From an uncultured Pseudomonadota bacterium (lineage in GTDB: Bacteria > Pseudomonadota > Gammaproteobacteria > Coxiellales > Coxiellaceae): a stretch of 64,000 nucleotides of DNA. Positions 1 to 64,000 of this stretch are shown here, in pieces. The stretch lies in the NCBI GenBank assembly GCA_963702315.1, contig CAVPCA010000049.1, positions 9,111 through 73,110 on the forward strand. The letters run 5' to 3'. Each line of letters begins with the position of its first letter. Positions within the stretch are counted from its first letter, which is position 1. The position numbers were made by a program, and so were the translations under genes. The notes under the pieces were generated by a model, which was given only the letters and a program-made list of their open reading frames with translations, made no database searches and was not told the origin of the DNA.

Positions 1-747
1 CCAATCTGGTGTTTCTTCATCTAAAAATTCCTTCTGTTGAGCTAAAAATTCAGCTATTTTCTCTTGTATTTGTTGAATGATTTTAGAATCGTCAATAGGA
101 ATTTCATCTAATTCAATAGATTCCTTTGACAGCTTTCCGGGATTTAATTTATTATTGACCGTCACAGCCACTTTACAAAAAATTTCCAGTCCATCCAACC
201 CGGCGGCCACTCCTAGTAAAATGGCTGATCCCCCCATCGTGACTGGAATCAACGCGATGCCTGCACCTGTTAATAATATTTTGGCAATTTCATTGGCAAT
301 AGCTAATTTATTATCTTTTTCTTTTAGTTTCAAACCTAAATTCAAACCTTTTCCTAACAAATTGAGACCCGGAAGAGCATGGCCTGCTACACTGGCAACT
401 TTAATCGCATGGGTAGCGTGTTGACCGAGTCCCGCTCCCCATTTGGCGGCATCATTTACTAAGATGGCAGATCTCGCACGAAATCCTTTAGCTTCTTTTA
501 AAGATGCAGGGCCTTTTCGGTTATTAGAAAGTGCTCTTAGGGCAGCAGTCACTAATCCTAAATCAATAAATTTCATATCTAAGGAATTATCCATGACATG
601 GGCGGCCAGCATTGTGCCGGCTGAGGCGACACCTTCCCCTCCTTGTAAAATTTTCTCTTGAGCAACTGATTTTTCTTCTTTTTTAGATTTATTCTGGTTT
701 TTGACAGGTGAAAAATATTTTTTTGCTGATTCTATAAACTTCTTCAT
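1..747 (-). CDS. hypothetical protein, C-terminus beyond window edge (249 codons visible)
   Basis: Hand translation of the reverse strand from ATG at 747 (MKKFIESAKKYFSPVKNQNK...) stays open to position 1. It is absent from the ORF track because no stop lies in the window. No family recognised. Confidence 0.55.
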   Translation of the reverse strand, partial: MKKFIESAKKYFSPVKNQNKSKKEEKSVAQEKILQGGEGVASAGTMLAAHVMDNSLDMKFIDLGLVTAALRALSNNRKGPASLKEAKGFRARSAILVNDAAKWGAGLGQHATHAIKVASVAGHALPGLNLLGKGLNLGLKLKEKDNKLAIANEIAKILLTGAGIALIPVTMGGSAILLGVAAGLDGLEIFCKVAVTVNNKLNPGKLSKESIELDEIPIDDSKIIQQIQEKIAEFLAQQKEFLDEETPDW

Positions 748-905
748 ACCTTTTTCTCTCAATATTTGTTTTTAAGATTTTTTTTCGTATCTTATTTTCG
801 TTATATTTTTTATATTTTACTGAGCAAATATTAAGAACTTGTTAAATCTGGAACGAACTTATCATTATTTTTGCAGGTTTTAATAGAGTTTTATTAGGGT
901 TTTAT

Positions 906-1090
906 TAAACCTAAATTCCGCAATTGCCTCCTACTGCGAAGACCTATTGCACTGAATCTTGAGGATTTTTTGTGGATTTTTTCCTTCACCGTACGGATGA
1001 GTACGGCTTCAGGAAAAAATCCACAAAAAATCCTCAATCTTCAGCGCACTAGGTCTTCTCGTTACGGAGGCAACTGCGGAATTTAGGTTA
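906..1090. repeat. long imperfect palindrome (arms ~79 nt, loop ~27 nt with its own small hairpin)
   Basis: Left arm TAAACCTAAATTCCGCAATTGCC...GGATTTTTTCC (906-984) is the near reverse complement of 1012-1090. The loop contains CCGTAC..GTACGG. Confidence 0.85.
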
Positions 1091-1315
1091 AAGAGACTTA
1101 AAGAAAAATTAAGAATTTAAGGTCTAGCGCCTCGTCAACATTAAATTTACGGGTTAGCGCTGACACGTCATCCTTGCTTTATGATTTATAGTCAAAATTA
1201 GCATAATTCAAGATTAAGGGCCCTAAGATCAAAGCGCCTATGCTTGTGTAATAACATTCCAATAGGCATAATACTTCTTAGTTTTAGTTTTTTAGTTAAA
1301 AAAAGGAGAATCATT

Positions 1316-2122
1316 ATGAAATACACAGAGTTTGAGAACTATTTTATGATCAACAAACCGAAAACTTCGACCAGAGTAGATAATGATTTCCAGCTTCATG
1401 CACGAAAAAGAGACCTTCTCACTCTGCTTGAATTTTCTATTCCTCAATTAACGACATTCAACCCCATACTTGATACAACTTTCTATCAGGAATTAGATAA
1501 AGCAGCTCTAGCTTGTGTGGATGATTTTACGCGTGGTACTGGGCACGAGGATCATGATTTAGACGACAAGCCTTATTATGTAACGTTACTTGAACATACC
1601 AAATCCTTAATGCCTCACACAAAGCTATCGTTATCAAATGAAAATTTTATAAGCATTGCTTTTTCAAATGAAGCACTGAGAGATTATTTCGGGATGTGTT
1701 TAGGAGGCATTCAACAGACCTTTAGTCTGCAAGAACAAGAATCGATTCGAGACGATATTAAAAAAACATTCCCAGGCGCTCATAAAGATATCAGCACTGC
1801 TGTTACAACTCTTGAGGACCATCTGAATATTTTTATTGCTGCTGTGATTGACCCAGAATCTAAAAGGGCTTATCCATTATTTAAAAATAATGAAATACGT
1901 AAAGTTTTCTATAGCTTTTTTGATTTTGATAATGAATTTTGGAAAAACGGAGTCTTAACGAATCCTGTAGTATTTAAATTTATGAGTATGGACTTTTTTC
2001 TGAGTAATCGGCAGTTAAACAGCACGAAAAACATAATGCTTTATACCTTCTTTCATAATTCTATGCCAAAACCTCTGGTAGATATCATAGTTGATTATTG
2101 TTTTGAACCCCCGACCTTTTAA
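1316..2122 (+). CDS. hypothetical protein (paralogue family with 3122..3479)
   Basis: ORF 1244..2122 trimmed to the ATG at 1316, which is preceded by AAGGAGA. No family recognised. Confidence 0.6.
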   Translation: MKYTEFENYFMINKPKTSTRVDNDFQLHARKRDLLTLLEFSIPQLTTFNPILDTTFYQELDKAALACVDDFTRGTGHEDHDLDDKPYYVTLLEHTKSLMPHTKLSLSNENFISIAFSNEALRDYFGMCLGGIQQTFSLQEQESIRDDIKKTFPGAHKDISTAVTTLEDHLNIFIAAVIDPESKRAYPLFKNNEIRKVFYSFFDFDNEFWKNGVLTNPVVFKFMSMDFFLSNRQLNSTKNIMLYTFFHNSMPKPLVDIIVDYCFEPPTF

Positions 2123-2330
2123 TAATCATATACTTTCAATTTGGGGATCTGATAATCTGAAAATAAGATTTTAAAGTAATTTAATTGTTAGGGACGGGCA
2201 GCCGGAGAAGCAAATTAGCCTGAGATTGCTGGTTGCCTCGCTGATCCGTTGCCGCCCAGCAATTTCCGCTGAAGCGGAAATTGCTTCCTGGTTTAGATGC
2301 TGTGTCGCAGCAAAGCTGCAACTCAGCAAT

Positions 2331-2377
2331 GAAGGGGGAGATCGCTGCCGCTCTTCTCCCCCTTGCGAACCCCCATC
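2331..2377. repeat. GC-rich REP-like hairpin repeat, copy 1
   Basis: GAAGGGGGAGA..TCTCCCCCTTGCGAACCCCCATC. A near-identical unit lies at 8935-8976. Confidence 0.7.
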
Positions 2378-2433
2378 AGGTAGAGAAAAAAATATCAAAA
2401 AAAATAATACCGAAAAGCACTAAACTTTCATTA

Positions 2434-2599
2434 GGTTGTTGAGCGAGCCCGTTGACGCAGAGCCCGGAGGAATATCATTGCCAGATCCTCTTTTTACAAG
2501 GATGTAAAAAGAGGAAGCGCCCCACGGAGGGTCGTTCAAGCGGTCTGGCAATGATATTCCTTCGATGCGGCCAGGCGGCAACGGGCTCGCTCAACAACC
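2434..2599. repeat. long nested palindrome (~166 bp)
   Basis: GGTTGTTGAGCGAGCCCGTTG...CAACGGGCTCGCTCAACAACC, with inner pairs GGAATATCATTGCCAGA/TCTGGCAATGATATTCC and CCTCTTTTTAC/GTAAAAAGAGG. Confidence 0.85.
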
Positions 2600-2638
2600 A
2601 GCAGGCTTTGGGTAATTTGCAATAATTTGCATCAATGC

Positions 2639-2983
2639 TCATCCTGGAGGCCAGTGCATTTCGCGGCCGCCGAGTAGATGTAAATGGATGTGATAAACCA
2701 ATTGTCCGCCGCCTTTGTTACAGTTAATAGAAACGCGGTAACCGGGTTCGGCAATGCCCATTTTTGCGGCAATATTTTTGGCAGTTTGGATTAAATGGCC
2801 CGCTAAAAATGTATCCTCAGCGGTTAGATCGTTTAAGGTGGCAATATGTTTTTTGGGAATAATTAAATAATGTGTGGGGGCTTTGGGATTAATATCCGGA
2901 AAGGCAAGCACCTGATCATCCTCATACACAATGGTGCTGGGAATTGCTTTATTGACAATTCTACAAAAAATACAATCCTTCAT
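2639..2983 (-). CDS. hinT: HIT-family (histidine triad) nucleotide-binding protein
   Basis: 114 aa with the HIHLHLLGG histidine triad and a typical HinT N-terminus, CIFCRIV. Confidence 0.9.
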   Translation of the reverse strand: MKDCIFCRIVNKAIPSTIVYEDDQVLAFPDINPKAPTHYLIIPKKHIATLNDLTAEDTFLAGHLIQTAKNIAAKMGIAEPGYRVSINCNKGGGQLVYHIHLHLLGGREMHWPPG

Positions 2984-3121
2984 GCTTACTCCTTGCTTTA
3001 TGTGTTATGGTCGAAATTAGCATAATTCAAGGTTAAAATCAAAACGAATCGATAACTATAGCTTGCACAATAGCTTCCCAATAGGAATAATATGCCCTTA
3101 ACTAAAAAAGGGGAAGTCATC

Positions 3122-3479
3122 ATGAAATATTTAGATTTTTATAATAATTTTAAAAAAGCAAAACCGGTAGGCGACGCCAGAATGGGTGGTGACCAATTCT
3201 ATACTTTATGCACGAAAACAAATTATTCTCGAGCAGCTTGAATTGAGCCTTCGATTGAAGAAAGAAAATCCCATGCTTGATCAAGCTTTCTATTCTATGC
3301 TAGAAAAAGCAACTCAGGATCTTAACGATGATTTTGAGCATAGTTATGATAACAACATTACCAATATGTTGATCAGTAAGCCTTATTATTCAGAATTACG
3401 CGAATATACCGCATGTTTATTGCCACATCAGGCATTACTGAGAATGCTAAGCGATTTTATACGCATAACTACATCATGA
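3122..3479 (+). pseudogene. truncated and frameshifted paralogue of 1316..2122
   Basis: MKYLDFYNNF... aligns with MKYTEFENYF..., and the frame changes near 3205-3210. ...HARKQIILEQLELS...KPYYSELREYTACLLPH parallels HARKRDLLTLLEFS...KPYYVTLLEHTKSLMPH. It ends after ~120 codons versus 268 in the full copy. Confidence 0.6.
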
Positions 3480-3535
3480 AAGATTATCACTACGGACCTT
3501 AACTTAACTCAGGAGTTCCCACGGAGGGGAGCCTT

Positions 3536-3931
3536 TTATGACAGAGATAATAGCGTATCTTGCTTGCGCAAAATAAATAGGGCAAGACAGCCCATTAACA
3601 TCGGCCAAATTGAAAAAAATAAAATATTTTCACCCTGAAAAGGCGGCCAATAGTATCGATAAGCGGCAATGGTATAAGCGGCAGTAATTAAAAATACTAA
3701 AATGTAAGACAACGTTTTTTGAAAACCAATCAGGAAACAAGCGGCCAATAGAACTTCAAATGCGCCTAATGTATAAATTAGCATGGTGGGTAACACCGGC
3801 AGATGATAGAGATGATTTAAACTAGCAGCAGCAGCGCCAGGACGTAAGAATTTATCAACCGCCCAAATTAACAATGCGGCAAACACGCCAATTCTCAATA
3901 ATAACAAACAAATCGGTACTGGTTTTTTCAT
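3536..3931 (-). CDS. small polytopic membrane protein, DoxX-like
   Basis: 131 aa with about 4 hydrophobic spans. It has a 4-nt overlap with the gdhB stop/start, suggesting co-transcription. The family call is tentative. Confidence 0.4.
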   Translation of the reverse strand: MKKPVPICLLLLRIGVFAALLIWAVDKFLRPGAAAASLNHLYHLPVLPTMLIYTLGAFEVLLAACFLIGFQKTLSYILVFLITAAYTIAAYRYYWPPFQGENILFFSIWPMLMGCLALFILRKQDTLLSLS

Positions 3932-6900
3932 TGATTCATACTTCCTATTTGCGCTAAATTCGCTAATACACGAATGGCGACAGAAATCACTGCAAATTCT
4001 TTCACACCAATGCTGCGCAGGTCAGTCAATATATTTCGCCAACGTTCCACTAAATGCCGCCTTCTATCTAACCATGCATCCACTTGCTCTTCAACATTTT
4101 CAGTTTCAGGATGGATGTGCCGTAAAACTTCAGCGGTCAATTGTCTTTCTAATACATCTAAATCGGCTTTGTAAGAGGATTTTGCTAAAAATACCCAGTA
4201 GCTGTCTCCCCCCTCATACGCATTAATTTGCCTCCTAAACCAAATTAATCTTAATCGATCTATCAAAATAAAATAAACTTGTGCGACGTGTTTGATATCG
4301 ATCATTTTTTTAGTGGCAACTTCCACAATATTTAAAGCATGATAAATAGGTTCAATGCAAGCAATTCTTAATGCAATATCATGCGGCACATTGGCGGCTA
4401 TCAAAGTTTCTTGACGCGTTTCTAAACTGGCTTTATCTTCACCTAAAATATATTTGGGCAAGCGCCGGAATAAATGCACAATCGGATCAGCAAAACCGGT
4501 AATAATCTCGTGAATATCCAAATGTTCCTGAAATTGACGTAATAACCAACGCGATGCACGCCTTACCAAGGTAACAATTTCTTCGTTTATTTCATATTGC
4601 ACAAAAGCGTTTATTTTATAATCCAATGACTCAATATCAGTATAAAACTCACTCATATGAAAGATACTGCGCGCTGCAGTATAAGCACGCACAATCATCG
4701 GCACGGTGGCGCCGGTTTCATCTTGCATTTGAAAAACAAAGGTGACTCCCATGTCCGCAATTAACCGGTTACATAATTGCGTAGCAATAATTTCACGCCG
4801 CAAACGATGGGTGTTCAATTCTTCATGAAATTCTTTACGTAACGGCGTCGGGAATGGTTCTTTTACCCGTTGTGATAAATAAGGATCTTCCGGTAAATCT
4901 GAATCCAAGATCTGCTCTTTTAAATTGATCTTGCTATAAGCCAACAAAATCGACATTTCCGGTTTGGTAATGCCTTGTCCGCTCAATTTACGTTGCTTTA
5001 ATTCTTTATTGCTCGGCAAAAATTCAAGTTCACGGTCTAATTTTCCAGCCTGTTCCAAAGCAGTGATATGGCTAATAAACAATCCTGAATGTTTTTTTGA
5101 TAAGGCAGACAACCAACTAATCGCGCGATTTTGCTGATAATTATTTTGCAAGACTAATTCAGCCACTTCCTGGGTCATCTCAGCCAAAAGTTTATTTCGA
5201 TAGCCCATATCAATTTTATGCAGGGCGACGGCCTGATTGAGCAATATTTTGATATTGACTTCATGGTCTGAACAATCCACCCCACCGGAATTGTCGACAA
5301 AGTCGGTATTAATTTTTCCTTCATTGAGCTCGTATTCTATGCGCGCGAGCTGAGTAAAGCCTAAATTCCCACCTTCACAAACCACGCGTGCGCGTAATTG
5401 ATCGGCGTTAATCCGCAATGCATCATTGCTGTGATCGCCTACATCATGGTTAGATTCGCCACTCGCTTTAACGTAAGTGCCTATTCCACCGTTCCAAATC
5501 ATATCCACCGGCGCTTTTAACAACGCACGAATTAAATCGCTGGGAATCATCGCATCTTTATCGGTATCCAATAATTTCTGGATTGGGCCGGTTAAACTAA
5601 TCGACTTCAGCGCACGTGAATAAATACCGCCGCCAGCTGAAATTAACTCTCTTTTGTAATCCGCCCAAGAAGAACGGGGTAAGTTGAACAACCGTAACCG
5701 TTCTTCAAAATTGGCTTGTAAATCTTTAGGATCTGGATCTAAAAATATATGTTGATGATTGAATGCGCCCACCAGCTTTAAATGGGGAGATAACAACATG
5801 CCATTGCCAAATACGTCGCCACTCATATCCCCAATACCCACTACGGAAATGGGATTTTCATCAATATCAATGCCTAATTCCTGAAATTGGCGTTTGGCAG
5901 ATACCCAAGAGCCACGCGCGGTAATGCCCATTTTTTTATGATCATATCCAATGGACCCACCCGAGGCGAAAGCATCGCCCAGCCAATACCCTTTTTCTAA
6001 AGCAATGCTATTGGCGATATCAGAAAATGTCGCCGTTCCTTTATCCGCTGCAACCACCAAATAGGTATCTGCTTCGTCATAGCAGGTGGTGTCCAAGGGA
6101 GCTACGACATTGTTGTTTTGTAAATTATCGGTCAGGTCCAACAAGGCGTAAATAAATTCCCGATAACAAGCAATCGCTTCTTCAAGAATTTCTTCTCGAG
6201 AGCCGTCAACGGGTAAATTCTTGGGAAAAAATCCGCCTTTCGCCCCACCAGGTACAATCACGGCATTTTTAACGCGTTGCGCCTTCATTAATCCTAATAC
6301 TTCCGTACGAAAATCTTCACGACGATCCGACCAACGGATGCCACCGCGCGCGACAGTTGCAGCGCGTAAATGCACGCCTTCCACACGCGGGGAATACACA
6401 AAGATTTCAAACATCGGAATAGGCAAAGGCATTTCAGGAATTTTTTGCGGGTTTAGTTTAAAAGACAAACTGTTTTTAAAATGTCCCATAGCGTCCACTT
6501 GAAAATAATTGGTGCGCATGGTGGCGTTAATCACATGTAAATAGCGCCGCAGAATGCGATCGTCATCTAAGCTACTGACTTTATCTAATTGCTTGTAAAT
6601 ATCTTCTTCGATTTGCAGACATAATCCTGCTCGATTCTCAATCGATTTGAGATTAAAACGTGTTTGAAATAACTCTATTAATAATTTAGCAATCGCTGGA
6701 TTATTGACCAAGGCTTGGGCAATATAGGCTTGGCTTAAATTAAAGCCAATTTGGCGCAAATAACGGGCGTATCCACGCAACACCGAAATTTCCCGCCACC
6801 CCAATTGTGCTTCTAAAACCAATCGATTAAATGAATCATTTTCCGCCAATCCTAACCAAGTTTTATTAAATGCTTGCTGAAAAATACCTTTAACTTGTTC

Positions 6901-8736
6901 AACTTCAAATTCCGGCTCACGCAGATAGGTCATGCCGAAATCATTAATCCAAAATTGGCTGCCATCTTTGCGAGTGATCGAATACGCTTGTTCACTTTCC
7001 ACGCGCAAGCCCATATTTTCGAGCATGGGCAAAGCATCAGATAAAGAAACGGTAAATTTAGAACGGTATAATTTAAAACGAATCACATCTTTTGATGCAC
7101 CGAGTGGGCGGTAAAAACTCATCCCTAAAGATTTATCGGTGGCTAATTTTTCAAGTTCTTCAATATCGAAAATGGCGTTACGCGGCGTAAAAGTTTCTCG
7201 ATAGCCGGCTGGAAAGGCATGGATGTAATGATTAATAATCAATGGCCCCCTCTCCTGACCAAAATGCTCGAGCGCACTGATGCGGAAACCATCTTGCCAG
7301 GATTGGCCAATAATAATTAATTTTTGTTCCAGTGGTTTCAGTTGATAAGCTCGACGCTGGGTTGGATCAACCCGCACCGTATAATCAATTCTCACTAAAA
7401 TGGAGGAAGAAAACTGTGTGCTAAAGCCCACTTCTAAACCCCCCAATTCGTTTTGTAAAATATCTTGCATCTCGCGTACGAGATCGGAATTAAAATTTTC
7501 TCGAGGGACAAAAACTAAACAATAAATAAACCGTTTAAATGTATCTTCGTAAATAAATAAACGGATCCTGCGCCTTTCCTGCAAATATAAAATATCCATC
7601 GCCAGTTCATAAAGTTGTTCTACATTGGCTTGAAACAGGATATCACGCGGTAAAAAAGCAAGGATATGCAATAAATCTTTGCCGGCATGACTGCGCGGCG
7701 GCAATCCAGATTTATGAATAATGGCTTCTACTTTTTTGCGAATAATGGGAATTATTTTCGGAGAAACAATATAAGCACTGGAAGTAAATAACCCAATAAA
7801 ACAGTATTCGCTAACCAACTCTCCCTGTTCATTGAACTCTCTAAAAGAAATATAATCGGTGTAGGCATTGCGATGTACAGTCGATCGAAAATTAGATTTT
7901 GAAATAATGACTGACCCAAGTTCCGGCGATACATTGGTTTCGAAAACTTGATCTTGAGTATTTTGTTTCAGAATTCCCAAACAAGATTTGGGATTCAGTA
8001 CTAAATTTTTATATTCGCAATAACCGAGAAAAGTAAAATGGTCTTCTAGTATCCATTCTAAAAAAGCAATCATTTCTTTTTTTTCTTCGGTCAAAAAATT
8101 ACTTTGCACATAATGCGCAATAATATTTTTTACTTTTTGACGCATCAACTGCCAATCAGCAACTGCCGATCGCACATCATTTAATACTTTGGTTAATTTA
8201 TTTTGGATTTGTTCTAAAACTTTTGGATCCGTTTGCCGGTCGATTTCCATATATATCGGCGCTTCAAGCAGTGCTTGCTCACGCTGCTCGGCAAACGCTA
8301 AAATCTCTTTGACGTTTCCATCTTTGTCTCTAACCACTCGCATGCCGCCCATATGGATCATCAGATAAATGGTTTGATCTACGGCCATGCGCATGGAATC
8401 CACCAAAAACGGCATGTCATCACTGACAACCTCAACGATGGTATGCGGCGATTGCCAACCCTCTTCAACGTAATGAGGATTAAATACTTTGATCTTCAAT
8501 TCACCGGCAGTTCTCTGATTCATCAATTGCCAGTGCGAGAGAACCGCCATATATAAATCAGTGATACTACGCGCCTCGAGTTCTTCTAAAGAAGAATGCA
8601 TAAAATAAAGCCTTATAAATTGCAGAAATTGGTCAATACCGCCTTGTTTAGGGTCCCATTTCTTATTGGCGTAAGCCACAATTTTGTCTATAAGCTCTTT
8701 ATTGCTCAAAGATGGTGTCCGCTGATTATTTGACAT
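3928..8736 (-). CDS. gdhB: NAD-specific glutamate dehydrogenase, large (~1,600 aa) class
   Basis: 1,602-aa uninterrupted ORF. Motifs GGIRWSDR, GGAKGGF and GIGDMSGDVFGNG are typical of the GdhB/Gdh4 family. Confidence 0.9.
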   Translation of the reverse strand: MSNNQRTPSLSNKELIDKIVAYANKKWDPKQGGIDQFLQFIRLYFMHSSLEELEARSITDLYMAVLSHWQLMNQRTAGELKIKVFNPHYVEEGWQSPHTIVEVVSDDMPFLVDSMRMAVDQTIYLMIHMGGMRVVRDKDGNVKEILAFAEQREQALLEAPIYMEIDRQTDPKVLEQIQNKLTKVLNDVRSAVADWQLMRQKVKNIIAHYVQSNFLTEEKKEMIAFLEWILEDHFTFLGYCEYKNLVLNPKSCLGILKQNTQDQVFETNVSPELGSVIISKSNFRSTVHRNAYTDYISFREFNEQGELVSEYCFIGLFTSSAYIVSPKIIPIIRKKVEAIIHKSGLPPRSHAGKDLLHILAFLPRDILFQANVEQLYELAMDILYLQERRRIRLFIYEDTFKRFIYCLVFVPRENFNSDLVREMQDILQNELGGLEVGFSTQFSSSILVRIDYTVRVDPTQRRAYQLKPLEQKLIIIGQSWQDGFRISALEHFGQERGPLIINHYIHAFPAGYRETFTPRNAIFDIEELEKLATDKSLGMSFYRPLGASKDVIRFKLYRSKFTVSLSDALPMLENMGLRVESEQAYSITRKDGSQFWINDFGMTYLREPEFEVEQVKGIFQQAFNKTWLGLAENDSFNRLVLEAQLGWREISVLRGYARYLRQIGFNLSQAYIAQALVNNPAIAKLLIELFQTRFNLKSIENRAGLCLQIEEDIYKQLDKVSSLDDDRILRRYLHVINATMRTNYFQVDAMGHFKNSLSFKLNPQKIPEMPLPIPMFEIFVYSPRVEGVHLRAATVARGGIRWSDRREDFRTEVLGLMKAQRVKNAVIVPGGAKGGFFPKNLPVDGSREEILEEAIACYREFIYALLDLTDNLQNNNVVAPLDTTCYDEADTYLVVAADKGTATFSDIANSIALEKGYWLGDAFASGGSIGYDHKKMGITARGSWVSAKRQFQELGIDIDENPISVVGIGDMSGDVFGNGMLLSPHLKLVGAFNHQHIFLDPDPKDLQANFEERLRLFNLPRSSWADYKRELISAGGGIYSRALKSISLTGPIQKLLDTDKDAMIPSDLIRALLKAPVDMIWNGGIGTYVKASGESNHDVGDHSNDALRINADQLRARVVCEGGNLGFTQLARIEYELNEGKINTDFVDNSGGVDCSDHEVNIKILLNQAVALHKIDMGYRNKLLAEMTQEVAELVLQNNYQQNRAISWLSALSKKHSGLFISHITALEQAGKLDRELEFLPSNKELKQRKLSGQGITKPEMSILLAYSKINLKEQILDSDLPEDPYLSQRVKEPFPTPLRKEFHEELNTHRLRREIIATQLCNRLIADMGVTFVFQMQDETGATVPMIVRAYTAARSIFHMSEFYTDIESLDYKINAFVQYEINEEIVTLVRRASRWLLRQFQEHLDIHEIITGFADPIVHLFRRLPKYILGEDKASLETRQETLIAANVPHDIALRIACIEPIYHALNIVEVATKKMIDIKHVAQVYFILIDRLRLIWFRRQINAYEGGDSYWVFLAKSSYKADLDVLERQLTAEVLRHIHPETENVEEQVDAWLDRRRHLVERWRNILTDLRSIGVKEFAVISVAIRVLANLAQIGSMNQ

Positions 8737-8934
8737 TGTTGTTGACCTTTATAATATAACTCATTGAATTTAATTGATTTGTATGAAACTGCATAATTTT
8801 TATGCATTCCTTATGGAAACATTAAGAAAATATTAAAAAACGCTTGCAATCGAGAAGAAAACCAGGTATCATATTGTAATAAGTACATAATTTTGTTTAC
8901 TGTCCTGCGCATCAGGAAACCTGATGCTTGGAAT

Positions 8935-8976
8935 GAAGGGGGAGAATCGCGGTTCTCCCCCTTGCGATCCCCCATC
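8935..8976. repeat. GC-rich REP-like hairpin repeat, copy 2
   Basis: GAAGGGGGAGAATCGCGGTTCTCCCCCTTGCGATCCCCCATC matches 2331-2377. Confidence 0.7.
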
Positions 8977-9079
8977 GCGAGATGAAGGGTCCATCAATTG
9001 CAAATTTGATTTAATATACACTCCTGTGAAGTGAAAAAAAAGAACTCCTGGAATGATTTAATATAAAGAGGTTTCTGTC

Positions 9080-9751
9080 ATGCGTATTCTACTGGTTGAA
9101 GACGATGAATTATTGGGCGACGGAATTCGCACGGGTTTAAAACATTACGGTTATACCGTGGATTGGGTAAAAGATGGCAAAACTGCTTTCCGGGTTGTGA
9201 CATCTCCCAATGAAGATTTCGATGTCATTGTTTTAGATTTGGGTTTACCCAAAATGTCTGGGTTGGATTTATTAGTCAGCATCAGGGAAAGACACATCGC
9301 CACCCCAGTGGTGATCCTCACCGCTCGTGAATCTGTAGAAGACCGGGTCAAAGGTTTAGACGCCGGGGCGGATGATTATCTCACCAAGCCTTTTGATTTA
9401 GACGAACTTTGTGCCCGTATGCGCGCTTTACAAAGGCGCTCAAAGGCCAGGACCAATCCCGTCATTACTTACGGAGACATCGAATTAGATCCGGCTTCTC
9501 ATATGGTGCACCAAGGAGGCAAAGACGCGAATATTTCCAGGCGTGAATTCGCATTGTTGCAAAAATTATTGGAAAATACTGGCCGCGTTATTTCGCGTGA
9601 ACAACTCAACCAAACTTTATATGGTTGGGGAGAAAACATAGACAGCAACGCCTTAGAAGTTCATATTCATAATTTACGCAAACGTTTTGGCACCAATTTA
9701 ATTCGCACTGTCCGCGGTGTAGGGTATATGATTGCCAAAGAAGAAAACTAG
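9080..9751 (+). CDS. OmpR-family response regulator (QseB/PmrA/BasR-like)
   Basis: Receiver domain (LLVEDD, DVIVLDLGLP, K at TKPF) followed by a winged-helix C-terminus (TVRGVGY). Confidence 0.9.
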   Translation: MRILLVEDDELLGDGIRTGLKHYGYTVDWVKDGKTAFRVVTSPNEDFDVIVLDLGLPKMSGLDLLVSIRERHIATPVVILTARESVEDRVKGLDAGADDYLTKPFDLDELCARMRALQRRSKARTNPVITYGDIELDPASHMVHQGGKDANISRREFALLQKLLENTGRVISREQLNQTLYGWGENIDSNALEVHIHNLRKRFGTNLIRTVRGVGYMIAKEEN

Positions 9752-9769
9752 GCAATATATGCATGCTTT

Positions 9770-11176
9770 ATGACTCCATCCATTAGAACTTTTTTACTCA
9801 TCAATTTGCTACTGAGCGTAACACTGATTACCTCATTAGCGATTGTCGGAAATTTAGTACTCTCACATAAAGATATCCAAAAACAACTCGACACCCAATT
9901 AGTGCACACCGGCGTTAGTTTGCGGGCTTTTTTGAGTTCAAATCTCTCGCCGGAAGATATTCAAAGTATTCAAAAAAGTTTAGTGGTGGATCGTCAACTC
10001 GCATTAAATATGCCGATGATTTCACATCGTACGCCTTTATCCAATTCACCCGAAGAAAATAGTTTCTTTATTGAGTTTCAAGTTTGGGGGCCCAATAATC
10101 AAATGATTCTTCACTCACCTGCCGCACCATCAGTTCCATTTACCAACGGGAATTATGGTTTATCTACTGTTGACTTAAAAAATCAAAGATGGCGGGTTTT
10201 TACCGTCAGCGGTCAGGATCATCAAACGATTATGATTGCGGAGCACGCTAATTACCGACAAGCGCTTGAGAATCGTTTAACCCAAGATTCTATATTTATT
10301 ATGTTACTCAGTTATCCTTTTTTAGGTGTTCTGATCTGGTTTATTGTGGGTAGAGCGCTGTTGATTCTAAAAAAAGTCACGCGTGAAGTGAGTCATCGCG
10401 CACCGAGTTATCTTGAACCCTTTGATTTATCTTCAGTCCCATCGGAAATCACGCCCTTAGTCGAAGCTTTAAACAATTTATTTGGCAGATTACACGATGC
10501 CTTTGAAAGAGAAAAACGCTTTACCGCCGACGCTGCCCATGAACTTAAAACGCCGTTAGCCGCCATCAGCGCGCAAGCACAGGTGGCTTTACGCACGCAG
10601 GAGGAACAATCCCGCCGCGAAGCACTTTCCAAAATTTTAGCGGGTGTGCAACGCAGTACTCACGTTATACAACAACTGCTCACATTGAGTCGCATGGTGC
10701 CTGAGGCGACCATTCAAGAAACCGCGCCGATTCGGCTGAGCCGCGAAGTAACAGATATAGCGGCCATGCTGGCGCCAGAAGCCATCCATAAAAATATTGA
10801 ATTAGAATTCCTCTCCCCTGACAGCACAGCTTGTATTTTAGGAAGCGCCACAGCCATAGGCATACTGATCAGGAATTTAATTGATAACGCTATTCGCTAT
10901 ACGCCAAAAAACGGCTTGATAACAATATCGATTGAGGAAACCGCCAAACATGTCACGTTCATTGTGCAAGATAATGGGCCCGGCATTCCAAAAGAATTGC
11001 GCGAACGCGTATTTGAACGTTTCTACCGCATCGTCGGAAACGAAAGCCCGGGCAGCGGCCTAGGCCTTGGCATCGTCATGCAAATCGCCAAGTTACACAA
11101 CGCCGAAATCCAACTGCTAACCCCCGAATCCGGCGCCGGCCTCGAAGTCCGCGTTAAATTTCCCAAAGCAAAATAA
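9770..11176 (+). CDS. sensor histidine kinase (QseC/PmrB-like)
   Basis: Two TM segments, an H-box AAHELKTPL, and N/G boxes DNAIRY, DNGPGI and GSGLGLGI. It sits directly downstream of the regulator. Confidence 0.9.
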   Translation: MTPSIRTFLLINLLLSVTLITSLAIVGNLVLSHKDIQKQLDTQLVHTGVSLRAFLSSNLSPEDIQSIQKSLVVDRQLALNMPMISHRTPLSNSPEENSFFIEFQVWGPNNQMILHSPAAPSVPFTNGNYGLSTVDLKNQRWRVFTVSGQDHQTIMIAEHANYRQALENRLTQDSIFIMLLSYPFLGVLIWFIVGRALLILKKVTREVSHRAPSYLEPFDLSSVPSEITPLVEALNNLFGRLHDAFEREKRFTADAAHELKTPLAAISAQAQVALRTQEEQSRREALSKILAGVQRSTHVIQQLLTLSRMVPEATIQETAPIRLSREVTDIAAMLAPEAIHKNIELEFLSPDSTACILGSATAIGILIRNLIDNAIRYTPKNGLITISIEETAKHVTFIVQDNGPGIPKELRERVFERFYRIVGNESPGSGLGLGIVMQIAKLHNAEIQLLTPESGAGLEVRVKFPKAK

Positions 11177-11200
11177 CGTAAATTACCCACGCTTCTATCT

Positions 11201-11278
11201 CAACTTATCCCATACCCCGTGAATATTTCCCACCGCCGCCAACTCGCTGGTTTAGGTGCTCCACGGGTCCTGTCAGCT
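11201..11278. repeat. intergenic repeat family B, copy 1 (truncated)
   Basis: TCAACTTATCCCATACCCCGTGAATATTTCCCACCGCCGCCAACTCGC..CCACGGGTCCTGTCAGCT is about 90 percent identical to 21362-21439. Confidence 0.7.
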
Positions 11279-11280
11279 AA

Positions 11281-11326
11281 AAAAAAAACCCAGAGATCTT
11301 TTCAGATTCTGGGTTTTATGTTTTTT
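11281..11326. terminator. bidirectional rho-independent terminator between convergent genes
   Basis: A-run, hairpin CCCAGAGATC..GATTCTGGG (11289-11313), then a T-run. Confidence 0.6.
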
Positions 11327-11341
11327 AAATTAAAGAAATAA

Positions 11342-11704
11342 TTAGTAGCTTCCGCCGGGACGGCCGCCGCCGTTGCCACCGCGAGGCCCGCCGCCTGAGC
11401 GGCCACCGAAGCCACCGGATCTACCACCACCTGAACGGCCGCCACCAGCTTCACGTTCTTTTGGCGGTTTGGCAATGCTTACTTTGATCGTACGACCATC
11501 GACTTCTTTGCCATTCATCTCTAACGCCGCTTGAGCAGCATTTTGATTTTCAAAGGTAATAAATCCAAAGCCTTTCGAACGATTTGTAGCGCGATCCATT
11601 ACAATCACCACACTGGAAATCTGCCCATATTTAGCAAAATGCTGAGACAGTTGGTCTTCCCCTGTTCGATAAGATAAATTACCCACATAGATTTTCGTAT
11701 TCAT
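11342..11704 (-). CDS. RRM-type RNA-binding protein with Gly/Arg-rich tail
   Basis: RNP-2 motif IYVGNL, RNP-1 motif KGFGFITF, and a C-terminal GGRSGG repeat tail. The start was moved to MNTKIYVG. Confidence 0.85.
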   Translation of the reverse strand: MNTKIYVGNLSYRTGEDQLSQHFAKYGQISSVVIVMDRATNRSKGFGFITFENQNAAQAALEMNGKEVDGRTIKVSIAKPPKEREAGGGRSGGGRSGGFGGRSGGGPRGGNGGGRPGGSY

Positions 11705-11940
11705 GTTTAACACTCTCAAAATAAATTAACAACAATGCAGAGCAGACCATTCAGAGAGCATAAACACGCCGACTCAAAATGCTTGCAGTGCTTTCCACGA
11801 CAGTAGCACACATAGTAACTCATGTCCAGAACAATTATAGCATTATCATTCGCTTCGCTCAAGCGCCCCTCAAGGAAAAAATTCATTAAAAACAGAGATA
11901 AACCCTAATGGAAAATCTCCTAATCAGTCTACAAAAAAAG

Positions 11941-11975
11941 TTATTCACAAAAACTGTGGATAACTCTGTTGATAA
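11941..11975. promoter_or_regulatory. cluster of three DnaA-box-like 9-mers
   Basis: TTATTCACA (11941-49), TGTGGATAA (11955-63, a perfect TTATCCACA on the other strand) and TGTTGATAA (11967-75, one mismatch). Confidence 0.45.
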
Positions 11976-12170
11976 CATATCGAATAGAAATATTTTCTAG
12001 GCTAAATTTGAGTACTTAGCACAGATTGATTTTAGTTTGAACAAATATTATTTTCTAAAAATCAATAACTTAGGTGAACCTCAGTTATTTCATCCATTGC
12101 GCCCTAGCAATTCATGCTCACTTATATATAATCGAAGAACCCTGTGTGCAACTAATCGATTTTTTTATTC

Positions 12171-14708
12171 ATGTTTAATAAAACTCTGCTGCAAATAGAT
12201 ACAAATGTTTTAATTATCACGGCCACCAGTCGTTTAGCTAAAATGATGAGCTATGCTTATGATCAAGAACGAATTACCCAGGGCAAAACCACTTGGCAGC
12301 CTTTTCCAGTTAAGCCTTGGAAAGAATGGATAAAGGAGTTATGGCTATCCCAACACTCAAGGCCAGAATCACTTTTAAACCCCCAGCAAGAACATGCGCT
12401 TTGGTTAGAAACTACCGAACAGCCTTATGCGTTGGTAGAAGAAATTCAAAAAGGCTGGAGATTAGTTCAGGATGAGTTAATCCCTTTAGCTGAATTAAAA
12501 AAACAAGCATCCACTTTAGAGACTCAGCAATTTTGTGAATGGATAGAAAAATTTCTGAACGTTTTAGAGACGCATGATTGGGTTCCTGAAAGCATGCTCG
12601 GCTGCAAACTGCTGCAATTAGGTAGAGAACAAGTTATCTCATTACCTGGCATGATCAAACTCGTCGGCTTTGAGGAATTAACACCCATTCAAAAGGCGCT
12701 GATTGAACTCTTTAAAAAAACCAGTCAAATTATTCAACATCGCTCGCATCATCCAACCAGCCACCCACTCCTGCGAAGTTTCCCAGATTTTTCAACAGAA
12801 CTGCAACACATGGCATTGTGGGTTAAAGAACAAATAGAAAAAAATAGATTGCAATCGATTGCTTGTATCAGCCCTCATTTATCTCAATACCGTCAGCAAA
12901 TCCTGCAAACGTTTAATCGCATATCCTTCAAGAAAAGTATCGCATATCGCATCTCGGGCGGCGAACCCTTGGCAAATTTTCCTTTGATCGCCATTGGCTT
13001 TGAAGCGTTAAAGTTGGGATTGGGGAATGTTGATTTAGAAACCATTAGCACAATTTTACAATCACCCTATTTATGCCAAAACCCAGCCGATATCAATATG
13101 GGTGCTTTTTTAGCTGAAGAATTGCGTAACGGTCAAAAATCAGAATTGCCATTAAGCGCTTTCTTCAAACCTTTGGCCGCTTGGCAAAACTATTATCCAC
13201 AAAATACGTGGGTGCAAAGATGGCGAAATTTTCTGCACATTATCGAAACACTGCCTGCGGAAGCTTTACCCAGTGAATGGGCGGAAATGTTCCACGCGCA
13301 ATTGATTGCTTTGGGCTGGCCCGGCGCACACGTCAAAAATCATGCCGAATTTCAACTGACCACACGTTGGCGCGAATTTCTCGAAGAATTTACCGGTTTA
13401 GATCCACTGACCGGAAAAATCACCCAACTGAAAGCCTATCGTTTATTCGCTCACTTACAAAAAAGAATTTTATTTCAACCTAAGCAAGCCGAAGAAGAAC
13501 ACATTCAAGTGCATATTTTAGATATGTTGGAAACCTCCGGCTTAGAATTTAACGCCATTTGGGTGATGGGTTTGAATGAAGAAAATTGGCCGCGCCCACC
13601 GCAAATTAACGTTTTTTTACCCTATGCTTTGCAGGAAAAAAATAAAGAATGGGAATATGCATATAAAACGACACCACGTTTACAAAAATCTGCTCCTGAA
13701 ATTGTATTTAGCTATTCTGCAAATACATCCGGCCAAACGCCGGAGCCCAGCTCACTGATCAAAGATTTCAATTCTTGCCAGGATAACAAGACCTCCCCTG
13801 CTTTTTGGCCATTCTGGAAAGATGAAATCGGTAAAGCCGTGGAAGAATATGATGAAGAATATGCGCCGCCACTCAATCCTGCAGAAAAAGTGCGCGGCGG
13901 CAGTAAAATATTCACGCTGCAGGCTGAATGTCCTTTTAAAGCATTTGCAACAATTCGTTTAGAGGCCAATCCGTTAAATAAACCCGTTTTAGGCATTTCA
14001 CTCAAAGAACAAGGTAAATTATTACATCTATGTTTAGAAAAAATTTGGAAGCATTTAAAAAATCAAGAAAATCTACTTGCTCACTCAGAAACCACTTTAA
14101 ATGATTTATGTCAACAAACCACACAATCAGTTGTGCAAGGCAATACGATATTTGTGACGGTTGAACAAACTCGTTTAAAAAAAATATTATTGCGCTGGTT
14201 AAATTTAGAAAAAGCAAGACCCCCTTTCGCTGTTCTGGAACAAGAAACCAAGCGTTATGTGAACATTGGCGATTTAAATTTAACTTTGCAAATAGATCGA
14301 ATTGATCAACTCAATCATGGCAATTTGATGCTTATTGATTACAAAACAGGAAAACAAAATATCCAGAGTTGGTTTAAACCCCGTCTCGAACAACCACAAC
14401 TGCCTTTGTATTGTATTTTCGGCAATACTGCCAATACCGCTTTTTCGGCTTTAGCATTTGCTGAATTTCGTCCTGACCATTTAAAATTTACCGGCATTCA
14501 TGACGAAAACCTAACGGATTCAGATTATTTTCCAACAGGCGTTAAATCTGCAGAAAATTGGCAAGCATTGTTAGATGATTGGCGAGATCAATTACAAATA
14601 TTAAGCAATGAATTTTGCCGCGGATACGCCATTAAAGATCCCGGCGGAGAAAAAACGCCTTGCCGGAATTGCTCACTGCATTCACTATGCCGCATTCAAG
14701 AAGGGTGA
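12171..14708 (+). CDS. addB: AddB-type helicase-nuclease subunit (PD-(D/E)XK nuclease with Fe-S Cys staple)
   Basis: 845 aa. It has a C-terminal LIDYKTG nuclease motif and the Cys pattern C..(n)..CRNCSLHSLC. It lies directly upstream of addA. Confidence 0.7.
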   Translation: MFNKTLLQIDTNVLIITATSRLAKMMSYAYDQERITQGKTTWQPFPVKPWKEWIKELWLSQHSRPESLLNPQQEHALWLETTEQPYALVEEIQKGWRLVQDELIPLAELKKQASTLETQQFCEWIEKFLNVLETHDWVPESMLGCKLLQLGREQVISLPGMIKLVGFEELTPIQKALIELFKKTSQIIQHRSHHPTSHPLLRSFPDFSTELQHMALWVKEQIEKNRLQSIACISPHLSQYRQQILQTFNRISFKKSIAYRISGGEPLANFPLIAIGFEALKLGLGNVDLETISTILQSPYLCQNPADINMGAFLAEELRNGQKSELPLSAFFKPLAAWQNYYPQNTWVQRWRNFLHIIETLPAEALPSEWAEMFHAQLIALGWPGAHVKNHAEFQLTTRWREFLEEFTGLDPLTGKITQLKAYRLFAHLQKRILFQPKQAEEEHIQVHILDMLETSGLEFNAIWVMGLNEENWPRPPQINVFLPYALQEKNKEWEYAYKTTPRLQKSAPEIVFSYSANTSGQTPEPSSLIKDFNSCQDNKTSPAFWPFWKDEIGKAVEEYDEEYAPPLNPAEKVRGGSKIFTLQAECPFKAFATIRLEANPLNKPVLGISLKEQGKLLHLCLEKIWKHLKNQENLLAHSETTLNDLCQQTTQSVVQGNTIFVTVEQTRLKKILLRWLNLEKARPPFAVLEQETKRYVNIGDLNLTLQIDRIDQLNHGNLMLIDYKTGKQNIQSWFKPRLEQPQLPLYCIFGNTANTAFSALAFAEFRPDHLKFTGIHDENLTDSDYFPTGVKSAENWQALLDDWRDQLQILSNEFCRGYAIKDPGGEKTPCRNCSLHSLCRIQEG

Positions 14709-14717
14709 GGTAAAAAT

Positions 14718-17700
14718 ATGCTTATGCAAAACGATGAAAAAGAAAGAGAACTTGCTTTAGATTGCACAAAATCTTTTATTGTGCAGGCGCCTGCCGGTTC
14801 GGGTAAAACTGAATTATTAACGCAGCGTTATTTAACTTTATTAGCGCATGCTTGCCAACAGCCCGAGGAAATTATTGCCATTACTTTTACCCGCAAAGCG
14901 GCTATTGAAATGAAAAATCGAGTTTTTGCTGCTTTAGAGCTTGCGAAACAGGCTACTGCTCCGCAGGAAATGCATCGACTGAAAACTTGGGAATTAGCAA
15001 AAGCGGTTTTAGAGATCAATCAAACTCAACATTGGCGATTATTAGAAAATCCGCAACGATTGCAAATTTTTACAATCGATGCTTTTTTAGCGCAATTAAT
15101 CAAAAAAACACCGCTAACAGCTGGCGCAACTCCATCTTGCCGCTTTGTAGAAGACGCAACAGTCTATTATACGCAAGCGACCGAAGAAATTTTGAAAAGC
15201 TTAGCCTCTAATAACTCAGCAGCACTTAAAACGCTTTTATTGCATTTGGAAAATCAGGTTGCTAAGTTAGTGGAACTCTGTGTGTCATTATTAAGTAAAC
15301 GCGACCAATGGTTGCCTTATATTGTGCCGGCCCAATCGAATCCGCTTTTGCTAAAAGAACATATGGAAAAAGGATTATATCATTGTGTAGAAGAAGCTTT
15401 AGGCAAGGCCAATGCACTTTTTAGCGCAGAATTAAAAACACGGCTTTTTCCCCTCTTAAAATGGACAGCATGGCCAAAAGCCAACCCTGAATCCTATGCA
15501 AAGTGGCAAGCCTTAGCCAATTTATTCTTAACCCAAGGGGGAGAATGGCGCAAAAAAGTGGACACGCGCCAAGGGCTTCCTCCTAAATCAGCGGAAAAAA
15601 AACAATTTGAAGAAATTCTCGCGGCATGTCAAGACAATTTTTCACTGCAAAAACACTTGCAAGCCATTCAAAATTCCCCACCTTTGCATTACAAACCCGA
15701 ACAATGGCAGATCATTGCCATTCTTTTGGAATTGTTACCGATACTTGCCGCACAATTGCAATCGATTTTTCAACAACAAAACGTGATGGATTTTGTCGAA
15801 CTGAATTTAGCAGCCTCACGCGCTTTAGGTGAAGAAGATCAACCCTCGGATTTAAATCTCAAACTGGATTATCAGATCAAGCATATATTGATTGATGAAT
15901 TTCAAGATACTTCCGTTATGCAGTTTAATTTACTTAAGAAATTAATTTCCGGATGGCAGCCGGATGCAGAAAGAACCTTATTTTTAGTGGGCGACCCTAT
16001 GCAGTCCATTTATCGTTTTCGCAATGCTGAGGTTGGTTTATTTTTTCGCGTAAAACAACAAGCCTTATCTCATTATTTGCATATTCAATCTTTACAGTTG
16101 AAAACCAATTTCCGTTCTTCACCTGAATTAATCAATTGGTTTAATGCAATATTTCCAGAGATTATGCCCGCAAAAATCGATTTAGCCACAGGCGCCATAC
16201 CTTATCACGCTTCCTTATCCGCTCATTCTTTTAATGCTGCAACACCTGCTGCTGCAACAGAGTTTTATTTTTTTTCGGATGATCGAGCAGAAGCGCAAGC
16301 AGTGACCGCTTTGATAGAGCAGTATCAAGCACAAAAACCAGATAACACGATCGCTGTCCTTGTGCGTTCACGTACGCATTTAAAAGAAATATTACTGGCG
16401 TTACAGCTTAAAGCTATTCCCTTTCAGGCGATAGACATTAATCCACTCGCCGCCAAAAGTGAAGTACTTGACCTTGTGGCTTTGGTTCGAGCACTGATGC
16501 ATCGCGCTGATCGCATCGCCTGGTTATCTTTGTTACGCGCCCCTTTTTGTGGATTATCTTTAGCAGATTTACACATTATTGCGCAAAACGCAGAGCATCG
16601 AACGATCTATGAATCGATCAATCAATCTAAACAATTACCACTCTCCGCTGATGGCCAATTGCGTATAGCACGTCTCCTTTCCGTTCTGCAACAGGCTTTT
16701 TTAAATCAAAACCGGACTGGCTTTGCCAACTGGATTGAAAATACTTGGATCAGTTTGGGGGGACCGTCTGGGTTGAATCATTTATCACAAATTGAAAATA
16801 TTCAAGCATTTTTTAACTTATTGCTGAGCTTAGAAGAAAAATCTGAACACTGGCACTTAGAAAGCTTAGAACGTGAGCTTAAAAAGCTATATGCCCCTTC
16901 ACAATCTCAAGCCAATCTTAAATTGCAAATCATGACTATTCATAAAGCAAAAGGCTTAGAATTCGACCATGTCATCGTACCGGCCTTACATAAAAAAATT
17001 GGCGTCGATGAACAAGCTTTATTGCTGTGGTTAGAAAGAGCCGGTGCGAAGGACAATGATTTAATTTTAGCGCCAATTAAAGAACGAGCTGGTGAAGATG
17101 ATCAGATCTACCGCTATTTGCGGCAAATCGAAATCGATAAATTAAATCATGAAAGTATTCGCTTACTTTATGTTGCCGCCACCCGCGCTAAATGCTCTTT
17201 AGATCTCCTGGCGACAGTTTCTCAAGACGAAAATTATCGCCCACCTGCCAATACTTTTTTGGAAAAACTGTGGCCTTTTTGTTTAAGGCAATATCATCGC
17301 TATCTGCAGAAAAATGAAATAGCCGCTACTTCAGAAAATAAAATGTTAGTTCCGCAAAAGCTAAAAAGAACGCCTGCTCGTTACACAACACCGTATTTTC
17401 TGGATCAGCCTATTTCCACTAAACCATTGCAAAACTCATCTGCTCCTGATTTCAAAGTAACTCATCTAAACGCCAAAACAGAGGGTATCGCCATCCATGA
17501 AGCGCTGGCTAGTCTAGCCAATTTGGGACATCAGCCTTCAGCAGCAGAATTCAACGCCCTCCTACACCGCCTACAGCAAAAATATCCGGCCCATATAGCG
17601 AATGTAGAATTAGCCTTGCAAAATACACTTAAAGATCCGCGTGGCGCTTGGATTTTATTTGGGCCTCATACAGAAGCAAAAACAGAATATGGCATAAAAG

Positions 17701-17951
17701 CTTATCTGGATAACCAAATCATTCATGCTATAATGGATCGCACTTTCGTGGATACTGTCGGCATTCGTTGGATTATCGACTACAAAACCACAGCTCCGGA
17801 GCTGGAAATCGCCGAACACCAAGCACAATTGGCGCGCTATGCGCGAATCATGACGCTGATGGAAAACCGTGAAATTCGGTTGGGATTATATTATCCACTA
17901 ACCAGCACGTGGAAAGATATTGAAATTGGGATAGTGACACATGGCTATTGA
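14718..17951 (+). CDS. addA: AddA-type UvrD-family helicase-nuclease
   Basis: 1,077 aa with Walker A APAGSGKT, helicase motifs IDEFQDT and VGDPMQSIYRFR, and a C-terminal IIDYKT nuclease motif. Confidence 0.8.
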   Translation: MLMQNDEKERELALDCTKSFIVQAPAGSGKTELLTQRYLTLLAHACQQPEEIIAITFTRKAAIEMKNRVFAALELAKQATAPQEMHRLKTWELAKAVLEINQTQHWRLLENPQRLQIFTIDAFLAQLIKKTPLTAGATPSCRFVEDATVYYTQATEEILKSLASNNSAALKTLLLHLENQVAKLVELCVSLLSKRDQWLPYIVPAQSNPLLLKEHMEKGLYHCVEEALGKANALFSAELKTRLFPLLKWTAWPKANPESYAKWQALANLFLTQGGEWRKKVDTRQGLPPKSAEKKQFEEILAACQDNFSLQKHLQAIQNSPPLHYKPEQWQIIAILLELLPILAAQLQSIFQQQNVMDFVELNLAASRALGEEDQPSDLNLKLDYQIKHILIDEFQDTSVMQFNLLKKLISGWQPDAERTLFLVGDPMQSIYRFRNAEVGLFFRVKQQALSHYLHIQSLQLKTNFRSSPELINWFNAIFPEIMPAKIDLATGAIPYHASLSAHSFNAATPAAATEFYFFSDDRAEAQAVTALIEQYQAQKPDNTIAVLVRSRTHLKEILLALQLKAIPFQAIDINPLAAKSEVLDLVALVRALMHRADRIAWLSLLRAPFCGLSLADLHIIAQNAEHRTIYESINQSKQLPLSADGQLRIARLLSVLQQAFLNQNRTGFANWIENTWISLGGPSGLNHLSQIENIQAFFNLLLSLEEKSEHWHLESLERELKKLYAPSQSQANLKLQIMTIHKAKGLEFDHVIVPALHKKIGVDEQALLLWLERAGAKDNDLILAPIKERAGEDDQIYRYLRQIEIDKLNHESIRLLYVAATRAKCSLDLLATVSQDENYRPPANTFLEKLWPFCLRQYHRYLQKNEIAATSENKMLVPQKLKRTPARYTTPYFLDQPISTKPLQNSSAPDFKVTHLNAKTEGIAIHEALASLANLGHQPSAAEFNALLHRLQQKYPAHIANVELALQNTLKDPRGAWILFGPHTEAKTEYGIKAYLDNQIIHAIMDRTFVDTVGIRWIIDYKTTAPELEIAEHQAQLARYARIMTLMENREIRLGLYYPLTSTWKDIEIGIVTHGY

Positions 17952-18834
17952 TATCTCGCATAAATTAATTGTCGCCATTTCATCACGGGCCTTATTTGAC
18001 CTGAATGAAAGTAATCGTATTTTTGAAGAAAAAGGGATTGATGAATACGCAAAATATCAAATTGAACATGAAAACGAAATCCTTAAACCAGGTGTTGCTT
18101 TTCACTTAGTCAAAAAATTCTTAAATCTAAACCAATTCGGCGATTTAGTTGAAGTGATTCTGTTATCCCGCAATAGTGCGGATACTGGTTTGCGTGTATT
18201 TAATAGTATTGAACATTACCATCTGGAGATTACCCGCGCGGTTTTTACCAATGGGCAAAGCCCTTATCAATATGTAAACGCTTTTGGCTCACATCTTTTT
18301 CTTTCCACCCATCGGTCAGATGTAGAAAATGCTTTAAAAGCAGGCTGCGCTGCGGCGACCATTCTTTCTGCGCAAATAGCTTCCCAGCCCAATCAAGAAT
18401 TACGTTTTGCTTTTGATGGCGACGCCGTTTTATTTTCTGATGAAGCTGAACGCGTTTTTCAGGAGCAAGGCTTATTGGCGTTTACCACCAGTGAAAAAAA
18501 ATCGGCCCAATGCCCTTTAAGCGGTGGGCCTTTTAAAGGTTTTTTAGCGGCGTTGCAAAAATTGCAACAATATCTACCAAAAGAAAATTGCCCCATTCGC
18601 ACCGCTTTAGTCACTGCGCGGCAAGCGCCTGCACATGAACGCGTGATTCGCACTTTGCGTTCCTGGCAAATACGTATTGATGAAGCATTTTTTTTGGGCG
18701 GCCTGGAAAAAAGCAATTTTTTACAGGCTTTTGGTGCAGATATTTTCTTCGATGATCAACAAGGACATTGTGAAACAGCGCGGGAAAAAGTCGCCACTGC
18801 TCATGTCCCGCACGGTCTGATGAATCAAAGTTAG
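17941..18834 (+). CDS. 5-prime-nucleotidase family protein (PF06189-like)
   Basis: The N-terminus ISSRALFDLNESNRIFEEKGIDEYAKYQ is recalled as typical of this family. It overlaps the addA stop by 11 nt. Confidence 0.55.
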   Translation: MAIDISHKLIVAISSRALFDLNESNRIFEEKGIDEYAKYQIEHENEILKPGVAFHLVKKFLNLNQFGDLVEVILLSRNSADTGLRVFNSIEHYHLEITRAVFTNGQSPYQYVNAFGSHLFLSTHRSDVENALKAGCAAATILSAQIASQPNQELRFAFDGDAVLFSDEAERVFQEQGLLAFTTSEKKSAQCPLSGGPFKGFLAALQKLQQYLPKENCPIRTALVTARQAPAHERVIRTLRSWQIRIDEAFFLGGLEKSNFLQAFGADIFFDDQQGHCETAREKVATAHVPHGLMNQS

Positions 18835-18844
18835 GAGGTGATCA

Positions 18845-19390
18845 TTGAAAGCTGACAATTTAATTTGGATTGATTTGGAAATGACGGGCCTTCACGTTGA
18901 CCATGATCATATTTTAGAAATCGCAACTCTGGTGACCAATTCGGATTTAGAAATACTGGCTGAAGGCCCAGCGATCGCTATTTTTCAGCCGGAAGAGGTA
19001 TTAAACACCATGGACGATTGGAATGTTCATCATCATTCACAATCAGGATTGTTGGATCGCGTGCGCAGCAGCCTTTTTGATGAAGCGCAAGCGCAAACGT
19101 TAACCTTAGAATTTTTGTCACAGTGGGTCCCACCCGCTAAATCCCCCATGTGCGGCAATAGCATCTGTCAAGACCGGCGTTTTCTTTGGAATTACATGCC
19201 GGCCCTGGAGATTTATTTCCATTACCGCAATTTAGATGTAAGCACGGTCAAAATCTTAGCCCAACGTTGGGCGCCGCAGGTGGCTGCCGGCTTGAGCAAA
19301 TCAACTACACACCAAGCCTTGCAAGATATCCGCGACTCAATTGAAGAATTGCGTTATTATCGGAAGAATTTCATCAAATGTAAGGAATAA
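18845..19390 (+). CDS. orn: oligoribonuclease
   Basis: 181 aa with [11 protein letters not shown], DEDDh exonuclease motifs and [17 protein letters not shown]. Confidence 0.9.
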
Positions 19391-19394
19391 ATCT

Positions 19395-19991
19395 ATGTTT
19401 AATGTTTTATGTCCCATCATTGCCTATTTATTAGGCTCATTACAAACTTCATTACTGCTGATGAAACTCTTTAAATTTCCAGATCCACGTATCCACGGTT
19501 CTGGTAATACTGGAGCGACCAACGTTCTGCGTACCGCTGGCAAAAACAAAGCACTGATCACTTTGATGGGTGATTTGCTGAAGGGATTTGTCGCTGTGCT
19601 GATTGCAAAATTGTTGGGCGTGACGGGTTTCTTTTTAGCTGTGACTGCATTGGCTGCCGTCATTGGCCATATTTTCCCACTCTTTTTTCAATTTAAGGGC
19701 GGCAAAGGCGTGGCTACCGCGATCGGCGGTTTATTGCTGCTCTCCTTTTGGATTTCCATATTTTTAATGATTATTTGGCTGATCGTCGTTTTTACAACCC
19801 GCTACGTTTCACTGGCCTCGATTATTACCGCAGCGATCGCGCCTTTTTTAATGCTGGCCGCCAATACGCAATTTTTCTTTCCTTTGCTCGTCATGTCCGC
19901 ACTGATCATCTGGAAACATGCAGACAATATCCAGCGGTTACGCAAAGGTGTGGAACGCAAAGTTAAGTTGACACAAGGTAAGTCGAGCTAG
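19395..19991 (+). CDS. plsY: glycerol-3-phosphate acyltransferase PlsY
   Basis: Motifs GSGNTGATNVLR and FKGGKGVAT. The start was trimmed to MFNVLCPII. Confidence 0.9.
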   Translation: MFNVLCPIIAYLLGSLQTSLLLMKLFKFPDPRIHGSGNTGATNVLRTAGKNKALITLMGDLLKGFVAVLIAKLLGVTGFFLAVTALAAVIGHIFPLFFQFKGGKGVATAIGGLLLLSFWISIFLMIIWLIVVFTTRYVSLASIITAAIAPFLMLAANTQFFFPLLVMSALIIWKHADNIQRLRKGVERKVKLTQGKSS

Positions 19992-20046
19992 TAATGAATT
20001 CAAAAATCGGTTAAACTAGCGTTTTTTATAAATTAGGAGTTTATTT

Positions 20047-20307
20047 GTGGCCAATACCGCACAAGCAACCAAACGCGCAGAACAAAGTCAGCAACGCGCA
20101 GAGCGCAACGGCGCAGAGCGCTCTAAATTACGTACAGCAATCAAAAAAACCAGAAAAGACGTCAAAGAAACTCAGGGCCCGCTAGATTTAAAAGCCGTAA
20201 CCTCCCTTATCGACAAAAATGCCAGAAAAGGCATGATCCACAAAAACAAGGCCGCTCGCTTAAAGAGCCGCATGAACCGCAGCCTCAAAGCCAAAACTAA
20301 AGGCTAG
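20047..20307 (+). CDS. rpsT: 30S ribosomal protein S20
   Basis: 86 aa, basic, MANTAQATKRAEQS..., with a GTG start. Confidence 0.9.
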   Translation: MANTAQATKRAEQSQQRAERNGAERSKLRTAIKKTRKDVKETQGPLDLKAVTSLIDKNARKGMIHKNKAARLKSRMNRSLKAKTKG

Positions 20308-20310
20308 CTG

Positions 20311-21321
20311 TCACTGATTCTCCAGGTAAACCATAATGGCCTGACTCAATTGCTCTGTTCCTTTACGATTTGCAGCTGAAATATAAAAAATCGGACCGGG
20401 CCAGTTGTTATACGTTGATGCGATTTTTTGTCCTAATAAGCTTGCTTCCTCTTCCCCAATGACATCAATTTTATTGAACACTAGCCAGCGAGGTTTGGCA
20501 GCAAGATCTGGATTGAATTGTGATAATTCATGGTTAATGACGCGAATGGCTTTTTCAGGTTCTTGGCTGTCTATTCCAGAAATGTCGACTACTTGTAACA
20601 ATAAACGTGTGCGGCTAAGATGTTTTAAAAAATGGGTACCCAAACCCACACCTTGACTCGCGCCTTCAATTAAACCCGGAATATCCGCCACCACGAAACT
20701 TTGAAATTCTCCCACTCTAACGACACCAAGGTGAGGATGCAGTGTGGTGAATGGGTATGCGGCGACCTTAGGGGTAGCCTGCGAAATAGCCCTGATTAAG
20801 GTAGATTTTCCAGCATTGGGTAATCCGCATAATCCAACATCGGCTAGCAGTTTTAATTCCAAACGCAGATCACGTTCTTCTCCGGGGGTGCCTGGGGTGG
20901 TTTGGCGAGGGCCGCGATTGGTGCTGCTTTTAAAGCGCGCATTGCCTAAACCGTGGAACCCACCTTTAGCAACCAACAATTTTTGACCGATTTCAGTGAG
21001 ATCACCGATTAATTCTTCAGTTTGGACGTCATAGACAGTGGTGCCGGGCGGAACGGGGATGAAAAGATCATCTCCACTTTTGCCGGTGCATAATTTTCCC
21101 ATGCCGGATTGGCCGTTTTGGGCTTTTAAAATTCGCTTGTGTCTAAAATCAGCAAGGGTGTTGACATGGGGTTCGGCGAGCAGATAAACGCTTCCACCAT
21201 CTCCGCCGTCTCCACCATCCGGGCCGCCTTTGGGTACGAATTTTTCACGCCGGAAACTTAAACAACCAGCTCCACCTTTTCCAGCAATAACACGGATTAT
21301 AACTTCATCGACAAATTTCAT
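20311..21321 (-). CDS. obgE: GTPase Obg/CgtA
   Basis: MKFVDEV, a Gly-rich Obg fold (GGDGGDGG), and G1 [10 protein letters not shown]3 [10 protein letters not shown]4 NKID. Confidence 0.95.
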
Positions 21322-21361
21322 ATTTTTTTATTTTTATAAAAGAAAAGTGGATGCAAAATTT

Positions 21362-21470
21362 TCAACTTATTCCATATCCCGTGAATATTTCCCGCCGCCG
21401 CCAACTCGCGGGTTAGCCTCTCCACGGGGCCTGTCAGCTAGCAAGTCGGCAAGCAGCGGGAAATATTCAC
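21362..21470. repeat. intergenic repeat family B, copy 2 (full, with internal inverted repeat)
   Basis: It matches 11201-11278 and then continues to CAGCGGGAAATATTCAC, the inverse of GTGAATATTTCCCGCCG at its start. Confidence 0.7.
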
Positions 21471-21773
21471 TCTGCAAATGCGTTCTTTGGCGTTCTTTAT
21501 TTGGTGATCTATTGTTTGGTTTCTTCTACGCAAAACGAATTGATAGTTGCTGCTGCCTTTGCGGATGAAAGAAACTTTGCCGGCGACTAAGGCGTACAGT
21601 GTGTAATCGCGACCAATGCCTACGCCATTTCCGGCATGATATTGCGTGCCGCGCTGACGGACAATGATGTTGCCTGGGATAACGGCTTCGCCGCCAAAAC
21701 GTTTAACGCCTAATCGTTTCGAATGAGAATCCCGACCGTTGCGGGTACTACCCCCCGCTTTCTTATGTGCCAT
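21438..21773 (-). CDS. rpmA: 50S ribosomal protein L27; the annotated ORF tail is probably a frameshift artefact (expected stop at 21509-21511)
   Basis: [16 protein letters not shown]... is canonical. After ...SSNYQFV the frame reads on for about 25 extra codons. Removing one base of the A4 run at 21532-35 gives ...QFVCVEETKQ-stop, a normal ~87-aa L27. Confidence 0.9.
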
Positions 21774-21787
21774 AAATTACTCCCGTG

Positions 21788-22120
21788 TTACGCCGTTTTT
21801 TTAAGACCGTGTGCTTCAATGGCCGTGACTTTAATTTTAGTAAAAGACTGACGGTGCCCTTGATGCTTTAGGTGATGTTTACGACGTTTGAGCTTGATAA
21901 TTTTAATTTTTTTATCTCGCCCATGCCCAACAATTTCAGCGGTGACCTTGGCATGGCTCAGCAAAGGCTGACCGACCTGAGATTCTTGCCCATCGCTGAC
22001 CAATAAAATTTCATCAAAAGTAACGACGCCACCCGTTTCAGCAGGAATTTTCTCCAATTTGAGCGTCTGGCCCAAACTAACCCGGTACTGCTTGCCACCG
22101 TTGCGGATAATTGCATGCAT
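21788..22120 (-). CDS. rplU: 50S ribosomal protein L21
   Basis: MHAIIRNGGKQYRV... in the conserved rplU-rpmA-obg order. Confidence 0.9.
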   Translation of the reverse strand: MHAIIRNGGKQYRVSLGQTLKLEKIPAETGGVVTFDEILLVSDGQESQVGQPLLSHAKVTAEIVGHGRDKKIKIIKLKRRKHHLKHQGHRQSFTKIKVTAIEAHGLKKTA

Positions 22121-22188
22121 GTTCTTACCCCTTAACCTTCTCTTCAAAAGAGGGTTATTTTAAGACAGTAGAAGCAAATTAGCAAGCT

Positions 22189-22492
22189 CTATTGGTGCTT
22201 ATGCTGATGTTTTAGAAATGACTTAGATCTCAACCTAGAAATACCCTCAGCTAAGATAATTTTCATTAGCGATTGATAAGGTACATCTCCTTTATTAGCA
22301 AAAATTTTTAGCTCATTAAAAAGCGCTTCCGGTAATCGTAAAGAAATAGTTTTAGTCGAAGCTTTTAGATTGGGAAACTTTGCCAGCTTTGCTTTCGACC
22401 AATCTATATGATTAGTCGAGTCATGTTCTTGCCAATATGCTCTTTCTTCATCTTCATTATTAAATTTTGGAATCTTCTTTAGCTTTGCTCAT
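22189..22492 (-). CDS. brnA: BrnA-type antitoxin (ribbon-helix-helix), 5-prime end frameshifted
   Basis: The open frame reads ..KKIPKFNNEDEEERAYWQEHDSTNHIDWSKAK..ISLRLPEALFNELK..VPYQSLMK. The ATG at 22492 is in the +1 frame. Deleting one base of the T3/A3 run at 22484-86 joins them as MSKLKKIPKF... Confidence 0.6.
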
Positions 22493-22799
22493 AAATTTTA
22501 CGCTCCTTTCTATGCATATCACGAGCTGAAATGACTCTTATCAGAGAATTTCTCACTGTAAAAGAAATAAATAGCTCGCGGTTATCATCCGTCCTACCCA
22601 AGGCATACATACGAGTCTCACTACTCGAATGTTTAATGTCTTCCGCTAATAAAAGCGGCTCATTAAAAAATATTTGCTCACATTCCCAATTGGAAACACC
22701 ATGCTTATTAGAGTTTTTATTGCGATTACCTTCATCCCAATCGAAACCAACAATCTGCTGAAAAAATATGTCCTTCATATACGAATTGTATATTATCAC
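22479..22799 (-). CDS. brnT: BrnT-type toxin (DUF497)
   Basis: FDWDEGNRNKNSNKHGVS...RVISARDMHRKERKIY is the DUF497 signature. It overlaps the brnA start. Confidence 0.75.
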   Translation of the reverse strand: MIIYNSYMKDIFFQQIVGFDWDEGNRNKNSNKHGVSNWECEQIFFNEPLLLAEDIKHSSSETRMYALGRTDDNRELFISFTVRNSLIRVISARDMHRKERKIYEQS

Positions 22800-22966
22800 A
22801 ATATATAATCAACCTCGCAAAGTCTTTATGCAAAAATCTTTATCGATCTTATTGCTGATCTTTTTTTAAGCTTAGGTTGTTTATGTGCTTAGCAATCTAG
22901 AGGTTTTAACTAATCGTTCGGCGATTTGACTTGACACCGGGGGGCAGACTCCCTAGCATGGTCTCA

Positions 22967-23978
22967 ATGAAAGCCATCGACAGACCTAATGTTTCATCGC
23001 GTCAAATCCTCAGCGAGATACAGGAATTATTAGCAAAGGATTTGGAGGCTACCGATCATCTGATTACGCAACAATTGGTCTCCGACGTTCCCATCATTCA
23101 AACTATAGCCAAGCATATAATAAAGAGTGGCGGCAAGCGCCTTCGGCCTTTGCTGGTGTTGCTAACCGCGAATTATTTTGGTTACCAAGGCTGTGAACAT
23201 CATGAACTGGCGGCCATTATTGAATTTGTACATACCGCCACCCTACTCCATGACGATGTTGTCGACGGCTCCAAGTTACGGCGTGGTCAGGAAACCGCCA
23301 ATCAAATCTGGGGCAATCAGGTCAGTGTGCTGGTTGGCGATTTTTTATACTCACGCGCCTTTCAATTATTGACTCAGCGCAGCCATATCGCGGTGATGAA
23401 AGTGCTGGCGCAAACGACCAATGAGATTGCTGAGGGCGAAGTAACGCAATTGGTTTATCGCCATGATCCCACGGTAAATGAAAAAGCTTATTTAGAAGTG
23501 ATTCATCGAAAAACCGCTTGTCTATTCAGTGCCGCCGCACAAATCGGCGCTATTTTGGGCAGGCGCCAGTAATGAACAAAAAGCTTTTGCCGATTATGGT
23601 TTGAATCTGGGCATGGCCTTTCAAATTGTTGATGATTTATTAGATTACATGGTCAACAAAGCTGATATGGGCAAAAATAAAGGGGATGATTTATCGGAAG
23701 GCAGACCGACTTTGCCCTTGATTTATGCTTTAGAAAACGGCTCTGAATCCGACAAATTAGTGATTCGCGAAGCCATTGAGACGGGTGATGTGACTCAATT
23801 AGACCAAGTGGTCAATACTCTCATTACCACCAAAGCTCAAGAATATACCTTATCGATTGCAAAAAATTATGCCGATAAAGCGCGGATCGCACTCGGTCAA
23901 CTTTCCGGTTCCGCAACCAATACTTATTTTCAAGCGCTTGACCATCTCATCGATTTTGTCTTAAATCGTAATTATTAA
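22967..23978 (+). pseudogene. ispB: octaprenyl-diphosphate synthase split by a single-base frameshift (possibly a sequencing artefact)
   Basis: ORFs 22931..23572 and 23529..23978 carry the two DDxxD motifs (LLHDDVVD and QIVDDLLD). Removing one G of GGG at 23557-59 restores ...AILAGASNEQKAF... Confidence 0.85.
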
Positions 23979-23988
23979 AATATCTTTT

Positions 23989-24062
23989 CGGGGTGTGGCT
24001 CAGCCTGGTAGAGCACTGCGTTCGGGACGCAGGGGTCGCAGGTTCAAATCCTGTCACCCCGA
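23989..24062 (+). tRNA. tRNA-Pro, anticodon CGG
   Basis: Hand-folded cloverleaf of 74 nt with no encoded CCA. Acceptor CGGGGTG/CACCCCG, D arm GCTC..GAGC, anticodon arm CTGCG-TTCGGGA-CGCAG, T arm GCAGG-TTCAAAT-CCTGT. Confidence 0.9.
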
Positions 24063-25232
24063 TTTCTTTCTAAATTGTTCAATACCTTTAACTTCGATCT
24101 GCTCAGTCAATGGAAATTTTAGCGCCCCGGGAATAACGACATAAAGCTTTTGCAATCCTAATAATTTTACCGCATGCTGCATAGAAAGCGTTATCTTAGG
24201 ATGGTCGGTGTATTTTACTTCAAAACCCAATTTTTGGCCCTCTTTGAAAAGCAAAAGATCTAGTTCGGCATCATTATGAATTCCCCAAAAATAACACTCC
24301 TCAGCCCTTACCTTATAGAATCTAATGACTTCTTCCAAAGCAAAGCCTTCCCAAGAGGTGCCTAATTTTGGATATGTCATTAAGTGGTTGAAAGTATTAA
24401 GGCCAGCCAAGCTGTGTAGAATTCCGCTATCTCGAAAATATATTTTAGATGATTTTACCTGCCTTTTTTTAATATTTTCAAACCAGGGTTGTAATTCACG
24501 AATCATAAAAGTCCCGGTTAAAATATCCAAATAATGCCGCATAGTATTGTGAGAAGAGCCCATCGCGTTCGCAATCATTGAAGAATTAAAAATTTGGCCA
24601 TGATAATGGATCAGCATCATCCAAAATCTGCGTAAAGCTGGTGGAGGAATACGAAAACCTAAATTAGGGATATCCCGCTCCAAAAAAGTTGCAATGTATT
24701 CTTGTCTCCACTGACCACTGATCATATCGGTTTCAGCCAAGTAAGACTTTGGGAATCCGCCACGAAACCATAGCTGATCAACGCTTCCCGTTTCTTGTAT
24801 GTTAAAAGGTGTCAATTCAATCTGACTGATACGGCCAGCTAAAGTTTCGGAACTTTGCCGCAGTAATTCTTTTGAAGCGCTACCTAATATCAAAAATTGA
24901 CGATCTTGATGCTCATCTACCAACACCCTTAATGTGGGAAACAAATCGGGCCTACGCTGAATTTCATCGATGACAATTAAGCCTTTCAGCCTTTGTAAGG
25001 CCAATTTCGGATTCTCTAGTTGACTAAGACTGGTTATGTCTTCTAGATCAAATACAGTTACCGGCTGTGATTGAGCCTTAGCGTATTCTTTTGCTAAGGT
25101 GGTCTTCCCCACTTGATGTGGCCCGAGTAATGCAACGACGGGGGTTACTTTAAATGCGTCATTAATATTGTCTATAAAATCAGCTCTTTGCATATTTTTT
25201 TGAAAATTGTCAGTCTTGTTGACAATTATCAT
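24054..25232 (-). CDS. AAA+ ATPase with DUF4143-type C-terminal domain
   Basis: 392 aa with Walker A LLGPHQVGKTT and Walker B LIVIDEIQ. The architecture is recalled as AAA_14 plus DUF4143. The stop codon lies inside the tRNA-Pro 3-prime end. Confidence 0.8.
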   Translation of the reverse strand: MIIVNKTDNFQKNMQRADFIDNINDAFKVTPVVALLGPHQVGKTTLAKEYAKAQSQPVTVFDLEDITSLSQLENPKLALQRLKGLIVIDEIQRRPDLFPTLRVLVDEHQDRQFLILGSASKELLRQSSETLAGRISQIELTPFNIQETGSVDQLWFRGGFPKSYLAETDMISGQWRQEYIATFLERDIPNLGFRIPPPALRRFWMMLIHYHGQIFNSSMIANAMGSSHNTMRHYLDILTGTFMIRELQPWFENIKKRQVKSSKIYFRDSGILHSLAGLNTFNHLMTYPKLGTSWEGFALEEVIRFYKVRAEECYFWGIHNDAELDLLLFKEGQKLGFEVKYTDHPKITLSMQHAVKLLGLQKLYVVIPGALKFPLTEQIEVKGIEQFRKKSG

Positions 25233-25334
25233 AATAATTTTACACTCAATTAAAAATTAAATCAAAAAATATAACTCATTTAAAATTCCCAAATTTGTTA
25301 GCGCGGGCACTCTTAAAGCCCTTCTCCCGCAAAA

Positions 25335-25416
25335 TGTCGGTGTCAGCCATAACATCTTCAGATGGTTATGTTGTTGTTTTAAATTGTTTTTTTTATTTCT
25401 AGTCATCAGTGACACC
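25335..25416 (-). repeat. GGTGTCA-ended ~80-bp repeat, copy R1
   Basis: TGTCGGTGTCAGCCATAACATCTTCAGATGGTTATG...CATCAGTGACACC is about 80 percent identical to 26447-26521. Its reverse complement resembles 32678-32756. Confidence 0.6.
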
Positions 25417-25425
25417 ACTATTTCG

Positions 25426-25446
25426 CAAATCCTGTCACCCCGATTT
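25426..25446 (+). repeat. direct repeat of the tRNA-Pro 3-prime end (att-like)
   Basis: CAAATCCTGTCACCCCGATTT is identical to 24045-24065. Confidence 0.85.
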
Positions 25447-25484
25447 TTTTCCTTGAACCACATGCGAAGCATCAAAATCACGGT

Positions 25485-25660
25485 ATTGAAAACCTAAATT
25501 AGCAGCAGCCTACGCAGAACTTTTGGGATATTCTAAAGAGCAGTTTATTCGCTTGTCCTTGCAGGATTTGATTGATCGGGATGGTTTTAATTTTAAGGTT
25601 GAACTCATTCCAGCAGAAAATAGAAAACTGCCGACAACAATACAGTCTCATCGTGAGTGA
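25485..25660 (+). pseudogene. possible remnant of a PAS-domain sensor gene
   Basis: An open frame with no start reads IENLNLAAAYAELLGYSKEQFIRLSLQDLIDRDG. This resembles the N-terminal PAS core. It is very short. Confidence 0.25.
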
Positions 25661-25677
25661 TACTACCCTCCCTGGTA

Positions 25678-25697
25678 CGGGGTGTGGCTCAGCCTGG
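25678..25697 (+). repeat. copy of the first 20 nt of tRNA-Pro
   Basis: CGGGGTGTGGCTCAGCCTGG equals 23989-24008. Confidence 0.75.
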
Positions 25698-25708
25698 GAA
25701 AGATTAAA

Positions 25709-26137
25709 TCAAATCACAGAATTTAAGAAATCAGGTTGGTATAATTTTAAAGCGGTATGTTTTGCATAAAAACTAAAATCTTGGTCCAGGGTAAATACTG
25801 GAATTTCTCGATTAATTGCCACTGCAGCGATTAAAAAATCCACATGAGAGCCTTGTATACCATGACTGCGGCAATGGTTAAACAACTCCGCTGCAAATTC
25901 AAAGTCCAAAGTTTCAAGCTGCAAATCCGGAAATGCCTCTAAATAAGACTTCAACTGATTAAATTGAACGGATGATTTAATCCCCGATAATAATTCTTGT
26001 CGAATTGATCCAAAAATAACGACTCTAGCGTTTGCAACTAAAGTTGCTAACTCATGAATATAATCCTGTAATTCAGCTGTAACCCCTTGTTTACGCAAGG
26101 CTAGAGACCAAACACTTGTATCCACTAAAACCGGCAT
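25709..26137 (-). CDS. vapC: PIN-domain toxin VapC
   Basis: 142 aa, MPVLVDTSVW with the acidic PIN residues. It overlaps the antitoxin stop by 1 nt. Confidence 0.85.
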   Translation of the reverse strand: MPVLVDTSVWSLALRKQGVTAELQDYIHELATLVANARVVIFGSIRQELLSGIKSSVQFNQLKSYLEAFPDLQLETLDFEFAAELFNHCRSHGIQGSHVDFLIAAVAINREIPVFTLDQDFSFYAKHTALKLYQPDFLNSVI

Positions 26138-26334
26138 TAACGATCCCTCTCATTTTTATAATTATATTTTGGATCATATTCAATGGTACCAAACAAGTTG
26201 AGGATTTTTTCTTGTTTATGACGTTGAATATATTCTTTTAAGGCAACATTCACTGTTTCTTTTTTAGTCTTGTGATGCCCAATGGTTTGTGCTTCATTTA
26301 ACAATTTATAATCAATTGCCAAGTTCGTAGCCAT
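26137..26334 (-). CDS. vapB: VapB-type antitoxin
   Basis: A small ORF upstream of and overlapping vapC. The start was trimmed to MATNLAIDYKLLNEAQ... Confidence 0.7.
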   Translation of the reverse strand: MATNLAIDYKLLNEAQTIGHHKTKKETVNVALKEYIQRHKQEKILNLFGTIEYDPKYNYKNERDR

Positions 26335-26446
26335 ATTTTTCTCCAAATCACTTGTTTCACACAATATATTACACAATGAAATGTGTGAATTCAAGTAATA
26401 GCCCCATTAACACCAATAGATACCGGCTTTTTCTGTAGTTTCCCTG

Positions 26447-26521
26447 CTGTCAGGCATAACATTTTTAGTATGTTATTGTTTTTTAAATTGTTTTTTTGCC
26501 TTCTAAGTGATTAGTGACACC
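26447..26521 (-). repeat. GGTGTCA-ended repeat, copy R2
   Basis: CTGTCAGGCATAACATTTTTAGTATGTTAT...GATTAGTGACACC aligns with R1. Confidence 0.6.
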
Positions 26522-26599
26522 CTATTCCCATTATTAGTACGCATAACCTATTCATTTTTAATGAGTTTTAAGAAATCTTTTTTTCAAAAGGCATTAATT

Positions 26600-26620
26600 T
26601 TTAATAAATTCTTAACATAG
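26600..26620 (+). promoter_or_regulatory. possible PmrA-type tandem half-sites
   Basis: TTAATAAATTCTTAACATAG has TTAAT and TTAAC starting 11 bp apart, about 140 bp upstream of the ATG at 26756. This is weak in AT-rich DNA. Confidence 0.2.
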
Positions 26621-26755
26621 GCTTGTTAATCTGTATTTAACTTGGTTAAAAACCAAACTGACTCTAAAAAGACCCAAGGATTCAAGCAATCAGGGCATAT
26701 AAAAGCATATGGATGGAAGCTGATTTTTTTAAAAACAAAAATGAGGAGCAAAATC

Positions 26756-29576
26756 ATGTTCGATCCATTCAAAGCTATGGCCCTAAAATCTCTTATGGAC
26801 CAAGGTGTAAACGCAGTAGGCAAACAAGCTATTCAACTAGTAACCATGATGGCTCCCAAAGAAAGTAAAGAGTCGACAATTAATGAAATGCCAATAATCA
26901 TTGGCGGATATACACCAGGAAGTGATAATAATAATTTTGTGAAATTGTGGGATAGTTTTCACAAAAGATTTTCTCCAAGCGATACCTTTAGAACAAATTT
27001 TGTGGGACGCTTCATTGGTAAAAACACTACTAAGTTATGTATATACAATGCTGTGGATATTGCAGAACACCCTAGAACATACCAAAATCTAATTTGTCAC
27101 AAAGTTGGAGAAATAATTCGCAATTGGGTTGAAACCGGCGATGACAAAAATACAAAATTAATTAATAACATTAAAACTTTTGCTGCTTCATTATTATGGA
27201 CTGCTATTATTATTGTTGATCAAAAACCAGCTGGGAGCCATACACTTAGATTATTTTTATTAGCAATACAAAGTATTTGCAATGAATTCATTAAAAACAC
27301 AGATTTAATACAATCAACTAATTGGTCTGGACATAAAACGAAAACAGCCTTAGAAGAAATCGTGGAAACCATCACTGAATATGTGAATGAATGCAACGCA
27401 GAAGATGCCAAAACTGAACTGCAACATAATGCCAAATGTTTTACAGAAACCTTAGAAGCGACCAATCAGGAATGTCGAATATTATCATTAAGACTCTTAT
27501 TTAATAAAACCCCGCTTCACTCTCTTTTTTCAAATACGAAAAACGAAGAGATTCTATTACGCACAAAAAATTACGAAGATTTTAAAGGAGAAACCTCTAG
27601 ATTGGGCGAATCAAATGTAGATTTGGCGCAGCTCATAAAGGACAAAGCGAATTACAATTTTGTGAAAAGAAGTATTTATTCAATCAAGTTCTCAACCCAA
27701 ATGATACCAGCGAACCTAATTCCAATGACAGAGAAGCGATCAAAAAAGGAATTGGCCCTATATATTCTCAATTAAACTTACCTGGGGGTGTAGGAGAGGA
27801 CGTTCTGGTAGCTTATATGGAAGTCTTATACGACTTCATTGCCGCAGTTAACGAAAGTACCCTTGTATTGGCTGAAATGGAGAAGATTCAAAAAATTCTA
27901 AATATAATGGGAGAATCTACACGAGCATTGGGCAAACCAACCTATTAAAGATACATTGGCAAGAGCCAATATAATGTTGACTGGGTTAGAAGAGAAATTG
28001 AAAGGCATTAAACAAAAAGGCGACGAGTTAAGCCAAAAAAAAGAGATGTCGGGGGAGTGGGATTCCCTTGTAAAATCCTTAATTTTTACATCCATAATGT
28101 TAGCGCATCCTGTGCCTCATCTAAGATATATATGCAAGAAATGAATAATGCGCTTAACCCAAGGCATGTATTAGAGAAATTTAAATCAGCAACAAAATAT
28201 TTAATAACCGCCTCCAAAGGAGAAGGAGATCGTATTTCTGAAGATGCGCAAGCTACTGCACACATGCTTAACCAGATATCAGGAAATTTAGAACAAGTTC
28301 TCGTTTCACATCCAGCTTCAAATCCTAGTCAAACAGAGGCAAGAATTGAAATAAAACTAGAAAGTAAAGATATTCAATCTATCGAAAACAACACTGATCT
28401 TTCAACCATCGTTAGAGTAAAGACAACCAAACCTGTTATCGAAAAATTGCAAGAGCTGAATAATAAAAACTTGATTAAATCTGATTTTGTATTGGCGACC
28501 CTGAGTAATTTTCATAAGCATCAATACCAGGCAAAGTTAACACTTGCAGACAATATACCTGGGTTTTCTACAAAAGTATTTGATGTCATTATCTAGCAAT
28601 CCAGAGAGTTACCTTAAAGATGAACATTCTTTTAGAAATCCGCTTTGTGTAAAATGGATGAATGAGATTAAAGATGCTTACAATAAGATGGAAACTGCCG
28701 AACACTTATGAACCAAGCTGTCAAGAAGAAGCGAATCAGTCTTTCCGTTTATAACGATCATATTGCTGCTCCTGTTGTTTTTGCTATCAGCATTTTAATT
28801 GGCTATGTAGAACGCATCAATCAATCAACCGCCAGGGGTGAAGGGCATGCAGTGGCAACTGCAATTGAGGCTGAAGAATTCAATCAAGTTCTTAATGCAT
28901 TTACCAGCATGAAGCTGTTTAAAGAAAATAATCCTATAAATAACATATTCACTAATTCATTAAACTCTTTAATTAAAATTCATAAAGATTTTGAGACAGA
29001 AAAAAATCTGATCAATGAACAAAAAACCATTTATTTAAATGCCAAAACATTGACAAGGGAATAAAGTCTATTTCTTTTGAGTACGATACGACTTTATTAG
29101 AAATATTATTAGGGAAATCTGTTAAATATATTTTTGCCCGCAAAACCTATATAGATTACATTAAAGAATCAAACGATTATGACTCCTTTAAAAAAAGGAT
29201 TAATGAAAAACTTACACCACAAAAACGAAAATTAGTGCTCAATGTCATTTCTGATAAAAACGAATTTTTATTAGTAAAATCCGTTTTTTACAACCTTCTC
29301 TTTCTGAAGCTCAAAATAAAGAAATTATTAAAAAACAACTCGAAAAAATCATCAATGTATGGGATTACCAAAGACAATACGAAGATTATCAGATATTAAT
29401 AAATGTAATAACAGATGCAACGCTTGATTTTATTGAGCTTAAAAAATTAATAGAGCATCATCAAAAAATGATAGCTATTTCAGCATATTGGGGGAAATTT
29501 AAGTGGTGTTCTTTACCAAGGTTTACAATCCTCCAATAAAAAAATTCTGGATTGTCTTTCCAGGATTAGGAAAAAC
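26756..29576 (+). pseudogene. chain of at least 7 same-strand ORF pieces that pass into one another by +/-1 frame changes; effector-like, no family recognised
   Basis: The pieces are 26756-27775, ~27661-27948, ~27933-28144, 28057-28596, ~28578-28709, 28708-29064, ~29058-29470 and 29475 onward. Each neighbouring frame is already open before the previous stop. Breaks coincide with runs such as A4 27665-68, T5 28083-87 and G5 ~29490. RBS GAGGAG lies 7 nt before 26756. Confidence 0.5.
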
Positions 29577-37940: not shown

Positions 37941-39173
37941 ATGATTAATAACGGAAATACTGCTTGGTTATTGCTTTCATCAGCGTGGGTGTTATTAATG
38001 ACTCCTGGAATAGCATTTTTTTATTCAGGCCTGGTATCCACGCGCAGCGTCCTGAACACCATCAATATGAGCTTTATTTGTTTAGCAGTTATCCCTTTAG
38101 TATGGGCGGTCATTGGATTTAGTTTAGCCTTTTCCACTGGAAATACTTTTATTGGTAGTCTTCAATGGCTGGGATTAAAAGGCATTGGGATTGCGACATA
38201 CCATGACCCTGTTGGAGTTCCTCAATACGCTTATGTGTTATTTCAAATGATGTTTGCTGTTATAGCGCCTGCTTTGATTTCAGGCGCCATTGTGGGACGC
38301 ATGAAATTTAAAGCCTATGTCATTTTTATTATTTTATGGAGCTTATTCATCTATACGCCTATAGCACATTGGGTATGGGGGCCTAATGGTTGGATTGAAA
38401 AATTAGGCTCTATCGATTTCGCCGGCGGCATGGTGGTACACATTAATGCTGGATTTGCAGCGCTGGTTGCCGCCATCATTTTAGGGCCTCGATTAACTGC
38501 AAATGAAAATATTCACGAAAGCCCGCATAATATTCCATTTGTTATCTTGGGCTGCTCCTTACTGTGGTTTGGCTGGTATGGGTTTAATGCGGGTTCTGCC
38601 TTAGCGGCTAATAGCCTTGCCAGCTTGGCATTTATAACCACTACCTTGTCTGCCTCCGCATCTATTTTTACCTGGACAATATTGTGTTGGTTGAGAGGCC
38701 ATCTGTCTTCTGCCATTGGCAAGGCATGTTCTGCTATCATTGGATTAGTTGCCATTACCCCAGCTGCAGGATATGTAAAACCCATGGGAGCAGTCTTGAT
38801 TGGTTGTGTAGGTGCAGTGATTTGTTATTACATGATGTTATATAGAAGTAAATTACTGAGAAAAATTGATGATACTTTGGATGTTTTTATCTGTCATGGC
38901 ATTGCTGGAGTAGTGGGATCCATTATGACTGGACTCCTCGCCACTAAAGCAGTTAATCCGGATGGCCCAAATGGCCTTTTCTATGGAAATCCGCACTTGC
39001 TCGTGCAGCAATTAATAGCAGTGGTTGCTACGATAGTCATGACTGTTGTTGGAACAGCGTTAATATTATGTCTTTTGAAAATTTTCATGCACATTCGCCC
39101 CAGCCAAGAAGAGGAATCACAAGGTATAGATATCAGCGAACACGGTGAAAATGCCTATGAACATTTGCCCTAA
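37941..39173 (+). CDS. amtB: ammonium transporter
   Basis: 410 aa with about 11 TM segments and the Amt signatures DFAGGMVVHINAG and LDVFICHGIAGVVG. Confidence 0.9.
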   Translation: MINNGNTAWLLLSSAWVLLMTPGIAFFYSGLVSTRSVLNTINMSFICLAVIPLVWAVIGFSLAFSTGNTFIGSLQWLGLKGIGIATYHDPVGVPQYAYVLFQMMFAVIAPALISGAIVGRMKFKAYVIFIILWSLFIYTPIAHWVWGPNGWIEKLGSIDFAGGMVVHINAGFAALVAAIILGPRLTANENIHESPHNIPFVILGCSLLWFGWYGFNAGSALAANSLASLAFITTTLSASASIFTWTILCWLRGHLSSAIGKACSAIIGLVAITPAAGYVKPMGAVLIGCVGAVICYYMMLYRSKLLRKIDDTLDVFICHGIAGVVGSIMTGLLATKAVNPDGPNGLFYGNPHLLVQQLIAVVATIVMTVVGTALILCLLKIFMHIRPSQEEESQGIDISEHGENAYEHLP

Positions 39174-40354
39174 TTATTTTGTGAAATAATCTTCTTGAGC
39201 ATACTCAGACTCTTTAAAATGACCGCGCCCAAAGTGAACAATAGCATTACCCAAGCGAAAGAATACAATGTGCCATTGTAAAATATACTGACTGTAGCAA
39301 TGCTAATAACTCCGCACCAACCCATTAAAAAAGAAAACAAAGCGACGCGAATGCCCATGGGTTGTTGAGTTGATTCTATACTTAATCGATTTAATGGAGC
39401 TAAAGATAGCCCACAGCCCAATTGAAAAACCATCAAGCTGATCACAATATAGAATAATCGGTTAGGCCAAATATAAGCGCAACTCACTGACATTATCATC
39501 CCAGCTAAAGCTACCGGCAGGCCAATTTTTAGAGTGCCCTCCACCCCTCGATAACGGATCAGAAATCTGATAGCCCAAGTTCCAATAATATAACTACTCA
39601 ACAGGAATATTTGGATAATACCGTACCACACGGGGGTTCGATGGAAATCCCGTATTATTAACAAAGGGCCGATCGGCATCCAAGCAATTGCCCCAGCGAA
39701 CAACAAACAGAAAGTCCCCACATTAATTAAAAACTGCTGATTACCAACAACCTGCCAATAATCCCTAAACACTTTACTTAAATTGAATTTTAATCTTTTT
39801 TCCGCAGGTAAACTCTCCGGCATCCAATGCCTTAACATCAAAACCAAAATGGCTCCCCATATGGCGAGGATGATGAACAACCAACGCCAACTGGCAAATA
39901 ATAATAAAACTCCTCCAAATAGGGGCCCCAATGCGGGAGCTAAAACGGCTACTCCACTCATCCAGGCTATGGTTTTCACAGCTTGTTCTGATTCTAAAAG
40001 CTCATGGATACTGGCATAGCCGGCGACAATAACAGCGCAAACCACCATACCTTGAAAAAATCTGGCGATGATCATCGTTGTGATGTCACCCGCCATAGCG
40101 CAAGCAGCGCTAGCAACGACAAATAATATACCGCTATACAAAAGAACTGGCCGTCGCCCAAAACGATCCGAGATGGGGCCTAAAATTAATTGCAAGGAAG
40201 CACTACCAATAAACCAGCCCGTCAAAGTCGTTTGCGCCATAGAAGAAGAAATTTTCAAATCATTCATAATGCTCGGCAAAGCCGGCAAATATAAATCATT
40301 CGACAAGTAAGCAGCCATTTCGTAAAAAACTAACAATAATGGGTAGATAAACAT
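39170..40354 (-). CDS. MFS transporter (Bcr/CflA-like drug efflux)
   Basis: 394 aa with 12 TM segments and the motif GPISDRFGRRPVL between TM2 and TM3. Confidence 0.8.
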   Translation of the reverse strand: MFIYPLLLVFYEMAAYLSNDLYLPALPSIMNDLKISSSMAQTTLTGWFIGSASLQLILGPISDRFGRRPVLLYSGILFVVASAACAMAGDITTMIIARFFQGMVVCAVIVAGYASIHELLESEQAVKTIAWMSGVAVLAPALGPLFGGVLLLFASWRWLFIILAIWGAILVLMLRHWMPESLPAEKRLKFNLSKVFRDYWQVVGNQQFLINVGTFCLLFAGAIAWMPIGPLLIIRDFHRTPVWYGIIQIFLLSSYIIGTWAIRFLIRYRGVEGTLKIGLPVALAGMIMSVSCAYIWPNRLFYIVISLMVFQLGCGLSLAPLNRLSIESTQQPMGIRVALFSFLMGWCGVISIATVSIFYNGTLYSFAWVMLLFTLGAVILKSLSMLKKIISQNN

Positions 40355-40413
40355 TGTATATCGATATGAAAAATTTGATTTTTTAGTATTCCATAGATCG
40401 TTTTGATTATAGA

Positions 40414-42675
40414 CTAAGTTTTTCCAGCACGGATCAGGCCGGCGAGGCCTGCTTCTTCTATGGCTTCTTCCATAAAGCCGCGGATTTCACTGGGTTCATC
40501 CATGATTAAAACTTGTTTGAGTAATGCTTTAGCCTTGGCTAAGGTGAAATTGCGGATCACCCATTTAACCCGCGGCAATGCGCGTGGACTCATGCTTAAC
40601 ACATCAAAATCCATGGCCATCAATAATATAACGGCTAACGGATCTCCCGCTAATTCTCCACAAATGCTAATCGGTCTGCGCGCTTTGTGACAACCCTTGA
40701 CGGCTTGATATAAAGCCCGAAAAACCGCGGGGTGAAAGCTGTGGTACGAACCGGCCACATGCGGATTATTACGATCGACTGCGAGTAAATATTGAATCAA
40801 ATCATTACTGCCCACCGATAAAAAATCGACGCGTTTTGCCATTTCATACGCCTGATAAACAGCAGCCGGCACTTCCACCATTAAACCAATTCTGGGCATT
40901 TTGAGCGCGGTAAAATCACTTTGTAATTCATGAAAAGCCTGTTTGATCAAACACAAAGATTGTTCCACTTCTGAAATCGAAGATATCATCGGCAACATAA
41001 TGGAAAGATTATCTAAACCCACGCTGGCGCTTAGCATGGCGCGCACTTGTTGCAGAAAAATTTCCGGATGCGCCAAACTCACGCGAATGCCACGCCAACC
41101 TAGAAAAGGATTGGATTCTTCCACAGGAAAATACGGTAAATTTTTGTCGCCGCCGATATCCAAAGTGCGCATCACCACTGGTTTTGGTGAAAAGGTTGCG
41201 AGCAATTGATGGTACATCGTGTGTTGTTCTTTTTCGCTGGGAAAACGATCGCGCATCATAAAAGTGAGTTCAGTCCGGTACAGCCCTACTCCCTCAGCCC
41301 CGGCGCTTAAAGAGATTTCGCCATCTAGCGCTAATCCAGTATTCACATGCAATCCAATCGTGTGACCATCTAAAGTTTGGGCGGGCAAATGGCGCAACGC
41401 TTCAAGGTCTGCATCCATTTGTTTTTCTTCAACCATTAATGCTTGAAATTCTTTTTTCACTGCAGGCACCGGTGATATATAAACTTGTCCATTGTAACCA
41501 TCCACAATCAATTCTTTTTTAGATAATTGATCCATTGTAACCCCTGTAATTCCCATCACAGTGGGTAATCCTAATGCGCGGGCCAAAATCGCAACATGAG
41601 AATTCGCCGAGCCCGATCCAGAAACCACACCACTTAAATTCTCGCGTGGAACCTCCATAATACTGGTGGCCGTCACTTCTTCGCTTACCAAAATGGTATG
41701 TTTGGGATATTCCACATGTTCGGGCCTGGCTTGTTGCAAGTGCGAAAGCAATCGCCTGCCTAAATCTCTAAAATCCGCCGCCCGCTCGCGTAAATAAGCA
41801 TCTTCTAAAGATTCAAAATGCACGATGTGCCGTTTAATCACTTTTTTGAGCGCACCTTGCGCCCATTGGCCCGATTGAATTTCTTCAATGACTTCATTCA
41901 TGAGCGTGCGGCTATCCAAAATACGCATGTAAGCGTCAAACAACGCTTGTTCGGCCACTGAAAGCAAGGTTTGGGCCCGTACTTGCAAATGGTGAATTTC
42001 TTCACGCGCGGCCGCCAGTGCTTTTTCAAATAATCGGCATTCTTTTTTAATTTGTGTCGTAGGCCGGTCAGGTACGGCGTCTAAATCAGCAGGTGGATAA
42101 AAAACTTCGGCTTTGCCTATCGCCACCCCGGGCGCTCCAGGAATTCCGACAAGTTCCCGCAGGACTTCCCGCCCTTTGGGTTTGATCACCAATTGCAGAG
42201 CGCCTTTCTCACACGCTTCTGCAAGATCACCCGCCAATTGCACACTCAAGGTAACCATTTGAGCGGTAATTTCATTATCAAACCGGCGACGGCGGCGTTG
42301 GTGAATGGTTAAGACCCCCACCAAATTGCCATTGTCAATCAATGGGATGCCAAGAAAACCTCTATACTCGGGTTGGCCCAACTCCATTTCATCCAGATAA
42401 CTATGAGCGTCTGCCAAATTAACCGGTTCTTCGCGTTCTCCGACTAATCCAATCAACCCTTCGCCCAATTTGGTGCGGAGCTTTCCGACCAGACTGGTTT
42501 TAAATCCAGATGCCGCCAACAGTACATACTCAGCGTGCTTCTCATCTAACAGGTAAATACAACTGGCGTCAAGTGGTAATTCGTCGCAAAGATATTTAAC
42601 AATCGTCGACAATGCTGATGGCAAATCTGCCACCAAATCCATTTCGTGAACCATGCGACTTAAAATAGTGATCAA
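40414..42675 (-). CDS. ptsP: phosphoenolpyruvate-protein phosphotransferase PtsP (EI-Ntr)
   Basis: An N-terminal GAF domain, a phospho-His region GSANSHVAILARALGLP, and a PEP-utilising C-terminal barrel. Confidence 0.9.
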   Translation of the reverse strand: MITILSRMVHEMDLVADLPSALSTIVKYLCDELPLDASCIYLLDEKHAEYVLLAASGFKTSLVGKLRTKLGEGLIGLVGEREEPVNLADAHSYLDEMELGQPEYRGFLGIPLIDNGNLVGVLTIHQRRRRRFDNEITAQMVTLSVQLAGDLAEACEKGALQLVIKPKGREVLRELVGIPGAPGVAIGKAEVFYPPADLDAVPDRPTTQIKKECRLFEKALAAAREEIHHLQVRAQTLLSVAEQALFDAYMRILDSRTLMNEVIEEIQSGQWAQGALKKVIKRHIVHFESLEDAYLRERAADFRDLGRRLLSHLQQARPEHVEYPKHTILVSEEVTATSIMEVPRENLSGVVSGSGSANSHVAILARALGLPTVMGITGVTMDQLSKKELIVDGYNGQVYISPVPAVKKEFQALMVEEKQMDADLEALRHLPAQTLDGHTIGLHVNTGLALDGEISLSAGAEGVGLYRTELTFMMRDRFPSEKEQHTMYHQLLATFSPKPVVMRTLDIGGDKNLPYFPVEESNPFLGWRGIRVSLAHPEIFLQQVRAMLSASVGLDNLSIMLPMISSISEVEQSLCLIKQAFHELQSDFTALKMPRIGLMVEVPAAVYQAYEMAKRVDFLSVGSNDLIQYLLAVDRNNPHVAGSYHSFHPAVFRALYQAVKGCHKARRPISICGELAGDPLAVILLMAMDFDVLSMSPRALPRVKWVIRNFTLAKAKALLKQVLIMDEPSEIRGFMEEAIEEAGLAGLIRAGKT

Positions 42676-42792
42676 TTTTTTTCCTTATTACTGATTGAAT
42701 TATACTAAAAAGATATGCTGCAGGTATTGTTTCATAAATTACAATTTTTTGTCTAGAAGAATTGTTTTTTTTCTCTTGACAATACGCTATAA

Positions 42793-42839
42793 AGTCCATA
42801 TCTTGTGTTTATATCAATTAAAAATCCCAATATATTGGG
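42793..42839. promoter_or_regulatory. two NrdR-box-like palindromes overlapping a sigma70-like promoter
   Basis: Box 2 is CCCAATATATTGGG (42826-39, a perfect palindrome). Box 1 is AGTCCATATCTTGTGT (42793-808, 11 of 16 to the recalled consensus). Their centres are 32 bp apart. TTGACA at 42775-80 is followed 17 nt later by TATCTT. Confidence 0.5.
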
Positions 42840-42873
42840 GTTTTGCTTAGTATTTGAAAAATAAGGAACTTCC

Positions 42874-45696
42874 ATGTCAAACCCGACAGCTTTTGAAAAA
42901 GTTTCATCATTTGAAGAAATTCGTTACTCACCTTTTTCCCATGGTCAACAACCCGGAAGCTTGCACGTCATCCGTCGTAACGGCTCGGTCACTGAATATG
43001 ATGCAAATCGCATTATGGTGGCGATGAAAAAAGCGTTTGTCGCCGTTGAAGGCAATGATGTGGTGCACGCCGAGCGTATTCAAAAATTGGTGGAGCAACT
43101 GACACAGCAAGTCAACGATTGTTTTAAACGCCGTTGGCGGCCGGCGGCACAATTCATATTGAATCCATTCAGGACCAAGTGGAATTGGCGCTAATGCGCG
43201 CGGGAGAACAAAAAGTGGCGCGCGCCTACGTTCTCTATCGTGAAGCACGTCATCAAGAACGTTTAGCACAGAGCGCACAAATTGCGCATTTGGCAGAAAC
43301 TTACAAAGTGACCCATCCCGATGGTTCACAAACACCGTTGGATCCGCAATGGTTGCAACAAATTGTTGAACAAGCTTGTAAAGGCATCGCTGCTGTTACG
43401 CCACAACCCATTTTAAAAGATGTCAAACAAAATCTGTTTGATGGCGTGGCCATTAAAGATATTTATAAAGCTTTGGTTATGTCTGCCCGCACTTTGGTTG
43501 AAACCGAACCCAATTACAGTTACGTCACTGCACATCTCTTGTTGCAGGATATTTACAATGAAACTTTAATTACGCTGGGCCTGGAAGGCGATATGAACCG
43601 CTTGACGCAATTTGATTGGTATAAAAAAGCGTTTCATAAATTTATTGAGCGCGGTATCCAAGAAGAGTTATTGCATGCCAATTTGAAAGATTTTAACTTA
43701 GAGCAACTCGCTGCAGCACTTTGTGTCGAGCGCGATCAAACCTTGGTTATTTAGGCTTACAAACTTTATACGATCGCTACTTTATCCATTCACGTGGTCA
43801 GCGCATTGAATTACCACAAGTGTTTTTTATGAGGATCGCGATGGGTTTAGCGCACTGCGAAGGTAATGCGCGTAATGAAAGAGCGATTGAATTTTATCAT
43901 CTGCTGTCTTCATTCGACATGATGTCTTCCACACCAACGCTATTTAACTCAGGCACTACGCGACCACAGTTGTCGAGCTGCTTTTAAGCACCGTGCCCGA
44001 TCATTTGGAGGGCATCTTTAGCGCGATTAAAGACAACGCTATGTTGTCTAAATTTGCCGGCGGTCTAGGTAATGACTGGACTTACGTGCGCGCGATGGGT
44101 GCTCATATCAAAGGCACCAACGGTAAATCATTGGGTGTAGTGCCGTTCCTTAATGTTGCTGATGCAACGGCCGTGGCTGTTAATCAAGGCGGAAAACGTA
44201 AAGGCGCTCTTTGTTCTTATTTAGAAACTTGGCACATGGATATTGAAGAATTTCTGGAATTACGCAAAAACACGGGTGATGAGCGGCGACGCACACATGA
44301 TATGAACACCGCAAACTGGATTCCAGATCTTTTCATGAAACGTGTACTTGAAAAACAGGATTGGACCTTGTTTTCTCCTGATGAAGTCAGTGATTTACAC
44401 GACTTATTTGGCGAACCCTTTGAAAAAGCCTATGTCGCCTATGAAAAACAAGCCAAATTAGGCAAAATCAGAAGCCGCACGGTGCCTGCAGTGGCGCTGT
44501 GGCGCAAAATGTTGAGTCTTTTGTTTGAAACGGGCCATCCGTGGATCACCTTTAAAGACGCCTGCAATTTGCGTTCCCCGCAACAACATGCGGGTGTGAT
44601 ACACAGTTCCAACTTATGCACAGAAATTACTTTGAACACCAATGCTGAAGAAATTGCGGTTTGTAATTTGGGTAGCATTAACCTGGCTAAACACATGGTG
44701 AATGGCCAATTAGATACTGAAAAACTTAAAAAAACCATTAAAACAGCCATTCGCATGCTGGATAATGTGATCGATATTAACTACTACAGCGTGCCGCAAG
44801 CGAAAAACTCTAATTACAAACACCGTCCTATTGGCTTAGGCATTATGGGTTTCCAAGATACATTGTATGAACAACGCTTACCCTATGCTTGCGAAGCCAC
44901 CGTTGAATTTGCCGATCGCTGCATGGAATACGTCAGTTACTATGCCATCTTAGCTTCTTGTGAATTGGCGCAAGAACGCGGCGTCTATTCTAGTTATGAA
45001 GGCTCGTTGTGGAGCCAAGGGATTTTACCGATAGATTCTATCGCCTTACTGAAAAAGTCACGCGGACAATATCTTGAGCAAAATGAAAGTCGAACGCTGG
45101 ATTGGGATGCATTGCGTGAAGTGGTGAAAAAATTTGGTATGCGTAATTCCAATGTCATGGCGATTGCGCCCACCGCCACCATTGCCAATATTTGCAATGT
45201 CACTCAATCTATCGAACCGACTTATCAAAATTTATTTGTGAAATCGAACTTATCGGGTGAATTCACCGTAATTAATCCCTATTTGGTGCAAGACCTAAAA
45301 GCCTTGGGATTATGGGACACCGCCATGGTGCATGATTTGAAGTACTACAACGGCAGCTTAGCTAAAATCAAGCGCATACCAGCGGATATTAAAGCTTTAT
45401 ATGAAACTGCTTTTGAAATCCACCCTGAGTGGTTAGTGAAGTCTGCATCCCGCCGGCAAAAGTGGATTGATCAATCACAATCACTCAACTTATACATGGC
45501 GGAGCCTTCCGGAAAGAAACTGGATATTTTATATCGCAAAGCTTGGCTCTTGGGATTAAAAACGACTTACTATCTTCGCAGTATGGGTGCGACGGGCACT
45601 GAAAAAGCCACCATTACCGATTATGCTTTAAATGCGGTGGATACAATGCCCAAAGCGTGTTCCATCGACGACCCAGAATGCGAAGCGTGTCAATAA
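42874..45696 (+). CDS. nrdA: ribonucleotide reductase class Ia alpha subunit, broken into four ORFs by three single-base frame changes
   Basis: ATP-cone [36 protein letters not shown], the catalytic NLCTEI and a C-terminal CEAC. Breaks lie at ~43125-43140, ~43741-43755 and the T4 run at 43982-85. Confidence 0.9.
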
Positions 45697-45707
45697 AGGA
45701 GATCACT

Positions 45708-46889
45708 ATGTCTGAGAATTTCAATTTAAATTGGGATGATTCTTACCACAAAGAATCCGTAAAAGCGGCCCGTTTAGCAAAGAATTTTATTGCTGAAGAT
45801 GAAGACGATGGCGGCGATGGTGGCAGTACAGGCCTTGAAGAATTAGAAATGGGTGCAGCACGCATTCGCGTGGATGATAAACGCATCATCAATTGCCGCG
45901 CGGACCTCAATCAATTAGTGCCCTTCAAATACAAATGGGCGTGGGAAAAATATCTGGCGGGTTGCGCCAACCATTGGATGCCGAATGAAATTAATATGTC
46001 AGCGGATATCGCCCTATGGAAAGATCCCAATGGCTTAACCGAAGACGAAAGAACTATCATCAAACGCAGTCTCGGGTTTTTCTCCACAGCTGATTCTTTG
46101 GTGGCCAATAATTTGGTGTTAGCGGTTTACCGTCACATTACCAATCCCGAATGCCGCCAATATTTATTGCGTCAGGCGTTTGAAGAAGCATTACACACGC
46201 ATGCTTACCAACATGTGATTGAAAGTTTAAGTTTAGATGAAGCTGAAGTTTTCAATATGTACCGTGAATTACCGTCTGTAGCCAAGAAAGCCGCCTGGGC
46301 GATTCCTTACACCCGCAGTCTAGCAGATCGCCAATTCCGCACGGGAACTCCGGAAAATGATCAGCGTTTATTGCGTGATTTAATTGCTTTTTATGTGGTG
46401 TTTGAATCTATTTTCTTTTATGTGGGCTTTACGCAAATTTTAGCGATGGGCCGCCGCGGGAAAATGACCGGCACTTCTGAACAATTTCAATATATTTTAC
46501 GCGATGAATCGATGCATGCGAATTTCGGTATTGATGTGATTAATCAAATCAAAATTGAAAACCCGCATTTGTGGACTAAAGAATTCCAAACTGAAGTGAT
46601 TAACATGATCAAAGACGGTGTTAATTTAGAATACGAATACGCCAAAGACACCATGCCTCGTGGTATTTTAGGCTTAAACGCCAATTTATTTAAAGATTAT
46701 TTAGAATATATTGCCAATCGCCGTTTCGTGCAGATTGGTTTACCTGAACAATATCCCGGTGTAACGAACCCTTTCCCGTGGATGAGTGAAATGATGGACC
46801 TCAAAAAAGAGAAAAACTTTTTCGAAACCCGCGTTATCGAATACCAAGCCGGCGGTACATTAAGCTGGGATGAAGAAGATTCCAACTAG
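45708..46889 (+). CDS. nrdB: ribonucleotide reductase beta subunit
   Basis: The start at MSENFNLNW is preceded by AAGGAG. The iron ligand/radical motif is [11 protein letters not shown], with the radical Tyr present. Confidence 0.9.
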
Positions 46890-46995
46890 AGCATCAAGAC
46901 AATAACACTATATTTCCCGAAAAAAACTCATATGGCAGACAAAATTTATGGTATAATTTAGAGTTTTTAGAAAGTAGTTTTTTTGGAGAGATTTG

Positions 46996-47265
46996 ATGCC
47001 TTTGTATGAGTATAAATGTTCAGCCTGTAGTCAGGCTTGTGAATATTTACAAAAATTTACGGATCCAGAAATAAAATTGTGCCCAAATTGTGGAAAAGAA
47101 GCGTTGAAAAAACAGGTTTCAGCGACCCAATTCCAATTGAAAGGGACAGGCTGGTATGTCACTGACTTCAAAAACAGCAATAAACCTGAGCAAAAGAGTA
47201 AAGAAACGCCCGATACTAAAACAACAGAAAAAACCACCCCGAAAACCGAGGAAAAAAGTTCATGA
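46996..47265 (+). CDS. FmdB-family zinc-ribbon protein
   Basis: MPLYEYKCSACSQ...CPNCG with a Lys/Thr/Glu-rich tail. Confidence 0.8.
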   Translation: MPLYEYKCSACSQACEYLQKFTDPEIKLCPNCGKEALKKQVSATQFQLKGTGWYVTDFKNSNKPEQKSKETPDTKTTEKTTPKTEEKSS

Positions 47266-47555
47266 GCTTAACCACCCATATTACCAAATCGATACGCCGT
47301 TATTTAATTGCCGGTGTTTTGGTCTGGTTACCCATTGTGATCACTTATTTTATTGTCCACTTTATCGTGCACTTATTAGATGGGACCATGGAGTTGCTAC
47401 CACAAAAGTATCATCCCGCACAGTTTATCGGTTATGAAATCCCCGGCGCAGGCGTGCTGCTGACCGTGCTTATTTTACTGATGACGGGCTTGCTGGTCAC
47501 CAACTTTATCGGCCACAAATTGCTATCGATTTGGGAAAAATTATTGTCTGTTACG
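47262..47555 (+). CDS. DUF502-family membrane protein, N-terminal ~95 codons only (cut by junction)
   Basis: There is an ATGA overlap with the upstream gene and two TM segments. Family-like ...NFIGHKLLSIWEKLL is followed by unrelated GC-rich sequence. Confidence 0.6.
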
Positions 47556-47559
47556 GTTG

Positions 47560-48188
47560 AGGCTTGCGAGTGAATAGGTTTCAGGATCTTTCCGGGTCAG
47601 AACGCAGGGACCCTGCTTCCTGCCGCTAACCTGATCCGGAGTTCCATGGGCCAGTTGCTCAATCCACGCCGCCATCGATTCCTTCGGCTCGCCCATCGCT
47701 GTATTCGACACGTCCTCCCACGCTTCCCACGTTTCCAGCCGCTCCGCATATGCGGCGCGGGCCCTGGGCAGAATAGAAGTGCCCAGCCCCAATCGCAGCG
47801 GCGGATTTTCTGCGTCCACAAGCTTCAGGATGGCTTCTGCCGTCGCCTCCGGATCGCCGCGTTCAACATTTGCCAGATGCGTCAGGAACTGCTTCCGAAT
47901 TCCGCGTATGGTTCCAGCGCATCCGCGATCTGTGAGGATTTTCCGAAGTCGGTTGCGTAGGCTCCGGGTTCAACAAGCGTCACCTTCAACCCGAACGCCC
48001 TCACCTCCTGCGCGAGGGATTCGTGGAGCGCTTCGACAGCCCATTTTGTAGCGCAATAGAAGCCGATGAGTGGCAATGCCGTTACCCCAAGTCCGCTCGA
48101 GACACCGAGAATGTGACCGCTCCCTTGTTTCCGCAACAAAGGCAGAGCCGCTGGTAGCACTCGGACCATGCCGAAGTAGTTCAACCAA
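47560..48188 (-). pseudogene. fragment of a classical short-chain dehydrogenase/reductase, lacking the Rossmann N-terminus and frameshifted
   Basis: NYFGMVRVLPAALPLLRKQGSGHILGVSS...YCATKWAVEAL...VTLVEPGAYATDF has the YxxxK active site. There is a frame change near 47895-47905, then ..RKQFLTHLANVERGDPEATAEAILKLVDAENPPLRLGLG. The segment is visibly GC-rich. Confidence 0.7.
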
Positions 48189-49051
48189 GTATCCAAAAAC
48201 TCATCAGAGTTGGGCGCAACGAAGTTGTGGTAGTCCTGCGAGTCGACAAGGAGAAGGGTGAGCACCAGAACTAGATTAATCAACGAAACAAATACTGAAC
48301 GGGATCGCAGGGTACATTGATCTTTCAAAACGAAGAGTGTCGCCTGAAGATATCATCAAATGCGAGGAGAGATATAATAAGAGCAAGATGGTTCATTCAA
48401 TTATGCGACATGTGGCAGAAAAGACTCAACATCCTATTGAAGATCTTTATGAGCGCATTGGCTGGCCACTGAACAAGAAGTACGGACATGCGGTAGATGC
48501 TTTCAAGCTCTCAATAACGTAGGTACAGACTTTGATCCATTTCGGAAATTTGCTAATCATCTTTTAGCAATCCCGACGTCTGGCAAGAAGTTTCATTTCC
48601 CAACGATGTCGTTGCCGAAGAACTGAAATCCTACATCGGAAAGCGTCTTACACCCCAGCCTACAAAGGTCCGAGCAGATGTTGAGGTTACATGTTTTGGA
48701 TATGAAGGAATCGATGCTGTCAAAACAGCGCTACGAACAGCTGAAGCTCGAAATACCCCGGATAACCAGGTGAAGGTTAAACTTGTCTCGCCACCACTAT
48801 ATGTCCTTACAAGCACATGCCTAGAGAAAGCTGTTGGAATTCAAACACTAGAAGCGGCGATCGTTGACATCCGGTCCAACATCGAGGGGTCTGGTGGTAA
48901 TTGCATCGTAAAGATGGAGCCAAAAGCGGTCACAGAGAATGATGATGCCGAGCTGCAGGCATTAATGGAGAAACGTGAGAGAGAAAACGCAGAGGTCAGC
49001 GGAGATGAGAGCATGAGTGAAAGCGACGAAAATGCGGTCGAGGTGATGTAA
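48189..49051 (+). CDS. SUI2: translation initiation factor eIF2 alpha subunit, 5-prime third missing; exons 48189-48257, 48311-48518, 48568-49051
   Basis: SIQKLIRVGRNEVVVVLRVDKEKG / YIDLSKRRVSPEDIIKCEERYNKSK... / NPDVWQEV...KVKLVSPPLYVLTS. Introns are GTGAGC..ACTGAAC..CAG and GTAGGT..TGCTAAT..TAG. The S1 domain start and Ser51 region are absent. Confidence 0.85.
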
Positions 49052-49347
49052 AGGCGTTCTGGGCTATATCAAAAGCATTGTGATCAGAATTTGCATTGCG
49101 GGCGCATAGAAGGGCTATAGAGCCAAATGCTGCAGCGAACGACCTGTGTCTTTTTAAGAACAGTCATAAGTTATGAAAAGTAGTCAAAACGTTAAAAAAT
49201 GTCGTCAGTCTCTTCATGAAATGGATTTCTTGACAAGGCTGCTCGCGAGGCTGAGCTGATGGAAAGTAAGCGAGATTTTTGAGGATGAGCACCAAATCGA
49301 AAGCTAACGACCTCCCGTGTTGGTACCAGAGTCTGAACCCCACCACC

Positions 49348-49986
49348 ATGTCCTCGAACCGCATGTTTTCCTTCTTCAAACGAAATACAACATGGGGTAA
49401 ATCTTTCCATGACTTCAATTACCGATTGTTCATTTTCATGACATGGGTACCCGCCGTGATCTTCTTCAATGGAAATGTGGGAGAGTTGACTCGGATCAAC
49501 GGCCCATCTATGTACCCGTATTTGAACACCAGCTATAACGAAGATCTTAAGAAAGATCTGTGCTGGGTCAGCAAATGGAATCCGACTCGAAATCTGCAGA
49601 GAGGGATGCTAGTCTCTTTTCAGTTAGTTATATGGAGGAGAACTTTCGTCACAGTACTGACAATAAGTAATAGAAGTCCAAATAACCCCGAAAAACTTGC
49701 TATAAAGCGAGTCATTGCTCTTGAGGGAGATGTGGTATACACTAGAGCTCCTTGTCCTCTACCAACGGTGCAAGTCCCTATCAGCCATGTCTGGGTGGAA
49801 GGTGATAATAGGGACAAATCGTTGGATAGCAACAGTTATGGACCTCTCCCAATGAGCCTAATCCAAGGAAAGCTTACCTACGTTTTGTGGCCGTGGAAGA
49901 GCTCGGGGCCGATACATTGGAGACAATTCAAGGGCAAGACGAGGGTGATTGCAGGCCGCAGGCAGGATGCACCGAATTGGGATTGA
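49348..49986 (+). CDS. IMP2: mitochondrial inner membrane protease subunit (Imp2-like signal peptidase); exons 49348-49622, 49674-49986
   Basis: GPSMYP (catalytic Ser), KRVIALEGD (Lys) and GDNRDKSLDSNSYGP. The 51-nt intron is GTTAGT..TACTGAC..TAG. Confidence 0.7.
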   Translation: MSSNRMFSFFKRNTTWGKSFHDFNYRLFIFMTWVPAVIFFNGNVGELTRINGPSMYPYLNTSYNEDLKKDLCWVSKWNPTRNLQRGMLVSFQLVIWRRTFVTVLTISNRSPNNPEKLAIKRVIALEGDVVYTRAPCPLPTVQVPISHVWVEGDNRDKSLDSNSYGPLPMSLIQGKLTYVLWPWKSSGPIHWRQFKGKTRVIAGRRQDAPNWD

Positions 49987-50239
49987 TAATATTTGATGGT
50001 TTGCGGACAAACTCTTCTCTGGATAAGATCTCGTTTCCATCAACCATATCCGCCCACGCTTGCTCAAGATACAGCTCTAGAAATCTCTCCTTAGCCTTGC
50101 GTTCGATTTCGTCTCCGTTCGTGAGCAGAATGAGAGAAATTCTATCACAGCAAGTCTCCCATCATAAACAATTTCCTTGCTCTGTCTGTTGATCTAGCCT
50201 GGTGGCATAGTAGCCTCCGTCAGATGTCGAGTTTATAAG

Positions 50240-50455
50240 CATTAGTGGTCGTCAGAATTCGTGGCGTAAAGCTTGAGTTTCAATGTACTGTAACTTCTGG
50301 AACATTTGTGAAGTGGCGAGCCACTACTTTTCAGATTGTTCCTCAGATCAGGGAAGATTCAAAAACGCAAAATGACGGTTAGGCTCTAAATGTTCCTCGG
50401 ATAACAGTACATTGAAAACCAGTATTGCGTCACGGATTCTGACACCCGCTGGTGA
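50240..50455. mobile_element. 216-bp fungal MITE, copy A
   Basis: ~50-bp terminal inverted repeats ...AGTGGTCGTCAGAATTCGTGGCG..TTTCAATGTACTGTAAC / inverse. It shares its internal sequence with copies B and C. Confidence 0.8.
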
Positions 50456-50940
50456 GAGGATACTGTGACGGTAAACGTGGCTTGATATTGGAGTCAGAAT
50501 GGGATAAAAAGCAATTTCAGGCGCAGAAATTGGCATATGACAGAAAATATTTGGCCGTATTGGAAGAGACAAATCTAAATACAGGAAGCGAAAACCGATC
50601 CCTTTTAAACGTATCAAGAGCCTCTTCAATGTCCAGAGTGGGCGGGTACAATGAAACGAAGCAGACGATTCTTACACGTTTCAAAAGCTCTTTAGTGTCT
50701 AAAGAGAGCTGGTACAATGGAATGGAAACCATAGCTACCAGCCGAGAAATCTCAATTTTGTGTCCCAGCAAGGGCTTGTTATCCAATGCTGAGAATGATT
50801 ATTATTGCAGAGTTTCCTATCTCCGTAACAGTTCATAGTAGACCCACGTGGTATCCATGCTCCACGGGATCCCTTCCCAGGATGCCGACGTCCTTGTATT
50901 TATCATCATCGATTCATTTCTCTTTCCTATTCTATTCTCC

Positions 50941-51807
50941 TTAGATCAAATCGCTTCCGCCATTCTCAGAGTCAAAAAGCCTCTCAATAAAAGCCTTGGT
51001 AGGAGCCTCAGCGGACCTTTTCTCTGCATTTGACTCCATTTTCGAGTTCCAACACAACTGTCCTCCCCAAGCGTCACGCAAATCTTGCAAGTGCCCATGA
51101 ACCCCTTTTACAATAGAGTTTTGATGGATTGCTTCTATTGTGGGCAAAGCTTTATCAGTGACCACAAGAATCTTCTGCACGTATGAAAGTGGGTGTGCCT
51201 GTCGCAAACTTAATAGAACCCTCTCCGCCATAATAGTCGGGGCCTGGCGGTTTGGAAAGGTATATGGAGGCGGAAGCACGCCACCCATGTGCTCAATCGT
51301 GTCTTTATCGAGCAACAACTCCAAATTTCGAAGTGAGCTGTACTTTTCTTGCTTAATCAAGAGCTGTATGGCTTTATCAAAGATTTCAATGTTGTTTCCC
51401 AAACCTGGGACAAGTCTCAGGCGAATGGAAGCAATCCGTTGACTTGCAAGCCGGCCCATTGATTTAAAAGTTTGCCGGAGGTTGTGAGGTGAATAGAAAT
51501 AGAAAACGTTGCTCCTCCAGAAAAGCTCATTTGTCTCCTCGTACATTTTGCGGCATGTTCTTGGAAGTGAGAGGGAGATGGTTGGCCGCAATGTTTCAGA
51601 CCCGCAAAGTTGACTTTTCCTCTTGAGGGGCCTTCCATCGTCAACCAGGAGATAGAAGAAGGGTCCAGACTGCGAACAGCTGCGTGGGTAGCCGAGGTGA
51701 TATGCATCACAACGAGACAGGATCCTGATTGTGCCAGTTGGAGATACAAGGCAGTCGCGGAAGATCTGGTTTCTAATCTCCGCCGGAAGATCCAAAAGCG
51801 AGATCAT
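50941..51807 (-). CDS. hypothetical fungal protein (N-terminus resembles 2EXR/F-box-like LLDLPAEIRNQIF)
   Basis: A 288-aa ORF with no obvious intron. The domain call is tentative. Confidence 0.4.
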   Translation of the reverse strand: MISLLDLPAEIRNQIFRDCLVSPTGTIRILSRCDAYHLGYPRSCSQSGPFFYLLVDDGRPLKRKSQLCGSETLRPTISLSLPRTCRKMYEETNELFWRSNVFYFYSPHNLRQTFKSMGRLASQRIASIRLRLVPGLGNNIEIFDKAIQLLIKQEKYSSLRNLELLLDKDTIEHMGGVLPPPYTFPNRQAPTIMAERVLLSLRQAHPLSYVQKILVVTDKALPTIEAIHQNSIVKGVHGHLQDLRDAWGGQLCWNSKMESNAEKRSAEAPTKAFIERLFDSENGGSDLI

Positions 51808-52457
51808 AGTGGTTGTACTGTTAATGATATTGTTGTACTGAGAAAGATGAGAATTTTGGAAGCCAGAAGATGCTCAAGATCGAGTGCTTGCATGCGCTGA
51901 GCTAGAACTTGTTAGCTTGGGCGGTAGAGCTATAGTAACAGGGCAACGAACTTTGACCAAGCAGTACCGAATTTGTTCAAACCTAACCCTCATATGGTGA
52001 AATGAGAAGATCTGGTATCGCAAGCAATTGATGCTCAGGCCATGCGATGCAACCCCGTTCAGGAATGTAGGAAATTGTGGTTGAAAAAGAGTCCCAATGG
52101 GTTAATGAGATTTTCCAAGCTTAAATATTCAACAACCAAAAAATGTGGATTATGTGTCCGCTCCAAAATGCACGAAGAGAAATTTCCTCTGGTCCTCAGA
52201 GTAGGATTCAGCAATGCAACTTGCAAAGGTGAAGACAAACTTAAACACCCTCTGCTCGCCGATGGACAATCACTTCACTGCGTCATCAAATCTCCACTAG
52301 GATCCAGAATTCGCCTCGTTATCCAGACATTCTTAAAATCCAGCCATCCACGATGCGGAGATCCTCCTCCCGAATTTGATCCTCAGAGCTGTAACTTGCA
52401 ACCTGTCTGAATTTTCACCTTTCGAGACACGCCAACGCCAAAGCTCTGTATATTGAG

Positions 52458-52673
52458 TCACCAGCGGGTGTCAGAATTCGTGACGCAATACCCGGTTTCA
52501 ATGTACTATAACTCATGGAAAATTCGTAAAGCGACGAGCCACTGCTTTTTAGATTGTTCCTCAGATCAGGGAACAATTATAAAAGCAAAATGGCAGTTGA
52601 GCTCTAAATGTCCCTCGAGCTATAGTACATTGAAAGCCAGCATTCCGTCACGAATTCTGACAACCACTGGTGA
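52458..52673. mobile_element. 216-bp fungal MITE, copy B
   Basis: TCACCAGCGGGTGTCAGAATTCGTGACGCAATACCCGGTTTCAATGTACTATAAC ... inverse end CCACTGGTGA. Confidence 0.8.
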
Positions 52674-53434
52674 GTCCCTCTCTCGAGCGATTCGTGATCA
52701 GCTATGCTTAGAGACATAATTTGAAAGTAAGCAATTAATGATGCTGTGTTTGCGACTTGATTCTTCCAAGGATGAGGCAAATTGCTAGGTGACGCGCTGT
52801 GCACTCACTCTCCGTGAGTCGATTTGAAATTTGTCGTCGGTGAAGCAAACTCCTAAGTGATGGCTCAACTTAAGCGCGACGTTGTTTCAGCTATCAATAG
52901 AAATAGAAATCGTCGTTTAGACGACGGGTATTGAGCGTCAAAGGATCTCACGCGCAGCCAGCCATAGGATCTCCACAGTGAATCTCTAGCTGCGGCCACA
53001 CGATTGAGCGCCATCGCGTCAAGCGACCCATCCGCCTCCAGCCATGCTGTAACTATATTCAGGGGGCGGACGCGGTAGAGCCAATCGCCTGTCGACCTGA
53101 CATCATCTTGCGTTTCGAATCAAGAAACCCCTGCCAATACTTCCTCCAATTCATCCAACAAATCCAACAAATCAACCTCCGCAAACCTTCAGCGGCTGGT
53201 ACCCTGTTTCTTGCAAACGACCATATCTTGGCCAAGCTGTGAACCATATGAGGGGCCCATATAACCTTATCCCTTCACTCATTCGTTTCTTGCTTTGCAG
53301 GTTCCCCTAAATCATCGATATAATACCGGCCTCGGCCCTGTCGATTATACATTCATTCTCACCGACTCCTGCAAGCCCAGGTCGAAACCCTTTCTATGTC
53401 TCGATAATTCCAAACACCCAGTGACGACCCCAAG

Positions 53435-56400
53435 ATGTCTTCAACGACGGCAACCGCCTCGACGACAAGCTCGTCGGGCGCGACGACGCACCACAGCAAC
53501 CTTCGGGCAAGGACAAGCGACCCAGGGCATCAGTCTGGTGGCTTTCCTCACTGCCTTGGCGACTTCGTTGGTTATTTTCGGCGTGCAGATGCTTGCATTT
53601 ATTCTCCTGAAGAATAAGCTAGCACGAATCTTGTGAGTCTGCATATTGAGTGACTGCCAGGACAAATTAAATATCCCCTCGAGCCCTGCTAACGATAACC
53701 AGCAAACCCAAGACATATCTAGTCCCTGAACGAGAACGAACAGAACCCCCGCCGAGAAGCCCTTGGGGCTGGCTGTTTGCCATCTTCCGATTCAGAGACC
53801 GCGAAATCATCAATAAATGCGGACTGGACGCTTACTTTTTCCTGCGATACCTCCAAACCCTCCTCGTAATATTCATACCTCTGGCGTTGGTCATACTTCC
53901 AATTTTGGTCCCCCTCAACTACATTGGTGGCAGAGGTGGATCTTATGCTCTAGAATTTGGAAATTCTACGGATTCCACCCACGCCAATGTCACAGGGCTG
54001 GACACTGTCGCATGGGGTAATGTACGACCAACACAAACAAAAAGATATTGGGCGCACTTAGTACTTGGTATTGTCGTTGTTGTTTGGGTGTGCGGTGTAT
54101 TTTTTGCGGAGCTGCGGGTATACATTAAAGTGCGACAAGACTACTTAACATCAGCAGAACACCGATTGAGGGCATCAGCAACGACCGTACTCGTCAGCGC
54201 CATTCCTCGAAAATGGCTTACAAGAGAAGCTCTTGCTGGACTATACGACGTGTTTCCGGGAGGGATTCGGAACATTTGGATCAATCGAAATTATGACGAG
54301 CTACTTGACAAGATCCACTCGCGAGACAAAATATTTCAGCAACTCGAGGCTGCAGAGACCGAGCTTATTAGAAAAGCAAAGAAGGCTCAGAGAAAGCAGG
54401 CTGAGAAGGATGCCCAAATACAAGCAAAAAAGTCCTCGCTCAAGCCAAAAGCTATGACGAAAGAGGAGAAGGAGCAAAAGATAAAAATGGACAACGCAGA
54501 AGCGGAGAGACTTGCCCGTAGCGGAGGAGTAACGGCTGGTGACCCTCACCAGGTGCCCCATACAGTGGATGACGCTATAAATGAAGAAGAAGAAAGGTCT
54601 AGGTATGACCGAACCGAGCAGAAAGGTACTTTCAAGGTTCCTGTCTTAGGTGGCGGTCTGGCTGCTGTTGGACAAGGCTTGGATGTTATGGGCCAGGGGC
54701 TCGGGAAGGGGCTTGATGCTGCTGGAAAAGCTGGTGTTACGGTTATTGGAGGTGCTCGAAAAGTTGGTAGAAATCTCGATGATCAACTTGAGACTACCAA
54801 TGGTTTCATTGCGATGGACGACGGTTCGCCAATAGACGGCGATTCGTATGACGTGTATGGACGATATCGTGGCAATTCTCAGACTACCGCCCAAGACCCT
54901 TATGGTGCTGGTTCCGAAAACAGGGCAGAGGGAATCAGGGATGCGGAAGAGCAGCTACAGACGGTTGAATCAACAACTCCACCGGAAACACGAAATGATC
55001 AAAGCAACAGGCTACCGGGAAATACAACGCGAAAGGCGACATTTCATCACGGAGTCGACGGTGCGGAAGATATTCCACCAAACAACGGCTGGTGGAAGTT
55101 CTGGAAGGCTCCCGCAGGAGGGTTCGCATCGCCACTACCGACTGGATACGAAGAAGGCGATGAATTTCCATTAACCCACAATGACGGTGCAAGGGTGTCT
55201 ATACCAAAGCATAGTCGAGATGGTAGGGAGGAGAAGAAGGGATTGTGGAGCAAAATCAAAGCCGCTGTCCCATTCCTCGACCAGGAGGAAGTCCAGCCTC
55301 AGCAGTATCCAGTTGCGTACAACCCTGATTATAAAGAAGATGCACATGGAGCGGTGTGGGAGAGGTATCTTAAAGCAAGCGATCGACCGACACACCGCTT
55401 GGCCAAGTTCAGCTGGACTCCTGGTTGGTTGCCAGGTCTACCACTCATCAACGAGAAGGTCGACACAATATACTGGTGCCGTGGAGAACTCGCCCGTCTC
55501 AATCTCCAGATTGAGATAGACCAGAAAGAACCAGAACGATTTCCGCTGATGAATTCTGCTTTTATCCAATTCAATCACCAGGTCGCTGCTCACATGGCAT
55601 GCCAAGCTGTCAGTCATCATGTGCCTATGCATATGGCCCCTAGAACTGTGGAAATCTCGCCAAACGATGTAGTTTGGGACAACATGTCGATTAAATGGTG
55701 GGAGTCTTGGCTCAGAACTTTCTTCGTAACAGGTGTTGTTGCTGGAATGGTTATCCTATGGTCGTTTCCTGTGGCCTGGACAGCTTCCCTGGCACAAATT
55801 TCCTATTTGGCCGCGAAATATCCCTGGCTCCATTGGCTCAACCGCATTCCCGCGAGGGTCCTTCAGGCAATTGCAGGTGTCCTGCCAGCTCTCGTCCTGT
55901 CAATTTTACTAGCGCTTGTTCCCATGATCTTAAACTACCTTGCATTTATTCAAGGCGCGCAAACGGGCATGGAAAAGCAGAGATCTGTTCAGAATTACTA
56001 TTTCGCATTCCTATTTGTCCAGGTCTTCTTGATCGTCTCCATCTCTGGAAGTGCGTTAGCTACCCTCGGATCAGCAACTCAAATCACTGCAATCCCCAAC
56101 ACCCTAGCCACTCAACTTCCGAAAGCGGCGAACTACTTCTTTTCTTATATGATCCTACAGGCTTTGTCGACTAGTTCCGGGACCTTGCTGCAAATTTTTA
56201 CTCTGATCTTGTGGTACGTGCTGCCGAAGCTCTTCGACAATACTGCTCGACAAAAGTGGAAGCGAAACACCACTCTACCATCGGTGACTTGGGGTACATT
56301 CTTTCCTGTTTACACCAACTTCGCCTGCATTGCCCTCATCTACAGCGTTGTATCCCCCATCATCGCGATATTTGCAATTATAACATTCACTCTGCTCTGG

Positions 56401-57300
56401 ATTGCAAACAGATATAACATGCTCTACGTGTCCAGATTCAAACTGGATACTGGGGGCCTGCTATATCCACGAGCTATCAATCAGACCTTCACCGGCCTCT
56501 ATGTCATGGAGCTTTGCATGGTTGGCTTGTTCTTCCTTGTTCGTGACGAGAACAATAATGCTGCGTGTATACCACAAGCCATTATCATGATCGTTGTGGG
56601 CTTCCTCACCGTCCTGTATCAAGTGCTGTTGAACATGTCATTCGGTCCTCTCTTCCGTCACCTTCCAATCACATTCGAAGATGAAGCTGTTCTCCGTGAC
56701 GAAATTTTCGAGAGGGCACAGGCACGCCGTCTTGGCTTAGTCGACGACGAAGACGAAGGTTTAGATTTCCCACAACATGATGGCGGCATAGAGATGTCTA
56801 AGCTCAACACAAAAAGCAAGTTCGCAAAGTTTAACCCGGTCAATGTTGTCCAAGAAGCCGGCTCCTGGGCAGCGAAGTCAGGTCGGAAGATCAGACAAAA
56901 CACCTTTGGTCGTGGTTCCGGCAATGATGCTGACCAAGGTCTTCCGCATCTTCCTCATCTGCACCGTAAACGCAAGCACCGTGATATCGAAGCTCAGAAG
57001 AAGATCGCGGATGCTCTGTACGGTGGCTACAACGACGAAATTGAGGATTTGACGCCTGATGAGAGAGATATCCTTGTTAAACATGCCTTTCAGCACTACG
57101 CGCTGAGAGCTCGTCGTCCCACTGTATGGATTCCAAGAGATGATATCGGGGTTAGTGATGACGAGGTGAGGAGAACAAGAGAGTTTGCTGGTAATAACAT
57201 CTGGATCAGCAACGTGGGTGCGGCATTAGATGGGAAGTCGAGAGTTGTTTACGGAAGAAATCCGCCAGATTTCTCAGAGATTGATTTGATCAACCTGTGA
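53435..57300 (+). CDS. CSC1: CSC1/OSCA/TMEM63-type calcium-permeable stress-gated cation channel (RSN1_TM, cytosolic and 7TM domains); exon junction 53632/53703; 5-prime end uncertain
   Basis: ISLVAFLTALATSLVIFGVQ...KNKLARI | KPKTYLVPERERTEPPP..GLDAYFFLRYL.., then a 1,137-aa open frame. The 70-nt intron is GTGAGT..TGCTAAC..CAG. The only nearby ATG (53435) is one frame off the conserved exon-1 frame. Confidence 0.85.
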
Positions 57301-57540
57301 TCTAAGTTTTCAGTCATTTGTGCAGACAGAGGAAGAGAGAGATGGGGGAGAGCGCACGGTGGAGGTGGAAACATGTAAGGTTCATTTGATTTAGCGGCAT
57401 TACGGCGTTGAACACCCATAGCATAGTGTTGCACAATGGTGCATTCACCATCTCGTTTTTAGAGCCTTTGATACCAAGAAATGAAGTCACGATTCGCATT
57501 GCTTATTCTCGTAGTCCAAGGCTCATTGACACCCTTTACA

Positions 57541-57756
57541 TCACCAGTGGTTGTCAGAATTTGTGAGGCAATACTGGTTCTCAATGTACTATAGCTCAAG
57601 GGACATTTAGAGCCTAACTGCCATTATTGCTTTTTAAATGTTCCCGGGCCTGAGGAACAATATGAAGAGTAGTGACTCTTCGCTTTACGAAAGTTCCATA
57701 AGTTATAGTACATTGGAACGCAGCTTTGTGTCACGAATTCTGACAACCACTAGTGC
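57541..57756. mobile_element. 216-bp fungal MITE, copy C (internal part inverted relative to B)
   Basis: TCACCAGTGGTTGTCAGAATTTGTGAGGCAATACTGG...GTCACGAATTCTGACAACCACTAGTG. Confidence 0.8.
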
Positions 57757-57845
57757 ATGCATGAGTAAACAGGACTTCATCTCCTTACTAAACTTTGCGA
57801 GTCTAATCGTAAACAGGAGGCTGAATCATTACATGATATACCAAT

Positions 57846-59106
57846 TCAGGTATCCTTCAACCTCCCAAACTGCGGCTCAACCGACACTTTTCCTTCCTCA
57901 TCTAGAACTTTCCCCCTATCCCACTCTCTGCCTTCTCCCTTCTTCGCCCACCGCACATCTTCCTCCCGCTTTTCGCCACCGTTCTCCCATCGCTTGACCT
58001 CATCTTCTGTGAAACCAGCAGCTCTGAGACGATCAGCACCTATCTCCCTGAATTTCTTACGAGCTCTCATTGCCTCTAAAGCCTGATCCCATGGGTCGTC
58101 CTCATCGGAATCCAGCCGGACATCAGTACTTGGGTCGTAGTTTGCCGAAAATCTAGCGTCTATACCGGATGCTTGAGAAATAGTGCCGCGACCTTTGGTT
58201 CGTACTTTGGGAATAGGTGGAGGGCGTGGGCCAATGATATCGTCTAAAGGATCTGAGTAGTAGCCATCTTTTGCATTTGCATTTGATTTGCTTCTGCTTC
58301 TGCCTCCTTTAAATTCTTCTCTCGGTCTTGTTCCTTCATTCCGGAATCCACTTCCCCCCTGCTAGATCGATGTGATTTTCCTCGTGCTTTATCAGCATCT
58401 GGGGACCTCGACCGCTTCCTTCTCGGTGATCTCTCGCGATGTCTGCTTTCTTTGCTTCGGTGTTCTCTGGGGGACCCTGAACGTGATCTGCGCCGTCTTC
58501 TTCGATCCTCGCCTTCCTTGCCGCGCTCTCTAGAAGCGCTTCTATGTCTGCGATGATGTCCTCGCTGGCCATTTGACCTTCTACTCTCGTCTCTAGACTC
58601 CCTAATATCCCGGGTCCTATGAGATGCCGCCCTCGCCCTCTCCTCAGGTTCTTCATCTTCACTGGAAGTATTCACACGCCTCCCACCCTCGCCAACCTTG
58701 GCCCGCTTCCTCGGTCTGCCCCCTAAGATCGCTGCAATATCCCCAAGCTGACGTCTCCTTATATCTCCTCCACCAACCCGACTTGCTTTCTCCTCACGAC
58801 GTTCATTAGATCCTAAACTCTCCAGGCGGGCACGGGATTCCGCAGTTTCTTTGGCGCGTAGTGCTGCATTGTGACTGTCGGTATTCTTGATGATGTTTTG
58901 TAGGAAACGAGTATTTGGCTTAGGCTTATTCGAGGGCATTCTAATAAGTTTAGAATGGCATTCCGCATATTCTGGGTGAGTAGGACGTACTTGGATTGCT
59001 TGAAAGCGTCAAGACCCATCGAGGAGTACTTGATGGCACTGTCGTTTGCGTCCTTTGCCAGGAGTTCCGCTACATAATCGTCGGTCAGGATCTCGTCATT
59101 TCCCAT
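57846..59106 (-). CDS. conserved-looking fungal Arg/Ser/Glu-rich protein of unknown function; intron 58941-58990; one frame break
   Basis: MGNDEILTDDYVAELLAKDANDSAIKYSSMGLDAFKQSK | MPSNKPKPNTRFLQNIIKNTDSHNAALRAKE..RS-rich..| DGYYSDPLDDIIGPRPPPIPK...RLRAAGFTEDEVKRWENGG. The frames join if the C6 run at 58354-59 changes by one base. Confidence 0.55.
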
Positions 59107-59518
59107 GATTTCTGATTTCCGGCTTGTGGCCAACGAAGGAACTGCTGGCAAGAGAGGCCGAGGTTTGAGAGCAGGTTTTCTGAATAACCGCTGCTTGACG
59201 AAACGATGGACCATGAGTAATAATTTCGATGGCTTGATTGGGAAGGCGGTGAAATACATCCCACCAAACTGCCGAATTGCGCAAGTAAACAAACGCCTAC
59301 CACACCTGACCGGTCAATCACTCCAGAAAGTACATTAAGCACAACCGCGATTCTGATCTTCTTTCCAGCTCGAGAACATACACGTAGTTTGTCCAGATTT
59401 TTCTGAAATTCCGCCTGGAAGACGCCTAAATTCGCGCCCAACGCGGTTTCCATCCAAACCTAATTAAGCACCCGGAGAGTGCAATATCAGTTTCAGCAAC
59501 ACCAGATTTATAGTCAGC

Positions 59519-60410
59519 ATGGCAACTTCTCACGGCGAAGTGCTGGAGGCTCTTTTGGATGCCCAGAACTCCCATGAGCTGTCTATTATCAAACTCAGTG
59601 AACCGATTTCCGGCGCACTCAAGCAGCACGGTGCAGAGCGAACGTCAGACGTGTCTGCGGAGGTATTCGAGAATCCAACTCCAGCAAGTTTAGAGGCGGA
59701 CTTAGCACATTACAAAGTAAGTCAGTATACCATAGTTGAAGTCTTAATCGCTGATTCATCGATAGGAACTCTTCTCGAAACTTCGGTTCTCATACCTCGA
59801 ACAAGTCACCAAAGAGAAATTTATACGCGCCATCGTTGGTGATCCACCTCTGGTAGTAGAGCATCAAGAGAATGTTGAACTCGAGGAGTCTCTTGCTGTC
59901 GCAAAATCTGCATTGAAAGCACAGAAGACGGAGGTTGCAGAGCTGGTCGCGGAGTTAGAGGCGAGAGGCCGAGAGTTATGTCGAAAATACGAGAACATTC
60001 AGATGCAGACGGCACAGCTTCAGGAGCTGCCAGAGAGAATTGAGGCTCTCAAGCTTAGTGTTGAGGAGTTGAGGGCAGCTCAACAACCTGGTTCGAATCC
60101 GACTTTAAACTTGCCCTTGGAGAAGACGCTAGCATTAGTAGAAGAGCGAGAGAGGGAAAGAGCTGAACTAGACAGGCAGCTGGAGCAACTTCAGGCTATG
60201 CTTCCACGAAAAACTCGGGAGTTAGAAAGGTTAAATGCTGAATTGCAACCCTTGGAGGTCAAGAGACTTGGAAGTACCGCTTCGGCTAGAGAAGCCAAGA
60301 GGAGAAAGGAGGAGGCTCTTGGTGGAGTTGGTGACGATTTGGAGGAGCGAGGTAGGTGGTGGAGAGGTGTCGAAAGTGGATTGAAAGGCATGCTAGGCGT
60401 GGAGACTTGA
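59519..60410 (+). CDS. coiled-coil protein (possibly kinetochore Sos7-like); exons 59519-59716, 59766-60410
   Basis: ...LEADLAHYK | ELFSKLRFSYLEQVTKEKFIRAIVGDPP... followed by a long heptad-rich region. The intron is GTAAGT..GATAG. The family name is a weak recollection. Confidence 0.5.
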
Positions 60411-60768
60411 TTTGGAATGTTTTGAGGAATATTGGGGAATACCAATCGAAAGGGTTGGCGTTCTAGGCGTACGTGGGATTTGTCATTCTTGTTGTGGTTA
60501 TAACATATGGTATATGTAATCCTCGACAGGAATTATCAAGATGTTGACGAGCGAAGATACGAAGTCTGAATCGATGTCTGCAAGTCGGCCATGAAAATTG
60601 TACATCGTATTGCCAGAAAATCGTCTTTTGAAAATGCTATATCAACATCTACGGAGCACCTATGGGCATGGGCATCCTTGACAGCAAATATGTAGTATTT
60701 ATATGAATCCAGGCCGCTAGCTGTTCTATACTGTGTATGTGTATGTGATATTAGAGGTTAAATTTGCC

Positions 60769-64000: not shown

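Follow-up and report, generated by a model that had tools for sequence, protein, structure and literature searches.

Chimeric MAG contigs, and contamination more generally, can mimic gene transfer between kingdoms. In the tardigrade genome controversy of 2015-2016, contamination and misassembly were reportedly mistaken for inter-kingdom horizontal gene transfer, and tools such as GUNC now screen MAGs for chimerism. A source of such sequences lies in library preparation: ligation-based nanopore libraries yield chimeric reads, which make up at least 1.7% of reads (PMC5600009), and chimeric reads from libraries of this type are also documented elsewhere (PMC13141652).

The locus described here belongs to this familiar class and is no biological feature. 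It lies in a stretch of 64,000 nucleotides (hereafter the window) in which a bacterial DUF502 gene breaks off in the middle. The break is almost certainly an artefact, namely a chimeric contig in the deposited MAG in which DNA of three unrelated soil organisms stands end to end. The three parts are the chromosome of a Coxiellaceae-type bacterium, a 0.6-kb scrap of a GC-rich soil bacterium with part of an SDR gene, and DNA of a Hyaloscypha-like fungus of the Helotiales. The features of the window on which the argument rests, or which are mentioned beside it, are as follows.

1..47549: segment A, Coxiellaceae/Legionellales-type gammaproteobacterial chromosome, about 40% GC, with dense intron-free genes
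33103-34623: IS66-family transposase, after a low-GC island
36029-37276: PP2C-type phosphatase ORF, beyond the IS66-family transposase
46996..47265, plus strand: FmdB-type zinc-ribbon gene, 89 aa (Pfam Zn_ribbon_8, E=2.9e-13), immediately upstream of DUF502
47262..47549, plus strand: 5' part of the DUF502 gene, 96 of 221 codons, cut in frame after ...WEKLLS
47549..47550: junction 1, at which segment A gives way bluntly to foreign DNA, placed by the end of identity with an independent contig (L081)
47550..47629: stretch of 80 nt with 55% GC that separates junction 1 from the SDR homology
47630..48182, minus strand: segment B, SDR codons ~107-290 of 291; the N-terminal Rossmann part, the last codon and the stop are absent
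48183..48186: junction 2, four bases (aacc) without a match in the SDR or the fungal relatives
48187..49051, plus strand: 3' four fifths of a fungal eIF2-alpha gene, starting mid-exon at codon ~58 (SIQKLIRVG...)
49279..49986, plus strand: mitochondrial inner-membrane protease, IMP1-like (Peptidase_S26; Pfam E=1.6e-13)
50583..50584: breakpoint at which the equivalent of position 1953 (plus strand) of a fungal contig (L090) switches to its position 430 (minus strand)
50584..64000: segment C, chromosome segment of a Helotiales fungus (Hyaloscypha-like)
50941-51807, minus strand: DUF7730/F-box-like gene (Pfam) in segment C, 288-aa ORF
53905-57300, plus strand: RSN1/PHM7 channel (Pfam) in segment C, 1,131-aa ORF

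The bacterial segment and the break in the DUF502 gene

Segment A carries housekeeping genes (NAD-GDH, Obg, PtsP, NrdAB and tRNA-Pro), and bacterial DNA extends to the left edge of the window. Genes are dense to the left of 47.55 kb and long ORFs are few to its right. The best match of NrdB, at 89% aa identity, is an uncultured Coxiellaceae MAG, followed by Coxiella, Coxiellaceae and Legionella. Logan contigs of run ERR10755948 are 100% identical to the window at 44226-47549 and 37610-39262, and outside the frameshifts considered below the window is identical to the independent contigs of this run. Two of them, L081 and L088, come from the same Coxiellaceae strain as the window, to which they are 100% identical along 3.3 kb and 1.65 kb, respectively. 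The run and the MAG probably go back to one sample or study; a literature search for it returned no paper naming the run.

Segment A also contains a low-GC island at 26000-32700 (31-37% GC), with large ORFs of 377, 179 and 1,014 aa that have no Pfam match. Together with the IS66-family transposase and the PP2C-type phosphatase ORF nearby, it may be an effector island as in Legionellales. A tRNA-Pro(CGG) gene at 23988-24063 overlaps by 10 nt with the 3' end of a minus-strand ORF for an AAA_14/DUF4143 ATPase (24054-25232); ATPases of this type are frequent cargo of mobile or defence islands beside tRNA genes.

The DUF502 ORF starts with MSLTT and reads NFIGHKLLSIWEKLLS up to 47549, from where seven foreign codons (VTVEACE) lead to a stop at 47571-47573. 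The Pfam profile of the family (PF04367) gives 21.2 bits, below the cutoff of 23.8 bits, since the ORF covers just profile positions 1-31 of 107; a full domain covers ~107 profile positions in a protein of ~200-220 aa. Judged from its sequence, the ORF is a truncated fragment of a true DUF502 member. The order of a zinc-ribbon gene followed by DUF502 is also found in Coxiellaceae relatives (seen in L001, L002 and L081). In particular, L081 (Logan contig ERR10755948_495883, 3,820 bp), which was reached by exact look-up of the 89-aa zinc-ribbon protein, matches the window from 44226 to 47549 at 100% over 3,324 bp with zero gaps and mismatches, and diverges from 47550. Past this point it reads ...WEKLLS/RIPLIRNIHS... 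into an intact DUF502 protein of 221 aa (P0250) and then into the next gene, and the DUF502 homologues of L001 and L002 go on as ...LLSRIPLIRSI. Since the identity with L081 ends at 47549, the breakpoint falls exactly between 47549 and 47550, after codon 96 of 221. A GAATTC site stands beside the DUF502 break in L081, and a role of EcoRI was considered and rejected, the break being 2 nt off the cut position.

The other end of the gene is also on record. A 43-aa ORF with an identical DUF502 C-terminus (…ISIEEALRMVISIGVIIPQQMTYSPASIPSTPAKEIV) lies on a separate contig of 19,411 bp in NCBI and ENA, and thus the bacterial chromosome appears to continue elsewhere in public data. We infer that this contig belongs to the same assembly and is the true continuation of the chromosome. 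The original prediction had described AT-rich, intron-free bacterial DNA up to ~47,555 and a DUF502 gene that opens in the manner of its family and then switches abruptly, with ~95 codons present where family members have about 200 aa. These observations hold, with some refinement: the dense-gene DNA of ~40% GC ends at 47549, and the DUF502 codons of the ORF match residues 1-96 in the intact protein exactly.

A soil-bacterial fragment followed by fungal DNA

The foreign piece that begins at 47550 ends at 48182; it is 633 bp long and has ~60% GC. Within it, segment B has 59.7% GC (47630-48182), against 41.5% in the last 2 kb left of the break, and its minus strand codes for an SDR from which all but the C-terminal two thirds is missing (adh_short in Pfam with E=2.9e-17, over profile positions 107-190 of 195). 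SDR codons 1-106 are lacking, and the TGxxxGxG Rossmann motif and the catalytic region that characterize the family (PF00106) do not stand together in one ORF. The encoded protein is 97% identical over 184 aa to residues 107-290 of a 291-aa SDR (P0001), and the DNA is 95-97% identical over 554 nt, with one gap, to three contigs in which the SDR gene is intact (L082-L084). Relative to L084, segment B shows 12 synonymous differences and 5 non-synonymous ones, a pattern which indicates that it is a genuine allele of a related bacterium and not noise. Its frame is broken by a 1-nt deletion, GG to G at 47897/47898, by which CCGGAATTC becomes CCGAATTC. A role of EcoRI was rejected for this frameshift as well, GAATTC being present merely where GG became G. 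Close relatives of this SDR come by the thousand from soil metagenomes; one relative, 87% identical, is named Terracidiphilus sp. In addition, the neighbouring genes in L082 and L083 (TetR, NmrA-like and MacB/FtsX genes) fit a soil bacterium. The source, a GC-rich soil bacterium, may tentatively be placed as Acidobacteriaceae-like.

The 80 nt between the DUF502 break and the SDR homology showed in alignments no significant similarity to the sequences 3' of the three nearest SDR loci, and no match in exact-pattern scans of JGI metagenome contigs, including a search with a 1-nt indel at the expected stop. All SDR relatives end in ...TPDQ, then A or E, then the stop; the frame in the window has no stop there and reads on, and just past the expected stop lies a palindrome, GCAGGGTCCCTGC. 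Either the SDR gene of this strain has a 3' flank of its own here, or the 80 nt are a further scrap.

At the other end of segment B, the SDR alignment stops at 48182 and all ten fungal relatives start aligning at 48187; SDR and eIF2-alpha are both cut mid-ORF at junction 2. The fungal sequence enters eIF2-alpha at ...SIQKLIRVGRNE..., and the gene has introns at about 48258-48310 and 48519-48567 (boundaries read from the sequence). The part present in the window lacks the first 57 codons, so that neither the start codon nor the Ser51 region is there, nor most of the S1 domain. Its product is 94% identical in amino acids to eIF2-alpha of Rhynchosporium agropyri, and from 48187 onward the window is 98% identical in nucleotides to ten soil-metagenome contigs in ENA (L089-L098). 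In all ten relatives eIF2-alpha is intact, with NTE1 upstream, and the order of eIF2-alpha followed by the S26 protease gene is conserved in Rhynchosporium and in the same ten contigs.

Further to the right, the window departs from its fungal relatives at 50583/50584. Two of these, L090 and L099, agree with each other at 99.7% identity and run through the equivalent of this position without interruption, and the window does not. The breakpoint is either a real inversion of ~12 kb in this strain or a further chimeric join. Beyond it, from 50584 to 62070, the window and L099, an independent contig, are colinear at 94-97% nt identity, and the cluster of the window's RSN1 protein (at least 90% identity) includes PMD25686.1 of Hyaloscypha hepaticicola. 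A dispersed repeat of ~215 bp occurs three times in the fungal part (50238-50455, 52459-52673 and 57540-57756). More copies, in both orientations, are found in L089 and L090, and the copy at 52459-52673 is missing from L099; the repeat may be a MITE-like element.

Because the SDR is soil-bacterial, the junction at 47.55 kb is a bacterium-to-bacterium junction, and the switch between kingdoms lies at about 48.19 kb. The original prediction was right in calling the DNA to the right of 47.55 kb foreign, in its higher GC content and in the SDR C-terminus on the opposite strand. It was mistaken about the kingdom of the GC-rich DNA, which is bacterial rather than eukaryotic and only 633 bp long. Its picture of a single junction also fails, given the second junction at 48182-48187 into fungal DNA and the breakpoint at 50583/50584. 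Separate comparison with relatives, which it had proposed for each side, finds Coxiellaceae-type DNA on the left, a soil-bacterial SDR in the middle and Helotiales DNA on the right.

Origin of the joins

The joins carry few marks. A repeat search around the junctions found only chance-level matches of 12-14 nt in terms of direct or inverted repeats or microhomology, and no recombinase ORF lies within 47-49 kb. The window's only tRNA is at 23988, 23.5 kb from the junction, and the nearest IS is that of the IS66-family transposase, 13 kb off. Thus the repeat search and the positions of tRNA and transposase agree with the original prediction that no IS end, att site or repeat marks the break. Insertion of a mobile element or island was considered and rejected, as the borders have no terminal repeats, target-site duplication, tRNA/att site or recombinase. 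More generally, none of the features tested as signs of a mobile-element insertion or of a genuine integration was found. Only the 80 nt and the 4 nt at the junctions cannot be assigned. Adapter sequences of ONT, PacBio and Illumina scored no higher near the two junctions (within ~100 nt) than in random windows.

The errors in the window are of one kind. All five frameshifts found are 1-nt homopolymer indels; nrdA has three of them, ispB and the SDR fragment one each. The gene of ribonucleotide reductase alpha, nrdA (42952-45696), is in four frame segments, owing to T-run deletions at ~43134, ~43740 and ~43985, and these breaks look like long-read consensus error rather than the decay of a pseudogene. 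An ispB-like polyprenyl diphosphate synthase gene (22931-23978), normally an essential gene, is split into two ORFs by an apparent extra G at ~23558 (ttggca to ttgggca).

Homopolymer indels, together with blunt joins that share no k-mer, point to a long-read assembly bridged by chimeric reads. The source would be an error-prone long-read assembly of a soil metagenome, in which one or a few chimeric reads, physical or computational in origin, may have been taken by the assembler as a bridge from the end of a bacterial contig to a fungal one. Ligation of short fragments to each other in library preparation can give rise to such reads, and so can the reading of two molecules as a single one. The bridge would be the ~3 kb at 47550-50583, that is, the 80 nt, the 553-nt SDR piece, the 4 nt and ~2.4 kb with eIF2-alpha and the S26 gene. 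This specific long-read route is a reasonably probable one. Whatever the route, two observations support the reading of the break as an artefact. The flanks come from different genomes (Coxiellaceae, soil-bacterial SDR and Helotiales), and each interrupted locus is intact in independent data that are identical or nearly so (L081 for DUF502, L082-L084 for the SDR and L089-L098 for eIF2-alpha). The remnants of DUF502, SDR and eIF2-alpha were truncated by the join and not by evolution, and nothing is functional here.

The artefact could have arisen by another route, for example a misjoin in a short-read graph, scaffolding, gap-closing or contig extension, an MDA chimera, or manual or bin-level merging. 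Short-read and amplified libraries give rise to chimeric contigs as well (PMC9984789), and the ~215-bp fungal repeats could confuse an assembly graph near 50.2-50.6 kb. However, a de Bruijn misjoin requires a shared k-mer, and neither 47549/47550 nor 48182-48187 offers any shared sequence that a k-mer graph could collapse, which argues against this kind of misjoin and would favour chimeric template molecules. Scaffolders, for their part, usually leave runs of N, of which there are zero here, and indels confined to homopolymers suit long-read consensus error better than Illumina error. Hence, these other routes are improbable. Still less credit is due to the idea that the window merely concatenates separate records, such as contigs of one bin or file, with the junctions as record boundaries. 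The breaks are indeed blunt, segment B is as short as a small contig, and the DUF502 fragment ends on a codon boundary. Nevertheless, a junction-spanning ORF of 103 aa (P0251; …WEKLLSVTVEACE), which reads 24 nt across the junction, is recorded as a called gene on a public contig of 80,857 bp, and the products expected from concatenation, a 96-aa DUF502 stub and SDR partials, are not on record. By exact-sequence look-ups, six bacterial proteins of the window are found on this one NCBI/ENA contig, and so are three fungal ORFs, those of the DUF7730/F-box-like protein (288 aa), RSN1 (1,131 aa) and the last eIF2-alpha exon. The presence of P0251, bacterial ORFs and fungal ORFs on a single contig places the chimera in the deposited assembly and not in the making of the window. 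Thus, where the original prediction had offered an assembly or a concatenation chimera, the former stands and the latter falls.

One may argue that the join is real, that is, that at least ~47.5 kb of Coxiellaceae DNA and a scrap of a second bacterium were integrated into a Helotiales chromosome, or fungal DNA into the bacterium. The junction does exist in a deposited public contig, and blunt joins with few filler bases resemble the products of non-homologous end joining. Yet the bacterial part matches independent contigs with an intact DUF502 gene at 100% identity and is undecayed apart from the homopolymer indels, the rest of the DUF502 gene lies on another contig, and three different lineages follow one another within 640 bp. 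Moreover, a recipient genome should stand on both sides of an insert, and the window passes from bacterium to fungus just once. The eIF2-alpha gene (SUI2) is essential and single-copy in the haploid ascomycetes, and the join removes its first 57 codons, which speaks against a viable recipient. Inter-kingdom integration is therefore very unlikely on this evidence. A real join would call for a Hyaloscypha-like soil fungus (or a nucleus or cell in the sample) with a recent insert of at least 47 kb of chromosome from an intracellular member of the Coxiellaceae, end-joined with an acidobacterial scrap at a duplicated or dispensable eIF2-alpha locus, and such a history is equally hard to credit. The original prediction had ranked a chimera above a real integration, and the meeting of three lineages and the intact state of the interrupted genes elsewhere favour that ranking.

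Comparison with known cases

The biological importance of the locus is nil, and its practical importance, as a warning about this MAG, is modest. The Coxiellaceae chromosome in the public contig of 80,857 bp has at least 16 kb of fungal DNA fused to it, along with a scrap from another bacterium. Unless it is corrected, the contig could give rise to false claims of gene transfer between bacteria and fungi. It could also inflate the pangenome of a Coxiellaceae lineage with eukaryotic-like genes, which matters since the search for effectors of eukaryotic type is active in this group. Truncated proteins would enter the databases in this way, and the 103-aa DUF502 stub already represents its 90% cluster. 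The contig needs to be split at 47,549, and probably at 50,583 as well, with removal of its fungal and SDR parts from the bin. For tools that look for chimerism in long-read MAGs, it also offers a clean example.

With the integration of a mobile element or island, the locus shares an interrupted gene (DUF502) and an abrupt change of composition, but here the other half of DUF502 never resumes downstream in the window. The likeness to chimeric contigs in long-read MAGs is closer. It extends to the blunt mid-gene joins, the short foreign piece sandwiched between long segments, the interrupted genes that are intact in independent data, and the homopolymer indels. The joins here are free of adapters, which fits ligation of fragments before adapter addition without proving it. 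Compared with contamination mistaken for transfer, the sole evidence for transfer is likewise the adjacency of bacterial and eukaryotic DNA on one contig, and the bacterial part looks like a normal, undecayed chromosome. The case differs in that the assembly is a prokaryotic MAG with the eukaryotic part as passenger, and in that the fragment of a third organism at the join makes the artefact unusually visible.

Follow-up and report, generated by a model that had tools for sequence, protein, structure and literature searches.

Long-read metagenome assemblers are known to yield chimeras that cross phyla or even domains, sometimes joining more than three organisms, and they also yield sequence that is supported by no read (bioRxiv 10.1101/2025.04.22.649783). 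In the chimeras described by Trigodet et al., GC content, gene taxonomy and gene integrity shift abruptly at the breakpoint, and more than two organisms, including members of different domains of life, are merged; the join described here is like them in both respects, and their 'non-existent sequence' is comparable to a short, source-less stretch found at our locus (bioRxiv 10.1101/2025.04.22.649783). Whereas those authors diagnose their chimeras by read clipping, the present diagnosis uses independent assemblies and reference loci. A related problem is the eukaryotic contamination of prokaryotic metagenome-assembled genomes (MAGs) and of GenBank records, at which tools such as GUNC and Tiara are aimed (PMC12313526), with which our case shares the deposition of fungal ORFs in a bacterial record. 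Unlike separable contaminant contigs, however, the fungal part is here fused to at least 47.5 kb of true bacterial sequence, and per-contig classifiers therefore tend to pass such a contig.

Bacterial and eukaryotic sequence also adjoin each other in genuine inter-domain insertions, such as endosymbiont-to-host nuclear transfers. Real insertions of this kind recur in different reads and samples, and no third, unrelated lineage lies next to them. Unlike them, the locus described here has native, uninterrupted counterparts for all three donors in other assemblies. A truncated pseudogene of eIF2-alpha offers a further comparison, since it too would present a 5'-truncated coding sequence without S1 domain and Ser51. 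Unlike a pseudogene, the fragment found here keeps 253 codons, introns, splice sites, stop codon and downstream neighbour intact and is 98% identical to the functional loci of its relatives; it bears no decay, and its truncation coincides exactly with the beginning of foreign DNA.

The sequence under study, referred to below as the window, is the whole stretch of 64,000 nucleotides that was analysed. Of the window's ORFs, ten bacterial and three fungal ones are each recorded on an 80,857-nt contig (NCBI; most also ENA). The fungal ORFs tied to this contig are Imp2, the eIF2-alpha 3' ORF and a 135-aa ORF, the 90% cluster of which includes the window's 165-aa ORF at 59,913-60,410. Because bacterial and fungal ORFs share one contig of this length, the chimera is internal to a single deposited contig and was not stitched together from separate records. 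Exact look-ups of the truncated DUF502 product, the MFS transporter ORF and a fungal 288-aa ORF in the protein collection gave no match, probably because of other start-codon calls or pseudogene status. The 80,857-nt contig comes from an environmental metagenome, most likely one of soil, and apparently belongs to a prokaryotic genome bin.

The contig consists of at least four joined pieces, namely a low-GC proteobacterium (at least 47.5 kb), an orphan segment (80 nt), part of a short-chain dehydrogenase/reductase (SDR) gene of Acidobacteriaceae type (553 nt) and a Helotiales fungus (at least 15.8 kb); their features are collected in Table 1. Gene-level taxonomy switches abruptly from the proteobacterium, as represented by its relatives L004 and L011, to the Acidobacteriaceae SDR and then to the Helotiales fungus. 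The GC content runs from about 0.40 through 0.55-0.64 to about 0.47, with shifts at the junctions only, and the correlation of tetranucleotide profiles flips once, at 47.5-48.2 kb, and nowhere else in the window. Three genes (DUF502, SDR and eIF2-alpha) are severed exactly at the two junctions, and searches with tblastn found their missing parts nowhere in the whole window.

Table 1. Features of the window, with positions counted from its first letter.
Feature	Position	Strand	Remarks
Bacterial segment	1-47,549		Dense intron-free genes
VapBC pair	25,709-26,406		In low-GC stretch
1,014-aa ORF	29,577-32,621		Without Pfam match
IS66-family transposase	33,103-34,623		In low-GC stretch
Last 3.3 kb of proteobacterial segment	44,226-47,549	+	nrdA 3' part, nrdB, Zn-ribbon gene, DUF502 5' part
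DUF502 gene, codons 1-96 of 221	47,262-47,549	+	Pfam DUF502; cut at junction 1
Orphan segment, 80 nt	47,550-47,629	.	Between bacterial end and SDR
SDR fragment, Acidobacteriaceae type, residues 107-290 of 291	47,630-48,182	-	tblastn and DNA alignment
Filler 'aacc', 4 nt	48,183-48,186	.	Unlike SDR and fungal references, base by base
Fungal segment	48,187-64,000		Introns; eIF2-alpha, Imp2-like S26 protease, DUF7730/F-box gene, RSN1/CSC1-type channel
eIF2-alpha exon 2, 3' part, codons 58-81 (SIQKLIRVGRNEVVVVLRVDKEKG)	48,187-48,257	+	Fungal homology from 48,187
eIF2-alpha exon 3	48,311-48,518	+	tblastn residues 81-150
eIF2-alpha last exon	48,568-49,051	+	Stop codon 49,049-49,051
eIF2-alpha introns	48,258-48,310 and 48,519-48,567	+	Both GT..AG
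Imp2-like mitochondrial inner-membrane protease (Peptidase_S26)	49,285-49,986	+	Native downstream neighbour of eIF2-alpha

The gene cut at junction 2 (48,183-48,187) encodes eIF2-alpha and, like eIF2-alpha genes in general, would be single-copy and essential. Positions 48,188-48,262 of the plus strand translate to SIQKLIRVGRNEVVVVLRVDKEKG, and the spliced product comprises 253 amino acids, residues 58-310 of 310. It matches the full Pfam profile EIF_2_alpha (PF07541) at 7e-37, with the middle and C-terminal domains present, and is 94% identical to the Rhynchosporium protein, followed by those of Clarireedia, Blumeria and Pseudogymnoascus (310-aa Leotiomycetes proteins). An earlier note on this DNA had recognized eIF2-alpha on the plus strand from 48,189; the identity stands, and the start is corrected to 48,188. 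Homologues of the protein have both PF00575 (S1) and PF07541. As the note had also stated, the RRRIR motif, the Ser51 loop and the S1 domain are missing: the fragment lacks residues 1-57 (MSLTNCRFYEEK...ILLSELSRRRIR), which hold RRRIR, the loop and most of the domain. Searched against the whole window in any frame, these 57 N-terminal residues returned noise only (best tblastn E = 0.57), which disposes of the suggestion that the 5' exons might lie upstream in a frame that had been missed.

Comparison with the Rhynchosporium locus (L001) and 11 closer contigs places the break within exon 2, right after ...LSELSRRRIR, in keeping with the claim that the gene is truncated inside an exon. The comparison set for this junction was made up of ten fetched ENA contigs (MEGAHIT, SPAdes) and one 81.5-kb JGI contig. 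All 11 match the window at 97.6-98.5% identity, and all do so from 48,187 exactly. Upstream of this position every one of them reads ...CGTCGTATCCGA natively (...CTCTCGAGACGTCGTATCCGA/AGTATT..., with the slash at the break) and continues with the rest of exon 2, intron 1, exon 1 (MSLTNCRFYEEKYPEIDSFVMVNVKQ) and then the NTE1 patatin gene, a synteny shared by the Rhynchosporium locus. At about 98% rather than 100% identity, the fungal references come from close relatives of the donor and not provably from the same strain. A 93-aa ORF at the 3' end of eIF2-alpha (48,770-49,051) is present on the 80,857-nt contig and on others (18 in one count, 22 in another); the ten fetched ENA contigs are among the 22. 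The fragment is a homologue of the family but an incomplete gene, devoid of promoter, start codon, S1 domain and Ser51.

Farther downstream, the window is colinear with its close fungal relatives over 48,187-50,111 only. About 600 nt of the relatives' sequence is missing at 50,111, and a hybrid MITE-like element of about 215 nt is found at 50,238-50,462. The left half of this element and its left flank resemble a copy downstream of Imp2, and the right half together with a 127-nt right flank resembles a copy about 10 kb away (L022 1609-1953). At 50,583/50,584 the window jumps, with reversal of orientation, to a region that has its native place about 9 kb upstream of eIF2-alpha, and from 50,584 it stays colinear with this inverted region to the window end at 94-96.5% identity. 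As a result of this switch, NTE1, an amidohydrolase gene and a Mito_carr neighbour are absent from the window. A real MITE-associated inversion and a further repeat-mediated misjoin are equally possible as the origin of the breaks between 50,111 and 50,584, which leave the verdict on junction 2 unaffected. In protein clustering at 90% identity or more, the Imp2 ORF groups with a protein of Hyaloscypha hepaticicola (Helotiales).

Several further observations were made in the fungal segment. The MITE-like family, with elements of about 215 nt and long terminal inverted repeats, is represented at 50,238-50,462, 52,459-52,673 and 57,538-57,757, and as single-stranded DNA the element is predicted to fold to -59.8 kcal/mol (z = -11.8). 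Two orthologous JGI contigs (L023 and L024) lack the copy at 52.46 kb, which is therefore a polymorphic insertion. Near the end of the window, a conserved block at 63,754-63,999 shows 73-74% DNA identity to positions 450-693 of the Rhynchosporium contig, about 9.4 kb upstream of eIF2-alpha, and at about the corresponding place the JGI relative L024 has an ORF with a faint FAD_binding_4 match. A coiled-coil ORF at about 60.0-60.4 kb is likewise present in NCBI and ENA as a product of the 80,857-nt contig and represents database contamination.

Upstream of eIF2-alpha, the minus strand reads LNYFGMVRVLPAALPLLRKQGSGHILGVSS...YCATKWAVE (LNYFGMVRV...YCATKWAVE). The earlier assignment of these bases to a reverse-strand SDR, made from the motif NYFGMVRV, was borne out by a Pfam match to positions 107-190 of 195 of adh_short at 1.8e-17, far beyond chance. 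At the DNA level the fragment is 92-97% identical to five soil-metagenome contigs (L005-L009, from ENA, JGI and Logan). The homology ends sharply at 47,630 and 48,182 (48,181 for L009), and all five contigs run natively past both ends. Seventeen substitutions separate the fragment from L007, with only about five amino-acid changes (against P0121); because the differences are mostly synonymous, they reflect real strain divergence and not sequencing noise. A 1-nt deletion between 47,897 and 47,898 (CCGAA, against CCGGAA in every reference) shifts the frame. The catalytic YCATK (YxxxK) is present, but the fragment offers no uninterrupted Rossmann and catalytic frame: residues 1-106, the N-terminal Rossmann or NAD(P)-binding half, are absent from the window by tblastn, and the fragment also ends short of the final residue and its stop codon. 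The 90%-identity protein cluster of the SDR holds a protein from a Silvibacterium sp. MAG, and a Terracidiphilus protein is 87% identical, so that the donor is an Acidobacteriaceae-type soil bacterium. Of the piece of about 630 bp that the earlier note had proposed to trace, the 553 nt of SDR are thus of Acidobacteriaceae type.

The same note had treated the GC-rich piece as a single SDR fragment; this holds for 47,630-48,182, but not for the 80 nt and the 4 nt on either side. The 80-nt orphan remained unmatched in searches of the window, all 25 fetched loci and the phage and plasmid collections, did not match adapter sequences, and as a 22-mer was absent from JGI and IMG/VR contigs. From the stop codon onward, the five SDR contigs have a conserved 3' flank in common (..GGAATAAGGATAGGATCTATACC..), which the window lacks. 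Descent of the orphan from the native SDR 3' flank of a divergent strain was considered and is unlikely, given the other flank that is common to the five contigs of 92-97% identity. The orphan may stem from a fourth donor, or it may be sequence non-existent in the sample.

On the other side of the orphan, the bacterial segment carries genes for NAD-glutamate dehydrogenase, PtsP, AmtB, nrdAB, rplU/rpmA, toxin-antitoxin pairs and an IS66 transposase. Among the genomes of the GTDB collection, the nearest is represented by a 2.18-Mb contig (L004, 'MAG: uncultured proteobacterium MFD04434.bin.1.80'), which is colinear with 40,421-47,540 of the window at 77.6% DNA identity. At junction 1 (47,549/47,550) the DUF502 protein of L004 goes on ...EKLLSRIPLIRNI, whereas the window reads ...EKLLS and then, past the junction, VTVEACE and a stop; residues 97-219 of DUF502 are nowhere in the window (tblastn). 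The native gene is full-length in L004 and also in a 3,820-nt Logan contig from run ERR10755948 (L011), in which the Zn-ribbon gene adjoins DUF502. Positions 1-3324 of L011 equal 44,226-47,549 of the window at 100% identity, with 0 mismatches and 0 gaps. From 47,550 L011 diverges completely and carries an intact 221-aa DUF502 (..EKLLSRIPLIRNIHSAAKQVV..), followed by the start of the next gene. Being identical up to 47,549 and native thereafter, L011 represents the same bacterial strain, independently assembled and without junction 1. A second Logan contig of the same run is 100% identical to 37,610-39,262.

Some features of the bacterial side deserve mention in their own right. The nrdA gene (42,874-45,696) is broken into four ORFs by three single-base deletions relative to L004, located at about 43,139, 43,746 and 43,985, where at the last site a TTTT run is one base short; its neighbours, including nrdB, are intact in the window. 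These deletions, clustered 3.5-4.4 kb before the chimeric junction, look like consensus errors. Within L004 itself, at 8,000-9,600, three overlapping ORFs take the place of nrdB, and compared with the window nrdA carries several +1 insertions, which shows the indel load of a Nanopore-derived data set. The low-GC stretch at 25,000-34,700 (0.31-0.37) is probably a genomic island. A toxin-antitoxin pair of BrnT/BrnA type (CopG antitoxin) at 22,189-22,808 directly adjoins rplU/rpmA (21,438-22,159).

Searches for traces of integration or recurrence were made at both junctions. Around 46.8-48.9 kb, direct or inverted repeats and target-site duplications did not exceed chance. No mobile-element gene lies at either junction, the nearest transposase being IS66 at 33.1 kb, and there is no tRNA, the sole one of the window lying at 23,988. 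Neither microhomology nor overlap was found at either join, nor were N runs, adapters or barcodes. A junction-spanning 32-mer was absent from JGI metagenome contigs and IMG/VR, and among the related contigs (L011 and the 11 fungal ones) none carries the junction.

The join between eIF2-alpha and the SDR is almost certainly an assembly or library chimera within one deposited 80,857-nt contig and not a real feature. This verdict draws on the taxonomy of the pieces, the exact breakpoints, the shared deposited contig and the native genomes that continue otherwise, all of which were directly observed. A three-part chimera of bacterium, GC-rich fragment and fungus had been proposed in the earlier note. 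The chimera itself is upheld, with the native loci lying elsewhere, but the number of parts has to be raised to at least four. The note's judgement that the arrangement is non-biological agrees with the cut genes, the switch in composition and the uninterrupted native loci in independent assemblies.

As to how the artefact arose, a long-read route, through chimeric reads or a low-coverage assembler misjoin, is the probable one. In such a scenario, one or several chimeric long reads of ligated short fragments, or a misjoin in the graph of a low-coverage assembly, would have bridged two contig ends, connecting a real bacterial contig end to a real fungal one by way of small unrelated fragments. 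The resulting, mostly bacterial contig would then have survived eukaryote filters and been binned as prokaryotic. The closest related MAG (L004) comes from a Nanopore project, the pipeline of which drops contigs shorter than 3 kb and removes whole contigs classed as eukaryotic; as the contig is mostly bacterial, it would pass filters of both kinds. Compared with its relatives, the contig lacks single bases at four sites, three of them in nrdA and the fourth in the SDR fragment. These indels are clustered and not even, unlike what uniformly low long-read coverage would give, and the 3.3 kb covered by L011 are error-free, indicating that most of the consensus is very accurate.

By comparison, it is unlikely that the contig arose through a misjoin in a short-read de Bruijn assembly or in scaffolding, although the Logan contig that matches the bacterial segment at 100% identity was probably assembled from accurate reads and MEGAHIT or SPAdes produced many of the related fungal contigs. 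A graph misjoin needs a shared k-mer or repeat, and the absence of common sequence at either junction argues against one, just as the absence of N runs, which scaffolding leaves as gaps, argues against scaffolding. Moreover, single-base deletions such as those in nrdA and the SDR are atypical for a short-read consensus.

Plain end-to-end concatenation of a bacterial, a roughly 635-nt and a fungal contig, with the junctions as mere record boundaries, would produce sharp boundaries without overlap or microhomology, a middle piece sized like a small contig and, as at the ends of contigs, a broken gene on each boundary, all of which are seen. It is nevertheless very improbable, given that bacterial and fungal ORFs share one 80,857-nt record, that the middle piece is itself composite (the 80-nt orphan and 553 nt of SDR without the conserved native 3' flank) and that pipelines like that of the closest MAG discard contigs shorter than 3 kb.

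We give next to no credence to a biological junction, whether a bacterium with fungal DNA or a fungal chromosome in which a bacterial insertion cuts a spare eIF2-alpha, with an acidobacterial fragment at the border: nothing positive speaks for it beyond the fact that the three organisms could plausibly live together in soil, while DNA of three unrelated lineages comes together within 640 nt, the genes at the borders are all broken inside a codon or an exon, no integration signature is present, each piece keeps its donor's composition, a 100%-identical bacterium has the uninterrupted locus in an independent assembly (L011), the related fungi all have the intact locus, and the sequence was not found elsewhere (JGI contigs, IMG/VR). 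Equally far-fetched is the corresponding real molecule, in which a soil proteobacterium or associated DNA would have taken up, not long ago, at least 16 kb of Helotiales DNA with its introns, bordered by an acidobacterial gene fragment; if true, DNA would have passed from fungus to bacterium so recently that no decay has yet set in. A eukaryotic eIF2-alpha pseudogene was rejected, as it is contradicted by the preserved remaining exons, introns and neighbouring gene.

Read as an assembly or library chimera, the junction region contains nothing functional, and neither expression nor selection is expected there. The comparison with Logan and other independent assemblies proved a usable stand-in for read-level inspection. 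The junction has no biological importance of its own and matters for data hygiene only. The fungal eIF2-alpha fragment, the Imp2 protease and other fungal products are already in the NCBI and ENA protein collections under an otherwise bacterial record. Left unflagged, the contig could distort estimates of completeness and contamination, and it could prompt mistaken reports that bacteria have eukaryote-like genes or that DNA has been transferred between kingdoms.
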